DNA from: Cytophagaceae bacterium
GTDB lineage: Bacteria; Bacteroidota; Bacteroidia; Cytophagales; Spirosomataceae
Direction of reading: 5' to 3'
Assembly: GCA_947450865.1 (NCBI GenBank)
Contig: CANFWR010000001.1
Coordinates: 1-48,573 of the forward strand
Length of the DNA: 48,573 nt
In this document: positions 1 to 48,573 of the stretch, piece by piece
Position numbering within the stretch: position 1 is the stretch's first letter
Layout of the letters: each line of letters opens with the position of its first letter
Notes under the pieces: generated by a model
Databases searched by the model: none
Seen by the model: only the letters and a program-made list of their open reading frames with translations
Told to the model about the DNA's origin: nothing
Position numbers and translations under genes: made by a program

Positions 1-654
1 GAATATGCCTTGTCGAATATCGGCTTTAACCTGGCGTCACGTGTGAAAGATTTTGATATCAATATGGGTGGTAGTTTTGACCCCTATTTGTATGTGGCCG
101 ATCCGTTATTCTTTGATATCGGACGCAGAACGCCAGACTACATGTTCAGCCAAGGGGCAGGGTTAGCGCGTTTACAAGGATTTAATTTCTCGATTGGTCG
201 CCGTTTCTCTGCTGGAAAAACAAAGCCAAAAGAGAACAAGAATGCCAGTGAGGCCCAAATGAATCAAATCAACCGAAACCTAGACGACTATGTCGACTGG
301 AATGTGCCTTGGAATTTCTCGTTCTCCTACCAATACAGTATGAACAAGACGGGTTTAGCCTCGCCACAAAACATCAGCGGTCTAAGCTTCCAAGGGGATT
401 TGAGTCTATCCGAAAAATGGAAGTTCTCGGTAACGTCTGGCTTTGACTTTAAGTACAAGGGCTTGACCTACACGAATATGTCCGTGCACCGCGACCTGCA
501 TTGCTGGGAAATGAACTTTAACTGGACGCCTATCGCGAGCCCATTCTATGGACGCGCGAGTAACTATTCCTTTGACCTTCGCGTAAAATCAACGCTCTTG
601 CAAGACCTGAAACTGTCTCGCAGACGTAGTTTTTACGATAAAGGCGGATTCTAG
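1..654 (+). CDS. lptD: Putative LPS-assembly protein LptD, C-terminal part (5' truncated by window)
   Basis: Beta-barrel-like C-terminus with 'VPWNFSFSY', 'SGFDF', 'HRDLHCWEMNFNW', 'LLQDLK', typical of Bacteroidota LptD-like proteins. Confidence 0.75.
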   Translation, partial: EYALSNIGFNLASRVKDFDINMGGSFDPYLYVADPLFFDIGRRTPDYMFSQGAGLARLQGFNFSIGRRFSAGKTKPKENKNASEAQMNQINRNLDDYVDWNVPWNFSFSYQYSMNKTGLASPQNISGLSFQGDLSLSEKWKFSVTSGFDFKYKGLTYTNMSVHRDLHCWEMNFNWTPIASPFYGRASNYSFDLRVKSTLLQDLKLSRRRSFYDKGGF

Positions 655-1310
655 TGCAATTTAGACTTGAACGCCTTTAAGAACTTATCCATCTTAGGTT
701 TGATGACGATTTGGCAATAAGGCTCCGTTCCATTTTCATTGAAATAGTTCTGATGGTAATCCTCCGCCACATAAAATTCAGATGCCGGTGTAATCTCCGT
801 TACAATCGGATTAGGGAAAACATGTTGCGCATTCAACTTTTGCTTCCAAGCCTCCGCTTCTTTTTGTTGTTCCGGCGTATGGAAAAACACCGCACTACGG
901 TATTGCGTGCCCGTATCAGCTCCTTGTCTATTTAAAGTGGTAGGATCATGTGTCTGCCAAAAAATCTCCAACAATGTCGCCACATCCACTTCCTTAGGGT
1001 CATAAGCTAACTGACATACTTCTGCGTGTCCCGTAAGCCCTGAACAAACCTCGCGATAGGTTGGATTCTTCATCTTCCCTCCCATATAGCCTGACGTGAC
1101 CGATTTCACCCCTTTCACGCGCTGAAATACGGCCTCTACACACCAGAAGCATCCCGCTCCAAACGTAATTTTATCTAATTTCTGATCCATCTTATTTGTT
1201 TGATTTTTTAAACCTGCCTCCTTTTTTTCGCCGGCACTTCCGCACGAAAAATGAAATGCGCTCGTGATGATACTCAACACAATTACCGTAATTTTCGAGA
1301 TCTTTTTCAT
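651..1310 (-). CDS. msrA: Peptide-methionine (S)-S-oxide reductase, probable lipoprotein
   Basis: GCFWC active site, GHAEV, HDPT, AEDYHQNY; ATG at 1310 gives signal peptide MKKISKITVIVLSIITSAFHFS-C. Confidence 0.95.
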   Translation of the reverse strand: MKKISKITVIVLSIITSAFHFSCGSAGEKKEAGLKNQTNKMDQKLDKITFGAGCFWCVEAVFQRVKGVKSVTSGYMGGKMKNPTYREVCSGLTGHAEVCQLAYDPKEVDVATLLEIFWQTHDPTTLNRQGADTGTQYRSAVFFHTPEQQKEAEAWKQKLNAQHVFPNPIVTEITPASEFYVAEDYHQNYFNENGTEPYCQIVIKPKMDKFLKAFKSKLH

Positions 1311-1366
1311 CTTATTGTTTTTTAGCACTAATTTCGCTTCCCAAATTACCTAATTTTCGTTCAAAC

Positions 1367-1984
1367 TTGAAACAAACCTGGAAAGCTGCCTTTACTGACC
1401 GAACCTTTGTCCTACAGTTCATAGGGGCATTAGCTGTGTTCCTTATTTTCCCTTTTAAAGCGGATAATTATTTCCAATGGATTCAATTACGTGAAGGAAT
1501 CCAGTGGAACGATCCCTTACTAAACGCGATTCCGGCCCTAAATGTTTCCTACCCCATTTTTGGGATCATTTATTTATCTGTTATTTACTTACTGTATCGA
1601 CTACTGCAAGATCCTAAAAGATTCGTTTGGTTCGCCTGGGCGTTCAATCTGGAGACTGGATTTCGATTTATAACCATCTATCTAGTGGCCTTAAATCCTC
1701 CTGCGGGCTTAGTTGATTTACACGATCCCTTAGCTGAAATGTTCATTTACGGCGAAAATATGGCCATCACAAAGGACCTGTTCTTTTCCGGACACACGGC
1801 GACTATGGTTTTTGTTTGCTTCTTTTTGCCTACGGCAAAGGAAAGACGTATCGCCGTTGTTTTCAGCTTCGTACTAGCTAGCCTATTATTGCTCCAACAC
1901 GTACACTACAGCTTGGATATAGTGGCTGCACCGCTGTTTACACTGGCGGCCATCTGGATCGTTAAGAAGGTAGGTATTATTTAG
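1367..1984 (+). CDS. PAP2-superfamily membrane protein, sphingomyelin/IPC-synthase-like (PAP2_C)
   Basis: About 6 hydrophobic segments; motifs DLFFSGHT and HYSLDI match the SMS-family catalytic motifs. Confidence 0.75.
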   Translation: MKQTWKAAFTDRTFVLQFIGALAVFLIFPFKADNYFQWIQLREGIQWNDPLLNAIPALNVSYPIFGIIYLSVIYLLYRLLQDPKRFVWFAWAFNLETGFRFITIYLVALNPPAGLVDLHDPLAEMFIYGENMAITKDLFFSGHTATMVFVCFFLPTAKERRIAVVFSFVLASLLLLQHVHYSLDIVAAPLFTLAAIWIVKKVGII

Positions 1985-3896
1985 ACGATTTCTTGTCTAA
2001 TGTCTCAAACACCGAATTGTTTGATTTGTACTCCGGAATAATCTCCTTGATTTTGGCCACAATTGAATTGTTCGTACCACTTGATAATAAGTGATTCAAA
2101 TCATTCGTCGCCACTTCCATATAAGCATAGGAAGGCGTATTAACTTCTGCGATCAAGATCTTAGGGTGGTGCGTAGGAAGCGTATTCTCGTCGTTATTCA
2201 ACAACTCCTCATACAACTTCTCGCCTGGACGTAAACCCGTGTAACGAATCTCAATATCTTTATCGACACGTAGACCGCTCAATGTAATCATCTTCTTCGC
2301 TAGGTCAATAATCTTCACAGATTCGCCCATATCGAAGACAAAAACTTCTCCTCCTTGTCCCATGGTTGCTGCCTCTAGCACGAGTTCGCAGGCCTCAGGA
2401 ATGGTCATGAAATACCGAGTAATTTCTGGGTGAGTCACCGTTACAGGACCGCCACGCTCAATTTGCTTTTTGAACAAGGGAATCACGGAACCGTTTGAGC
2501 CTAACACGTTACCAAAACGAGTCGCAATAAACTTCGTCTTAACACCTTCCAGCTGGTTCATCGACTGCGTATACATCTCGGCTAAACGCTTCGTCGCTCC
2601 CATCACATTCGTCGGATTCACGGCCTTGTCAGTCGAAACCATCACAAATTTCTCTACCCCTACTTCAGCCGCTAATTCAGATAAAATTCGGGTACCGATT
2701 ACATTCGTCTTAATCGCCTCGTATGGATTGTTCTCCATCAAAGGAACGTGCTTGTAAGCTGCCGCGTGGAAAATAATATCCGGACGGTGGGTTTTGAAAA
2801 TCTTACTGACGCGACGAGTATCTGACACGTCTGCTATATTCACGATTAGCTGCACATTCGTAGGAACCTTACCGGCTAATTCATATTCTAAATCATACAA
2901 GGCCGATTCTGCCTGATCCACTAGCACTAATTTAGCAGGGAAATAAGCGATCAATTGTCGAACAATTTCACTACCAATAGATCCCGCAGCACCGGTTACT
3001 AGAATTACCTTACCAGAAATCTCCTCGCCTATGCGTTTGTTATTCATTTGAATCACCTCACGACCTAATAGATCCTCGATCTTCACGTTGTGAATTTGGT
3101 TCATCGCAAACTCCCCTTCTACCCACTTATCTACTGGAGGAAGGGCTTTTACCACCACTCCGCGATCTAAGAAGATATCCGAAATCTTGCGCTTCGATTT
3201 AGCCGACATATTATTGATGGCCATAATTACCTCTAAGCCCTCATTCGATCCCACAAACTTATCTAGTACTTCTGGTAAGCTATATACCTTAATTCCTTCG
3301 ATGGTTTTCCCTATTTTGGACTCATTATCGTCGATAAAGCCAAGAATTTTGTAGTTAGTACTGCGGTCTGTTTGGAACACATTCTTTGTCAACATTCCCG
3401 TATAACCCGCACCGTAAATCAATACGCCAATCGTAGGCTTGAACTGATTGATAAAGGATTCATAAAAACTCTTCACGAAGAAGCGAAGAATGACCATCCA
3501 AAACAGACAGATGAAAAAGTCAATGATTAGGATAGATGCCGATAAATTAAAGACGTGTTCGAATCCTAAGGTGTTTCTGATCACTCCAGAAATCAATACA
3601 GCACCAAAAGTACCCGTAAATACGGCTTTTAAAATCAATATGGCATCTTCAATACTCGTGTGGCGAATAATACCCGCGTAAGATTGAAAATACAAAAAGG
3701 CTAACAGACGTAGACCTAGTACAAAAACCAATTGAGAGGCGAACACTGAGAAATCAATTTCCGTTAATTGGAAATTCATTCTCAAAAATGTAGCAATAGA
3801 AAATGAGAAGATGACGATTAACGAGTCAAAGACTAAAACCAGCCACCTTGAGAGAAAGCGATTTGAATATTTCCGGATGAAGGAAGACTTTGTCAT
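1977..3896 (-). CDS. CapD/PglF/WbpM-family nucleotide-sugar 4,6-dehydratase
   Basis: 4 N-terminal TM helices; TGAAGSIGSE, HAAAYKHVP, STDKAV, RFGNVLGS, GLRPGEKLYEEL. Confidence 0.93.
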   Translation of the reverse strand: MTKSSFIRKYSNRFLSRWLVLVFDSLIVIFSFSIATFLRMNFQLTEIDFSVFASQLVFVLGLRLLAFLYFQSYAGIIRHTSIEDAILILKAVFTGTFGAVLISGVIRNTLGFEHVFNLSASILIIDFFICLFWMVILRFFVKSFYESFINQFKPTIGVLIYGAGYTGMLTKNVFQTDRSTNYKILGFIDDNESKIGKTIEGIKVYSLPEVLDKFVGSNEGLEVIMAINNMSAKSKRKISDIFLDRGVVVKALPPVDKWVEGEFAMNQIHNVKIEDLLGREVIQMNNKRIGEEISGKVILVTGAAGSIGSEIVRQLIAYFPAKLVLVDQAESALYDLEYELAGKVPTNVQLIVNIADVSDTRRVSKIFKTHRPDIIFHAAAYKHVPLMENNPYEAIKTNVIGTRILSELAAEVGVEKFVMVSTDKAVNPTNVMGATKRLAEMYTQSMNQLEGVKTKFIATRFGNVLGSNGSVIPLFKKQIERGGPVTVTHPEITRYFMTIPEACELVLEAATMGQGGEVFVFDMGESVKIIDLAKKMITLSGLRVDKDIEIRYTGLRPGEKLYEELLNNDENTLPTHHPKILIAEVNTPSYAYMEVATNDLNHLLSSGTNNSIVAKIKEIIPEYKSNNSVFETLDKKSSK

Positions 3897-4001
3897 AATT
3901 TGAATCTTCTAAACACGGTTAGATTTCAATGACAAAATTACAAATATAATCCCGTTAATAGCCCAAAATTTATCAAACGGCGAATTTTGTAGACGAACGG
4001 A

Positions 4002-5027
4002 CTATTGCTTCCCGAAACCCGGAGCCGTTAAATCGACGATTGCATCCGATTTCATAACCATTACCCTTTCATTCCTGATATTTGTCATATATCCTATAGC
4101 GGTAACATCAGCGATCTTTTCTACTTTGGGAAAATCCTCTTGAGAAACCGTAAATAAAAGTTCGAAATCCTCTCCTCCATTCAGGGCTGCCGTTAAAGGA
4201 CTGACGTTGAATTCCGTGGCAGAAAGATATGTCTCATCGTCAATGGGAATGTTTTTTTCGAAAATGCGCGCACCTAAACCGGATGCATTGCACAAATGAA
4301 TGATTTCTGAGGCTAATCCATCCGAACAATCGATCATCGACGTAGGAACCACGCCTAATTCTCTCAACTCGTGGATAATATCGAAACGAGCCATCGGTTT
4401 CAGCTGACGCAATACGACATAGCTTTTGCCCTCTAATTCCGGTTTCATATCCGGATTAGCTAAGAACACCTGTTTTTCTCTTTCCAAAGAATGCAAACCC
4501 ATCAACGCTGCGCCTAAATCACCTGAAACACATAGGACATCATTTGGCTTCGAAGTGCCGCGCTGTACTAATTTATCCGCTTCCACCACTCCCGTAGCAG
4601 TCATTGAAATAATCAAACCTTGCGGACTAGAAGTCGTGTCTCCTCCCACTAAATCCACTTTGTATTCTTCACAGGCTAAACGAATCCCTTCATAAAGCGC
4701 GTCTACTGATTCCACCGAGAAGCGATTACTCAAGCCTAAACCTATCGTGATTTGAGCTGGAATGGCGTTCATCGCAGCAATGTCAGAGAGAACCACAGAA
4801 ACGACTTTGAAGCCCAAGTGCTGCAACGGGGTATAACCTAGGTCAAAATGAACACCCTCGATGAATAATTCGGTGGTAGTGACTACCTTATTTCCTTTGG
4901 GATCCAAAACCGCGGTATCATCTCCTATACCCAGGTCAGTCCAGGCTTGTTTTTCTGTAAACTGAGAAGCAATGTGTTTGATTAAACCAAACTCACCAAT
5001 TTCCCCTATTTCTGTTCTCTTTTCCAT
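4002..5027 (-). CDS. thiL: Thiamine-monophosphate kinase
   Basis: GEFGLI, GIGDDTAV, EGVHFD, GGDT, DCSDGL, GGEDFELLFT; ATG at 5027. Confidence 0.95.
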   Translation of the reverse strand: MEKRTEIGEIGEFGLIKHIASQFTEKQAWTDLGIGDDTAVLDPKGNKVVTTTELFIEGVHFDLGYTPLQHLGFKVVSVVLSDIAAMNAIPAQITIGLGLSNRFSVESVDALYEGIRLACEEYKVDLVGGDTTSSPQGLIISMTATGVVEADKLVQRGTSKPNDVLCVSGDLGAALMGLHSLEREKQVFLANPDMKPELEGKSYVVLRQLKPMARFDIIHELRELGVVPTSMIDCSDGLASEIIHLCNASGLGARIFEKNIPIDDETYLSATEFNVSPLTAALNGGEDFELLFTVSQEDFPKVEKIADVTAIGYMTNIRNERVMVMKSDAIVDLTAPGFGKQ

Positions 5028-5034
5028 ATAACAC

Positions 5035-5060
5035 AAAAAGCCGCCACGAGGACGGCTTTA
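5035..5060 (-). terminator. Probable intrinsic terminator after the lipoprotein gene
   Basis: AAAAAGCCG-ccacgagga-CGGCTTT hairpin with T-tract on minus strand. Confidence 0.5.
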
Positions 5061-5076
5061 CTAAAATCTATTCTTA

Positions 5077-5562
5077 TTAAGGATTAACTAGAGCTAACTT
5101 TACGATAGCGCTACTTGCTTTTACGTAAGCAGCCGATTGTTGTAGACTTAAACCGGTTGTTGTAGGCGTTGCTAAAATCGTGTAGATAATAGTTCCTCCC
5201 GTTCCTGTAGGTGCCCCCTCAGCACTTGTCAAACCACTTAATGTAAGCGATAAGCCATCGGTCGCAACCGTATAAGTTCCTGTAAATATTTTACCGTCAA
5301 ACTCCGTTAAGGTCACAGAACCAGCGGTTGATAAATCTAATTTGTATTGAGAATACCCTTGAACCACGTTAGAAGAACTGGTCTTATCGTATTTCGTTAC
5401 GCCATCCCATTGGGCAGAACTAACCGTCCACACTTTCTTTACCAAAGTCGCTACATTCACCGTTGGGGTAGGAGGAGTAGGGGTAGGGGTAGGTGCCGGA
5501 TCTCCGCCACCGCCACAAGACAGCACTGAAATGGTTAATAATAGGAATAAGAACTGTTTCAT
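5077..5562 (-). CDS. Hypothetical lipoprotein with Pro/Thr linker and lipocalin-like beta domain
   Basis: Signal peptide ending VLS-C, GGGG-DPAPTPTPTPPTPT linker, 'LVKKVWTV' and Thr/Gly-rich strands. Confidence 0.65.
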   Translation of the reverse strand: MKQFLFLLLTISVLSCGGGGDPAPTPTPTPPTPTVNVATLVKKVWTVSSAQWDGVTKYDKTSSSNVVQGYSQYKLDLSTAGSVTLTEFDGKIFTGTYTVATDGLSLTLSGLTSAEGAPTGTGGTIIYTILATPTTTGLSLQQSAAYVKASSAIVKLALVNP

Positions 5563-5646
5563 GTTCGAGGGGTTTACGATGTAAAATTAAAAATCTTTCT
5601 GAAAAAAAGGCGGGTTTGGCCCTTTTTATTTAGCTTCGTGTAAAAT

Positions 5647-5874
5647 ATGAAGACATATACGCGCGGACAGTTAGCCCTTCGAAATGGGCAAGACAAGCCT
5701 GAGATTTGGGTCGCCTTTCAGGGGCTCATTTACGATATGACGGAGTCCAAATTGTGGAAAAATGGCAAACATTACGAACATTGGGCAGGACAGGATTTAA
5801 CCCCTGAACTAGCTGATGCGCCACATTCCGAGAAAGTCTTTGAGAAATTTACCCCCATCGGAATCTTAGCTTAG
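5647..5874 (+). CDS. Cytochrome b5-like heme/steroid-binding protein
   Basis: WVAFQGLIYDMT, HWAGQDLT, APH pattern. Confidence 0.85.
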   Translation: MKTYTRGQLALRNGQDKPEIWVAFQGLIYDMTESKLWKNGKHYEHWAGQDLTPELADAPHSEKVFEKFTPIGILA

Positions 5875-5875
5875 T

Positions 5876-6727
5876 ATGATATTAATCGTTGAAAGTGGTT
5901 CGACTAAAACAGCCTGGAGACTGATAAAGGATCCGGCCTCTGCTTATGAAAGTTTTAGTAGTGCGGGAATTAATCCTTACTACCAAACAACTCATGAAAT
6001 CACAGCAGCCCAAACGGCAGTGTTAACCGGATTTGCGGGCCTACCCATTCAAGCCATCTATTATTACGGTACCGGAGTAACGGGGGAGGCGCAATGCGAG
6101 GTGATTGCAGCCGCATTTCGGCCCTATTTCCCTAGTACTTGTTCACTTGAAATCCAGAACGACCTCATAGCGGCCGCGAGATCGCTTTGTGGGAAAGAGG
6201 CTGGGATTGCGTGTATTTTAGGAACGGGATCGAATTCCGGTTATTGGGATGGCGGGCGAATTTCGGCGCAAATTCCTCCATTGGGATTTTGGTTAGGTGA
6301 TGAGGGAAGCGGAGGACATTTAGGCAAATTGTTGCTTTTGAGTTATTTACATGGCCAAATGCCTGTAGAGATTCGAGGCGTTTTTGAGAAGCGTTTTGGG
6401 GTTCTTGACCGATTAACCGTATTAGACAAGGCCTACAAACAAGCCTTTCCTAATCGCTGGTTTGCAAGTTTCTCAAAATTCCTGTTCGATCACCGCCGAG
6501 ATGCTTTTTGTTATGGTTTGATCGAACAATCTTTTGATGCCTTTATTTCCCTGTATTTAAAAAGATACACGGAAGCCCCAGTTTTTCATTTCACGGGCTC
6601 TGTGGCCTTCTATTATTCCGATATCTTGAAACAAGTGATGAAAAAAAATAGTTTACCTGTTGGACATATCAGCGAAGGACCGATGGCGGGTCTTTGCTTG
6701 TATCATAAGGGGGAATTTTGGCCATAA
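5876..6727 (+). CDS. N-acetylglucosamine kinase-like (BadF/BadG/BcrA/BcrD ATPase family)
   Basis: ESGSTKT, GINPY, ILGTGSN, LGDEGSG, FTGSVA. Confidence 0.88.
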   Translation: MILIVESGSTKTAWRLIKDPASAYESFSSAGINPYYQTTHEITAAQTAVLTGFAGLPIQAIYYYGTGVTGEAQCEVIAAAFRPYFPSTCSLEIQNDLIAAARSLCGKEAGIACILGTGSNSGYWDGGRISAQIPPLGFWLGDEGSGGHLGKLLLLSYLHGQMPVEIRGVFEKRFGVLDRLTVLDKAYKQAFPNRWFASFSKFLFDHRRDAFCYGLIEQSFDAFISLYLKRYTEAPVFHFTGSVAFYYSDILKQVMKKNSLPVGHISEGPMAGLCLYHKGEFWP

Positions 6728-6784
6728 ATTCGTAAATTGCGACACGAATAAAACGCCTAAGTCAACAAAACTAACACATTGCCT

Positions 6785-8194
6785 ATGACATCGCACATTA
6801 AATCCATAGGGACTAAACAGAAAGCACTTCAAATCAATTTAGACCGCAGCATCTACGGTTCCTTCGCGGAAATAGGAGCGGGTCAAGATGTGGCTGCCAA
6901 TTTCTTCAAAGCAGGTGGAGCTTCAGGCACCATCGCTAAAACGATTTCTGCTTACGATATGGCTTTTTCGGATGCCATTTATGGGGAGGAAGCTTCTGGA
7001 AAATATGTGTGCGAGCCGCGTTTAATGAAAATGTTAAACCGGGAGTTTAAATTATTAAATGTGCGTTTGACGGAATCTGCTTCTGAAAAACGCTTCTTTG
7101 CATTTGCAGACACGGTTTCTGCCTTGAATTTCCAAAAGAGCAACGATGCCCACGGCTGGATCGGTTTACGTTTTCAATTAACTCCGAACGGCGGGTTTAA
7201 CGATGTCGTTATCCACGTGAATATGTTGGATAATGACAATATCTTGCAACAACAGGCTTTAGGAGTTATTGGAGTGAATCTATTATATGGCTGCTACCAT
7301 TACTACGAAAATCCAGAAAAGTTATTATTGTCCCTGTTAGATGATTTGTCCAAAGACCGGATCGAAATCGATATGATTCGCTTCGAGGGGCCAGATTTCA
7401 AGGAGGTAGACAATCGCTTGATGTCACTTTATTTAGTGAAGCACGGATATACGCAGGCGGCGGTTTTTGGACCGGATGGCAAGGTGATGCAGCCCTATGA
7501 TGCTTTGGCAAAAAAACACATCGTGGCCGTTCGCGGTCGTTTCCGTCCTGTGACGAATATCTTCTCGGATATGTTGAAAAAAGGCGTCGCTCAGTTCGAG
7601 CAAGAACCCGATGTGGATGATGATAAAATCTGCGTTCTGTCCGAATTAACGCTGAAAAGCTTAGAGAATGAGACACACAAAATCGATGAGAAAGACTTTC
7701 TAGATCGCGTAGATATCTTGTGTTCTTTAGGCCAAACCGTACTGATCTCGAATTTCCACGAATACTTCAAATTAGTCGACTTTTTAAGTCAATTCTCTAA
7801 GTTAAAAATGGCCTTAGTCATGGGTATGCCTAACTTAGAATATATCTTCGAGGAGAAACATTACAAAGAAGTTCCGGGTGGGATTATGAGTGCTTTTGGC
7901 TGTTTATTTGGCCAAAATATCAAATTATACCTCTACCCTACCGTCGCTGAAAATGGGACCATTATTCACCTGAAAAATTTCGAACCAGAAGCCCATTTGA
8001 ATGGTCTATTTCGGTATTTGTTAGACAATGAGAAGCTAGCGGAGATTCATAACTACGATGAAAAACTGATGAATATTCGTACGGACAAGGTACTTGAAAT
8101 GATTCAATCCGGTGGTGATGAGTGGATACCATTAGTCCCGAAATCAGTTGCTAAAATGATCAAAGAGAATTCACTCTTTGGCTACCAAGCCTAA
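6785..8194 (+). CDS. Conserved Bacteroidota protein with C-terminal nucleotidyltransferase-like (NadD-like) domain
   Basis: N-terminal YGSFAEIGAGQ/GGASGTIAK; C-terminal half GRFRPVT ... WIPLVPKSVAKMIKENSLF resembles the HIGH-fold; no signal peptide. Confidence 0.6.
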   Translation: MTSHIKSIGTKQKALQINLDRSIYGSFAEIGAGQDVAANFFKAGGASGTIAKTISAYDMAFSDAIYGEEASGKYVCEPRLMKMLNREFKLLNVRLTESASEKRFFAFADTVSALNFQKSNDAHGWIGLRFQLTPNGGFNDVVIHVNMLDNDNILQQQALGVIGVNLLYGCYHYYENPEKLLLSLLDDLSKDRIEIDMIRFEGPDFKEVDNRLMSLYLVKHGYTQAAVFGPDGKVMQPYDALAKKHIVAVRGRFRPVTNIFSDMLKKGVAQFEQEPDVDDDKICVLSELTLKSLENETHKIDEKDFLDRVDILCSLGQTVLISNFHEYFKLVDFLSQFSKLKMALVMGMPNLEYIFEEKHYKEVPGGIMSAFGCLFGQNIKLYLYPTVAENGTIIHLKNFEPEAHLNGLFRYLLDNEKLAEIHNYDEKLMNIRTDKVLEMIQSGGDEWIPLVPKSVAKMIKENSLFGYQA

Positions 8195-8195
8195 T

Positions 8196-8227
8196 AAAAA
8201 AGCCCTGATCTCTCAGGGCTTTTTTTT
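8196..8227. terminator. Bidirectional intrinsic terminator
   Basis: A6-GCCCTGA-tctc-TCAGGGC-T8 between convergent genes. Confidence 0.9.
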
Positions 8228-9326
8228 ATTTCATTAGATCAATAAACTGATCAAATAAGTAACGAGAATCGTGTGGTCCAGGGCTAGCTTCTGGGTGATG
8301 TTGAACCGAGAATGCTTTGCGTCCTTTCACGCGTAAACCTTCGACTGTTTGGTCATTCAGGTTAATATGTGTCAATTCAGCTTGATCAGATGCTTTCAAC
8401 TCATCCAGCTGAACCGCAAAACCGTGATTTTGAGAAGTGATTTCAGAAAGACCCGTCATTAAGTTTTTCACTGGGTGATTTAAACCGCGGTGACCGTTGT
8501 GCATTTTGTATGTAGATAAGCCTACTACTTGTGCTAAGATTTGGTGACCTAAACAAATCCCAAAAACAGGTTTGTCGCTATTCAAAAATTCCTTCACGGT
8601 ATCAATCGCATAGGACATTACCGCTGGATCCCCAGGACCATTCGAAACGAAATAGCCATCTGGATTCCACGCAGAAATTTCAGCAAATGAAGTCTTAGCT
8701 GGGAATACTTTTAAATAACATCCTCGCTCCGCAATGTTTGATAAGATGCTTCTTTTCACCCCTAAATCTAACACCGCTACTTTGCGTTCCGCCTTCTCAT
8801 CACCTAAGAAATAGGCTTCTTGCGTACACACTTGAGACGATAATTCTAAGCCTTCCATCGATGGGATTTTATCCAAAGCCGCTTTTAAGGCCACTTCATC
8901 AAAAATTTCAGAAGAGATCAGACAGTTCATCACCCCTTTTGTACGAATGTGTCGTACTAAAGCACGTGTGTCAATACCTGAAATTCCTACGATTCCTGCA
9001 TTAGCCAAATAATCTTGTAAAGAACCATCTGCCGTTTCACGTGAGTGAACGCTAGCAAATTCGTTACACACCATACCGGCGATTTGGACCTTGTTCGATT
9101 CCGCCTCTTTTTCTTGCATTACACCGTAATTCCCAATGTGAGCCGTCGTGTTGATAATGACTTGGCCCGCATAAGAGGGATCAGTATAAATTTCTTGATA
9201 ACCCGTCATACCGGTGTTAAAACAGATCTCACCTCCGTGAGTTCCTATTTTCCCTAGTGCTTTCCCGTGGAAAATAGTTCCGTCTTGTAACAATAAAACC
9301 GCTGGTGTGGACTCAGTAAATCTCAT
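8226..9326 (-). CDS. carA: Carbamoyl-phosphate synthase small subunit
   Basis: FNTGMTGYQE, SNGPGDP, GICLGHQ, HPEASPGPHD. Confidence 0.97.
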   Translation of the reverse strand: MRFTESTPAVLLLQDGTIFHGKALGKIGTHGGEICFNTGMTGYQEIYTDPSYAGQVIINTTAHIGNYGVMQEKEAESNKVQIAGMVCNEFASVHSRETADGSLQDYLANAGIVGISGIDTRALVRHIRTKGVMNCLISSEIFDEVALKAALDKIPSMEGLELSSQVCTQEAYFLGDEKAERKVAVLDLGVKRSILSNIAERGCYLKVFPAKTSFAEISAWNPDGYFVSNGPGDPAVMSYAIDTVKEFLNSDKPVFGICLGHQILAQVVGLSTYKMHNGHRGLNHPVKNLMTGLSEITSQNHGFAVQLDELKASDQAELTHINLNDQTVEGLRVKGRKAFSVQHHPEASPGPHDSRYLFDQFIDLMK

Positions 9327-9366
9327 AAAATGCTGTTATAAAATAAGGGTCAAATGCTCATTACCT

Positions 9367-9401
9367 AAAAAAAGGGCTTCAACGGAAAGTTGAAGCCCTT
9401 T
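9367..9401 (-). terminator. Intrinsic terminator of the alpha operon (after rplQ)
   Basis: A7-GGGCTTCAAC-ggaaa-GTTGAAGCCC-TTT. Confidence 0.9.
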
Positions 9402-9422
9402 AAAAAAATTGAAAGAGAAAGA

Positions 9423-10070
9423 TTAAGCGTCTTCTCCTTTTTCTTCAGTGGACTCCTCAGTTGCAGGTGCTTCTGGAGCAGCTTCTTCCGCTGCAACTTC
9501 TGCTGGTGCTTCTACTTCAGCTACTTCTGGTGCAGCCTCTTCAGCTACTACCTCCGCTGCCGGAGCTTCTTCAACAACTTCTGCAGATGGTACTTCTTCA
9601 GTCGCTACTGGAGCAGCTACTGGAGCCGCAGCTTCCGTTGCTTTTGCAGCGCCACCACGACGGCTACGACGAGTTTTACCCGCTTTCTCCGCTGATGCTG
9701 CTAACATTGTTTCGTTGAAGTCAACTAATTCAATGAAGCAGATTTCTGCGTTATCACCTAAACGATTACCTAACTTGATAATACGTGTATATCCACCTGG
9801 ACGATTCGCTACTTTCTCAGAAACGATAGAGAACAATTCTTTGATCGCATCCTTATTTTGTAAATAAGAGAATACCACACGACGATTGTTAGTGCTATCT
9901 GTTTTAGACTTTGTGATCATTGGCTCTACGTATTTACGTAATTCCTTTGCCTTAGCTACAGTCGTTTGAATACGCTTGTGTAAGATCAAAGATGACGCCA
10001 TGTTTGATAACAACGCTGCTCTGTGAGAGGCTGTTCTTCCTAGGTGATTAAATTTTTTACCGTGTCTCAT
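9423..10070 (-). CDS. rplQ: 50S ribosomal protein L17 with long Ala/Glu/Pro tail
   Basis: [22 protein letters not shown]. Confidence 0.98.
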
Positions 10071-10157
10071 TGTGTTATTTCGTAAGTTAAAAGCTCTTGC
10101 GAGCTGCGGTTAGTTTACCTCGCGGCAAACCACCTATTACTTTGTTTAAATTATTAA

Positions 10158-11147
10158 TTAATCTTCGTCTAAACGATATTTAGAAACATCCATTCCAAAG
10201 GTCAAACCTTTTTCCTCGATCAATTGCTCTAATTCAGTTAATGATTTCTTTCCAAAATTACGGAACTTCATCATATCAGAGATTTCTAATTTCGCTAATT
10301 CACCTAAAGTACGAACGTCCGCTGATTTCAAGCAGTTGTAAGCACGTACAGATAAATCTAAGTCAGCTAATGAAGTCTTCAATAACTTGCGCATGTGAAG
10401 TAATTCCTCATCTACTACATTATCTTCTTCTGCTTTAGGAGTTTCAAATGTCATTGTTTGATCAGAGAACAACATAAAGTGTTGGATCAAGATATACGCT
10501 GCACCTTTCAATGCATCTTCTGGGTGGATAGAACCATCCGTCTCGATATCTAAAACTAATTTCTCATAATCTGTTTTTTGCTCTACACGTGTGTTCTCAA
10601 TGCTGAACTTAACATTTTTGATCGGAGTGTAGATCGCATCGATAGCAATGTGTCCGAATGGCAACTCGTTTGCACGAGGCTCATCAGCGGCAACATAACC
10701 ACGACCTTTTTCGATTACTAAATCAATTTCGATTTCTTTCGAAGAATCTAAATTGCAAATAACCAATTCAGGGTTTAAAATTTGAAAATACGGAGTAAAC
10801 TTCGCGATATCACCTGCAGTGATAGCTGTTTGTCCTTTGATTTTCATAGAAACTTTGTTATCCAAAATTTCTTGTGTCTTCTTGAAACGAATTTTTTTCA
10901 AGTTCAAGATGATCTCAGAGACATCTTCATGAACGCCTTCAATGGCAGAAAATTCGTGTAACACACCAGAAATCTTAACGCTTGTTATAGCATATCCTTC
11001 TAATGAAGAAAGTAAGATTCTACGAAGTGCGTTACCAATGGTAACACCGTAACCTTTTTCGAGTGGCTTGAACTCAAATAACCCGTGGAAGTCTGTGGCT
11101 TTTTCCATCACAACTTTTTCGGGCATTTGGAATGCTAATATTGACAT
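10158..11147 (-). CDS. rpoA: RNA polymerase subunit alpha
   Basis: [33 protein letters not shown]. Confidence 0.99.
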
Positions 11148-11221
11148 ATTTCGTAGCTTAAAATGATACTGAAAAAACGTTATTGGTACTCTTAATAAAC
11201 TCTAACAATCTCGTTAGGAGA

Positions 11222-11827
11222 TTACTTAGAGTATAATTCGACAATTGCTTGTTCGTTGAAGTTTTCAGGAATCTGATCTCTTTCTGGCATAGCAACAAAT
11301 TTACCTACCAATTCAACACCATCCCACTCTAACCAGTTGAAGTTCTTAGGAGAACGAGCTGCTAATGAGTTAGATACTACTTCTAGAGATTTTGATTTCG
11401 CACGAACACCTACTAATTGACCTGGACGTAGAGAGTAAGATGGCACATTTACTACTTCGCCGTCTACAATGATGTGTTTGTGAATAACTAATTGACGCGC
11501 TGCACGACGAGTAGGAGCAATTCCTAAACGGTATACTACGTTATCTAAACGAGCTTCACATAATTTGATCAAGTTTTCACCAGTGATCCCTGCCTTAACA
11601 GCAGCTTTGTGGAACAAGTTTTCGAATTGGCGCTCTAAAATACCATATGTGTATTTCATTTTTTGCTTTTCCTTCAGTTGCACTGCGTATTCAGAAACCT
11701 TTGAACGTTTTCCTTTACCGTGCATTCCTGGAGCATAGTTTTTACGAGCTAATGCTTTGCTCGGACCTAGAATTGCTTCACCGAAACGACGTGCAATCTT
11801 GGATTTGGGACCTGTGTATCTAGCCAT
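11222..11827 (-). CDS. rpsD: 30S ribosomal protein S4
   Basis: [24 protein letters not shown]. Confidence 0.99.
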
Positions 11828-11928
11828 TTTTTCTTAAAAGTCATTGGACCTCTTATGCCCAATGAAGTAATTAAATTGTGAATAAAAGCGGAGGAAAATA
11901 ATTACTAATTACCTCTGCATAAAAATTA

Positions 11929-12324
11929 TTAAACGCGACGACGCTTAGGAGGACGACATCCATTGTGAGGCATTGGCGTAATATCTTTGATGATAGAAAC
12001 TTCAATTCCTGAGTTTTGGATAGTACGGATAGCAGACTCACGTCCAGCTCCTGGTCCTTTTACGAAAACCTCCGCTTTCTTCATTCCTGCTTCAACAGCT
12101 ACCGCTGCACAGTTAGATGCTGCCATCTGAGCTGCGTAAGGTGTGTTTTTCTTAGACCCACGGAAACCCATCTTTCCTGCTGATGCCCAAGAGATCACTT
12201 GACCTGCTGAGTTAGTAATGGAGATAATAATGTTGTTAAAGGAAGCTTTGATGTGTACTTGTCCGTTTTGTTCCACGACAACTACTCTCTTCTTCGCTTT
12301 ATCTTTTCTTTTTGCTTGTGCCAT
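11929..12324 (-). CDS. rpsK: 30S ribosomal protein S11
   Basis: [21 protein letters not shown]. Confidence 0.99.
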
Positions 12325-12364
12325 AATTTGAAATGAAATACGAAGAGGTGTTACCCTCTAGTTA

Positions 12365-12742
12365 TTATTTAGTTACTTTTTTCTTGTTAGCAACTGTTTT
12401 TCTACGACCCTTACGAGTACGTGAGTTGTTCTTAGTGCGTTGACCACGTAATGGAAGACCTTTACGGTGACGTAATCCACGGTAGCAACCAATGTCCATC
12501 AAACGCTTGATGTTTAATTGAACCTCAGATTTCAACTGACCTTCCGTTTTGAATTCAGCAGCGATGATCGCACGGATAGCGCTAGCCTCCGTATCGTTCC
12601 ACTCACCAGCTTTCTTGTCAAACGAAACCGCAGCTTTCGTTAAAATTTTTTGAGCAGTGCTACGACCAATACCGAAAATATAAGTCAATGCAATTTCTCC
12701 TCTTTTTTTGTCGGGAATATCAACCCCTGCAATACGAGCCAT
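12365..12742 (-). CDS. rpsM: 30S ribosomal protein S13
   Basis: [27 protein letters not shown]. Confidence 0.99.
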
Positions 12743-12788
12743 ATAGGTAATTAATTGTTGTTATTAATCAATTTAAAATTCTGTCGAA

Positions 12789-12905
12789 TTATCCTTGTCT
12801 TTGTTTGAACTTAGGATTCTTCTTGTTGATTACGTAAAGCTTTCCGTGACGACGGATTACTTTGCAATCTGCACTACGTTTCTTGATAGATGCTTTAACT
12901 TTCAT
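12789..12905 (-). CDS. rpmJ: 50S ribosomal protein L36, zinc-independent (type B)
   Basis: Hand translation [38 protein letters not shown]; not in the ORF track; canonical position between infA and rpsM. Confidence 0.97.
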
Positions 12906-12936
12906 ATTAACTGTATTTATAAAATCAAACCTTAAA

Positions 12937-13155
12937 TTACTTGTATCTGTAAACAATTCTAGCCTTACTTAAATCATAAGGGGACATCTCTAACTTCACC
13001 TTATCTCCTGGTAAAATCTTGATGTAGTGCATCCGCATCTTGCCCGAAATATGTGCAATGACTTGGTGCGTATTTTCCAATTCTACCCGAAACATCGCGT
13101 TCGAAAGAGCTTCCAAAATAATTCCGTCTACTTCTATCGAGGACTGTTTGGCCAT
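12937..13155 (-). CDS. infA: Translation initiation factor IF-1
   Basis: [20 protein letters not shown]. Confidence 0.99.
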
Positions 13156-13165
13156 AATTATTAAT

Positions 13166-13972
13166 TTATATATTCAACAATACTGTTGATGTTTTAATCA
13201 CTTCTTCAATCGGAGCAAAGGTCGTCAAAATGATGGGGCCTTCTTTCCCTACCGCAATCGTGTGTTCAAAGTGTGCACTCGGCTTGCGATCTTGTGTCCG
13301 GATAGTCCAACCATCCTTATCTACTGAGATTTGACGCTTGCCTAAGTTAATCATCGGTTCGATCGCAATGACCATTCCTTCTTTCAACTTAGCTCCTTCC
13401 CCGCGGCGACCATAATTAGGAACCTCTGGGCTTTCGTGAAGCTTCTTACCTACTCCGTGACCTACTAGCTCTCTCACCACACCGTAACCAAAAGATTCCG
13501 TGTAGGATTGAACGGCGAAACCAATATCGCCTACTCGTTTGCCTGGTGCGGCTTGATTCAAACCTAAATACAAGGACTCTTTCGTCCGTTGTAGTAATTG
13601 AACTACGTCCTCAGCGACATTCCCTATAGCATAGGTATAAGCACTATCGGCGTGGTAGCCATTTTTATAAACTCCTCCGTCTATCGAAATAATATCCCCT
13701 TCTTTCAGGATCAATTCCCCCGGTAAACCGTGAACCACTACATCATTCACCGAAATACACAAAGAATAGGCATATTTCTGGCTTCCTACTTGGTAGTTCA
13801 AAAAGGACGGATGCGCTGCATTATCCTTAATGTATTCGTAAGCGATTTTATCTAATGCCAAAGTACTGACTCCCGGCTGTATAGCCTTCGCAACTTCAGC
13901 GTGACATTTCCCTAGGATTTCGCCATTCTGTTGAATGATCGCTAATTCCGCGGGTGTCTTTAAATAAATCAT
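13166..13972 (-). CDS. map: Type I methionine aminopeptidase
   Basis: [27 protein letters not shown]. Confidence 0.97.
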
Positions 13973-13973
13973 C

Positions 13974-15296
13974 TTAACGATTAATCAGCTCTGAGCGACC
14001 TTTCACTCGACCTGATTGCATTAAACCTTCATACTTACGCATCAACAAATAACTTTCTATTTGTTGCAATGTATCTAATACTACACCTACCAAGATTAAA
14101 AGAGATGTTCCTCCAAAGAAAGAAGCAAAACCTCTCGTCACGCCAAACAAGTTAGCAACCGCAGGAAGAATCGCGATTAACGATAACATCACTGCACCTG
14201 GTAAAGTAATACGATCTAAAATCGTTGCAATAAATCCAGCTGTCTCTTCACCTGGTTTCACTCCTGGAACAAAACCTCCACCACGCTTCATATCATCAGA
14301 GATTTGAGTCGGGTTAATCGAGATCGCTGTGTAGAAGAATGTGAATACAATGATTAAGAAAGCAAATAATAAATTGTATTGCCATGTCGTGAAATCACCG
14401 AAAGCAGACGCAACCGAAGAAGCGAATTCTGATTTTTCAGCAAACGATTGAGCTACTAATCCTGGGATAAACATCAAAGCCTGAGCAAAGATGATCGGCA
14501 TTACACCTGAAGCATTTAACTTCAAAGGAATGTATTGACGCTCACCACCTACTGCAGTTGCTTTGCTACCCACTACTTGTTTCGCATATTGAACAGGAAT
14601 ACGGCGAACTGCTTGAGTCACCATAATCGCTCCCATTACAACGAAGAACAAGGCAATAATTTCAATGATGAACATTAAAGCACCTGACATTCCTCGTGAA
14701 CCTGCTTCTTGTAAAATAGACGCTGGGAAACGAGAAACGATACCAATCATGATCAACATCGAGATACCGTTACCGATACCTTTATCTGTAATCTTCTCCC
14801 CTAACCACATACACAACATTGTACCACCAATTAAGATAGCCACGCCGTATAAGCGGAAGAACCAAGGATCTACCATAATCGCTTCAGATGGGATCGTTAC
14901 TTGTAGATAAGTAAAGGCCTGAGCAGCTGTAACGAAGATCGTTAAGATACGTGTGATTTGGTTTAACTTCTTACGACCTGACTCACCGTCTTTCTGCATT
15001 TTTTGGAAATACGGAAGGGCAATGGTCAATAACTGAATCGCAATGGAAGCAGAGATGTAAGGCATGATACCCAAAGCAAATACCGAAGCATTACTTAAAG
15101 CACCGCCTGAAAAGATATTTAATAAACCGAAAAGTCCACCTTCTCCTGTTTGAGTTAACTTAGTCGCATCTACACCTGGCAAAGCGATATAAGAACCTAA
15201 ACGGAAGAACGCAATGAAAAGAAGCGTATTAATAATACGGCTTCTTAACTCATCGATTGAGAAAATATGCTTGAAAGTTGTTATTAACTTGTTCAT
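13974..15296 (-). CDS. secY: Preprotein translocase subunit SecY
   Basis: LGIMPYISASI, WLGEKIT, GIGNGIS, FGGTSLLI. Confidence 0.99.
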   Translation of the reverse strand: MNKLITTFKHIFSIDELRSRIINTLLFIAFFRLGSYIALPGVDATKLTQTGEGGLFGLLNIFSGGALSNASVFALGIMPYISASIAIQLLTIALPYFQKMQKDGESGRKKLNQITRILTIFVTAAQAFTYLQVTIPSEAIMVDPWFFRLYGVAILIGGTMLCMWLGEKITDKGIGNGISMLIMIGIVSRFPASILQEAGSRGMSGALMFIIEIIALFFVVMGAIMVTQAVRRIPVQYAKQVVGSKATAVGGERQYIPLKLNASGVMPIIFAQALMFIPGLVAQSFAEKSEFASSVASAFGDFTTWQYNLLFAFLIIVFTFFYTAISINPTQISDDMKRGGGFVPGVKPGEETAGFIATILDRITLPGAVMLSLIAILPAVANLFGVTRGFASFFGGTSLLILVGVVLDTLQQIESYLLMRKYEGLMQSGRVKGRSELINR

Positions 15297-15313
15297 TCGA
15301 TTAGAATAGAGGA

Positions 15314-15760
15314 TTAACCAACAATTGCTTTACCACCAGCCGCTTCAATCGCAGCTTTAGCAGCACCTGAGAAACCTTTTACTGTCACTTCTAATGCTGA
15401 AGTAACGGCTCCACGAGATAAGATTTTCACTAAGTCAGACTTAGATACTAAACCATTCGTGTAAAGAGTTTCAAATGTAATCACCTTAGTTCCGATTGCA
15501 TCAGCTAAAGCTTGCAATGTATCCAAGTTAATCGCTTTGTATTCCACACGGTTGTGGTTTTTAAAACCAAACTTAGGAACACGACGTTGTAATGGCATTT
15601 GACCACCTTCAAAACCTCTCTTACGAGAATAACCTGAACGTGATTGAGCACCTTTGTGACCACGAGCAGAAGTTCCGCCTAAACCAGAACCTTGACCACG
15701 ACCAACTCTTTTTCTAACTTTTACTGAGCCTTCTGCAGGCTTTAATGACGATAATTTCAT
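15314..15760 (-). CDS. rplO: 50S ribosomal protein L15
   Basis: GFEGGQMPLQRRVPKFGF. Confidence 0.99.
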   Translation of the reverse strand: MKLSSLKPAEGSVKVRKRVGRGQGSGLGGTSARGHKGAQSRSGYSRKRGFEGGQMPLQRRVPKFGFKNHNRVEYKAINLDTLQALADAIGTKVITFETLYTNGLVSKSDLVKILSRGAVTSALEVTVKGFSGAAKAAIEAAGGKAIVG

Positions 15761-15806
15761 TCTAATTGGGGCTTAGCGCTGCTGTTTCCAGCAACTCGCA
15801 TGTTAA

Positions 15807-15986
15807 TTAAATATTTTCAACTACAATTAAGTGGTTTACGGCACGAATCATACCTGCAATCGCTGGATTCAATTCAACCTCAACACTCTTACGGATTTTA
15901 CCTAATCCTAAAGCTGCGATCGTACGTTTTTGTACTTCTGGGCGCTTAATTGCACTTTTAACTTGAGTAATTTTAACTTTAGACAT
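15807..15986 (-). CDS. rpmD: 50S ribosomal protein L30
   Basis: Hand translation MSKVKITQVKSAIKRPEVQKRTIAALGLGKIRKSVEVELNPAIAGMIRAVNHLIVVENI*; not in the ORF track. Confidence 0.97.
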   Translation of the reverse strand: MSKVKITQVKSAIKRPEVQKRTIAALGLGKIRKSVEVELNPAIAGMIRAVNHLIVVENI

Positions 15987-16020
15987 TGTATGTTCTATTA
16001 GAGAGGCTTACGCGCTCTGA

Positions 16021-16539
16021 TTATCCATTAAATACTTTAGCAACAGAGATTCCACGTTGGAAAGCTACTGAGTGCGGAGCTCTCATCTTAACTAATGCAT
16101 CGATGGTTGCCTTCACTACGTTGTGTGGGTTAGATGAACCTTTAGACTTAGCTAAGACATCATGCACACCTACTGATTCTAACACAGCACGCATCGCACC
16201 ACCGGCGATCAATCCTGTACCTGGTGCAGCTGGCTTGATTAAAACGAAACCACCAGAGAATTTACCTAATTGCTCGTGAGGAACGGTGTTCTTCAACAAA
16301 GGAATTTGGAATAAGTTTTTCTTAGCGTCTTCGATACCTTTAGTAATAGCATCTGTTACTTCGTTTGCTTTTCCTAAACCGTACCCTACGATACCAGCAC
16401 CGTCACCTACGACAACGATTGCTGAGAAACTAAAACGACGACCACCTTTAACTACTTTTGCAACACGGTTGATGGCTACTACTTTCTCCTTCAACTCACC
16501 TTCGTTAACCTTTATTGGTTTTGCTTGTAAATGCGACAT
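16021..16539 (-). CDS. rpsE: 30S ribosomal protein S5
   Basis: [22 protein letters not shown]. Confidence 0.99.
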
Positions 16540-16548
16540 ATCTATTTC

Positions 16549-16896
16549 TTAAAATTGTAAGCCACCCTCGCGAGCACCTTCAGCTAATGATTTAATTCTT
16601 CCGTGATACAAATAACCATTACGGTCAAAAACTACTTTTTCGATTCCAGCCGCTTTCGCTTTTGCAGCGATAGCTAAACCTACTGTCTTAGCAGCTTCAA
16701 TGTTGTTGTTCACTTTATCTTTCGTATAAGATGTAGCTGACATGATAGTCTTACCAGCTAAATCATCTACTAACTGTGCATATAATGCAGAATTAGAACG
16801 ATATACAGTTAAACGCGGACGTTCCGCTGTTCCTGCGATCTTAGCACGAATCGCACGTTTAATGCGGGTTCTGCGTAAATTTTTAATTGTTGCCAT
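16549..16896 (-). CDS. rplR: 50S ribosomal protein L18
   Basis: [21 protein letters not shown]. Confidence 0.99.
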
Positions 16897-16911
16897 TTGT
16901 TAACTTGTTTG

Positions 16912-16930
16912 TGTGGATTTCCGGCCCACG
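16912..16930 (-). promoter_or_regulatory. Hairpin upstream of rplR, near-identical to the one upstream of rplE
   Basis: TGTGGATTTCCGGCCCACG; 18/19 identical to 18907-18925. Confidence 0.55.
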
Positions 16931-16938
16931 CTTATAAT

Positions 16939-17496
16939 TTATTTTTTACCGCCCGCTTTACCAGCTTTACGACGTACTTGCTCTCCTAAGAAACGAACAC
17001 CTTTACCTTTGTATGGTTCAACTGGACGTAGAGACTTGATTTTCGCAGCTACTTGTCCGATTAATTGCTTATCGATTGACTTTAAAGTAACCATTGGATT
17101 CTTACCTTTCTCCATTGCAGTAACAATAGATACTTCAGCAGGAATTGCCATGAAAATCGCGTGAGAGTAACCCAAGCTTAATTCTAAAATATTTCCTTGA
17201 TTTGCGGCCTTGTAACCAACCCCGATGATTTCCAAATCTTTTTGGTAACCTTCACTCACACCCACGACCATGTTGTTGATCAATGAACGATATAAACCGT
17301 GCATCGCTTTGTGACGTTTTTGTTCTGTCGGACGAGCCACAGTTAAAACACCCTCTTCGATGGTAATGATCATATCTTGATCAACTTGTTGTGATAAGGT
17401 TCCTTTAGGACCTTTCACTGACACTAAATTACCAGCACTTACTTCTACAGTTACTCCTGCAGGGATGGTGATAATCTTCTTTCCAATTCTTGACAT
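16939..17496 (-). CDS. rplF: 50S ribosomal protein L6
   Basis: MSRIGKK, EPYKGKG. Confidence 0.99.
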   Translation of the reverse strand: MSRIGKKIITIPAGVTVEVSAGNLVSVKGPKGTLSQQVDQDMIITIEEGVLTVARPTEQKRHKAMHGLYRSLINNMVVGVSEGYQKDLEIIGVGYKAANQGNILELSLGYSHAIFMAIPAEVSIVTAMEKGKNPMVTLKSIDKQLIGQVAAKIKSLRPVEPYKGKGVRFLGEQVRRKAGKAGGKK

Positions 17497-17554
17497 TAGA
17501 CTTTAATTATAGCTTAAATTTCGAGATCGCTCCCCTTTCAGCGTGAAACAATTA

Positions 17555-17950
17555 TTAATATACGTAACAAAGTACTTCGCCACCTACGTGTAAAGTACGT
17601 GCTTCTTTATCTGTAATTACCCCCTTAGAAGTAGATAAGATAGCGATACCTAATCCGTTCAATACGCGTGGTAACTCTTCAGCACCATTGTATTTACGAA
17701 GACCTGGCTTAGAGATACGAGTCAAGTTAACGATAGCAGGTTGCTTCGTAACTGAATTGTATTTCAATGCAATTTTGATGGTTCCCTGTACGGATGAATC
17801 ATCGAATTTATAGTTTGAAATGTATCCTTTATCAAAAAGTACTTTCGTAATTTCCTTTTTAATGTTGGAAGCAGGAATTTCAACTACCCTATGGCGTGCC
17901 TTCAAGGCATTTCTCAATCGGGTTAAATAATCTGCTATTGGATCTGTCAT
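17555..17950 (-). CDS. rpsH: 30S ribosomal protein S8
   Basis: [28 protein letters not shown]; ATG at 17950. Confidence 0.99.
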
Positions 17951-17989
17951 TGTTTTTAAATTTGCCGCAGGACTTTTAAAATGGGCCTG

Positions 17990-18021
17990 CAAAATTACAA
18001 AAATGAATTTAATTAATCAAA
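17990..18021 (-). promoter_or_regulatory. Bacteroidota housekeeping promoter inside the spc cluster, upstream of rpsH
   Basis: Minus strand TTTG (18021-18018), 20 nt, TAATTTTG (17997-17990): matches the -33/-7 consensus. Confidence 0.7.
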
Positions 18022-18026
18022 TAATA

Positions 18027-18296
18027 TTACCAGCTTGACTTAGTCACACCTGGAATCAAACCGTTGGATGCCATTTCACGGAACGTAACACGGCTAATAC
18101 CGAACTTACGCATATATCCACGAGGACGTCCTGTTAATTTACAACGGTTGTGTAAACGTACAGGAGATGCATTTTTTGGAAGTTTATCCAATCCAACGTA
18201 ATCTCCAGCTGCTTTTAAAGCTGCGCGCTTCACTGCATATTTTGCAACTGCTGCTTCGCGTTTTCTTTCTCTTGCTTTTACTGACTCTTTAGCCAT
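18027..18296 (-). CDS. rpsN: 30S ribosomal protein S14 (89 aa, zinc-independent type)
   Basis: [22 protein letters not shown]. Confidence 0.98.
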
Positions 18297-18339
18297 TTTG
18301 TAAAAATTTAAAGGTTTTTATGAAAGCCTTACGGGCTAT

Positions 18340-18894
18340 TTATTTTTTTTGATTTGAAAAAGGCATTCCAACCGCAGCTAATAAAGCATAAGCTTCTTCA
18401 TCTGTTCCGGCAGTCGTCACAAACGTGATGTCCATACCAGAGATCTTACTTACTTTATCGATTGAAATCTCAGGGAAGATGATTTGCTCTTTCACCCCTA
18501 AGGTATAGTTTCCACGACCATCAAATCCTTTTTCAGAGATTCCTTTAAAGTCACGAACACGTGCTAAAGAAACTGTTGTTAAACGATCTAAGAATTCGTA
18601 CATCTTATCTCCACGTAACGTTACTTTCACACCGATAGGCATGTCTTCACGTAACTTAAAGTTCGAGATAGCTTTCTTAGAGATCGTTGCTACCGCCTTT
18701 TGACCAGCGATTTGTGTGATTTCTTCGATAGCGATATCGATTAATTTCTTGTCCGACACTGCGGCTCCTACACCTTTGTTGATTACGATTTTAGTAATCT
18801 TAGGCACTTGCATGATAGACTTGTACTGAAACTTTTCTTTTAAGCTTGGTACAACCTCCTTAACAAAACGTTCTTTTAATCTAGGTACTGCCAT
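18340..18894 (-). CDS. rplE: 50S ribosomal protein L5
   Basis: [24 protein letters not shown]; ATG at 18894. Confidence 0.99.
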
Positions 18895-18906
18895 TGTAGT
18901 ATATTT

Positions 18907-18925
18907 TGTGGATTTCCGACCCACG
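18907..18925 (-). promoter_or_regulatory. Hairpin upstream of rplE
   Basis: Transcript GUGGGU-CGGAA-AUCCAC, 13 nt before the start codon. Confidence 0.55.
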
Positions 18926-18937
18926 GTTAAGTTCTAA

Positions 18938-19273
18938 TTATGCGATAAATTTACCAGTCGCTTTAGAATAGCGTTGTAATTTACCTTTCTCGTTCAATTT
19001 ACGACCTGTACGTACAGGCTTTCCGTTTTCTACTACCATAAGGTTAGAGATGTGGATTGAACCTTCACGCTTTTCGATTCCTCCTTGAGGATTAGCTGCA
19101 GATGGCTTAACGTGCTTTGTTTGCAAGTTAGCTCCTTCTACGATTGCACGAGATTTTTCAACGATCACTTGAGTGATAACTCCTGTTTTACCTTTCGCGT
19201 TACCTGCGATCACTTGAACAGTATCTCCTTTTTTAACGTGCAATTTTGCTGGTTTACTTGTATTTTTTTCCAT
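18938..19273 (-). CDS. rplX: 50S ribosomal protein L24
   Basis: KKGDTVQVIAG, IHISN. Confidence 0.99.
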   Translation of the reverse strand: MEKNTSKPAKLHVKKGDTVQVIAGNAKGKTGVITQVIVEKSRAIVEGANLQTKHVKPSAANPQGGIEKREGSIHISNLMVVENGKPVRTGRKLNEKGKLQRYSKATGKFIA

Positions 19274-19314
19274 TGTATGATTATTAAATTGGGTTCACCC
19301 AATATCTCATCTAA

Positions 19315-19683
19315 TTATAAAACTTCAGGGGCTAGGGAAACAATTTTCATGAATCCTGCATCACGCAACTCACGCGCAACTGGCCCGAAAATACGAGTTC
19401 CTCTCGGCTCATCATTTGCGTTTAATAAAACGGCTGCGTTATCTTCGAAACGAATATAAGAACCATCTTTACGACGAATTTCTTTCTTCACACGAACAAC
19501 TACTGCTCTTGAAACGGTTCCTTTCTTCATACTAGAAGAAGAAAGAGCTGACTTCACAGAAACGACAATTTTATCTCCAATAGAAGCGTATCTTTTGCCA
19601 GTACCGCCTAAAACGCGAATGACTAAAACTTCTTTTGCTCCAGAATTATCCGCTACACCCAATCTTGATTCTTGCTGTAACAT
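19315..19683 (-). CDS. rplN: 50S ribosomal protein L14
   Basis: [28 protein letters not shown]. Confidence 0.99.
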
Positions 19684-19728
19684 TATATTTGATCTTTAAA
19701 TTTTAAATTTTGAATAACAATCTTAGAA

Positions 19729-19986
19729 TTATTTCGCTTTTGCGATTACTTCTAATAATCTCCAACACTTGTTTTTAGAAAGAGGACGAGTTTCCATCAC
19801 TTTCACTGTGTCACCGATTCCGCACTCGTTGTTCTCATCGTGTGCCATCAATTTTGTTGTTTTCTGTACGAACTTTCCGTACAATGGGTGCTTAACCTTA
19901 CGGTCAACGGTAATGGTGATAGATTTATCCATCTTGTTACTCACCACTTTCCCAATTCTTACTTTTCTCAGGTTTCTTTCTTCCAT
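19729..19986 (-). CDS. rpsQ: 30S ribosomal protein S17
   Basis: KMDKSI, HPLYGK, ETRPLSK. Confidence 0.99.
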
Positions 19987-20054
19987 GGTTGTTGGATTAC
20001 TTGTTAAACAATTGGCCGATAGCGTATTTGAACCGGCCTATTAAAAATTAATAA

Positions 20055-20246
20055 TTAAGCTTTTGTTGCCGCGCTTAGAGCAGTTTCTAATTTCGCGATC
20101 AATTTACGGTTTTGACGAATGCGCATTGGATTCTCAATCGGTGAAATAGCGTGAGCTAATTTCAAACGAGAGATGTTCTCTTGCTCAGCAGCGATCTGCT
20201 TCTTTAATTCTTCAACTCCTAATTTTTGTATTTCTGCGTTTTTCAT
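20055..20246 (-). CDS. rpmC: 50S ribosomal protein L29
   Basis: ENPMRIR..RK.IA; canonical position. Confidence 0.95.
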   Translation of the reverse strand: MKNAEIQKLGVEELKKQIAAEQENISRLKLAHAISPIENPMRIRQNRKLIAKLETALSAATKA

Positions 20247-20287
20247 AACAATGTTATTTGGATGTATTAAACTGTGGGTTTAATATC

Positions 20288-20707
20288 CTATTCTGAATAA
20301 TCTCTACGAACAACAAACTTTGTACGCATTGGCAACTTTTGTGCTGCTAAACGTAAAGCCTCTTGAGCAACCGCCAAAGGTACACCTGACGATTCAAACA
20401 AGATAGTTCCTGGGCGAACATTAGCTACCCAATACTCAGGAGCACCTTTACCCTTACCCATACGAACCTCTGCAGGCTTCTTAGTGATAGGTTTGTCAGG
20501 GAAAACACGGATCCAAACTTGTCCTTCACGTTTCATAGCACGGGTTACCGAGATACGAGCTGCTTCAATTTGACGAGCGGTGATACGACCTGGCTCTAAA
20601 GATTTAATAGCGAATGATCCAAAATCAATCTCGTGGCCACGGGTTGCAACACCTCTTACGCGACCTTTTTGTTGCTTACGAAATTTCGTTCTTTTTGGTT
20701 GTAACAT
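20288..20707 (-). CDS. rplP: 50S ribosomal protein L16
   Basis: [18 protein letters not shown]. Confidence 0.99.
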
Positions 20708-20742
20708 CTTCTTATAAGTCTAATATCTAATTCAAATATATT

Positions 20743-21561
20743 TTATCGCTTTCCACCACGGCCACGGTTCGCACCGCCAGCACCTGGTTTGTTACGGTCT
20801 CCACCTTGATCTGCTCCTTCTGGACGACGGCCACGACCACGGTCATCACCACGTCCACGAGGTCCACGATCACCACCGCGAGAATCCGCTGCAGTTGATT
20901 GTAATCCCATGTTTGCATTAGGAGATAAATCTGGCTTACCAAAAACTTCACCGCGGAATACCCATACCTTAATACCGATCTTTCCGTATACAGTTAAAGC
21001 TTCAGAGATAGCGTAATCAACATCCGCACGAAGTGTGTGAAGAGGAATACGTCCTTCTTTGTATCCTTCAGAACGTGCCATTTCAGCACCACCTAAACGA
21101 CCTGATAATTTTAATTTAATTCCTTGTGCACCTACACGCATCGCTGACGCGATAGCTTGCTTCATAGCACGACGGAATGAAATACGAGCTTGTAATTGTT
21201 GAGCGATAGCTTCACCGATTAATTTCGCATCGATTTCTGGACGCTTAATCTCAAAGATGTTGATTTGAACATCTTTACCTGTGATTTTCTTTAACTCTTC
21301 TTTTACTTTATCTACCTCAGCACCTTGCTTTCCGATAACCACACCAGCACGAGCTGTGTTGATTGTCAAAGTGATGCGCTTTAAGGTACGCTCAATAATA
21401 ACTTTTGAGATAGATCCTTTTGGAATACGAGCGGCTACATACTTTCTGATTTTCTCGTCTTCGACAAGCTTATCAGCGAAAGTTTTACCTCCGTACCAAT
21501 TAGAATCCCAACCTCTCACGATACCTAATCTTAATCCAATAGGGTTAATTTTTTGTCCCAT
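20743..21561 (-). CDS. rpsC: 30S ribosomal protein S3 with RGG-rich tail
   Basis: [24 protein letters not shown]. Confidence 0.99.
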
Positions 21562-21584
21562 TTCTTGTTTTATCTAATAGTCTA

Positions 21585-21959
21585 TTATTCTGCTGAACTG
21601 GTTACTAAAGCAGGAGCTTCTGAAGAAGCCACTACAATAGTGATGTGATTTGAACGCTTCAAGATGCGGTGACCTCTTCCTTGCGGAGCAGGACGTAAAC
21701 GCTTGATCGAAGCACCTCCGTCTACGAAAATCGTCTTGATAAACAAGTCAGCTTCCTCAATTTTAGCATCTACATGCTTGTTTTGCCAGTTAGAAACCGC
21801 AGAGAGTAATAATTTCTCTATCGATTTAGCACCAACTTTGGGCTCAAATTTTAAGATACCCAACGCTTTGGATACTTTCTGTCCACGTACCATGTCTGCG
21901 ACAATACGCATCTTCTGCGGCGACGTAGGAACATTTCTTAATTTAGCAATTGCTTCCAT
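21585..21959 (-). CDS. rplV: 50S ribosomal protein L22
   Basis: RLRPAPQGRG, KRSNHITI; ATG at 21959. Confidence 0.99.
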   Translation of the reverse strand: MEAIAKLRNVPTSPQKMRIVADMVRGQKVSKALGILKFEPKVGAKSIEKLLLSAVSNWQNKHVDAKIEEADLFIKTIFVDGGASIKRLRPAPQGRGHRILKRSNHITIVVASSEAPALVTSSAE

Positions 21960-21994
21960 TTTCAATATTGATTAAGACCCGAGAGTCTATCTAT

Positions 21995-22273
21995 TTACCT
22001 TTTACCTTTGTCTTTTTTCGCCACGTGACCACGGAAGTTACGTGTTGGAGAGAACTCACCTAATTTGTGACCTACCATATTTTCAGTTGCAAAAACAGGG
22101 ATAAATTTATTCCCGTTATGTACTGCGAATGTGTGACCTACGAAATCTGGAGAGATCATTGAACGTCTAGACCATGTTTTAATCACGGATTTCTTTCCGG
22201 ATTCGTTCATAGCCTGAACCTTGTTATCAAGGCGGTAATCAATGTAAGGACCTTTTTTTAGTGAACGTGCCAT
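21995..22273 (-). CDS. rpsS: 30S ribosomal protein S19
   Basis: [21 protein letters not shown]. Confidence 0.99.
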
Positions 22274-22277
22274 CTAA

Positions 22278-23105
22278 CTATTTTTTTCTTCTACTGATGA
22301 TAAGACGATTAGTGTTTTTCTTTGGACTACGAGTTTTCTTACCCTTAGCCAATAAACCGTTACGAGAACGTGGGTGACCTCCTGAAGAGCGACCCTCACC
22401 ACCACCCATAGGGTGATCAACTGGGTTCATTACAACACCACGAACACGTGGACGACGACCTAACCAACGGTGACGTCCTGCTTTACCTAAGTTCACGTTC
22501 ATGTGATCCGAGTTAGATACTGTACCGATTGTCGCTAGACAACGAGCAAGTACCATACGCATCTCACCTGAAGGCAATTTCAAGGTTGCATATTTTCCAT
22601 CACGTGCTAACAATTGAGCGTACGTACCAGCAGAACGAGCCATTTCAGCTCCTTTACCAGGTTGTAATTCGATTGCGTGCACTAATGTACCTAATGGGAT
22701 GTTTGCCAAAGGCAATGCATTTCCCACCTCTGGAGCTACTTTCTCTCCTGAGATAACTGTTTGACCCACCTGGATACCAGCTGGTGCCAAAATATAAGAT
22801 TTCTGACCGTCCGAATACTCAATAAGAGCGATACGAGAAGTACGGTTAGGATCGTATTCTACTGTTAATACCGTTGCTGGAACGTCAAATTTCAAACGAG
22901 CGAAATCAATCACACGGTAACGACGCTTGTGACCACCACCGATGTAACGCATCGAGCGACGACCATCAGCATTTCTACCACCCGTTCTTTTGATCGGTTC
23001 TAGTAAAGGCTTGTACGGTTTGTCCGTAGTAATCTCCTCGAACGTGGGCGCGATGCGGTGACGTTGTCCTGGAGTTGTTGGTTTAATTTTTTTAATTGCT
23101 GCCAT
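22278..23105 (-). CDS. rplB: 50S ribosomal protein L2
   Basis: [19 protein letters not shown]. Confidence 0.99.
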
Positions 23106-23150
23106 TTAATTAGTTCAATTTATCGGGATGAACCCCCTTAGTTTTTTTAA

Positions 23151-23438
23151 TTAGATTCCTTGGTAGAAGTCAATTACTTCACCTGGAGCTACTGTTACAA
23201 TTGCTTTCTTGATCGTAGAAGTACGTCCAGAAGTGACCTTAGTACGTGTAGACTTGGATTTTACTTTTCCAATCTGACGCATTGTTCTCACATCTTGAAC
23301 ATCAACACCGTACATCTTCTTCACCTCTTTGGCAATCTCAATCTTATTTGCTGTCAACTCAACAACAAACGTGTATTGGCCTTTCTCTTGCATGGCTTGC
23401 GACTTTTCAGTCAAGGCCGGACGTTTAATAATGCCCAT
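23151..23438 (-). CDS. rplW: 50S ribosomal protein L23
   Basis: TEKS, ANKIEI, KKAIVT. Confidence 0.98.
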   Translation of the reverse strand: MGIIKRPALTEKSQAMQEKGQYTFVVELTANKIEIAKEVKKMYGVDVQDVRTMRQIGKVKSKSTRTKVTSGRTSTIKKAIVTVAPGEVIDFYQGI

Positions 23439-23474
23439 TTTTATTTTCGTTTATAACAGAAAATCTTCTGTCAA

Positions 23475-24104
23475 TTAGTTACTGAATGATGACTCAATTT
23501 TTTCAATCGCTGCAGTCGTGATTAACAACTTACCTGCGTTCACTAAATCGTATGTGTTCACATCTCCTGCGGTTGTTACCTTAGTCTTAGGAACGTTACG
23601 ACCAGATAATACGACATTCTTGTCTACATCTTGTGTGATCAATAATGTCTTTGTGTTATCTAATTGAAGCGCTTTTAACATCGCTAAATACGCCTTAGTT
23701 TGTGGTGTTGCGAAAGAAACTGAATCCAAGATCGCGATATCTCCACTTTGAGCCTTAGCAGCTAAAGCTGATTGGCGAGCCAAAGCTTTCACTTTCTTGT
23801 TCAATTTGAAGTGGTAATCACGTGGGCGAGGTCCGAAGATACGTCCACCACCTTTCATCAAAGGAGATTTCATTGAACCTGCACGTGCACCACCCGTACC
23901 TTTTTGTTTCTTAATCTTGCGAGTCGAGCGAGAAACTTCTGCACGCTCTTTCGCTTTGTGAGTTCCTTGACGTTGGTTAGCTAAATATTGCTTCACATCT
24001 AAGTAAACCACATGCTCGTTAGGAACGATACCAAAGATTTCGTCAGAAAGAGTAATTTTCTTTCCGGTATCTTTTCCTGCTATGTTATATACTGATAATT
24101 CCAT
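23475..24104 (-). CDS. rplD: 50S ribosomal protein L4
   Basis: RQGTHKAK, QKGTGGARAG, GGGRIFGP. Confidence 0.99.
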   Translation of the reverse strand: MELSVYNIAGKDTGKKITLSDEIFGIVPNEHVVYLDVKQYLANQRQGTHKAKERAEVSRSTRKIKKQKGTGGARAGSMKSPLMKGGGRIFGPRPRDYHFKLNKKVKALARQSALAAKAQSGDIAILDSVSFATPQTKAYLAMLKALQLDNTKTLLITQDVDKNVVLSGRNVPKTKVTTAGDVNTYDLVNAGKLLITTAAIEKIESSFSN

Positions 24105-24141
24105 GTTTCAGAATGTCTATTGTTTAGGCTAGGCCCAATTT

Positions 24142-24759
24142 TTAATTTTCAATGATTACGTATGAGTTCTTAGCTCCAGGTACTGATCCAGAAACTACTA
24201 ATAAGTTTTTCTCTGGATAGATTCTCAAAACTTGAAGGTTTTGAACCTTTACACGATTACCACCTGTACGACCCGCCATGCGTAAGCCTTTGAATACACG
24301 AGATGGGAATGAACACGCACCAATTGAACCTGGGTGACGACCGCGGTTATGCTGACCGTGAGTTTGACCACCCACACCGGCAAATCCGTGACGTTTAACA
24401 ACACCCTGGAAACCTTTACCTTTAGAAGTACCCACTACGTCAACGTAAGTGTCTAGCTCTAACATCTCAACAGTTAAAACATCCCCTAATGCAAGAGGCT
24501 GCTCAAACGTGCGAAATTCTACCAACTTTTTCTTAGGAGTAGTATTTGCTTTCTTGAAGTGACCCAACAAAGATTTTGTTGTGTGCTTTTCTTTTTTCTC
24601 ACCGTAGCCGATTTGAACAGCGTTATAGCCTTCTTTCTCTACAGTTTTCACTTGTGTAACCACACAAGGACCGGCTTCAATTAGCGTACATGGAACAGCT
24701 TTACCGTCTTCCATGTATAGGCTAGTCATACCGACTTTTTTACCAATAATTCCTGACAT
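24142..24759 (-). CDS. rplC: 50S ribosomal protein L3
   Basis: [26 protein letters not shown]. Confidence 0.99.
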
Positions 24760-25125
24760 AATATGTTAATATTTAAAATATAAATATGCTTACAAGGCTA
24801 ACGTGGCTTGTTGTAAGACTTTTATTCAAAATCATCGTTCAACTGAACGTGATATAGGAATCTAAACAATAAAAAAAGCAGAATTGGTATAAGGCGACAA
24901 GATGGACCCACTGTGGATAACAGTGAAAAAACACCTTGTGTAGCTTAATATTTAATTAATGGGCTGGGCATTCAACGGTCATCAATCAATACCAGTTCTA
25001 ACACAAAAATCAAGCTTTCCTCGATTTAAGACCTGTTTGACATGCATTTTATGTGTTTTAAATAAATTCGGGAAGTTCTGCCAACCTCTCTCTGAATAAA
25101 AAACTGCGTTTGTCGAACGGGAGTG

Positions 25126-25156
25126 CAAAGGTAGGAAAAAAAATAATACAAACAAG
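25126..25156 (-). promoter_or_regulatory. Probable promoter of the rplC operon
   Basis: Minus strand TACCTTTG (-7 box, 25133-25126) with TTG elements at 25149-25156; implies about 360 nt leader. Confidence 0.65.
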
Positions 25157-25197
25157 AGGGTGGGTAAAAATATTTTGAGAATCAAGAGATTAGTAGT

Positions 25198-25327
25198 CAG
25201 TGGACAGTCGGCAGTGGACAGGGAATGGTAAATGGTGAATGATCCTCAGGACTCCTTTAGAGTAGAGATGATAGAGTAGAGAGTATAGATGGTAAATGGT
25301 GAGTGGTAAATGGTAAATGGTGGATGA
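25198..25327 (+). repeat. Degenerate 7-bp tandem repeats
   Basis: CAGTGGA/CAGTCGG x3, AATGGTR-type x3, then 10 in-register heptamers TAGAGTA..TAAATGG (25258-25327). Confidence 0.85.
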
Positions 25328-25407
25328 TCCCTTCGGACTAAGACGAAGTCGACTAAGTCACACAGTGACGACTAAATCGCACAGCGATGACTAAAACACA
25401 CAGCGTT
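25328..25407 (+). repeat. GACTAA-linker / mini-hairpin array 1
   Basis: GACTAA-GACgaaGTC-GACTAA-GTCACacaGTGAC-GACTAA-ATCGCacaGCGAT-GACTAA-AACACacaGCGTT. Confidence 0.9.
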
Positions 25408-25429
25408 TTTAACCACATTTATGCTCTCC

Positions 25430-27862
25430 TTAATCCTCTACTTCCTCCGTTGTAGCTAAAATTGCCGCTCTTCTCGGCGCAGGCATTACTGAATTCTCCC
25501 CTTTTACAGCTTTCCAAATCACTTCGCTGAATTCTAAATCTGGAATCGAATCCTCTTTTTTGAAATTAAATTTCGCGCTTTTTTGAGCACTTGGTGTGTC
25601 TTTCACGTTTAGTTCAAACAAATTAGTGCGTGGTAATTCGTGGATAAACGGAGTCAAGTTAGGTGTTGCACTAAAGCTACGGAACATCGGAGTGGCCGCT
25701 GCATCGTATTGGCTCATTGGAGGCAAGCCAAGGATTAATTCAATCGTACGCAACATTGACGAAGTAGAGTAAGGCGTATGATCTATAAATCCACGCTTCA
25801 CAAATCCTCCCGCTAAATAAGCTGTTGTACGATGGGCATCAACATGGTCGGGGCCGTTTTGGGCATCATCTTCTACAATGAAAACGGCTGTTTCCTTCCA
25901 AATAGGGGACTTCGACAAATGCTCCACAAACAAGCCAATCGCGTAATCATTATCCGCTACATACGCGAAAGGGGTCTTTTTGCCCAGGCGTTGACCTTCT
26001 GTATGGTCGTTTGGAAATTGCATCGAATTAAAATGAGGGACCTGACCTAAAGCGAGCAAACGATCAAAGTCTCTTTTCCAAGCCTGAAAACGAGTCGTGT
26101 CCATCACATCTTGGTTAAATGACGAATAGTCTGGACAAAAGTGATCTTTAAGGGCAGGGATATTGGGTTTGAAACCGGTGGCAAATTCTCCGTAAGTACG
26201 GTAAGAAACGCCTGCGCGCTTGCAATAATCCCAGATAAATCCATTCTTCGGATTCGCTATCGCGCGGTTTCCTTCCCCGTCGTATTTACCACCACGTCCA
26301 CCATAGGAAGTAGGCCAGGTTTTCTCTAAATAATCGGTGGCGTGTGCTGATGTCGACCAGTTGTGACCATCCGAACTCACTTCGCCATCCACGTAGAAAT
26401 TATCTAACAAGACGAAATCTTTCACTAGCTTGTGCTGATTAGGCGTATATTTTTCGCCAAATAACAATAAAGTCGTATCTCCATTGCCTCCCACCACATC
26501 AGATAATACCTGATCGTAGGTACGGTTTTCTTTTAATATATAGTACACGTATTTTATCGGTGAAGCGTCCCCCACTTTCATTGGGATCGGATTTCCTATT
26601 TCCCCAGCGGCATTCATCTCGATATCCTTGTTATAGGGAGTATTTAAGTAGACGGCCTCTGAAAGCACGGCTAATTCTTTTACTGTAGGTTCCTTGAAGA
26701 TGGACATGGTCCCTTTCATTAAACCACCGATATATTCACTTGGTGCGTTCGCGGTATTATCCGATTTCTGGTAGGTAACCGTTTGTTTTTTGGCAATCGG
26801 ATTAGGTCCTTTCGGATTCGCGAAAGAAGAGAATCCTTTTCCATTCGCCACATATAATTTTCCTTTGACTATTTTCAACGACGTGGGATACCAGCCTACT
26901 GGAATGAAACCTAACGACTTCGATTGACCCGGTTTTTCTACTTCGAATACCGCTAAGCAATTGTTATCTGCATTCGATACGTATAATCTTTCTTCATCAG
27001 CGGATAAGGCCAAACCGTTTGTCGAACTGCCTTCCAAAGCATTAGGCACAAGTGCCGCATATAATACTTCAATCTCTTTACCAGCACGCGTATCCACGAC
27101 TGAAACAGAATTGTCATTAGCATTTGCTACAAATAATACGTTGCCATTTTTCGTTAGCACCATCTCGTTCGGGTGATCCCCCACGGCGATAGCCTTTAAA
27201 AAAGTCTTGGTTTTAATTTGAAACGGAAGAATCTGACGCGCTCCCCAAACCGAGATATAAAGCAATTCCTTCTTCTTGTCCAATAAGCACGTAAAGGCCT
27301 CCCCTGAAAGTTTGTGAATGGAAAGCACCGCTTTTTTAGCTGCATCAACCACATACAAGGAATTATTATCCTTAGTAACCACATATAAGATGCCAGATGC
27401 ATCATCGAACTCAATTCCTGTAGGAGAAATAATGGCCTTAGGATCAGTCGTTAAAGCAATTTTTTCTTGCTCCACTAGTTTTCCAGCTTCGATATGGAAA
27501 ACCAGAACGCAATTATCATTGCCTCCGGAAACAAATACAGTTTTATTATCGCCTGCTACTTTTAAGCCATACCATGATTTAGGTAGCTTTTGTGAATCTA
27601 GGACCTGGTTAGTGGCAGCATCGATTAGTTGCAAGCTTTGTACGCTTTGGCCATTATTCGTCACTAAAAGGTAACGCTGATCCGGCGAAACCACCACATT
27701 TAAGGGCAAATCTCCCAAAGCAACAGACGAGCCGTGCGGAGATAATTTCCAACCATTTGGAAGAGTCACTCGCTTCTGATTTAATTGTGACTTTAAATCC
27801 GATTGAGCCACAGACCCAAAAGTTAAGCCTAGGAAAAGAAGTGATAAGACGGTTGATTTCAT
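25430..27862 (-). CDS. Secreted YncE/YVTN beta-propeller plus phosphoesterase (AcpA/PLC-type) protein
   Basis: Signal peptide; YVTN-like repeats (VGDHPNEM, VANANDNSVSVVD, IPVGWYP); KENRTYDQV, EDDAQNGPDHVDAHR. Confidence 0.88.
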   Translation of the reverse strand: MKSTVLSLLFLGLTFGSVAQSDLKSQLNQKRVTLPNGWKLSPHGSSVALGDLPLNVVVSPDQRYLLVTNNGQSVQSLQLIDAATNQVLDSQKLPKSWYGLKVAGDNKTVFVSGGNDNCVLVFHIEAGKLVEQEKIALTTDPKAIISPTGIEFDDASGILYVVTKDNNSLYVVDAAKKAVLSIHKLSGEAFTCLLDKKKELLYISVWGARQILPFQIKTKTFLKAIAVGDHPNEMVLTKNGNVLFVANANDNSVSVVDTRAGKEIEVLYAALVPNALEGSSTNGLALSADEERLYVSNADNNCLAVFEVEKPGQSKSLGFIPVGWYPTSLKIVKGKLYVANGKGFSSFANPKGPNPIAKKQTVTYQKSDNTANAPSEYIGGLMKGTMSIFKEPTVKELAVLSEAVYLNTPYNKDIEMNAAGEIGNPIPMKVGDASPIKYVYYILKENRTYDQVLSDVVGGNGDTTLLLFGEKYTPNQHKLVKDFVLLDNFYVDGEVSSDGHNWSTSAHATDYLEKTWPTSYGGRGGKYDGEGNRAIANPKNGFIWDYCKRAGVSYRTYGEFATGFKPNIPALKDHFCPDYSSFNQDVMDTTRFQAWKRDFDRLLALGQVPHFNSMQFPNDHTEGQRLGKKTPFAYVADNDYAIGLFVEHLSKSPIWKETAVFIVEDDAQNGPDHVDAHRTTAYLAGGFVKRGFIDHTPYSTSSMLRTIELILGLPPMSQYDAAATPMFRSFSATPNLTPFIHELPRTNLFELNVKDTPSAQKSAKFNFKKEDSIPDLEFSEVIWKAVKGENSVMPAPRRAAILATTEEVED

Positions 27863-27944
27863 AATTATTTATTTGAAGAATAAATATAAGGATGCGCGGT
27901 TGATTTTCTATCCGGATTAAAACAGATTTTACAATTTGATATTG

Positions 27945-29198
27945 TTACTTTTCAATGACAAACTGATCCCGAACCTGTCCATCCGCAGCCACCCATTTAG
28001 CGACAAACTTCGACTTAGACACATCAATAATCATTGATCCGCCTACCTCTGTGTTTACATACACCGCTGATTTTAATGGGAAACCAGGCATTCTTCCGCC
28101 TAATCTACTCCCTGAACCATTGACCACATATATCACTCCTTGGCCTTTTTTGCCCACTACATAATGATTAGGTGCTTTTTCCGTAGCCACCACCTGCGTA
28201 GCTGCATCGAAGGAATTATTTACACCAAAATGTCCGCGCAAAGGCAGGGTCCGCTCATATACGTGACTGTGTCCTGCTAACACCACGTCCACATTGTACT
28301 TCTCAAAAAGAGGATTCACTTTTTCACGCATATTTTTCATATCTGACTCAGTATCTGAATCGTGCGATCCTTTAGAATAGGGTGGCTTGTGAAAATAGAC
28401 GATTGTGAAGGGGAGGCGATTTGCGGCTAAGTCTTTGGCCAACCAATCATATTGATCTCCTTTCCCATCCATCACCTGATTCCCCGCTGCATCGCGCAAT
28501 TCCGTATCAATTGAAATCAAGTGCAAGGAGCCGTAATCCACTGAATAATAGGACTCTGAATGAGACGCAACACCGCCAGCTTCCCCTTCTGTGGGTAATG
28601 AAAATATCTTGAAATAGGGTGGAACTGTGGGATCGTGTTTCCCTGCATAATCGTGATTTCCAGGGGATGGATATAAGGCCAAATTGGGAAAAAAGTCTGC
28701 CTGGTACACATCAAAGACGTATTTTTGGTATTCTTCATCCTTCCCATTATTATAGGCATTGTCTCCTAACCAAATCCAAGCATCGATCGGCTTATCTGCC
28801 GTATAATTCTTAATGGAAGAAATTACCGCATTTTGATTCGGTGTAACAAAGCCAAAATCCCCTAAAGCCCAAACCCGCACCGAATTAGGATCTCCGGCCT
28901 TTGGTTTGGTATGAAAAGTCCCCTGGTGATTCGAGGAGATTTTATACGTATAAGATTTATTAGGTGATAACCCTGACACTTTCAGCACATGATCAATCAC
29001 CCGATTCGTATCCGCAATCACGCGCGACTTCTTCTCCCCTTTTGTCTCCAAAGTCACTTGGCTAGTCTGAGGTGATGCCGTCCGCCATTGAATCAATACG
29101 GATTCAGACGTCATCGATTGTAAATAGGGGCCACGAACTATCGCATCGTTTTGGGAGAATGCGGCGAATGAAAGGAATAGGAGGAGGATTTTTTTCAT
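27945..29198 (-). CDS. Secreted purple acid phosphatase-family metallophosphoesterase
   Basis: Signal peptide, FN3-like N-domain (RGPYLQ), all five PAP motifs: GDFG, GDNAY, GNHD, YFH, GHSH. Confidence 0.9.
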   Translation of the reverse strand: MKKILLLFLSFAAFSQNDAIVRGPYLQSMTSESVLIQWRTASPQTSQVTLETKGEKKSRVIADTNRVIDHVLKVSGLSPNKSYTYKISSNHQGTFHTKPKAGDPNSVRVWALGDFGFVTPNQNAVISSIKNYTADKPIDAWIWLGDNAYNNGKDEEYQKYVFDVYQADFFPNLALYPSPGNHDYAGKHDPTVPPYFKIFSLPTEGEAGGVASHSESYYSVDYGSLHLISIDTELRDAAGNQVMDGKGDQYDWLAKDLAANRLPFTIVYFHKPPYSKGSHDSDTESDMKNMREKVNPLFEKYNVDVVLAGHSHVYERTLPLRGHFGVNNSFDAATQVVATEKAPNHYVVGKKGQGVIYVVNGSGSRLGGRMPGFPLKSAVYVNTEVGGSMIIDVSKSKFVAKWVAADGQVRDQFVIEK

Positions 29199-29209
29199 GG
29201 CGTTAAATT

Positions 29210-29244
29210 AATGGTAAATGATGAATGGTGAATGTTAAATGATT
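29210..29244 (+). repeat. 7-bp tandem repeats (AATGGTR type) x5
   Basis: AATGGTA AATGATG AATGGTG AATGTTA AATGATT. Confidence 0.85.
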
Positions 29245-29260
29245 AAAAAATCTTGAAAGT

Positions 29261-29478
29261 GTCGCTGCTACGCAGCTTAGTCGACTTCGTCTTAGTCATC
29301 GCTTCGCGATTTAGTCAAAGAGTCATCGTTACACGATTTAGTCGCCTGCGGCCTAGTCGACTTCGTCTTAGTCAATGGGTCGAGCGACTAAACGACATCG
29401 CTGCGAAGCAGTGCCGACTAAATCGCGAAGCGATGACTAAACGACGTAGTCGTGACTAAGTCACGAAGGGACGACTTT
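29261..29478. repeat. GACTAA-linker / mini-hairpin array 2 (two inverted halves)
   Basis: Six hairpins with TTAGTC linkers (29264-29373), then four with GACTAA linkers (29386-29478). Confidence 0.92.
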
Positions 29479-29579
29479 GGCGCTTTAACCCTCGAAAAAT
29501 CAATAATTGTTTGTATTTTTGGGCTTTAGTTGCTGAAAATCAGGCAGTTTTTATTTATTTCCCAAGAAAAAAAAGCATT

Positions 29580-30662
29580 ATGTCAAGTTTATCCAATCAA
29601 ACAGGAGTGTTGCACGGAGATGCGGTTCAAGAGTTATTTGAAATCGCTAAGAAAAATCAATTCGCTTTACCAGCGGTTAACGTAACAGGTACAGATACTG
29701 TGAATGCAGTATTAGAAGCAGCGAAAGCGGTGAATTCTCCGGTAATCATCCAATTCTCTAACGGTGGTGGTATTTTCTACGCTGGAAAGACGCTTTCTAA
29801 CGAGAATCAAGCTGCGGCAATCGCAGGTTCGATCTCAGGCGCTTACCACGTTCACCAAATGGCGAAAGCTTACGGTGTTCAAGTAGTTTTACACACTGAC
29901 CACTGCGCGAAAAAATTATTGCCTTGGATCGACGGTTTATTAGATGCTGGTGAGAAATTCTTCGCTGAGACAGGACAACCTTTGTTCTCTTCTCATATGA
30001 TTGATTTGTCTGAAGAGCCTTTGGAAGAAAACTTAGAAATCTGCGCTAAATATTTAGAGCGTATGTCTAAAATGGGCATGACCTTAGAAATCGAATTAGG
30101 TGTTACAGGTGGTGAAGAAGATGGCGTAGATAACTCTGACGTAGATTCATCTAAATTATATACACAACCGGAAGAGGTGGCTTATGCTTATGAAGTATTG
30201 TCCAAAATCTCTCACCGTTTCACGATCGCTGCGGCATTCGGTAACGTGCACGGAGTTTACAAGCCGGGTAACGTGAAGTTACAACCCGTGATTTTGAAGA
30301 ACTCACAAGAGTTTATCAAAGCGAAATACAATTTGACTCCTGAGAAACCAATCAACTTCGTATTCCACGGTGGTTCTGGTTCATCTCGCGAAGAAATCCG
30401 TGAGGCATTATCTTATGGTGCAATCAAAATGAATATCGATACAGATACGCAATGGGCATTCTGGGAAGGTATCTTAGGATTCTACAAAGCAAATGAAGCT
30501 TATTTACAAGGCCAAATCGGTAACCCAACAGGTGACGATTCTCCGAACAAGAAATACTATGACCCACGTGTTTGGTTACGTAAGGGCGAAGAGACTTTAG
30601 TAGCTCGTTTAAAAACAGCTTTCGAAGACTTGAACGCGACGAACGCGAATCAATATCTATAG
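29580..30662 (+). CDS. fbaA: Class II fructose-bisphosphate aldolase
   Basis: LHTDHC, SSHMIDLS, GNVHGVY, FHGGSG, PNKKYYDPR; ATG at 29580. Confidence 0.97.
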   Translation: MSSLSNQTGVLHGDAVQELFEIAKKNQFALPAVNVTGTDTVNAVLEAAKAVNSPVIIQFSNGGGIFYAGKTLSNENQAAAIAGSISGAYHVHQMAKAYGVQVVLHTDHCAKKLLPWIDGLLDAGEKFFAETGQPLFSSHMIDLSEEPLEENLEICAKYLERMSKMGMTLEIELGVTGGEEDGVDNSDVDSSKLYTQPEEVAYAYEVLSKISHRFTIAAAFGNVHGVYKPGNVKLQPVILKNSQEFIKAKYNLTPEKPINFVFHGGSGSSREEIREALSYGAIKMNIDTDTQWAFWEGILGFYKANEAYLQGQIGNPTGDDSPNKKYYDPRVWLRKGEETLVARLKTAFEDLNATNANQYL

Positions 30663-30707
30663 TCGATAGTCCGAAGGGAAAGAGTCCGGAGGGAAAAAAG
30701 ACTAAAT

Positions 30708-30741
30708 AAAAAGGAGTCGGAACAATTGTTCCGACTTTTTT
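30708..30741 (+). terminator. Intrinsic terminator of fbaA
   Basis: AGTCGGAACAATTGTTCCGACT palindrome followed by T-tract. Confidence 0.88.
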
Positions 30742-30782
30742 GTTGGACGAAAATAAAGAAATGATATTTGTGTAAATTTTAA

Positions 30783-30849
30783 TCCTTCGGACTAAGTCAC
30801 ACATTGACGACTAAGCTGCGAATGCAGCGACTAAGCCGAAGGCGACTAC
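30783..30849 (+). repeat. GACTAA-linker / mini-hairpin array 3
   Basis: TCCTTCG-GACTAA-GTCAcacatTGAC-GACTAA-GCTGCgaatGCAGC-GACTAA-GCCgaaGGC-GACTAC, ending 4 nt before the pirin ATG. Confidence 0.9.
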
Positions 30850-30853
30850 CCTT

Positions 30854-31573
30854 ATGAAAACCGAACTACACCCTGCCTCCTCCCGCGGAACAGCCGATCA
30901 CGGCTGGTTAAAGACCGCCTTTAGTTTTAGCTTTGCTGGTTATTATAATCCGGCGCGCATTCATTTTGGTGCGCTGCGCGTGCTGAATGATGATTTTATT
31001 GCGGCGGGGATGGGTTTTGGCAAACATCCGCATGATAATATGGAAATCGTGACCATTCCGATGAAAGGCGCGGTTGCGCATGAGGATTCGATGGGGACGA
31101 ATGGTATTATTAATGCGGGGGATGTGCAGATCATGTCTGCGGGTTCGGGGATTTACCATTCGGAGTTTAATGCGAGTCAAACAGAAGGTTTGGAACTATT
31201 TCAAATCTGGGTCATGCCCAAACTGAAAAATATCACACCGCGCTACGATCAGCGCACGTACAATCCTGCGGATTTTAAGGGACAATGGAAGACGGTGGTT
31301 TCGCCACTGGGAACGGACATTGATTCATTGCAGGTTAATCAAGATACGTATTTTAATATCACCGAAATTGCCGAAGGCGAAAGCCTGAGCTATGCTTTGC
31401 ATGGGGCACAGCAAGGAGCTTTTGTGTTTGTGATTGAAGGTGGAATTGAATTGGCTGGCGAGAATCTAGGACGTAGAGATGCGATCGGGATTTCGCAGAC
31501 GGATTCCATCGAGGTAAAGGCTTCAGCAGCAGGCACGAAGGTGCTGTTGATTGAGGTACCTATGGTTTGGTAG
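30854..31573 (+). CDS. Pirin-family protein (YhhW-like)
   Basis: DHGWL, FGALRVLNDD, HPHDNMEIVT, HSE, FQIW. Confidence 0.93.
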   Translation: MKTELHPASSRGTADHGWLKTAFSFSFAGYYNPARIHFGALRVLNDDFIAAGMGFGKHPHDNMEIVTIPMKGAVAHEDSMGTNGIINAGDVQIMSAGSGIYHSEFNASQTEGLELFQIWVMPKLKNITPRYDQRTYNPADFKGQWKTVVSPLGTDIDSLQVNQDTYFNITEIAEGESLSYALHGAQQGAFVFVIEGGIELAGENLGRRDAIGISQTDSIEVKASAAGTKVLLIEVPMVW

Positions 31574-31576
31574 ATT

Positions 31577-31631
31577 TAACTTTAGCATAATATTTGCTTA
31601 ATCAGGAGTTTAAATTGATGGCCTATTTTTG
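31577..31631 (+). promoter_or_regulatory. Pho-box-like repeats plus -7 box
   Basis: TAACT 31577, TAATA 31588, TAATC 31599 (11-bp period), 20 nt gap, TATTTTTG 31624. Confidence 0.55.
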
Positions 31632-31650
31632 GTAAACCAAATAGGTAATC

Positions 31651-32451
31651 ATGGGCCATCATTTTCAACCCACCTACAAAACAATCGTTATCTCAGACTT
31701 GCATTTAGGTAGCAAGGGAGCTAAAGCAGCCGAGGTAAACGAATTCTTACGCGCACATTCGTGCCACCAACTCATCTTAAACGGCGATATCATCGACGGC
31801 TGGCAACTGAAAAAAGGAGGCAGCTGGAAGAAGAAGCACACGGGATTTTTCCGTTGTGTGTTAAAGATGATGGATAAGTGGGATACGGAGGTGATTTATT
31901 TGCGCGGGAATCACGATGATTTCTTGGAGCAAGTGCTTCCGTTGAAAATTGGGAAGCAGTTTTCGATTCGCCAGGACTATACGTTGAAGAGTTTTGGCAA
32001 GAAATACTTCATCACACACGGCGATATTTTCGACAGTATTACGAGCCAAATGAAATGGCTAGCCTATTTAGGCGATATCGGCTACACGTTCTTGTTGTGG
32101 TTGAATAAATGGTATAATCAATACCGCACGTGGCAAGGAAAGCCATACTACTCTTTGTCGCAGGTGATTAAGCAGAAAGTGAAGGCGGCGGTGAATTTCA
32201 TCTCGGATTTTGAGGAAAAATTAGCAGAATTAGCGAAGGCCAAAGGCGCGGATGGAATCATCTGTGGCCATATTCACAAGGCTGAAATCAAAATGATCGA
32301 CGGAATCGCGTATATGAATTCTGGCGACTGGGTTGAATCATTGACAGCCTTAGTGGAAACACACAAAGGGGAATGGCAAATCATCGAATTCCCTCACTAC
32401 AATTTGAAAGCAGAGTTAAACGAAATTTTGGGCGAAGCAATCGCTGTTTAA
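31651..32451 (+). CDS. Metallophosphoesterase, PlcP-like phospholipase C (LpxH superfamily)
   Basis: ISDLHLG, GDIIDGW, GNHD, HGDIFD, WLAYLGD, CGHIH, NSGDWVES. Confidence 0.75.
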   Translation: MGHHFQPTYKTIVISDLHLGSKGAKAAEVNEFLRAHSCHQLILNGDIIDGWQLKKGGSWKKKHTGFFRCVLKMMDKWDTEVIYLRGNHDDFLEQVLPLKIGKQFSIRQDYTLKSFGKKYFITHGDIFDSITSQMKWLAYLGDIGYTFLLWLNKWYNQYRTWQGKPYYSLSQVIKQKVKAAVNFISDFEEKLAELAKAKGADGIICGHIHKAEIKMIDGIAYMNSGDWVESLTALVETHKGEWQIIEFPHYNLKAELNEILGEAIAV

Positions 32452-32452
32452 G

Positions 32453-33622
32453 ATGGGCAAATTCATATTTACCGTACAAGGAGAAGGTCGCGGACATTTA
32501 ACACAAGCGATCTCATTTACACAAATCGCACGCGAGGCGGGTCACGAAGTGGTGGGCTATGCCGTGGGATCTTTTCAGGGGCGTAAAATCCCATCCTTCT
32601 TTTTAGATTTCATTGGCGACACTCCCCTATTACAATACAATAGCCCTTCTATTATTTTTGGGAATGGGAAATCGGTCCAACTTTTCAAAACTGCGGCACA
32701 GGCTTTCACGAATTTCAAAACGTTTTGGAAGAGCGCCACTCAATTAGAAGCGTTCGTTGAAGAATTGCAACCGGACGGAATTGTTAATTTCTACGAGTCC
32801 ATCACAGGGTTATATAAATTAAAATCAGGGTCAAAAATCCCGACGATGTCCGTAGGTCATCAATACTTATTATTAAACAAGAACTTCGAAAGTATTCCGG
32901 AGAAGAAAATCGACCGTATTCTATTAAATATGAATACGATGATTACGTCTATCGGTTCGAAGAAGTTATTAGGCTTATCTTTCCGTCCTATTGATAATGA
33001 CGCGAAGATCGAAGTGGTTCCACCACTTTTGCGCCAGCAGGTAAAAAACATTGTACCGAAAGCGGGCGAGCGTTGGTTAGCCTATTTAACGCACTTCCGT
33101 CTTTCAGAAGATATTATGAACTGGTCGAATGCGAATCCGGAGGTAAAATTGGATTGCTTTTGGGATAATCCAGCACGCAGGGAGACCTATCACTATTCCG
33201 ATTCATTGACATTCCATCCGATTGATGCGGAGAATTATTTGGCGAAAATGACGGAATGCGCTGGCTTAATCTCCACAGCAGGTTTTGAGTCAGTAGCTGA
33301 GGCGATGTACCTAGGAAAGCCGGCGATGATGGTTCCAGTGCCTAACCACATCGAACAGATGATTAACGCATTCGATGGCGAGATGTCAGGAGCAGGAATC
33401 GGTGCTTCGTCTTTTGACCTTAGTATCTTCAAAAAATATTTGCCTTCTCACGTGTCGGTTCAAGATCAATACCAACAGTGGGTCGCTAAGTCCCAAAGCT
33501 TAATGGCTGGACACTTATCAGAATTAATTGCACAGCCAGTTTACGTGGCTAACTTCAGAGAAAACCAAGGAACGGGTTTATCTGGCATGTTAGGCAGACG
33601 GAGATTCCGCTGGTCGCGCTAG
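32453..33622 (+). CDS. GT-B glycosyltransferase (GT28/MJ1255-like)
   Basis: QGEGRGH, STAGFESVAEAMYLGKP, HIEQMINA; 1 nt after the upstream gene. Confidence 0.85.
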   Translation: MGKFIFTVQGEGRGHLTQAISFTQIAREAGHEVVGYAVGSFQGRKIPSFFLDFIGDTPLLQYNSPSIIFGNGKSVQLFKTAAQAFTNFKTFWKSATQLEAFVEELQPDGIVNFYESITGLYKLKSGSKIPTMSVGHQYLLLNKNFESIPEKKIDRILLNMNTMITSIGSKKLLGLSFRPIDNDAKIEVVPPLLRQQVKNIVPKAGERWLAYLTHFRLSEDIMNWSNANPEVKLDCFWDNPARRETYHYSDSLTFHPIDAENYLAKMTECAGLISTAGFESVAEAMYLGKPAMMVPVPNHIEQMINAFDGEMSGAGIGASSFDLSIFKKYLPSHVSVQDQYQQWVAKSQSLMAGHLSELIAQPVYVANFRENQGTGLSGMLGRRRFRWSR

Positions 33623-33630
33623 CAACACAT

Positions 33631-33663
33631 AAAAAAAGGCGAATCTTGCGATTCGCCTTTTTT
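33631..33663. terminator. Bidirectional intrinsic terminator
   Basis: A7-GGCGAATC-ttgc-GATTCGCC-T6. Confidence 0.9.
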
Positions 33664-33679
33664 GTTATGACTAAGTAGA

Positions 33680-36600
33680 TTAGAACGTGTAACGCGCTCC
33701 TACTTGCATCTGCCATCTAGATCCCATTTGATCTACCGTGTATGGCGAAGATGGAACGGCAAACTTGTACGTTGGATCAGCTGCTGTACCTGAGTTAATA
33801 CGCGTCAAGCCTAAGCTGGCAGTTGAATTAAAGGTGTTAGGCGCGAAGTAAATTCTACCCCAGTTGCTATTAATTAAGTTCGTCGCGTTCATGATATCTA
33901 AAGAGAACTGTAAATCGTGGCCATTTGACATTTTGATCATATGGTTTAATTTCAAGTCTAAAGTCGCATTCCAAGGGGTACGACCACCGTTACGCTCTGT
34001 GAAATCTCCTTTACGTGTGCTCAAATACTCATCTGCATTGATGTAAGCCATAAACGCTTTCGCTTGATCTGCTGCTGTACCTAATTTGGCATCCGCAACC
34101 ATGTACTTAGCCGCTTCTGTTTCATCTTTAAATAAATAGGCTAATCCAGCCGCTTGTGGTGTATTTGCAATCGTTGAGTTCACAAAACCCCATGTGAAAG
34201 GAGCACCTGATTGTGCACTGAATACCCCTGATAGAGTGGTTGCGCTACCATTTTTGTATACTTTCGTGTAGCCAAATGAACCAATGATTCTATGGCGAAT
34301 ATCGAAGTTCGAGTAAGCTATCTTGGGGTTATTAGGCGTTAAGGATTGGTTTAACTGCCAGTTAGATTCCATTGAGTTACGGATACCGTTTGTTAAGTCA
34401 AAGCTTTCACCAAATGTATAAGCCGTCATAAACGTAAATCCATTCGTGAATGTCTTCGATACTTGAGCCGTTAAGCTGTAACGATGCCCTTCAGAGGTAT
34501 TCGATAATTCGTACGCATTCGCGAAGTTCGTGTTCAATTTTTGACCTGTTGCACCGCCTGATAAATAGATTGGCATTTGCTTCAACACGTCATAAGTGTA
34601 ATACTTAACAGAGTCTTTTAAGTTCACTTGTTGGAATTTCAAGTCATTGATTGTCTTTGTATAGATACCTTCCAAAGTGAATTTGTAACCATCCACCGTG
34701 TGATCCACCGCTACGCTAGAGCGTAATACTTGTGGCATTTTGAAATTATTTGCCATCGCATCTACTTGCGTTAAGCTTTTTTGGCCATTGTTAAAGGCAA
34801 AATCCTTCGCGCCCACTTTCAACACATCTCCTACGTTCTTACCTGCCACATTGCTCACGTCAAAAGAACCAAAACCAACACCGTCATTGTAGAATGCATA
34901 GCCCAACCAAGCGAAAGGAATACGACCCGTGAAGATACCTGATCCCCCACGAATGATAGTAGAACGGTCACCATTCACATCGTAGTTAAATCCTAAACGT
35001 GGAGAAACCAATACTTGACCAAAAATCGAATTAGAAATCTGATTCAATGGTGTTGCCGCATTATACGTAGTACCTGCATTGGGATCTATTTTTGTTGCTG
35101 CAGTTTGAGGACTCAAGGTAGGATTATCCGTGCTAGCCACGTCAAAACGAATACCAGGAGACAATTTCAATTTATCCGTTACTTGAATCTCATCTTGAGC
35201 GTAGATACTGTAAAGTCCTACATTAAAAGTGGCATAAGGATTATTCAAGATTGTTTCGCGGTCGTTATTTGTGAAGCTATAAGATCCACGCACACGGTTC
35301 ACATTACCAGCTAAGAAATCCGCTACACTTTTGTAAGCTACACGACCATTCCAAGAGTTCACAAAACCATAGTTGATATTGTACAACTCATTGTGGGTAC
35401 CGATTAAGAAGGTATGATTTCCTTTGAACCACGTAAAGTTATCTGTGATTTCAAAGGTCTTTTGCTTCATATTGAAGATGGTTGCTTCACGCTCATTTCC
35501 TAAGAAAATCGTTCCGCCATTCGCCGCAATTTCCACTTGTGGGAAAGCTGGGTTTGCACTAGATGGCTCACGTGTATCGCGGATATCTGAATAACCAAAT
35601 ACAAGGCTATTTGAAGCACTGCCAAAGTGGCTCTTTAATTCTGCTACCGTTGAATTCGTACGGTTCACTTGCTTAAAATCCATCGATCCAAAACGGAAGT
35701 TAGACGCATCACGCTCTAAGTTTGTTGCTTCTGAAGCAACGTACGAGTTACGAACTGACAATTGGTGTTTATCTGAGATATTCCAGTCAAAACGGTTAAA
35801 GAATTTATTACTAGATGAGTTGATCGAATAAGCACCAAATGCACCTGGATCAAATCCGTAGTTCGTCTTTAAGAAAGAGGATATAGAGTTTGCTGTCGCA
35901 GCATCGATAATGGTACCTTGATCACCTGCTCCGTAGAACAAGGGCTCGTTACGACGTGTGATCTCTTCGTTTGTAAACCAGAACAATTTGTTCTTGATGA
36001 TAGGTAAACCTAAACGGAAACCTGTTTGAATATCAGAATAGTCAGATGGGATTTTCGAACCATCCCCTGCGTTGTTTGGTCCTGTAATTAATGAGTTACG
36101 ACCGTAAGCATAGGCAGATCCTTTTACTTGGTTTGTACCAGTACGCGTAACTGCGTTAATTGAACCACCGGTAAAGTTACCAATCTTCACATCATAAGGA
36201 GCTACATACACTTGTACATCTTGAATCGCATCTAATGAGATAGGGTTCGTGCGTGTTGAAGAACCAGGCATGCCTGATGTACCGCTTTGGCCCCCTAATG
36301 ATGGGCTAAATCCAATCGCATCGTTATTAATCGTACCATCCACTGTTACGTTGTTGTAACGGAAGTTTGTTCCAGCAAAAGAGTTGGATGAACTACCCTG
36401 AGGAGTCAATTTAGTCATATCGGTTAAACTACGCGAGATCGTAGGAACCGTTTTCATCGCTGCTTCATTTAAGGAAGTAACGGAACCTGTTCTTGTTCCG
36501 CCTTTATCCGCTTTCACCACCACTTCCGTTAACGTTGTCGTTTCTTCCGAAATAACAATATTCACAGATGGGTTAGAGCCTAACGTCAAGTTTAAGTTCT

Positions 36601-36886
36601 CTGCTTTGAAAGGTTTGAATCCTACAAAAGATACCGAAAGTGTGTAAGGCCCGCCTGGATTCATATTTGCCAAAACGAAGTTACCGTCGATCTGGGTAGA
36701 AACACCATAACGCGTTCCTGTGGGCGTATGCACTAAAATTACACTGGCTCCTGGAATTTCTTCTCCTTTCGCATCTTTCACTTTTCCCGCCAAAGAAGCG
36801 GTCGTCACTTGCGCATTTGCATTAAAAGCAAATAAAGTAAAAACAAAAATTAGTAGGCCGAATGCCTTTTGACTAAAATTGTACAT
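33680..36886 (-). CDS. TonB-dependent receptor, Oar-like, with carboxypeptidase-regulatory-like N-domain
   Basis: AQVTTASLAGKV, PGGPY, PISLDAI, GNFTGGSINAVTRTGTN, SPRLGFNYD, C-terminal QVGARYTF; ATG at 36886. Confidence 0.9.
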   Translation of the reverse strand: MYNFSQKAFGLLIFVFTLFAFNANAQVTTASLAGKVKDAKGEEIPGASVILVHTPTGTRYGVSTQIDGNFVLANMNPGGPYTLSVSFVGFKPFKAENLNLTLGSNPSVNIVISEETTTLTEVVVKADKGGTRTGSVTSLNEAAMKTVPTISRSLTDMTKLTPQGSSSNSFAGTNFRYNNVTVDGTINNDAIGFSPSLGGQSGTSGMPGSSTRTNPISLDAIQDVQVYVAPYDVKIGNFTGGSINAVTRTGTNQVKGSAYAYGRNSLITGPNNAGDGSKIPSDYSDIQTGFRLGLPIIKNKLFWFTNEEITRRNEPLFYGAGDQGTIIDAATANSISSFLKTNYGFDPGAFGAYSINSSSNKFFNRFDWNISDKHQLSVRNSYVASEATNLERDASNFRFGSMDFKQVNRTNSTVAELKSHFGSASNSLVFGYSDIRDTREPSSANPAFPQVEIAANGGTIFLGNEREATIFNMKQKTFEITDNFTWFKGNHTFLIGTHNELYNINYGFVNSWNGRVAYKSVADFLAGNVNRVRGSYSFTNNDRETILNNPYATFNVGLYSIYAQDEIQVTDKLKLSPGIRFDVASTDNPTLSPQTAATKIDPNAGTTYNAATPLNQISNSIFGQVLVSPRLGFNYDVNGDRSTIIRGGSGIFTGRIPFAWLGYAFYNDGVGFGSFDVSNVAGKNVGDVLKVGAKDFAFNNGQKSLTQVDAMANNFKMPQVLRSSVAVDHTVDGYKFTLEGIYTKTINDLKFQQVNLKDSVKYYTYDVLKQMPIYLSGGATGQKLNTNFANAYELSNTSEGHRYSLTAQVSKTFTNGFTFMTAYTFGESFDLTNGIRNSMESNWQLNQSLTPNNPKIAYSNFDIRHRIIGSFGYTKVYKNGSATTLSGVFSAQSGAPFTWGFVNSTIANTPQAAGLAYLFKDETEAAKYMVADAKLGTAADQAKAFMAYINADEYLSTRKGDFTERNGGRTPWNATLDLKLNHMIKMSNGHDLQFSLDIMNATNLINSNWGRIYFAPNTFNSTASLGLTRINSGTAADPTYKFAVPSSPYTVDQMGSRWQMQVGARYTF

Positions 36887-36912
36887 TTTGAATATATTGG
36901 TTGTTTGTAGCG

Positions 36913-36990
36913 CAAAGGTAATACGCACACTAACCTTCCAATGTTACCAAATTGTTAAGAGAATGTGAAGTAATTGTTAGGGGCTTGTTA
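36913..36990 (-). promoter_or_regulatory. Five Pho-box-like repeats plus -7 box
   Basis: Plus strand TGTTA at 36942, 36953, TGTGA 36964, TGTTA 36975, 36986; minus-strand TACCTTTG at 36920-36913. Confidence 0.75.
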
Positions 36991-37098
36991 ACAATTCCAA
37001 TATTAAATTTTTAACGGTGTCTAAAAACTTAACACAGATAAATTTTTTATACTGAATACTTTCTCTATGTTTGACCTCTACAAACAGAATTTAATAGC

Positions 37099-37503
37099 AT
37101 GAGTGAGGATAACAAAAAACTAACCGATCAAATCGTTCAAGGAATTTTACCTAAGTTAAAAGGCCTATCAGAAAAGAACGCAAAGAAAGTGTTGCACGAA
37201 ACACACAAATCTATTTCTTCCATTGTGAAGAAGTACAGCAAGTTAATTGCAGACCAAGAAAAAGATAAAGCGAAAGCAAAAGAGAAAGCAGCGAAAGAGG
37301 CAAAAAAGAAGTCAGAAAAAGCAGCAAAGAAAAAAGCGAAAGAAGCGAAGAAACTAGCTAAGGCAAAATTACTTGCTACACTGATTGCTAAAGAAAAGCC
37401 GGCAACTCCGGTGGCGGTTGCTGCAAAATCGAAGGCTGCTGCAAAACCAAAAGCTCCAGTTAAACCGAAGGCTAAACCAAGAGCTCCTAGAGCAAAAAAA
37501 TAA
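37099..37503 (+). CDS. Small Lys/Ala-rich basic protein (histone H1-like composition)
   Basis: KAKAKEKAAKEAKKK ... KPKAPVKPKAKPRAPRAKK; own -7 box TATGTTTG at 37066 and downstream terminator. Confidence 0.65.
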   Translation: MSEDNKKLTDQIVQGILPKLKGLSEKNAKKVLHETHKSISSIVKKYSKLIADQEKDKAKAKEKAAKEAKKKSEKAAKKKAKEAKKLAKAKLLATLIAKEKPATPVAVAAKSKAAAKPKAPVKPKAKPRAPRAKK

Positions 37504-37515
37504 AAGGTATTCAAT

Positions 37516-37551
37516 AAAAAAAGGTGGGATTTATGTCCCACCTTTTTTTTT
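37516..37551. terminator. Bidirectional intrinsic terminator
   Basis: A7-GGTGGGA-tttatg-TCCCACC-T9. Confidence 0.9.
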
Positions 37552-37565
37552 CTTTCTATTCAATC

Positions 37566-39023
37566 TTAACCCGTAATCCAGCGGAAGAATAAAAACAATA
37601 AGGCCGAAAGTACAATCGTTACAGGCAGGGTTAAAATCCAAGCCATGACAATATTCTTTACCGTTCCTCCTTGTAAATTTTTGATGCCGCGCTGCGCTAC
37701 CATCGTTCCAGCAATACCCGAGCTCAGCACGTGTGTTGTACTTACTGGCCATTTATAAGCGGTTGCTAAACCGATTGTTAACGAAGCAATCAATTCTGCC
37801 GAAGCACCTTGCGCATAAGTCAGATGATCTTTTCCAATTTTTTCACCGATCGTAACGACAATACGCTTCCACCCAATCATCGTACCTAGTCCTAAAGAAA
37901 GTGCTACCATCCACATGACCCAATTAGGGGCGAAATCAGTTACGCCAGCCATTCCAGTGCTAGATGAAGCACCAAAAGTAAAGAACGGTGCCTTCGTTCC
38001 AGCGGTTGCTTTTTTCCAAGCAGACTTATCATTTTCTGAAAGGGCTACTGATTCACTTTCAATTAACTTCTTGGAGAATTTATTAATTGTCAAAGCGGCT
38101 TTGCGAATCGCAAATTTTTGATCCGTCGAAAGTGTTGAAGGATTTAAATCCTGTGCTGTGATCACGGCTAATTCAGTAGATGACTGCTTTAGTTGATTTA
38201 AACCATCCCGCTCTTTTTCCGATAATGGGATAGTATCAATCTTTGCTGAAATAGTTTGAACTGTTACTAAACTAGACTTTATCATTTGCATATCTAAAGT
38301 CGTATTAATCGCAAAATAACCTGGCAAGAAAGCGATCAAAATAACCATCACTAAGCCGATTCCTTTTTGGCCATCATTACGACCATGGAAGAAAGAAACT
38401 AGGGTACAAGTCGCAATTAAAATCGAGCGAATCCACATCGGTGGCGGCGATTTTTTCTTAGGCTCTTTGAAAATATCTTTGTTGGTTATCGTCTTTTTAA
38501 GGATGTACATTAAGATGATTGCTAATGCAAAACCAAATAAAGGAGAAAGCAAAAGTGCTTGACCAATTTCAATGACTTTGTCCCAGTTTAACGAAGCCAT
38601 TCCTTTGTTAGATGCCTCTGGAAGTAATGCGTGGCCTACCCCAATACCAATGATAGAACCAATCAAGGTGTGGGAGCTAGACGCTGGAATACCGAAATAC
38701 CAAGTACCTAAATTCCATAAAATAGCCGAAATTAATAAAGAAAGGGCCATCGCCATCGAATGGTAGACATTTGTATCGACGAGCAACTCCGTGGGGAGTA
38801 GACCTATGATACTCATGGTTACCCCTACGCCACCGGTTAATAGCCCTAAAAAGTTCATAAATCCAGACCAAACCACCGCTTGAGTTGGACGCAAAGAATG
38901 CGTATAAATAACGGTTGCCACTGCATTTGCCGTATCGTGAAAACCATTCACAAATTCAAAGGCACAAGCGGCTAATAGGCAAAAACAAAGTAGGAAAAAC
39001 AATGTAGGATCTAATCCGAACAT
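37566..39023 (-). CDS. pitA: Inorganic phosphate transporter, PiT family
   Basis: NGFHDTANAVAT, PASSSH, HGRNDGQK, PVSTTH, AWILTLP. Confidence 0.93.
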   Translation of the reverse strand: MFGLDPTLFFLLCFCLLAACAFEFVNGFHDTANAVATVIYTHSLRPTQAVVWSGFMNFLGLLTGGVGVTMSIIGLLPTELLVDTNVYHSMAMALSLLISAILWNLGTWYFGIPASSSHTLIGSIIGIGVGHALLPEASNKGMASLNWDKVIEIGQALLLSPLFGFALAIILMYILKKTITNKDIFKEPKKKSPPPMWIRSILIATCTLVSFFHGRNDGQKGIGLVMVILIAFLPGYFAINTTLDMQMIKSSLVTVQTISAKIDTIPLSEKERDGLNQLKQSSTELAVITAQDLNPSTLSTDQKFAIRKAALTINKFSKKLIESESVALSENDKSAWKKATAGTKAPFFTFGASSSTGMAGVTDFAPNWVMWMVALSLGLGTMIGWKRIVVTIGEKIGKDHLTYAQGASAELIASLTIGLATAYKWPVSTTHVLSSGIAGTMVAQRGIKNLQGGTVKNIVMAWILTLPVTIVLSALLFLFFRWITG

Positions 39024-39055
39024 AAAACTATTTTTAAAGATAAAAATTCAATTTA

Positions 39056-39099
39056 CTAAGGTAAGGGGCATTTCCAAAACCAATGTTAAGGAATTGTTA
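39056..39099 (-). promoter_or_regulatory. Pho-box-like repeats plus -7 box
   Basis: TGTTA at 39084 and 39095; minus-strand TACCTTAG at 39063-39056; 20 nt gap. Confidence 0.65.
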
Positions 39100-39105
39100 A
39101 ATCCC

Positions 39106-40167
39106 TTATTTTACTTCACTTTTAAACGAGACTCCGATGGCATTTGCCGCCTTGTGAATCAACTCTTTTTGATACACTTGCTCCTTCGATTTTACTTCCC
39201 CTAAAGCTGGAACATTCGCCCCTAACATGGCATACCAAATCTGGTAACAATCCTTAACACTATCCCCGTGGGATGTCCATTGGGTCTTTACAGCATCGCC
39301 GCGTCCATGATCAGTCGTGATCAATAAGGTCGTTTTTCCTTTGTATTCTGGATCTGTATTTACAAAATCCCAAATCTCCCCTACCCACGCATCAAACTGG
39401 TGTACCGCATCTAGGTAATGATTGTAAGCGCCTTCATGCGCAAATTCATCCGTTTCCCCGTAGGAAATATACAAGGCTTTCGGCTTATTTTTTTTCAAAT
39501 AATGCATTGCTTTGAAATGCGTAAATGCGTCCAATGATTCCGCCATACCAAAAGGTTTAAATGACTCCTTCAACATCTTCGCTACCATTTTCATCTCCGG
39601 ATCTTTCTCTAATTCCGGATAGGAATCGAATGCATTAACTACCGGGAAACCGGCTCTTTTCTCATTCAAAATACGATCAAACGCATCCCAAGCACCGAAC
39701 GCAGCCACCTTCCCTTTATATGCTGGCAAGGAGTTTAAGTATTCAAAAAAGTTTGTATTCGGATTAGGCTTGTACTCATTGGAATTCACTGCTGTGTCTA
39801 CTTGGCCTGTTAAAATTTCGCTATATCCTGGATAAGAAAACCAATACGGATTCGCATTGTCTACTTGACTTCCCTCTTTTCTATTTCCGTGTAACTGACC
39901 TGCAGTAGCTAATTTACCCCAGAAGAAAGGCATTAATTTAGCACGTCTTTCTACCAAAGTAGGCGCATAATATTGCTGTATTAAACGAGCAGAATCTCCC
40001 TGGTGAAAACCCTTCATCTTAACAATGGACGTATCTATTCCATTGAAGACTTCTTGCCAGCGATAGCCGTCTGTGGTGATGACAATGACACGCGCGTCTG
40101 GGTTGTTTTGTTGTGCAAAAATGCGAGGTGTGAAAAGGAGAAATAACAGTACTAATTGTTTCATCAT
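39106..40167 (-). CDS. Exported alkaline-phosphatase-superfamily metalloenzyme
   Basis: Signal peptide; ITTDGYRWQE, FSYPGYSEILTG, GETDEFAH, TTDHGRG. Confidence 0.85.
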   Translation of the reverse strand: MMKQLVLLFLLFTPRIFAQQNNPDARVIVITTDGYRWQEVFNGIDTSIVKMKGFHQGDSARLIQQYYAPTLVERRAKLMPFFWGKLATAGQLHGNRKEGSQVDNANPYWFSYPGYSEILTGQVDTAVNSNEYKPNPNTNFFEYLNSLPAYKGKVAAFGAWDAFDRILNEKRAGFPVVNAFDSYPELEKDPEMKMVAKMLKESFKPFGMAESLDAFTHFKAMHYLKKNKPKALYISYGETDEFAHEGAYNHYLDAVHQFDAWVGEIWDFVNTDPEYKGKTTLLITTDHGRGDAVKTQWTSHGDSVKDCYQIWYAMLGANVPALGEVKSKEQVYQKELIHKAANAIGVSFKSEVK

Positions 40168-40180
40168 TATGGCTTATTGA

Positions 40181-40235
40181 CAAAGCTAAGTTATGGAAAT
40201 AATCAGAATATAATACGCTTGTTAAGTTTAGATTA
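40181..40235 (-). promoter_or_regulatory. Pho-box-like repeats plus -7 box
   Basis: Minus-strand TAGCTTTG at 40188-40181; in-phase TATAA 40209 (weak), TGTTA 40220, GATTA 40231. Confidence 0.5.
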
Positions 40236-40637
40236 ATTGTTCAAAGATCCCTGTTTGGCCCAAGCTTCAATCAAGGCTATTTCGCATTTTAGCAGGGAGG
40301 CTCCTTTAGGCATATACGGGGGATTTCCACTGGGTGGAAAATAAACCGATTGATATAATTCGCCCGATTTCGAGGACTCTGAAATTTGCGTGTAATTCTC
40401 TATGACAATGCCACCGTAATGATTCTTCGCATCATGGCAGGACAGGCAATTATTCTTAATGATGGGATAGATATCTCGTGAAAAAGAGACCGTGGATAAA
40501 GGTGACGTAGAACAAGTGGAGGGGGCTATGTTGCCCTCCTTATCTTGTAAACAACCCGATAGAAAAAAAACAAGAAATGCCAGAAGGAAACCTCCTAGCA
40601 TTTTCTGTATTACACCAATATATTGTCTTTGAACCAC
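40233..40637 (-). CDS. Putative monoheme c-type cytochrome lipoprotein
   Basis: Lipobox LSG-C; 'VSFSRDIYPIIKNNCLSCH' (CxxCH); distal 'YMPK'; 'IEAWAKQG'. Confidence 0.75.
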   Translation of the reverse strand: MVQRQYIGVIQKMLGGFLLAFLVFFLSGCLQDKEGNIAPSTCSTSPLSTVSFSRDIYPIIKNNCLSCHDAKNHYGGIVIENYTQISESSKSGELYQSVYFPPSGNPPYMPKGASLLKCEIALIEAWAKQGSLNN

Positions 40638-41179
40638 TATAGTTTGTGGGTGGGCACCCAGCGGTTTATATTTTCATTGTATTGTAATGTTGAATCTGGC
40701 CATTGGATATAATCTTTCATGACCATGTACTCATCTAGCTTTCCGTTATTCTTTAATTCTCTAAAAAGGAATGCGCCGCGTTCTAAGACTTCGGCTTCTT
40801 TTAAGTGCGGTGTATTTACCACTTCTTTAAAATCGTAAGGTTTTAAGCTGCCCGATTTTAGTTTAAATGTTCCCACGACACCGCGTTGGAAAACTTGTAG
40901 GTTTGCAACGGGTCTAGTAAGGAAATAGTACCACGTACTATCTTCTTTCATCTCTAGTTTCACTAGTTTATAAAAGGGTAGACGCATCCAGTAATAATTA
41001 GTGTATTTGGCTTGAAAACGTGTTGTATCGTTTGCAAAGGGCGGGTTCTCCGCCACGAATGTCATTATATTGGTAGTTAAGGTATCTTGTTGCGCTTCAT
41101 TAAAGTAGTAAGCGACTTCGTCTTTTTTATGGCAAGATGCCAAAGACATCAAGGCAAAAAGGGCAATAATGTATTTCAT
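40637..41179 (-). CDS. Hypothetical lipoprotein
   Basis: MKYIIALFALMSLAS-C lipobox; no family recognised. Confidence 0.65.
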   Translation of the reverse strand: MKYIIALFALMSLASCHKKDEVAYYFNEAQQDTLTTNIMTFVAENPPFANDTTRFQAKYTNYYWMRLPFYKLVKLEMKEDSTWYYFLTRPVANLQVFQRGVVGTFKLKSGSLKPYDFKEVVNTPHLKEAEVLERGAFLFRELKNNGKLDEYMVMKDYIQWPDSTLQYNENINRWVPTHKL

Positions 41180-41198
41180 GGTGTTTGGTGTAAAATTT

Positions 41199-41231
41199 AA
41201 AAAAAGGGAGCTGACCTGAGCCAGCTCCCTT
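41199..41231 (-). terminator. Intrinsic terminator after the large lipoprotein
   Basis: A7-GGGAGCTG-acctgagc-CAGCTCCC-TT. Confidence 0.85.
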
Positions 41232-41239
41232 GGATACCT

Positions 41240-43030
41240 TTACTTAATATAAACGACTGCTTGAGGAGCAAATTCTGCCCAACCCGCTGTCCAGTCTGTA
41301 GATTTAAATGCACCTACGTAATCTGTTGCTTCGAAGAAAGCAGGAAGACCTGATTTCAAGTTAGCACCGATTAATGACTCAGAAGTACCTGCCGTTAATG
41401 TGAACGTAGGACGACCTGCAGACCATAAAGTAGAAGAAAGACCTAAGTTAGCTTGTGTCGCTACAAGTTTATTACCTGTTAAAGCTTTGAACCAATCTTC
41501 AGGAACAGCTGTACCGATTGTGAAAGCTGTTAAACCTGTAGAAAGACCTGTATTTAAAGATGTCATATTCTCAAAACCTGGAACTGGAACACCCATTGGC
41601 TTAACTGCAACAGACCAGTTTAAACCCCAACCGTTCGTTCCCCAGCCTTCAACACCAGCTAATACTACGTTTCCTAAATCGATATCACCAGCAGCAGCGT
41701 TCGCTTTTGCACTACCTTTTTGAGAGTCAATATAAACTCCATAAGGATATCCTGTGATAACCGTGTTATAGATTTTTTGCTTGTTGTTACGACGTAATTG
41801 AGCACCATGTTGGAATAATGGGTCAATGGCAACAGAAGATGATCCTTTTGCTCCAATGATTGACATGTTCGCAAAAATCGCAGAAGTGAATGGTGTGTTT
41901 GCTGAACCGTTCGCATCGTTATCACACTCAAAACCATTTGATCCTGATTGATCCGCAATAGCAGCACCACGGATACCTATACCGAATTGTACATATCCTG
42001 AGAATCCATTATCTGTATCAAAGTCATCATCTAATCCTTTATAAGCGATTAAGTGTTTTGCGTTTACTGTTCCGCCAAACCACTCAAATGAATCATCTAA
42101 ACCATAAGAAGCTTGAACATAATCAATTGTTGTACCTGAGCCTACTGAACCCATTGTTAATGAGTTAACCTCTTGGTTCGGGTTGATAGGGATACCCGCG
42201 TATTCTAAACGAACATATTTCAATGTCCCTGAGTTATCAGCTGCATCAGTACCACCATGGAACGCACCGTAACCACCTTCTAATTCACGAGAAGCTTGTG
42301 CATCAGGTAAGTTATTAGGAGCCTTACCACAAATAACTAATCCACCCCAGTCACCTGGCTCACGTGTACCTGGATCTCTCTCAGATGTGAAAACGATAGG
42401 AGCAGCAGCTGTTCCGATTGCGTTGATTTTAGAACCACGTTGTACGATTAATGCACCTTTTGTAGCACGTTCTCCGATAATAACAGTTCCCGCCTCAATA
42501 GTCAAATTACCTACTTTCGTAGTTGTTCCGTAAGTAGCTTCTTCACCTACACGCACAAAACCTGACAATTTGTAGATTTTATTCGCAGTCCAAGTTACGT
42601 TACCTTCGATTACACCCGTAACAGTAACAATTTGCTTAGGAGGTGTAGCAGTCACTGTAACCACGACAGGAACTAAAGCAGAAATTTGGTTTTTGTTATC
42701 CGTTGCTTGAATAGTAAAGTTAACCTTAGAACCAGCTGCTAACGACTCTACTACATAAGTAGAAGTATACGTATACGCTTTTTCACCAGCTAAAACTTTC
42801 GTTTCGAATGCTGCACCATTTTTCAAAACAGTGATAGATTTCAAACCTGCAGGAGCAGAGATAGAGGCGCTAACCGTAACGGAAGCACCCGCAATACCAG
42901 CCAATTCACCGCTTGACGTTACCGTGGGAAGCGGGAATACTTCATCTTCTTTTTGGCATGAAGAGAATGCAAGAGAAACGACTGTTAGAACAGCCATTAA
43001 CTTGAACAAGTTGTTTGTAAAAAGTTTCAT
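41240..43030 (-). CDS. Surface lipoprotein with Ig-like and predicted beta-helix domains, partner of the TonB-dependent receptor
   Basis: Lipobox FSS-C; LTIEAGT, PIVFTS, GDWGGL, DNSGTLKYVRLEYAG, DDSFEWFGG, DDDFDTD. Confidence 0.75.
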   Translation of the reverse strand: MKLFTNNLFKLMAVLTVVSLAFSSCQKEDEVFPLPTVTSSGELAGIAGASVTVSASISAPAGLKSITVLKNGAAFETKVLAGEKAYTYTSTYVVESLAAGSKVNFTIQATDNKNQISALVPVVVTVTATPPKQIVTVTGVIEGNVTWTANKIYKLSGFVRVGEEATYGTTTKVGNLTIEAGTVIIGERATKGALIVQRGSKINAIGTAAAPIVFTSERDPGTREPGDWGGLVICGKAPNNLPDAQASRELEGGYGAFHGGTDAADNSGTLKYVRLEYAGIPINPNQEVNSLTMGSVGSGTTIDYVQASYGLDDSFEWFGGTVNAKHLIAYKGLDDDFDTDNGFSGYVQFGIGIRGAAIADQSGSNGFECDNDANGSANTPFTSAIFANMSIIGAKGSSSVAIDPLFQHGAQLRRNNKQKIYNTVITGYPYGVYIDSQKGSAKANAAAGDIDLGNVVLAGVEGWGTNGWGLNWSVAVKPMGVPVPGFENMTSLNTGLSTGLTAFTIGTAVPEDWFKALTGNKLVATQANLGLSSTLWSAGRPTFTLTAGTSESLIGANLKSGLPAFFEATDYVGAFKSTDWTAGWAEFAPQAVVYIK

Positions 43031-43067
43031 TTGATTTTAAATTGATTGTTTAGTTTAATTGTAAGAT

Positions 43068-45905
43068 TTATTTATATCCGAAAGGCGTAAAAATGAGCCC
43101 CAAAGAGTATACGCGACCAGGAGAATACGACTGAATTACTTGATCCTTAGAAGTATCAAAGCTTCCATCTTGGTTACCATCTTGTAAGACGATATTGTTA
43201 TTATTTAAGATATCCGAAACACCACCTTTAATCTGGATATTCTTGTAGATTCTCTTCGAGAAAGTGAAATCCACTACGTTACGTGGCATCTCGTACCAAT
43301 CTGGATAGGCATAACCGTAGTTATTACCCACCGCATAAATACGTTTTCCGATTACGTTAAAGGACAGATTTAACTGCAATCCTTTCTGAGTGTCATTGTA
43401 ATTATAAGTCGCGTTCACGATGTAAGGACTTTGGCCTTGTAAAGGGCGATTATCCGATTGATTTGCTCCTGTTGTAGTTCCCAAAGTAACCTTACTAGCA
43501 ATGAAAGCAGCATTGAATACCACACTTGATTTTGCCCAGAAACCCGTAGGTTGAATGAAATTCAAGTTCTTACGAATCTCCGCTTCGATACCAGCAGAAT
43601 AAGCGCTGGCAGCATTTTCAAAGCTCAAGTTTGGATTTGAACCTGAAGAGAATACCACCTCAATAGGGTTCGTAAATTGCTTGTAGAATAATGCCAAACT
43701 CACTACCTCGGATGGCGTAGGATAGGACTCAAAACGGAAATCGTAATTTTGAACTGTTGCATTCTTCAATTTAGAGTTACCCGTAATGTTGCGGTTGTTC
43801 ACGAAATCATAGAAAGAGAATGGAGCTACTTCGCGGAATTCAGGACGATTAACTGTTTGACCAAAAGCTAAACGAAGCAATGATTTCTCCGTGAAGTTGT
43901 AGGTCATATTAACAGAAGGTAAGATATTCAATACGGTGTTATCGTATTTTAATGGCTTACCGATTAAGTCATACGAATCTAGTTTTTGGCTATTACTCTC
44001 CGCACGTACACCAGCGACCACATTTACTTTTGATCCTAAAGCTAAACCTGCTTGAACATAGCCTGCGTATAATAAATTCGTTGCTGTATAGGAGTCATTC
44101 GGGTTCGTTTGCTCATCAATTTTAACCCCAGTAGTTGGGTTGATATTAGATGGGTCAAAAATTTGCTCTACAGGCAATCCTCCTAAATTAAATAAGCTGG
44201 AATTCGCACGAACAAAGGCTAAGTTACGCGCATCAAATTGACGCTTCTTCGACTCTAAATATACACCAGTTTTGAACTCTAATTCTTTACCTTTAGCGCC
44301 GTCTTTCCCTGAAGCTAAGATGAATTTGTGCGCTAAATTAAGACCTCCCGTAACCGCTTTTTCATTTAAAATAATGTTTGTACGGCCTAGGTTAAAGGTT
44401 TGAGCAGCTCCTTGTGGAACATATAAAATGCGGCTATTACCATCGACTAAATAACGGAAACGCTTGTAGTCTGGTTGCTCACGGAAAGATGAATTATAAC
44501 CCGCTACCCAGTCAAGTTTCGTATTGCCATCATTAAAATCATGCTTCCCGGCTAATTGACCCGTATAAATACCGCGGTATACTTGGTCAAAAGAACGAAT
44601 GTTCCAATTAGCTCCATTGTCATCTCCATTACGATCCACAAATTGTGAATTGCTTAACTGGTTAAATAAGTTCTTGATTTCGATACTATGATTGTCTGAG
44701 AACTTGAATGCCCAGTTATGCATCACACCTACACGAATCGCGGTTGAATATTGTTGATCTGTAAAACTGAAAACGAAATCCGGCTTACCTGTAGTCAAAA
44801 TAGACGAGTAGCCATAATCGTTTCGAAGCATGTTAAACTTTGTGTAAGTGCTGGAATAGTTCACGGCTGTTACATTTCCTACTTTAACACTACCTAGGTT
44901 AAATTTTAAACCTCCCGAAAGAGAGAATCGCATATCAGGTAATGCAGTAGATTGAACTGGAACCCAGTTATTTCTAAGCGATTGACCTATTTGAGCTAAT
45001 TGAGCTGGCCCAGCGTTATTGATTTCTAATTTTGTTGCTGGGAACGATTTAGGAAGATCAAAGTAACCTGTGTTAAAACCTGTCCAATAGTTTGCTCCGT
45101 GCATAGGAGAATAGAACGTCGAGTTTGTCGTTCCATCTCTGTAAGAAGAACTAGCATCGATGGTTAGGAAGTTTTGCTCTGGAATCGTTTTGGTAAAAAT
45201 CTTTACCACACCACCTGCGAATTCGCCAGGCAATTCAGCAGCAGGAGATTTGAACACCAAAATACGGTCAATTTGACCAGCTGGAATGATATCGAATGAG
45301 AATGAACGCATATCCGTCTCCATCGATGGAGCGAAAGTATTGTTCAATTGTACTGTGTTATAACGTTCGTTTAGACCACGGATATTAATGAAGCGATCAC
45401 CGAAGATGGTTACACCTGGAACACGCTTCACAACTTCTGCCGCTGTACGGTCTAAAGTCTTCGTGATTTGTGCAGCGGAGATACCACTTACGACTAACTG
45501 AGAGGCTTTGATCTCTGAGATAACCGAAACTTCCGTGTTAGTTAAACGCTGAGCAACTACTTTTACTTCTGCTAAAGTAGAACTTGCTTCCTGGATGTTT
45601 AAGTTCAAATCAGTTACTTGACCTGCTTCTACTTTAACTCCTTCGTAAATTTTAGAATCGTAACCCACATAAGAGATCTTTAATGAATAAGATCCTGTTG
45701 GAAGTTTTGCGAAAGAGAAGAAACCGTTAATATCTGTTGCAGCGCCTTTATTAATGCCTTGCACTAAGATGGTTGCTCCGATAATGTCTTCTTTTGTTTT
45801 TGCGTCTTTAATCGTTCCGCGAAGGGTTCCTTCTTGCGCAAATGCCGCTGCAGAGAGCGTAAAGAATAGAATGATTAAATTGGTGTACTTGTAAACTGAT
45901 TTCAT
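43068..45905 (-). CDS. TonB-dependent receptor with carboxypeptidase-regulatory-like N-domain
   Basis: Signal peptide; plug 'KRVPGVT..IRGLNERYN', 'LPGEFAGG'; 'NRPEFRE', 'RPLQGQSPY'; ATG at 45905. Confidence 0.92.
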   Translation of the reverse strand: MKSVYKYTNLIILFFTLSAAAFAQEGTLRGTIKDAKTKEDIIGATILVQGINKGAATDINGFFSFAKLPTGSYSLKISYVGYDSKIYEGVKVEAGQVTDLNLNIQEASSTLAEVKVVAQRLTNTEVSVISEIKASQLVVSGISAAQITKTLDRTAAEVVKRVPGVTIFGDRFINIRGLNERYNTVQLNNTFAPSMETDMRSFSFDIIPAGQIDRILVFKSPAAELPGEFAGGVVKIFTKTIPEQNFLTIDASSSYRDGTTNSTFYSPMHGANYWTGFNTGYFDLPKSFPATKLEINNAGPAQLAQIGQSLRNNWVPVQSTALPDMRFSLSGGLKFNLGSVKVGNVTAVNYSSTYTKFNMLRNDYGYSSILTTGKPDFVFSFTDQQYSTAIRVGVMHNWAFKFSDNHSIEIKNLFNQLSNSQFVDRNGDDNGANWNIRSFDQVYRGIYTGQLAGKHDFNDGNTKLDWVAGYNSSFREQPDYKRFRYLVDGNSRILYVPQGAAQTFNLGRTNIILNEKAVTGGLNLAHKFILASGKDGAKGKELEFKTGVYLESKKRQFDARNLAFVRANSSLFNLGGLPVEQIFDPSNINPTTGVKIDEQTNPNDSYTATNLLYAGYVQAGLALGSKVNVVAGVRAESNSQKLDSYDLIGKPLKYDNTVLNILPSVNMTYNFTEKSLLRLAFGQTVNRPEFREVAPFSFYDFVNNRNITGNSKLKNATVQNYDFRFESYPTPSEVVSLALFYKQFTNPIEVVFSSGSNPNLSFENAASAYSAGIEAEIRKNLNFIQPTGFWAKSSVVFNAAFIASKVTLGTTTGANQSDNRPLQGQSPYIVNATYNYNDTQKGLQLNLSFNVIGKRIYAVGNNYGYAYPDWYEMPRNVVDFTFSKRIYKNIQIKGGVSDILNNNNIVLQDGNQDGSFDTSKDQVIQSYSPGRVYSLGLIFTPFGYK

Positions 45906-45934
45906 AAAAGAGAATACTGGTGATTTTGATGTCA

Positions 45935-46000
45935 CAAAAGTATTCCCGCTACACTTCAGCTCGATTAAGCCAATGTTAGGCTTCTGTTATGTAAATGTTA
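45935..46000 (-). promoter_or_regulatory. Four Pho-box-like repeats plus -7 box
   Basis: Minus-strand TACTTTTG at 45942-45935; GATTA 45963, TGTTA 45974, 45985, 45996. Confidence 0.75.
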
Positions 46001-46136
46001 AAAGAAACCCCATTCGATTAACAATTCGGTAACATGGGTATTTTTTGTAGAAAATTTCACTTTTCTATACTGTTTTATTGCATAATTTCAAGTTTTTGCA
46101 TTTTTTATAGAAGAACTTTCTTAGAAAAGTGAAAAT

Positions 46137-46180
46137 TAACATGGATTTAATTTGCGGGTAATGTGAAAGCACTAGTTTTG
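46137..46180 (+). promoter_or_regulatory. Pho-box-like repeats plus -7 box
   Basis: TAACA 46137, TAATT 46148, TAATG 46159; TAGTTTTG at 46173. Confidence 0.45.
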
Positions 46181-46229
46181 GGTCAACAAACGGAAATCAT
46201 TCCGCCTAAGTTTATTAAAATCAAGCATT

Positions 46230-46580
46230 ATGAAAAAGTACTCAAACAAAAACACAATTGCTGCCTTATTATTTGCAGCCAGCCTGTTTGTCGTTTCTGC
46301 CGCTAATGGAGCAGAATTATCACTTCCCGTGAACATTGAATCTGTAGGTAAATTGAAATATATGGTGTCTGTCAAAGCAGGAGCCACGGTCATCATCTAC
46401 GATGCAGAAAATAACGAGATTCACAAGGAAGGAATCGCAACGCAAAAATTGTTCAATTTAGCGGGATTATCTGATGGAAACTACCGCATGGTAGTCTTAG
46501 ATGACCACAAAAACGTGTTGACTTCTAAGTCGTTTACGATCAAAACGGAAGTGAAGCGCGATATCGTTGCTATGAACTAA
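46230..46580 (+). CDS. Small secreted beta-sandwich protein of unknown function
   Basis: Signal peptide; 'IYDAENNEIH' and 'FNLAGLSDGNYRMVV' resemble small Ig-like folds. Confidence 0.65.
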   Translation: MKKYSNKNTIAALLFAASLFVVSAANGAELSLPVNIESVGKLKYMVSVKAGATVIIYDAENNEIHKEGIATQKLFNLAGLSDGNYRMVVLDDHKNVLTSKSFTIKTEVKRDIVAMN

Positions 46581-46620
46581 TTACCCAACATCAACGAATT
46601 ATAGTGAAAGATTAAGGGGT

Positions 46621-46649
46621 AAAAAGGCGGACCAGTGGTTCGCCTTTTT
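46621..46649. terminator. Bidirectional intrinsic terminator
   Basis: A5-GGCGGACC-agt-GGTTCGCC-T5. Confidence 0.85.
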
Positions 46650-46654
46650 CTTTT

Positions 46655-47845
46655 TTAGCTCAGTTCTTTGCTCTTGATTTTATGCAGCAAAAACACAGCC
46701 ACGAGTATCGGAAGCGAGAAAATCAGGAATCGCCCAGCCACGGACATGCCGCTATCTGTTAATAGGCCAAAGACGGTGGGACCCAATATCGCCCCAAAAC
46801 GCCCCGCTCCCATCGCTAAACCCACCCCCGTTGAACGAATGCCCGCTGGATAAATGCGAGTCGCGGCGGGATAGAAACTATTAAACCCACCTTGGACTAA
46901 AAAGCCGATGAAGAATACTAAGGTGAGGTTGACTATATAGTCGAGTTTTACGTTGCCATAGAAATTCATCAAAACGAAAGCAATGATAAAGAAAAGAGTC
47001 ATCGTTTTCTTTATCCCTATTTTGCTAATCGCTAAGCCCATCACAAACACACCGGTAAATGCCCCAAAATTTAAGGTCATTCCCACGTAGGTGGCGAGCT
47101 CGAAAGGCATGCCAGATTGTTTGGCCAATGTAGGCACCCAACTGATTAAAGTATACAAAGTTAAAAAGCCAAAGAAAATAGCCGTCCACAACAACAAAGT
47201 GGACGCTCGGTATTCAGGGGTAAAAAGTTCTTTAATCTTAGTCTTGTTGAGATGCGGCGCTTGGGGTTCGAATCCAGGGGATTCTGGCAAGAAAAAATAC
47301 ACTAAAAGTAGAAGCGCAAACGAAAAGGCACTCGCAATCAAAAAGGTCGCCCGCCAGCCTAACAGCGGAAAGACCCAGGCCACGACAAAACCCGTCAAAA
47401 TAGCTCCTAAAGGCCAGCCTCCTTGCACGATTCCTACATTGAAATCGCGGGTTTTATCCGTGGAAAACTCAGAGGCAACCGTGGCTAAATTAGGGAGGAT
47501 CCCGCCGATGCCTAAACCGGTAATTAATCTGAAAATCAGTAATGCTTTTAATGATGGAGCGAAATAAACGAGTAACATGCCCACACTAATTAGAAACAAA
47601 GATCCTAAAAACACCTTACGCCTTCCCCATTGATCACCCAGTGGCGCTAAAACGAAACAGCCCGCCGTCATCCCCGCTAATCCTGCCGAAAACACATAAC
47701 CTAGTTCCGCATTATTCAAACCCCATGCTTTCATGATGTGCTCCCCAGTAAAGGAAACGAGCAAAACGTCGATTCCGTCGTTGAAATTGAGCAAAAAGCA
47801 GAGGGAGACTACTCCTATTTGGAGCCAAGACATCGAGTTTTTCAT
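46655..47845 (-). CDS. MFS transporter, aromatic acid:H+ symporter (AAHS)-like
   Basis: DGID, LGDQWGRR, RLITGLGIGG, LPESP, IYPAGIRSTGVG; about 12 TM. Confidence 0.88.
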   Translation of the reverse strand: MKNSMSWLQIGVVSLCFLLNFNDGIDVLLVSFTGEHIMKAWGLNNAELGYVFSAGLAGMTAGCFVLAPLGDQWGRRKVFLGSLFLISVGMLLVYFAPSLKALLIFRLITGLGIGGILPNLATVASEFSTDKTRDFNVGIVQGGWPLGAILTGFVVAWVFPLLGWRATFLIASAFSFALLLLVYFFLPESPGFEPQAPHLNKTKIKELFTPEYRASTLLLWTAIFFGFLTLYTLISWVPTLAKQSGMPFELATYVGMTLNFGAFTGVFVMGLAISKIGIKKTMTLFFIIAFVLMNFYGNVKLDYIVNLTLVFFIGFLVQGGFNSFYPAATRIYPAGIRSTGVGLAMGAGRFGAILGPTVFGLLTDSGMSVAGRFLIFSLPILVAVFLLHKIKSKELS

Positions 47846-48573
47846 ACGATCTGAACGACAATTTTTCCCGGATGTCCATTCGTGGCGGCTTGTAAGCCCG
47901 CCTGAACCTCCGCAAGAGGAATGTATTTTGAAATGATTTTATGGGGTTGAATTTTCCCGTCTTCAATCAATTGAATGACTGCCTGGAAATCTTCCGGATG
48001 GTCGTAAATCAAAGAACCTTGGATTGAAATGCCTCGGCGAACTAAATCCAAGGGGGTAAAGCTAGCCTGCTTTTCGGATAAGCCTAAGAGAATGACACTG
48101 GCGCCGCGCGGAGCATCAGCAATAAGCTGTGTAGTAGCAGCGGCTGAACCCGTACATTCGAAAATCACACGAATGTCTTCGGATTTCCAATCGCCTTTTA
48201 GGGCGCCAAACTCATACGCTTTCTCCTGCAAAACAGGATTCAAATCAGCTGCGTAAACTTTCAAACCTTGTTCCACTGCGAGATGGGTTATTAACATTCC
48301 GATGGCTCCTAGGCCTAAGACGTAGATGGCATCGCCTTTTTTCAACGCTGCCTTTTTCAAGGCATGATAGGCCACAGTTGTAGGTTCGATGGTCACCGCA
48401 TCTTTCGAGGTAATAGAGTCTGGCAGTTTGTGAGCGAAATCTGCCGGAATCAGCACGTATTCAGCGAAACAACCGGGGGCGTTTAGACCGATGGTGCGTT
48501 TATTTGGGCAAACTGTAGCTTGGCCGCGTTCGCAATATTTACAATTTCCACAAGGCGCATTAGGGTCTACAAC
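47842..48573 (-). CDS. Zinc-dependent medium-chain dehydrogenase (5' truncated by window)
   Basis: Frame stays open to the window edge: PCGNCKYCERGQATVC zinc loop, GCFAEY, IEP, GLGAIG, FECTG. Confidence 0.9.
   Translation of the reverse strand, partial: VVDPNAPCGNCKYCERGQATVCPNKRTIGLNAPGCFAEYVLIPADFAHKLPDSITSKDAVTIEPTTVAYHALKKAALKKGDAIYVLGLGAIGMLITHLAVEQGLKVYAADLNPVLQEKAYEFGALKGDWKSEDIRVIFECTGSAAATTQLIADAPRGASVILLGLSEKQASFTPLDLVRRGISIQGSLIYDHPEDFQAVIQLIEDGKIQPHKIISKYIPLAEVQAGLQAATNGHPGKIVVQIV

Follow-up and report, generated by a model that had tools for sequence, protein, structure and literature searches.

Arrays of GACTAA words and DNA-type mini-hairpins, and a candidate protein partner of the PF05635 family

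Enzymes of the HUH class read hairpins of single-stranded DNA. In the ORF-bearing intervening sequences of 23S rRNA (S23p / PF05635 / TIGR02436), the ORF lies in the loop between inverted arms. The PF05635/TIGR02436 family is widespread and has no assigned function, and the short intergenic repeats of bacteria are largely without known cause. REP, BIME and REPIN repeats with their RAYT enzymes (REPtrons) are described as extragenic, dispersed, multi-copy, hairpin-forming and lineage-restricted, with inverted copies around the cognate gene; the stems given there are 5-13 bp in GTAG-tagged and 8-9 bp in CGTC-tagged REPs (PMC3733652, accessible text). Avd of diversity-generating retroelements (DGRs; PDB 4DWL, 8UB7) is a pentameric precedent for the holding of repeated flipped-out bases: in the cryo-EM structure as summarized by its authors, bases flipped out of a stem-loop are held in different protomers by the same residues, the ligand being RNA and not DNA (bioRxiv 10.1101/2023.10.23.563531). 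Two nucleic acid motifs are also close. The Gut-1 RNA motif (RF01706), presented as a gut-metagenome ncRNA, alternates a short constant word with small variable hairpins (PMC2864571, in part), and d(GCGNAGC) mini-hairpins of DNA appear in the accessible text of PMC13037366 and PMC3201870 singly, at replication origins or promoters, rather than as an arrayed alphabet.

We analysed a window of 48,573 nucleotides, the whole stretch of DNA under study, from a freshwater bacterium. Its intergenic arrays alternate GACTAA with small hairpins and are restricted to one clade of one genus, probably Aquirufa. They share the general features of REPtrons listed above, but their cognate gene encodes a PF05635 four-helix bundle rather than an HUH tyrosine transposase, and they conserve the linker while varying stems of 3-5 bp, follow a neighbour rule within arms, and carry neither the GTAG nor the CGTC tag. 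With the 23S rRNA intervening sequences they share a protein family inside the loop of inverted arms; unlike them, they are mostly gene-less, have arms whose letters do not mirror each other, and lie outside rRNA (the window has no rRNA match, and all loci examined sit between protein genes). The partner protein has the fold of Avd, and some archaeal DGR target hairpins have G-R-A triloops like those of the arrays (PMC4372165, in part), whereas the ORFs at the gene loci include no reverse transcriptase, no template or variable repeat was seen beside the gene, and the predicted ligand is single-stranded DNA. The word differs from that of Gut-1, and the likeness to d(GCGNAGC) extends to GCGAAGC itself, C-G closure and sheared-pair loops. 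The first-pass annotation had not recognised a described family, and the window indeed has no Rfam match at gathering scores; at E<=10, two complete-cassette loci gave chance hits only. Our search of the open-access literature found no description of the arrays-plus-gene system.

Arrays of the window and their hairpin alphabet

The three arrays described in the first-pass annotation were reproduced in coordinates, linkers, letters and order, with small corrections: the E unit of array 2 follows GACTAG rather than GACTAA, one mismatch is present in the B unit of array 2 and one in that of array 3, and array 3 has a D unit with a 4-nt loop. The features are as follows (host genes for context only).

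25195..25335, no strand: arms of other four-helix-bundle dialects, adjoining array 1
25336..25407, plus: array 1, an outward-pointing arm of linker+GAC.GAA, linker+GTCAC.ACA, linker+ATCGC.ACA and linker+decayed unit
25430..27862, minus: host gene, beta-propeller/phosphoesterase-like
27945..29198, minus: host gene, metallophosphoesterase-like
29261..29373, minus: array 2 left arm, with A, E (after GACTAG), C', 8-nt filler, C, A, D
29374..29385, no strand: array 2 centre of 12 nt, an empty element with a gene-less loop
29386..29476, plus: array 2 right arm, with a hybrid 24-nt spacer, C, F, B (one mismatch) and a terminal GACT
29580..30662, plus: host gene fbaA, class II fructose-bisphosphate aldolase (NF006628 over cut-off)
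30661..30742, no strand: left arm of the TCCGGACT dialect in the fbaA-pirin gap, beginning at the fbaA stop
30790..30847, plus: array 3, with B (one mismatch), D (4-nt loop), E and a terminal GACT
30854..31573, plus: host gene that we take to be pirin-like; no NCBIfam profile matched its product

Array 1 ends 22 nt short of the stop codon of gene 25430-27862, and array 3 ends 6 nt ahead of the next ATG. The window's arrays adjoin arms of further repeat dialects: within 25195..25335 we found CACTG-type units on the minus strand at 25201 and 25216, ATGGTRA units at 25225-25310, TAGAG-type units at 25258-25277 and a TCCGGACT-type unit at 25331. The filler of array 2 (29317-29324) is GACT plus 4 nt, and its 12-nt centre recurs identically in a relative, G078. 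A terminator-like inverted repeat, judged by eye, follows the TCCGGACT-dialect left arm in the fbaA-pirin gap. An intact allele of the array 3 B unit is present in contigs from three of four sequencing runs.

The word GACTAA by itself shows little enrichment in the window (34 occurrences against a shuffle mean of 24.7). Strict units of the form GACTAA-hairpin-GAC number 42 across the 2.38-Mb genome, distributed over about 15 intergenic loci, compared with 1, 3 and 2 in three shuffles, and this genome scan bears out a dispersed extragenic family with reused letters. The alphabet is reused, as had been claimed, but exceeds six letters: 31 stems occur among 455 perfect hairpins pooled from the window's genome and the fetched loci of relatives. 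In this pool, 455 of 489 spacers of 9, 11 or 13 nt form perfect stems, 3-5 bp long, which set GACTAA words 15, 17 or 19 bp apart. The closing pair is C-G in 452 of the 455, and 95% of the triloops are GNA (347), ANA (72) or ANC (14); the commonest letter includes GCGAAGC. The early suggestion of DNA-type C-GNA-G mini-hairpins thus holds, and the hairpins bear a DNA signature in closing pair and loop set, matching the sheared-pair DNA mini-hairpins described in PMC3201870 and PMC13037366 (both in part). ViennaRNA recovered the drawn hairpins for only some units of the window. Word spacing and sheared-pair triloops together lead us to predict a single-stranded DNA ligand.

Arm architecture and the neighbour rule

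A complete element has a fixed polarity on either strand, with a TTAGTC-reading arm 5' and a GACTAA-reading arm 3', both pointing outward and ending near a host gene (median 21 nt from the gene boundary). The loop between them is empty or holds a terminator, other cargo or a four-helix-bundle gene, and most copies are gene-less. Arms face the nearest gene at its start or end alike (23 starts and 49 ends within 40 nt), so that some mRNAs carry the GNA strand and others its complement. This inconsistency of strand argues against an alternative that we consider improbable, in which the arms are read as RNA and selection keeps them as protein-bound UTR elements acting in stability, termination or translation, with the gene autoregulating through its own arms. 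The closeness of arm ends to genes favours this alternative, as do the binding of an RNA stem-loop by Avd (bioRxiv 10.1101/2023.10.23.563531, in part) and array sequence in contigs of three metatranscriptome runs, although this does not prove transcription, and contigs reveal neither transcript ends nor levels. In one run the gene is covered by no RNA contig, which counts as evidence neither way. Loops and closing pairs, however, are of the DNA type; for tetraloops, reported melting temperatures are 76.5 C for a DNA mini-hairpin and 39.0 C for its RNA analogue (PMC13037366, accessible text).

Neighbouring units share a stem at only 3 of 303 junctions, against an expectation of 11%; the same stem recurs at lag 2 in 39 of 180 cases and at lag 4 in 19 of 60. 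Multi-unit block duplications are present in 11 of 47 long arms, where 0.14 would be expected. The earlier proposal that units are added one at a time is not borne out: block duplications are common, single-unit duplications are nearly absent, and arms are swapped whole. The products suggest that blocks of at least two units are duplicated and that arrays also recombine via the shared GACT core.

In DNA folding predictions, three-unit arms built from one letter misfold (pair probability 0.28), whereas natural arms reach 0.62 and do better in 94 of 98 cases. The scarcity of identical neighbours predicts unique folding as a requirement: neighbouring stems would have to differ for an arm to fold in one way only, and such a need would explain why an alphabet exists. 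Paired left and right arms have complementary linkers and are predicted to fold back. Their letters do not agree beyond the chance level (0.75 against 0.85, 28 pairs), so that the arms are not mirror copies and a long perfect helix is probably not kept; a mirror-arm or long-duplex model is not supported on this count.

A PF05635 gene between the arms

A link to a four-helix-bundle gene, suggested at first reading, is upheld in sister genomes. In eight of eight genomes that carry a gene of the P0001 clade (76-100% identity), GACTAA-hairpin arms bracket it in inverted orientation. The product belongs to PF05635/TIGR02436 by profile score (TIGR02436, 103.8 bits against a cut-off of 24) and has a four-helix fold like 2GSC and 2RLD, entries with five chains each. 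Its model (pLDDT 94) aligns to 2GSC with a TM score of 0.85 and to Avd (4DWL) with 0.75 at 11% identity. Our panel comprises 23 array-bearing and 41 array-free genomes; the P0001 clade is absent from all 41 and, as assembled, from 15 of the 23, including G005 (99% complete, 6 contigs, 39 array hits), in which a profile search found no such gene. Because the 14 array-bearing genomes with a marker form a single clade, 8 of 23 against 0 of 41 amounts to one origin, not eight. The gene is probably present but unassembled in the window's organism: in three runs with the window's DNA, the contig joining gene and lamB has depths of 29.6, 181.9 and 11.1, close to the 28, 174 and 11 or so of the pdhA or array 2 contigs, in a comparison within one study of which two runs are possibly the source.

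The association extends beyond this clade. In a tree of 58 of the 69 four-helix-bundle loci from the genus, every clade has its own arm dialect. Among distant relatives from several phyla, 64 of 79 have an AGT-rich 5' arm and an ACT-rich 3' arm and none the reverse; polarity is strong around 62 of these relatives and at 1 of 140 control positions.

The first-pass annotation had favoured a REP/BIME-like family, possibly worked on by an enzyme encoded elsewhere. That a RAYT/HUH nuclease cuts and moves the arrays, or that a reverse transcriptase copies them, now seems very unlikely to us. The logic is REPtron-like, with inverted repeats around a cognate gene and dispersed copies, and single-stranded hairpins are the substrate described for HUH enzymes (PMC3733652, in part). 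But the bracketed gene is a PF05635 gene, stems and tags differ from those of REPs as set out above, and PF01797 (Y1 transposase) was absent from the window's own genome and present in 1 of the 23 genomes with arrays and 21 of the 41 without, in a screen imperfect enough to miss the RAYT-like gene of G043. The protein of that gene had no tblastn match in G000 at E<=1. The reverse transcriptase profile PF00078 was found in 6 of the 23; G000, G041, G005 and G001 had no match. On these distributions and the tblastn search we rejected both enzymes as drivers of the arrays.

Dialects in trans and a proposed mechanism

Copies of a dialect far from its gene also follow the gene. After subtraction of gene-flanking arms, median counts with and without the gene are 44.5 and 14 for the GACTAA-hairpin dialect (23 genomes) and 15.5 and 4.5, 51.5 and 5, and 20 and 7 for three other dialects (40 genomes). 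A clade-stratified permutation gives p=5e-5 for these three and a weaker result for the GACTAA-hairpin dialect, and two host clades, taken separately, show the dialect-specific diagonal at p=5e-5 and 3e-4. By PGLS, two of the three reach p=0.002 and 7e-5, and the CACTG dialect p=0.35. The GACTAA-hairpin dialect gives p=0.054 at the best lambda, p=0.013 if G000 is scored as having the gene, p=0.076 if in addition four low-count genomes are left out, and p=0.35 among six well-assembled genomes. Independent-pair tests, underpowered at 1-5 pairs, gave nothing significant. Only 24 of 34 genomes have as their top dialect the one that belongs to their own gene, and stems did not decay faster without the gene (perfect in 75 of 83 without and 199 of 219 with, at loci chosen by pattern hits). 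The trans association would fit an RNA role of the arms equally well.

At orthologous intergenic sites, whole arms are exchanged between dialects across close species, a turnover that speaks against arms kept as UTR elements; unit-level turnover between species is also seen. In the fbaA-pirin gap, the terminator allele co-varies with the dialect, which hints at haplotype exchange between species. This haplotype-like pattern is consistent with a passive model that we think unlikely, in which DNA prone to slippage or recombination spreads by itself, the gene is a passenger and the genome-wide match reflects ancestry and gene flow. The single origin noted above, the intact arrays of gene-less genomes, the lack of an effect among the six well-assembled genomes, and block duplications, which require no special enzyme, all agree with it. 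The passive model nonetheless leaves unexplained why each protein clade has one dialect, why arms have the same polarity around relatives in several phyla, why the diagonal holds within both host clades and why single-unit duplications are nearly absent.

We give roughly even weight to the reading, drawn from comparative sequence analysis, that the arrays are arms of a dispersed element bracketing an Avd-like gene clade, whose protein would bind GACTAA on single-stranded DNA and promote the element's spread. The GACTAA-hairpin unit may be the 7-nt 'ACT-core' repeat of the gene family with its spacer swapped for a self-contained mini-hairpin, and a predicted pentamer would take one word per protomer crevice. 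Speculatively, the catalytic step would most likely fall to enzymes of host replication or recombination that the bound protein recruits or stalls. More tentatively, free-standing Avd-like proteins in general may be sequence-specific readers of single-stranded DNA repeats that spread their own dialect, a non-HUH counterpart of REP-RAYT. Where such a reader tolerates a structured spacer, a genome could evolve an alphabet of mutually non-pairing mini-hairpins with a no-identical-neighbour rule. If true, this would give a function to Avd's free-standing relatives and establish, in bacteria, a second class of repeats that are paired with a protein. The hairpin dialect adds to what plain heptamers offer, since spacing and triloops predict a ligand of single-stranded DNA, and the neighbour rule predicts a need for unique folding. 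Within one genus, several protein clades each have a dialect that swaps at orthologous sites and tracks its gene in trans, and these pairs provide matched proteins and ligands, with built-in negative controls, for binding tests.

Counts of 2 in G002, G006 and G013 are provisional, as a looser pattern is near control level there. We did not find an independent origin of the hairpin alphabet in 400 other genomes of the phylum (one matched, by a plain tandem repeat), the listed metagenome matches or 90 viral matches; none of the viral matches has the alphabet of the window's arrays, nor was a four-helix-bundle gene found in the flanks of these matches. Among the metagenome matches listed, at least 125 in number, at least 25 have two hairpin spacers, at least 17 are G000-like and at least 4 more have the same letters.

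Hairpin arrays as arms of a two-sided element

The three arrays described in the first-pass annotation are present in the window as it stated. An arm is an outward-pointing array, and a dialect is the repeat type of an arm:

25328-25407, array 1: right arm; left arm in another dialect
29261-29478, array 2: empty element
30783-30849, array 3: right arm; left arm in another dialect

GACTAA alone is hardly enriched in the window (34 copies against a shuffle mean of 24.7). The genome scan for units proposed in that annotation bore out a repeat family: the 2.38-Mb genome (G000) contains 42 copies of GACTAA-hairpin-GAC, spread over about 15 intergenic loci, where shuffles give 1-3. None of the arrays had a match in Rfam. 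At window position 30804, contigs from three of four runs have the base that gives a perfect stem of type B, so the window's B copy in array 3 is a decayed allele.

Pooled over G000 and loci of its relatives, counts that include orthologous copies and hence are not independent, 489 of 517 spacers measure 9, 11 or 13 nt; 455 of these are perfect stems with a loop of 3 nt, and in 452 the closing pair is C-G. Loops in this pool are GNA (347), ANA (72), ANC (14) and a few flipped forms (TTC, TCC), on 31 different stems. Sheared A-A and A-C loops are reportedly the subject of works cited in PMC3201870. Excerpts of PMC3201870 and PMC13037366 describe C-G-closed GNA loops as very stable DNA mini-hairpins. 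The GACTAA strand points at the nearer gene, which may either start or end there, in 90 of 112 arms (median distance 21 nt). This polarity toward gene boundaries defines the full element as TTAGTC arm, loop and GACTAA arm, occupying both edges of an intergenic gap.

Stem types, or letters, follow a neighbour rule. Of 303 junctions, 3 join units with a common stem, where 11% would be expected (p=6e-12; 123 distinct contiguous runs), and stem identity exceeds expectation at lag 2 (39/180) and lag 4 (19/60). Tandem block duplication is seen in 11 of 47 long arms, against 0.14 at random. In 28 elements, the two arms have no more letters in common than random pairs. A folding computation predicts that one-letter arms misfold; however, ViennaRNA draws only some window units as the proposed hairpins, which counts against this folding argument.

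Interspersed among the GACTAA arrays are arms of four or more other four-helix-bundle dialects (window 25195-25335, 30661-30705). Hybrid fillers inside the arrays share words with the TCCGGACT dialect, which suggests recombination via the common GACT core.

A four-helix-bundle partner gene and its dialects

Eight genomes have a 122-aa gene of the TIGR02436/PF05635 family, P0001, lying between inverted arms at the pdhA-lamB locus. Its structure model matches 2GSC and 2RLD (five-chain entries) and Avd of diversity-generating retroelements (DGRs). Proteins of this family also belong to rRNA intervening sequences, which differ in genomic place. The closest named relative of P0001 comes from an Aquirufa sp., which makes Aquirufa the probable genus. 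G000 as assembled is without the gene; its contig stops after pdhA and lamB is absent. In three runs of one study that hold the window's DNA, two of which may be its source, a contig joining the gene to lamB is covered to depths of 29.6, 181.9 and 11.1, near those of the pdhA and array 2 contigs. The matching depths indicate that the window's organism probably has a P0001-clade gene. The well-assembled G005, G011 and G061 keep arrays without one. The stretch from pdhA to the four-helix-bundle cassette may or may not contain a 169-aa orphan gene with no NCBIfam match (L011:5987-6496, L016, L020, L161, L162, L168), of which G041 and G020 have remnants.

The element brackets one protein clade, with one dialect per clade. 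In a tree of 58 of the genus's 69 four-helix-bundle loci (11 were not parsed, three of them later placed by best match), each gene clade has its own arm type; three further types accompany the four listed.

Arm types by number of loci
GACTAA-hairpin: 8
TCCGGACT: 13
YGACTA[GT] heptamer: 7
CACTG/TGACTAC: 15

Genes of other clades in G000, each bracketed by its own dialect
C5:11035-11385
C124:5059-5367
C130:1573-1878

In a second group (L433-L439, G000 C130), each flank is a two-armed hairpin, not one arm per side. In 64 of 79 distant relatives, drawn from Bacteroidota, Patescibacteria and other groups, the 5' arm is rich in AGT and the 3' arm in ACT; the opposite arrangement occurs in none. GACTAA-hairpin therefore resembles an ACT-core repeat whose spacer was swapped for a hairpin. 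The right arm of the fbaA-pirin gap is GACTAA-hairpin in three of 11 genomes, TCCGGACT in two, YGACTA heptamer in four and CACTG-type in two. The terminator allele varies together with the dialect, a sign that gap haplotypes may have been exchanged as wholes.

A three-linker pattern matches 23 of the genus's 64 genomes, three putatively with a count of 2 each (control counts 0-1). The 14 array-bearing genomes with a ribosomal-protein marker fall into a single clade at 96-99% identity to G000, whereas the remaining marker-bearing genomes reach at most 86%; this tree leaves out nine array-bearing genomes that have no marker. No second origin was found outside the genus in 400 phylum genomes or in metagenome and viral scans. 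One phylum genome matched, with a plain tandem repeat, and among the metagenome and viral matches listed the alphabet occurs only on contigs resembling G000 or sharing its letters.

Association of gene and dialect in trans

Because arms beside a gene are merely linked to it, dialects were counted genome-wide with gene-flanking arms subtracted, and the comparison was restricted to genomes with 5 or more matches (40 of 64). Gene and dialect are statistically linked in trans: the gene-by-dialect matrix is diagonal, and in 24 of 34 genomes the top dialect is that of the gene present. Median counts with and without the gene are 44.5 and 14 for the hairpin dialect (within the 23 array-bearing genomes) and 15.5/4.5, 51.5/5 and 20/7 for three others. 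Permutation within clades, limited to these three, which have genes in both host clades, gives p=5e-5 (host clades separately 5e-5 and 3e-4); PGLS on 26 genomes gives p=0.002, 7e-5 and 0.35. The hairpin dialect is weaker (PGLS p=0.054; 0.022 at lambda 1), with p=0.013 if G000 is taken as gene-positive, 0.076 if four low-count genomes are also removed, and 0.35 in six well-assembled genomes. Independent-pair tests were not significant and were underpowered. Stem integrity is the same whether or not the gene is present. Passive co-inheritance of arrays and gene is, in our judgement, unlikely. The TCCGGACT-clade gene of L054 (G021, hemE side) has an internal TGA, and G021 has the highest TCCGGACT count (83) despite this.

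Proposed single-strand recognition and candidate drivers

Blocks are duplicated and dialects replaced. We propose that GACTAA words would be bound in single-stranded form by a protein oligomer: at a word spacing of 15/17/19 bp the helical phase is not constant, the hairpins are of DNA type and, by analogy, Avd holds repeated flipped-out bases, though on RNA, in crevices between five protomers (excerpts of bioRxiv 10.1101/2023.10.23.563531). Differing neighbour hairpins would leave every word unpaired, and bound protein may, speculatively, make host enzymes more prone to slip or recombine at gene boundaries. This model, in which the protein reads words and host enzymes change the arrays, seems to us evenly poised between right and wrong. 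Alternatively, the arrays could act as regulators at the RNA level, which we consider doubtful.

An HUH or RT driver is very improbable. The RAYT/HUH enzyme envisaged in the first-pass annotation does not fit, PF01797 being found in 1 of 23 array-bearing but 21 of 41 array-free genomes; PF00078 (RT) is in 6 of the 23. Downstream of fbaA, four array-free genomes have a RAYT-like gene accompanied by a palindrome of its own (L152, L153, L155 and L156 in G043, G049, G063 and G046; weak NF047646 match, E=1.7e-5). The PF01797 screen is imperfect, since it failed to detect this gene in G043; tblastn found no match to the gene in G000.

REP-RAYT has the same working logic, and REP membership was rejected by the REP tests in excerpts of PMC3733652. 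Going by portions of the sources, Gut-1 (PMC2864571) is like the arrays in architecture but not in sequence, and DGR parts (PMC4372165) have the fold and G-R-A triloops in common, although no RT accompanies the arrays. We found no description of the system in the open-access literature; the available part of PMC5524665 lists such genes, nothing more. The locus adds a hairpin alphabet with a neighbour rule, a DNA signature, arms that do not mirror each other and a trans test spanning gene clades that have been swapped.

Small accessory genes are bracketed by a second repeat, roughly 100 bp long and built around a TTGACA-N5-TGTCAA palindrome (14 core matches in G000), which often adjoins GACTAA arms:

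G000 C2: 397, 514, 2535, 32526, 33358
G000 C45, C66, C73, C122
Further loci: L013, L015, L018, L023, L030

The bracketed genes include Fic and what we take to be an RHH+PIN-like toxin-antitoxin pair, a DUF4160/DUF2442-like pair and a HigA-like remnant. This repeat possibly marks the cassette ends of a separate system.

Follow-up and report, generated by a model that had tools for sequence, protein, structure and literature searches.

Background

The PhoP box of Bacillus subtilis is made up of TT(A/T/C)ACA repeats with an 11-bp period, up to four units in number, between about -22 and -60. The arrays that we describe here have the same hexamer and a similar span, with a different type of sigma promoter and a different gene set.

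In Escherichia coli the Pho box consists of two 11-nt direct repeats (PMC4415409) and, according to passages in PMC1906773, lies 10 bp upstream of the -10 element; the same passages give the cyanobacterial Pho box (SphR) as three copies of CTTAACCT with 3-bp linkers. Among the Bacteroidota, PhoB of Bacteroides fragilis (BF1576) binds the pstC promoter and is needed for Pi induction of pstC; the bound DNA was a 512-bp fragment, and the passages found in that paper name no motif (PMC3547664). For Flavobacterium johnsoniae, Table 1 of PMC8115612 lists a phoBR locus in which the phoB-divergent TonB-dependent transporter (TBDT) and the FII lipoprotein are up 8-10 ('FC' column) on Pi depletion, with PlcP and a pf04101 glycosyltransferase rising too; the paper also has a pf13620 TBDT and a pf01676 phosphatase as Pi-induced, and reports induction of the phoBR-type locus on Pi and not on N or Fe limitation, and plant-associated Bacteroidetes without PstSABC. 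The term 'Pho box' is absent from the main text of that paper.

We report that arrays of 11-bp repeats precede genes in an island within a 48,573-nt stretch of DNA (the window) from an Aquirufa-like bacterium. On sequence evidence these are likely the Pho boxes of a PhoB-like regulator encoded elsewhere in the genome, which would switch the island genes on at low phosphate (rough probability 0.87). They share with the E. coli PhoB system the 11-bp tandem repeats, a fixed distance to the promoter, a regulator of the OmpR/PhoB family and, putatively, autoregulation; the half-site is TTAACA instead of CTGTCAT, a distance of 8 or 19 bp, and not 10, separates the end of the 8-bp unit from the TA of the -7 box, and, unlike in E. 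coli, PstC and PhoU were not found in this genome. As far as PMC1906773 describes the cyanobacterial box, that too is an 8-bp unit with a 3-bp linker upstream of phosphorus genes, and the units are nearly identical (CTTAACAT here and CTTAACCT there, position 7 being A and C, respectively). Unlike in cyanobacteria, two units often suffice here, the arrays are tied to the Bacteroidota TAnnTTTG element and the targets include TBDTs and Pit.

Repeat arrays and predicted promoters

The features of the island are listed below; ranks are given first for an independent matrix (1248 upstream regions) and then for a composite scan (973 regions), both described in the next section.

31575..31607, +, three-unit array TAACT/TAATA/TAATC upstream of plcP and the glycosyltransferase gene (ranks 19 and 5)
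31624..31631, +, predicted -7 box TATTTTTG of the plcP promoter, 25 nt from the last unit
31651..32451, +, PlcP-like metallophosphoesterase, 266 aa (PF00149/PF12850)
32453..33622, +, glycosyltransferase, likely co-transcribed with plcP (PF13528/PF04101)
33680..36886, -, Oar-like TBDT, ATG start
36913..36920, -, predicted -7 box TACCTTTG of the Oar-like TBDT promoter, 26 nt from the last unit
36938..36992, -, five-unit array of the Oar-like TBDT, the strongest site in the genome (ranks 1 and 1)
37566..39023, -, Pit/PHO4-family transporter of inorganic phosphate (PF01384; score under the cut-off of the PitA model)
39056..39063, -, predicted -7 box TACCTTAG of the pit promoter, 25 nt from the last unit
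39080..39101, -, two-unit dyad ahead of pit, conserved in 26-27 of the 29 family orthologues (independent matrix, rank 3)
39106..40167, -, AlkP-superfamily secreted metalloenzyme, a weak regulon member (PF01676)
40181..40188, -, predicted -7 box TAGCTTTG of the AlkP-gene promoter
40205..40237, -, weak three-unit array TAATC/TAACA/TTATA of the AlkP gene (ranks 88 and 8)
41240..43030, -, 596-aa lipoprotein, FII-type by synteny, encoded downstream of the second TBDT
43068..45905, -, second TBDT (TBDT2)
45935..45942, -, predicted -7 box TACTTTTG of the second TBDT promoter, 25 nt from the last unit
45959..46002, -, four-unit array of the second TBDT, with a dyad conserved in 24-26 of the 29 family homologues (ranks 6 and 2)
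46017..46038, +, additional strong dyad, conserved within the genus, without a -7 box in register
46135..46167, +, weak three-unit array of the small secreted protein (ranks 544 and 13)
46173..46180, +, predicted -7 box TAGTTTTG of the small-protein promoter
46230..46580, +, 116-aa secreted protein

The name PlcP is putative, from the family match and the plcP-glycosyltransferase layout described in PMC4796936. For the Oar-like TBDT a longer GTG start at 36928 is unlikely because it is upstream of the predicted -7 box, and the 596-aa lipoprotein matched no Pfam family.

An earlier, sequence-only reading of this DNA had noted TAACA-like pentamers every 11 bp, several of them degenerate, and an extra pair at 46019/46030. 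Direct checking of the sequence found the pentamers at all 22 positions, 13 as exact TAACA and 9 in degenerate form (TAACT, TAATA, TAATC three times, TCACA, TTATA, TAATT and TAATG), and the extra pair is present as the strong + strand dyad 46017-46038, which is conserved in 4/4 aligned same-genus relatives and, on its own strand, lacks an in-register -7 box. The arrays are thus composed of at least two direct repeats with an 11-bp period, and the unit consensus across them is (C/G)(T/G)TAA(C/T)A(T/A)T. Counting only TAA(C/T)A, a pattern picked post hoc on data already seen and used without a matrix, the island's eight intergenic stretches (1,343 nt) hold six pairs at 11 bp, none at 7-10 or 12-14 and one at 15, and dinucleotide shuffles of the same DNA gave a mean of 0.05 pairs at 11 bp (maximum 2 in 2,000 shuffles). 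The repeat pattern is real and beyond chance.

With 66% A+T in the intergenic DNA and 9/22 pentamers degenerate, the periodicity could simply follow from AT-rich, bent promoter DNA, or be an upstream element intrinsic to sigmaA promoters, and no dedicated regulator would then be involved. Against this, the remaining 164,053 intergenic nt show no excess at 11 bp (8 pairs vs 2-11 at other spacings), intergenic dyads of at least 15 bits number only nine genome-wide, six of them in the island and one at phoB, and a TAA(C/T)A pair at 11 bp occurs in 0/29 control fba upstream regions. This explanation, to which we give hardly any credence, is largely refuted already.

Start-to-start distances from the pentamers to TAnnTT(T/A)G are 25/36/47 for plcP, 26/37/48/59/70 for the Oar-like TBDT, 25/36 for pit, 25/36/47/58 for the second TBDT, 36/47 plus the degenerate TTATA at 25 for the AlkP gene, and 14/25/36 for the small protein. 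The previously noted 20-21 nt between repeat and box is correct as the gap between the end of the pentamer and the start of the box. For 352 strict -7 boxes in the genome, TTTG has its peak 22-24 nt ahead of the box and overlaps the unit at 25, in agreement with the proposal that one repeat lies in the -33 slot; TAnnTTTG was taken as -12 to -5 (PMC9723704). Where a strict TAnnTTTG follows within 60 nt, 35/40 dyads sit at 14+11k nt from it, and a strict -7 box is missing downstream of 28/70 orthologue dyads. With the -7 boxes as predicted, the repeats keep a fixed register to the promoter core, over the -35/-33 element.

Independent matrix, conservation and genome-wide scan

Unseeded Gibbs sampling of 50 Flavobacteriales phoB-TBDT spacers recovered the same 11-bp repeat. 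Among 1248 upstream regions this independent matrix placed the Oar-like TBDT, phoB, pit, TBDT2 and plcP at ranks 1, 2, 3, 6 and 19. Within the family, TAA(C/T)A pairs at 11 bp were found upstream of pit in 26/29, TBDT2 in 24/29, the Oar-like TBDT in 19/29 and plcP in 7/29 cases, counts from relatives that are not independent samples. The genome-wide scan with a spacing-constrained matrix, as proposed earlier, used a composite model that joins an 11-bp dyad to a -7 box in register. Four island promoters and phoB took the first five places among 973 regions, and nine matches reached at least 8 bits vs 0-1 in out-of-register controls. Such a model picks candidate phosphorus-starvation targets from a Bacteroidota genome with few false matches, so that orphan TonB receptors and lipoproteins of abundant freshwater and soil bacteria become assignable to phosphorus scavenging.

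The box is also present at canonical Pho genes other than plcP, i.e. at phoB (rank 2/1248) and pstS. An 11-bp dyad of at least 13 bits occurs in 12/20 picked pstS regions, with at most one at other spacings; in an unpicked set the site is directly upstream in 5/30 top pstS matches, and in 0/19 from family f19.

The candidate regulator and its probable signal

The sequence-only reading had placed the regulator outside the window, and our candidate is on contig C126 (267-968), with an 11-bp box in its own promoter. The genome has four OmpR-family regulators and the PhoB models are best only for C126 (TIGR02154 with 207 and NF053854 with 203 bits, neither reaching the cut-off). A PhoR-like kinase is encoded at C52:13289-14320, and no other proteins in the genome match the Flavobacteriales phoBR-type regulator and kinase as well as C126 and C52 do; because the NCBIfam scores are below cut-off, the assignment of this PhoB/PhoR pair rests on synteny. 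In 80 Flavobacteriales loci with C126 relatives a C52-like kinase is present in 72, TBDT2 homologues in 51 (nearly all divergent from phoB) and lipoprotein homologues, next to phoB, in 45, and C52 relatives adjoin phoB in 10/29 family loci. A dyad of at least 10 bits is upstream of the phoB-like gene in 63/80 loci and, on either strand, in 18/29 family loci. A PDB search returned generic OmpR-family relatives only.

Matched by family and synteny, the C126-relative loci have the TBDT and lipoprotein arranged as in the phoBR locus of F. johnsoniae described in the parts of PMC8115612 cited above, whereas in the present genome phoB and phoR are unlinked to the island and to each other. By the same matching most targets have Pi-induced F. 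johnsoniae counterparts, which makes the content of the regulon less novel than the sequence-only reading had it when it assigned a role to uncharacterised genes.

Neither PhoU nor PstC was found in this 91%-complete genome, which therefore seems to lack the Pst-PhoU sensing route of E. coli. A PstS-like gene on contig C163 sits in an exbBD-tonB run and is not counted here as part of a Pst system; the one OprP candidate, a single sub-threshold match, turned out to be a BBP2 porin. With that route apparently missing, C126 might bind the boxes while its kinase responds to something other than, or besides, phosphate. The targets are phosphorus-economy genes, however, and the sections of PMC8115612 cited above describe induction of the corresponding locus in F. 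johnsoniae on Pi and not on N or Fe limitation, although plant-associated Bacteroidetes lack PstSABC; we regard another signal as improbable.

We suggest the following for a Pho-box regulon. The C52 kinase would phosphorylate PhoB, and PhoB~P would occupy successive units head-to-tail at about -26, -37, -48 and -59; the unit at -37 to -33 would replace the TTTG -33 element and recruit sigmaA polymerase, in the way that PhoB of E. coli acts at -35, and phoB would activate itself. PlcP and the glycosyltransferase would cut phosphorus demand by converting phospholipid to glycolipid, the two TBDTs, the FII-type lipoprotein and Pit would import phosphorus, and the AlkP-family gene, a weak member, might hydrolyse organic phosphorus. 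This would be a familiar kind of switch in a lineage variant, and the surprise is moderate because the mechanism is of a textbook kind. Freshwater RNA runs, available as contigs only, had at most 14% of the words present and for that reason are uninformative on start sites and induction.

Probable RprY sites have nearly the same half-site with 10-bp spacing

The TAACA core is common to PhoB and RprY sites, and the half-sites are nearly identical, so the repeats might belong to the RprY-like C53 or another OmpR paralogue instead of PhoB. The DAP-seq motif published for 'PhoP' of Riemerella anatipestifer, also in the Bacteroidota and with 583 peaks in print, is TTTAACA (PMC9603813) and fits the half-site. 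The primer-encoded ends of that OmpR-family protein match C53 and not C126, i.e. the termini are RprY-type, and the moxR probe in the same paper has TTTAACA at 10-bp spacing. This is also the period at rprX genes: unseeded Gibbs sampling of 29 rprX upstream regions gave TTTAACA-N3-TTTAACA, an ArcA-like repeat, with pairs at 10 bp in 22/29 and at 11 bp in 0/29 loci. At 10 bp, pairs are found in 0/29 pit, 0/29 TBDT2 and 1/29 Oar-like regions, in contrast to the counts at 11 bp. With the RprY matrix the six window promoters come out only at ranks 149-1066 and phoB at 981, and it is the 11-bp box that is found at phoB and pstS. Regulation by C53 or another paralogue is thus very unlikely.

We therefore dropped the Riemerella TTTAACA as a known Pho box; it is likely the RprY box, which suggests that the published 'PhoPR' system is RprXY. 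The Pho-box reading is upheld by the de novo Flavobacteriales matrix, family conservation, the boxes at the phoB-like gene and pstS, and the exclusion of RprY by spacing. On a wider scale, and with only somewhat more confidence than doubt, we propose that Bacteroidota PhoB (11-bp repeats over the -33 slot) and RprY (10-bp) use near-identical TTAACA half-sites with a one-base difference in spacing, that the sole printed Bacteroidota 'PhoP' motif found is the RprY box, and that the true Pho box, so far undescribed, drives Pit, TonB receptors and lipid remodelling in streamlined freshwater Cytophagales without the Pst-PhoU sensor, so that PhoR would have to receive its Pi signal by another input. 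One base of spacing would tell the two sites apart, and it offers a handle on how paralogous regulators keep their targets separate.

Strong, weak and off-register sites

Six promoters had been placed in one regulon. Four of these are strong (plcP-glycosyltransferase, Oar-like TBDT, pit and TBDT2-lipoprotein), and that part stands; the AlkP-gene site (0/12 orthologue upstream regions) and the small-protein site (kept in the genus only) are weak. The true PhoB targets might then be the four promoters and phoB only, with the two weak arrays due to chance or decay, or with some sites acting in repression. In line with this the weak sites rank 88 and 544 with the independent matrix, the small-protein site scores in 4/21 weak homologues, and the stop codon of the preceding ORF falls within the AlkP pentamer at 40231-40235, the in-register unit being TTATA. 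Both sites are nevertheless in register with a -7 box and come 8th and 13th among the 973 regions of the composite scan, and 11th and 11th among 1248 on leave-one-out; the small-protein units (the two downstream ones) and box are kept, nearer to consensus, in 4/4 genus relatives; and PMC8115612, in the part cited, has a pf01676 enzyme Pi-induced in F. johnsoniae, matched to the AlkP gene by family. We consider restriction to the four promoters and phoB possible, though we lean against it; it narrows the Pho-box reading, and both can hold together.

No box in register was seen at two phosphatase-type genes in the window (25430-29198), at the PafA-like genes or at the PhoR-like gene. The strong dyads at aconitase (C14) and proline iminopeptidase (C38) are not followed by an in-register -7 box. 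The AOS-family acyltransferase (C104) was rejected as a target, being off register (at distances 16 and 27) and scoring in 2/29 orthologues, and mid-ranking matches such as uvrC, a trpE-like gene and HupE/UreJ, among others, have no evident phosphorus link. The 116-aa secreted protein belongs to no Pfam family; some of its Atlas look-alikes carry PF18962 (18% of members in the best named cluster).

Repeat arrays and promoter register

We report that the TAACA-like pentamers repeating every 11 bp in the island at 31.6-46.6 kb are real, and that the island is most likely a Pho regulon (probability roughly 0.87). The array would be a lineage form of an already known Pho-box type, its unit being almost identical to that of the cyanobacterial Pho box. 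The genes concerned, and a neighboring pair, are as follows.

Genes of the island and its flank (window positions)
31.6-46.6 kb: metallophosphoesterase, glycosyltransferase, Oar-like TonB-dependent transporter (TBDT), Pit transporter and PF01676 enzyme (AlkP gene)
31.6-46.6 kb, continued: second TBDT (TBDT2) accompanied by a lipoprotein of 596 aa; secreted protein of 116 aa
25430-29198, (-) strand: beta-propeller phosphoesterase (810 aa) and purple-acid-phosphatase-like gene, 2.4 kb from the island

All 22 pentamers listed in the sequence-only reading are present, 13 as exact TAACA. The intergenic DNA of the island (1,343 nt) holds six TAA[CT]A pairs at 11 bp (mean 0.05 and maximum 2 in 2,000 shuffles), and the remaining 164,053 intergenic nt hold eight vs 2-11 at other spacings. 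The proposed phasing to the -7 box was also borne out, with all six arrays in register with TAnnTT(T/A)G at 25-26 nt start-to-start, plus or minus multiples of 11. Since TTTG peaks 22-24 nt ahead of strict -7 boxes in this genome (n=352), the -33 slot falls under the unit at 25; if TAnnTTTG spans -12 to -5, as described elsewhere (PMC9723704), the units lie at about -26, -37, -48 and -59. Among 70 orthologue dyads of at least 12 bits, 28 were without a strict TAnnTTTG downstream and two had it beyond 60 nt, while 35 of the other 40 lie at 14+11k nt, two at +1 and three at +2.

A further dyad (46017-46038) is conserved in 4/4 genus relatives, and no partner -7 box was found for it; it might assist the TBDT2 promoter, which is divergent, or belong to an overlooked start. 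Strong 11-bp dyads were also detected upstream of the aconitase (C14:~29613-29634) and proline iminopeptidase (C38:~5598-5619) genes, both without a -7 box in register, and these possibly represent repressed targets or chance.

Conservation of the sites

Genes beyond the supplied ORF list were predicted with a simple gene caller (2,165 genes). An unseeded Gibbs sampler applied to 50 Flavobacteriales spacers between a phoB-like gene and a divergent TBDT recovered TAAC/TAAT repeats, and the resulting matrix ranked, among 1,248 upstream regions, the Oar-like TBDT 1, the phoB-like gene 2, pit 3, TBDT2 6 and plcP 19; the AlkP gene came 88th and the small protein 544th. With the window-unit matrix, leaving out each promoter in turn, the ranks were 1-13. 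Flavobacteriales phoB-TBDT spacers (L023-L091) carry two overlapping dyads with an 8-bp offset, one towards each gene, and the TBDT-facing array has up to five units.

Family footprints were scored with the window matrix (at least 10 bits, 11-bp spacing). Each search used its 30 best loci, drawn from between 36 and 120 sampled genomes, and kin are not independent. Sites were found for pit in 27/29, TBDT2 in 26/29, the Oar-like TBDT in 18/29 (only seven of the 29 matches are close orthologues, 4/7 of which pass) and plcP in 10/29; the control promoter fba gave 0/29. A matrix-free census gave pit 26, TBDT2 24, Oar-like 19, plcP 7, small protein 1, AlkP 0 and fba 0. Of the regulon of six promoters proposed earlier, membership is thus qualified for two, as the sites of the AlkP gene (0/12) and the small protein (4/21, eight of 29 loci being without usable alignment) are weak outside the genus.

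The genome scan with a spacing-constrained matrix, which the sequence-only reading had called for, combined the family matrix with a -7 box in register over 973 regions, and is partly circular because the window matrix was used to locate the family sites; its top five were the Oar-like TBDT, TBDT2, pit, phoB and plcP, while the AlkP gene came eighth and the small protein thirteenth. At 8 bits or more, nine regions were in register vs 0, 1 and 0 out of register. For pstS, the site is directly upstream in 5/30 of the top matches (0/19 in one family, f19, and 5/11 in the others). In 20 pstS regions hand-picked across families, f19 excluded, from 104 genomes with a match, an 11-bp dyad of at least 13 bits occurs up to 5 kb upstream in 12/20, and any other spacing in at most one.

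A PhoB-like regulator and a possible mechanism

The genome bearing the window as its contig C1 (2.38 Mb, completeness 91%) encodes four OmpR-family regulators: one RprY-like (C53), two resembling the CusR type, and one at C126:267-968, the only one with PhoB models as best matches, with scores below the cut-offs. The regulator had been noted as lying outside the window, and the C126 product is the PhoB-like candidate. Its closest named relatives are in Aquirufa avitistagni (77%) and Flectobacillus longus (68%), which makes the source an Aquirufa-like member of Cytophagales. Its own predicted promoter has a two-unit site with the -7 box at 15/26, and dyads are present on either strand upstream of 63/80 and 18/29 phoB-like genes.

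Relatives of C126 adjoin homologues of TBDT2 (51/80 loci), the lipoprotein (45/80) and plcP (13/80), and a kinase in 72/80, its best match here being C52:13289-14320. By synteny and Pfam, rather than sequence comparison, this layout matches the F. johnsoniae phoBR locus (Fjoh_0541-0546; PMC8115612), and a TBDT, an FII lipoprotein, a pf04101 glycosyltransferase, PlcP, a pf13620 TBDT and a pf01676 phosphatase are reported as induced by Pi depletion in that species (PMC8115612). PlcP and the glycosyltransferase form a known phospholipid-replacement module, and plcP is induced by P starvation in the flavobacterium Dokdonia (PMC4796936). Binding of PhoB to the pstC promoter, and its activation of that promoter, have been described in B. 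fragilis (PMC3547664).

At low Pi the C52 kinase would phosphorylate the C126 regulator, which would then line up head to tail along consecutive units, bound on one helix face; the unit at -37 might then stand in for TTTG and recruit sigmaA polymerase, and phoB would amplify its own expression. This activation geometry is modelled on that described for E. coli (PMC4415409, PMC1906773).

PstC and PhoU gave no match in this 91% complete genome, and its sole strong PstS-like gene lies in an exbBD-tonB run (C163). One phoB-like copy was found here; four family genomes have a second (G003:C2, G008:C11, G023:C89, G017:C245), in three of them on the same contig as the TBDT2 homologue, 1, 3 and 20 kb away.

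RprY and the spacing of the repeats

An unlikely alternative is that the arrays belong to the RprY-like regulator, following the published Bacteroidota motif TTTAACA, which is the DAP-seq motif of a Riemerella regulator named PhoP (PMC9603813). The published primers for the latter, translated by eye (PMC9603813 / PMC5399024), encode the C-terminus NVHGEGFRLLVKN and an internal GYQLGADD, matching C53 (NLHGEGFRLSVEGL, GFKVGADD) and not C126 (KTLKGVGYLF). The HGEGF-type end is absent from all 80 phoB-like loci, 59 of which have K/Q/G-T-x-K-G-x-G-Y and 21 neither type. The Riemerella kinase primer gives KGQGLG, which resembles the VKGFGLG of the RprX type but not the GGTGLG of the PhoR type. From these short primer-encoded stretches, rather than the full protein, the Riemerella "PhoPR" appears to be RprXY.

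Each of 29 family rprX genes is followed by an RprY-like gene, and an unseeded search upstream of them (L371-L399) gave a near-invariant TTTAACA-N3-TTTAACA on the opposite strand, the pairs being at 10 bp in 22/29 and at 11 bp in 0/29. This site is also present at C132:~830-970, on the contig holding the likely rprX 5' half, and the moxR probe of the Riemerella study has 10-bp spacing too (PMC9603813). The repeat is likely the operator of RprY, for which autoregulation and a role in oxidative stress have been described (PMC5706477). The window promoters rank 149-1066 under the RprY matrix, and the predicted DNA-reading helices of the two groups, PhoB-like and RprY-like, are not the same (ERTVDVHIRKLR vs ARSMDVYITKLR). 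The window arrays therefore fit PhoB, and the published TTTAACA motif likely belongs to RprY. The literature covered, mostly outside subscription journals, figures and supplements, yielded no published Bacteroidota Pho-box consensus or 10/11 contrast.

Other features of the island and its flank

The phosphatase-type pair at 25430-29198 has no box in register; the genes are perhaps constitutive, or cut off from their promoter by a repeat run. Short palindrome-rich, REP-like repeats of the GACTAA...TTAGTC type lie at ~29260-29465, between the purple-acid-phosphatase-like gene and fba. Two ORFs had no convincing family: a small lipoprotein-like one with a CxxCH motif immediately upstream of the AlkP gene (40233-40637, (-) strand), and a Lys-rich 134-aa one divergent from the Oar-like TBDT (37099-37503, (+) strand). 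In genus relatives (L322-L328; G062, G089, G108) a block sits between the glycosyltransferase and lipoprotein genes, encoding a SusC/SusD pair, HAD hydrolase, FAD oxidoreductase, PhoA-family phosphatase and DUF5690, and resembles a phosphonate/PUS cluster; pit in these three genomes is at a different location with its box intact.
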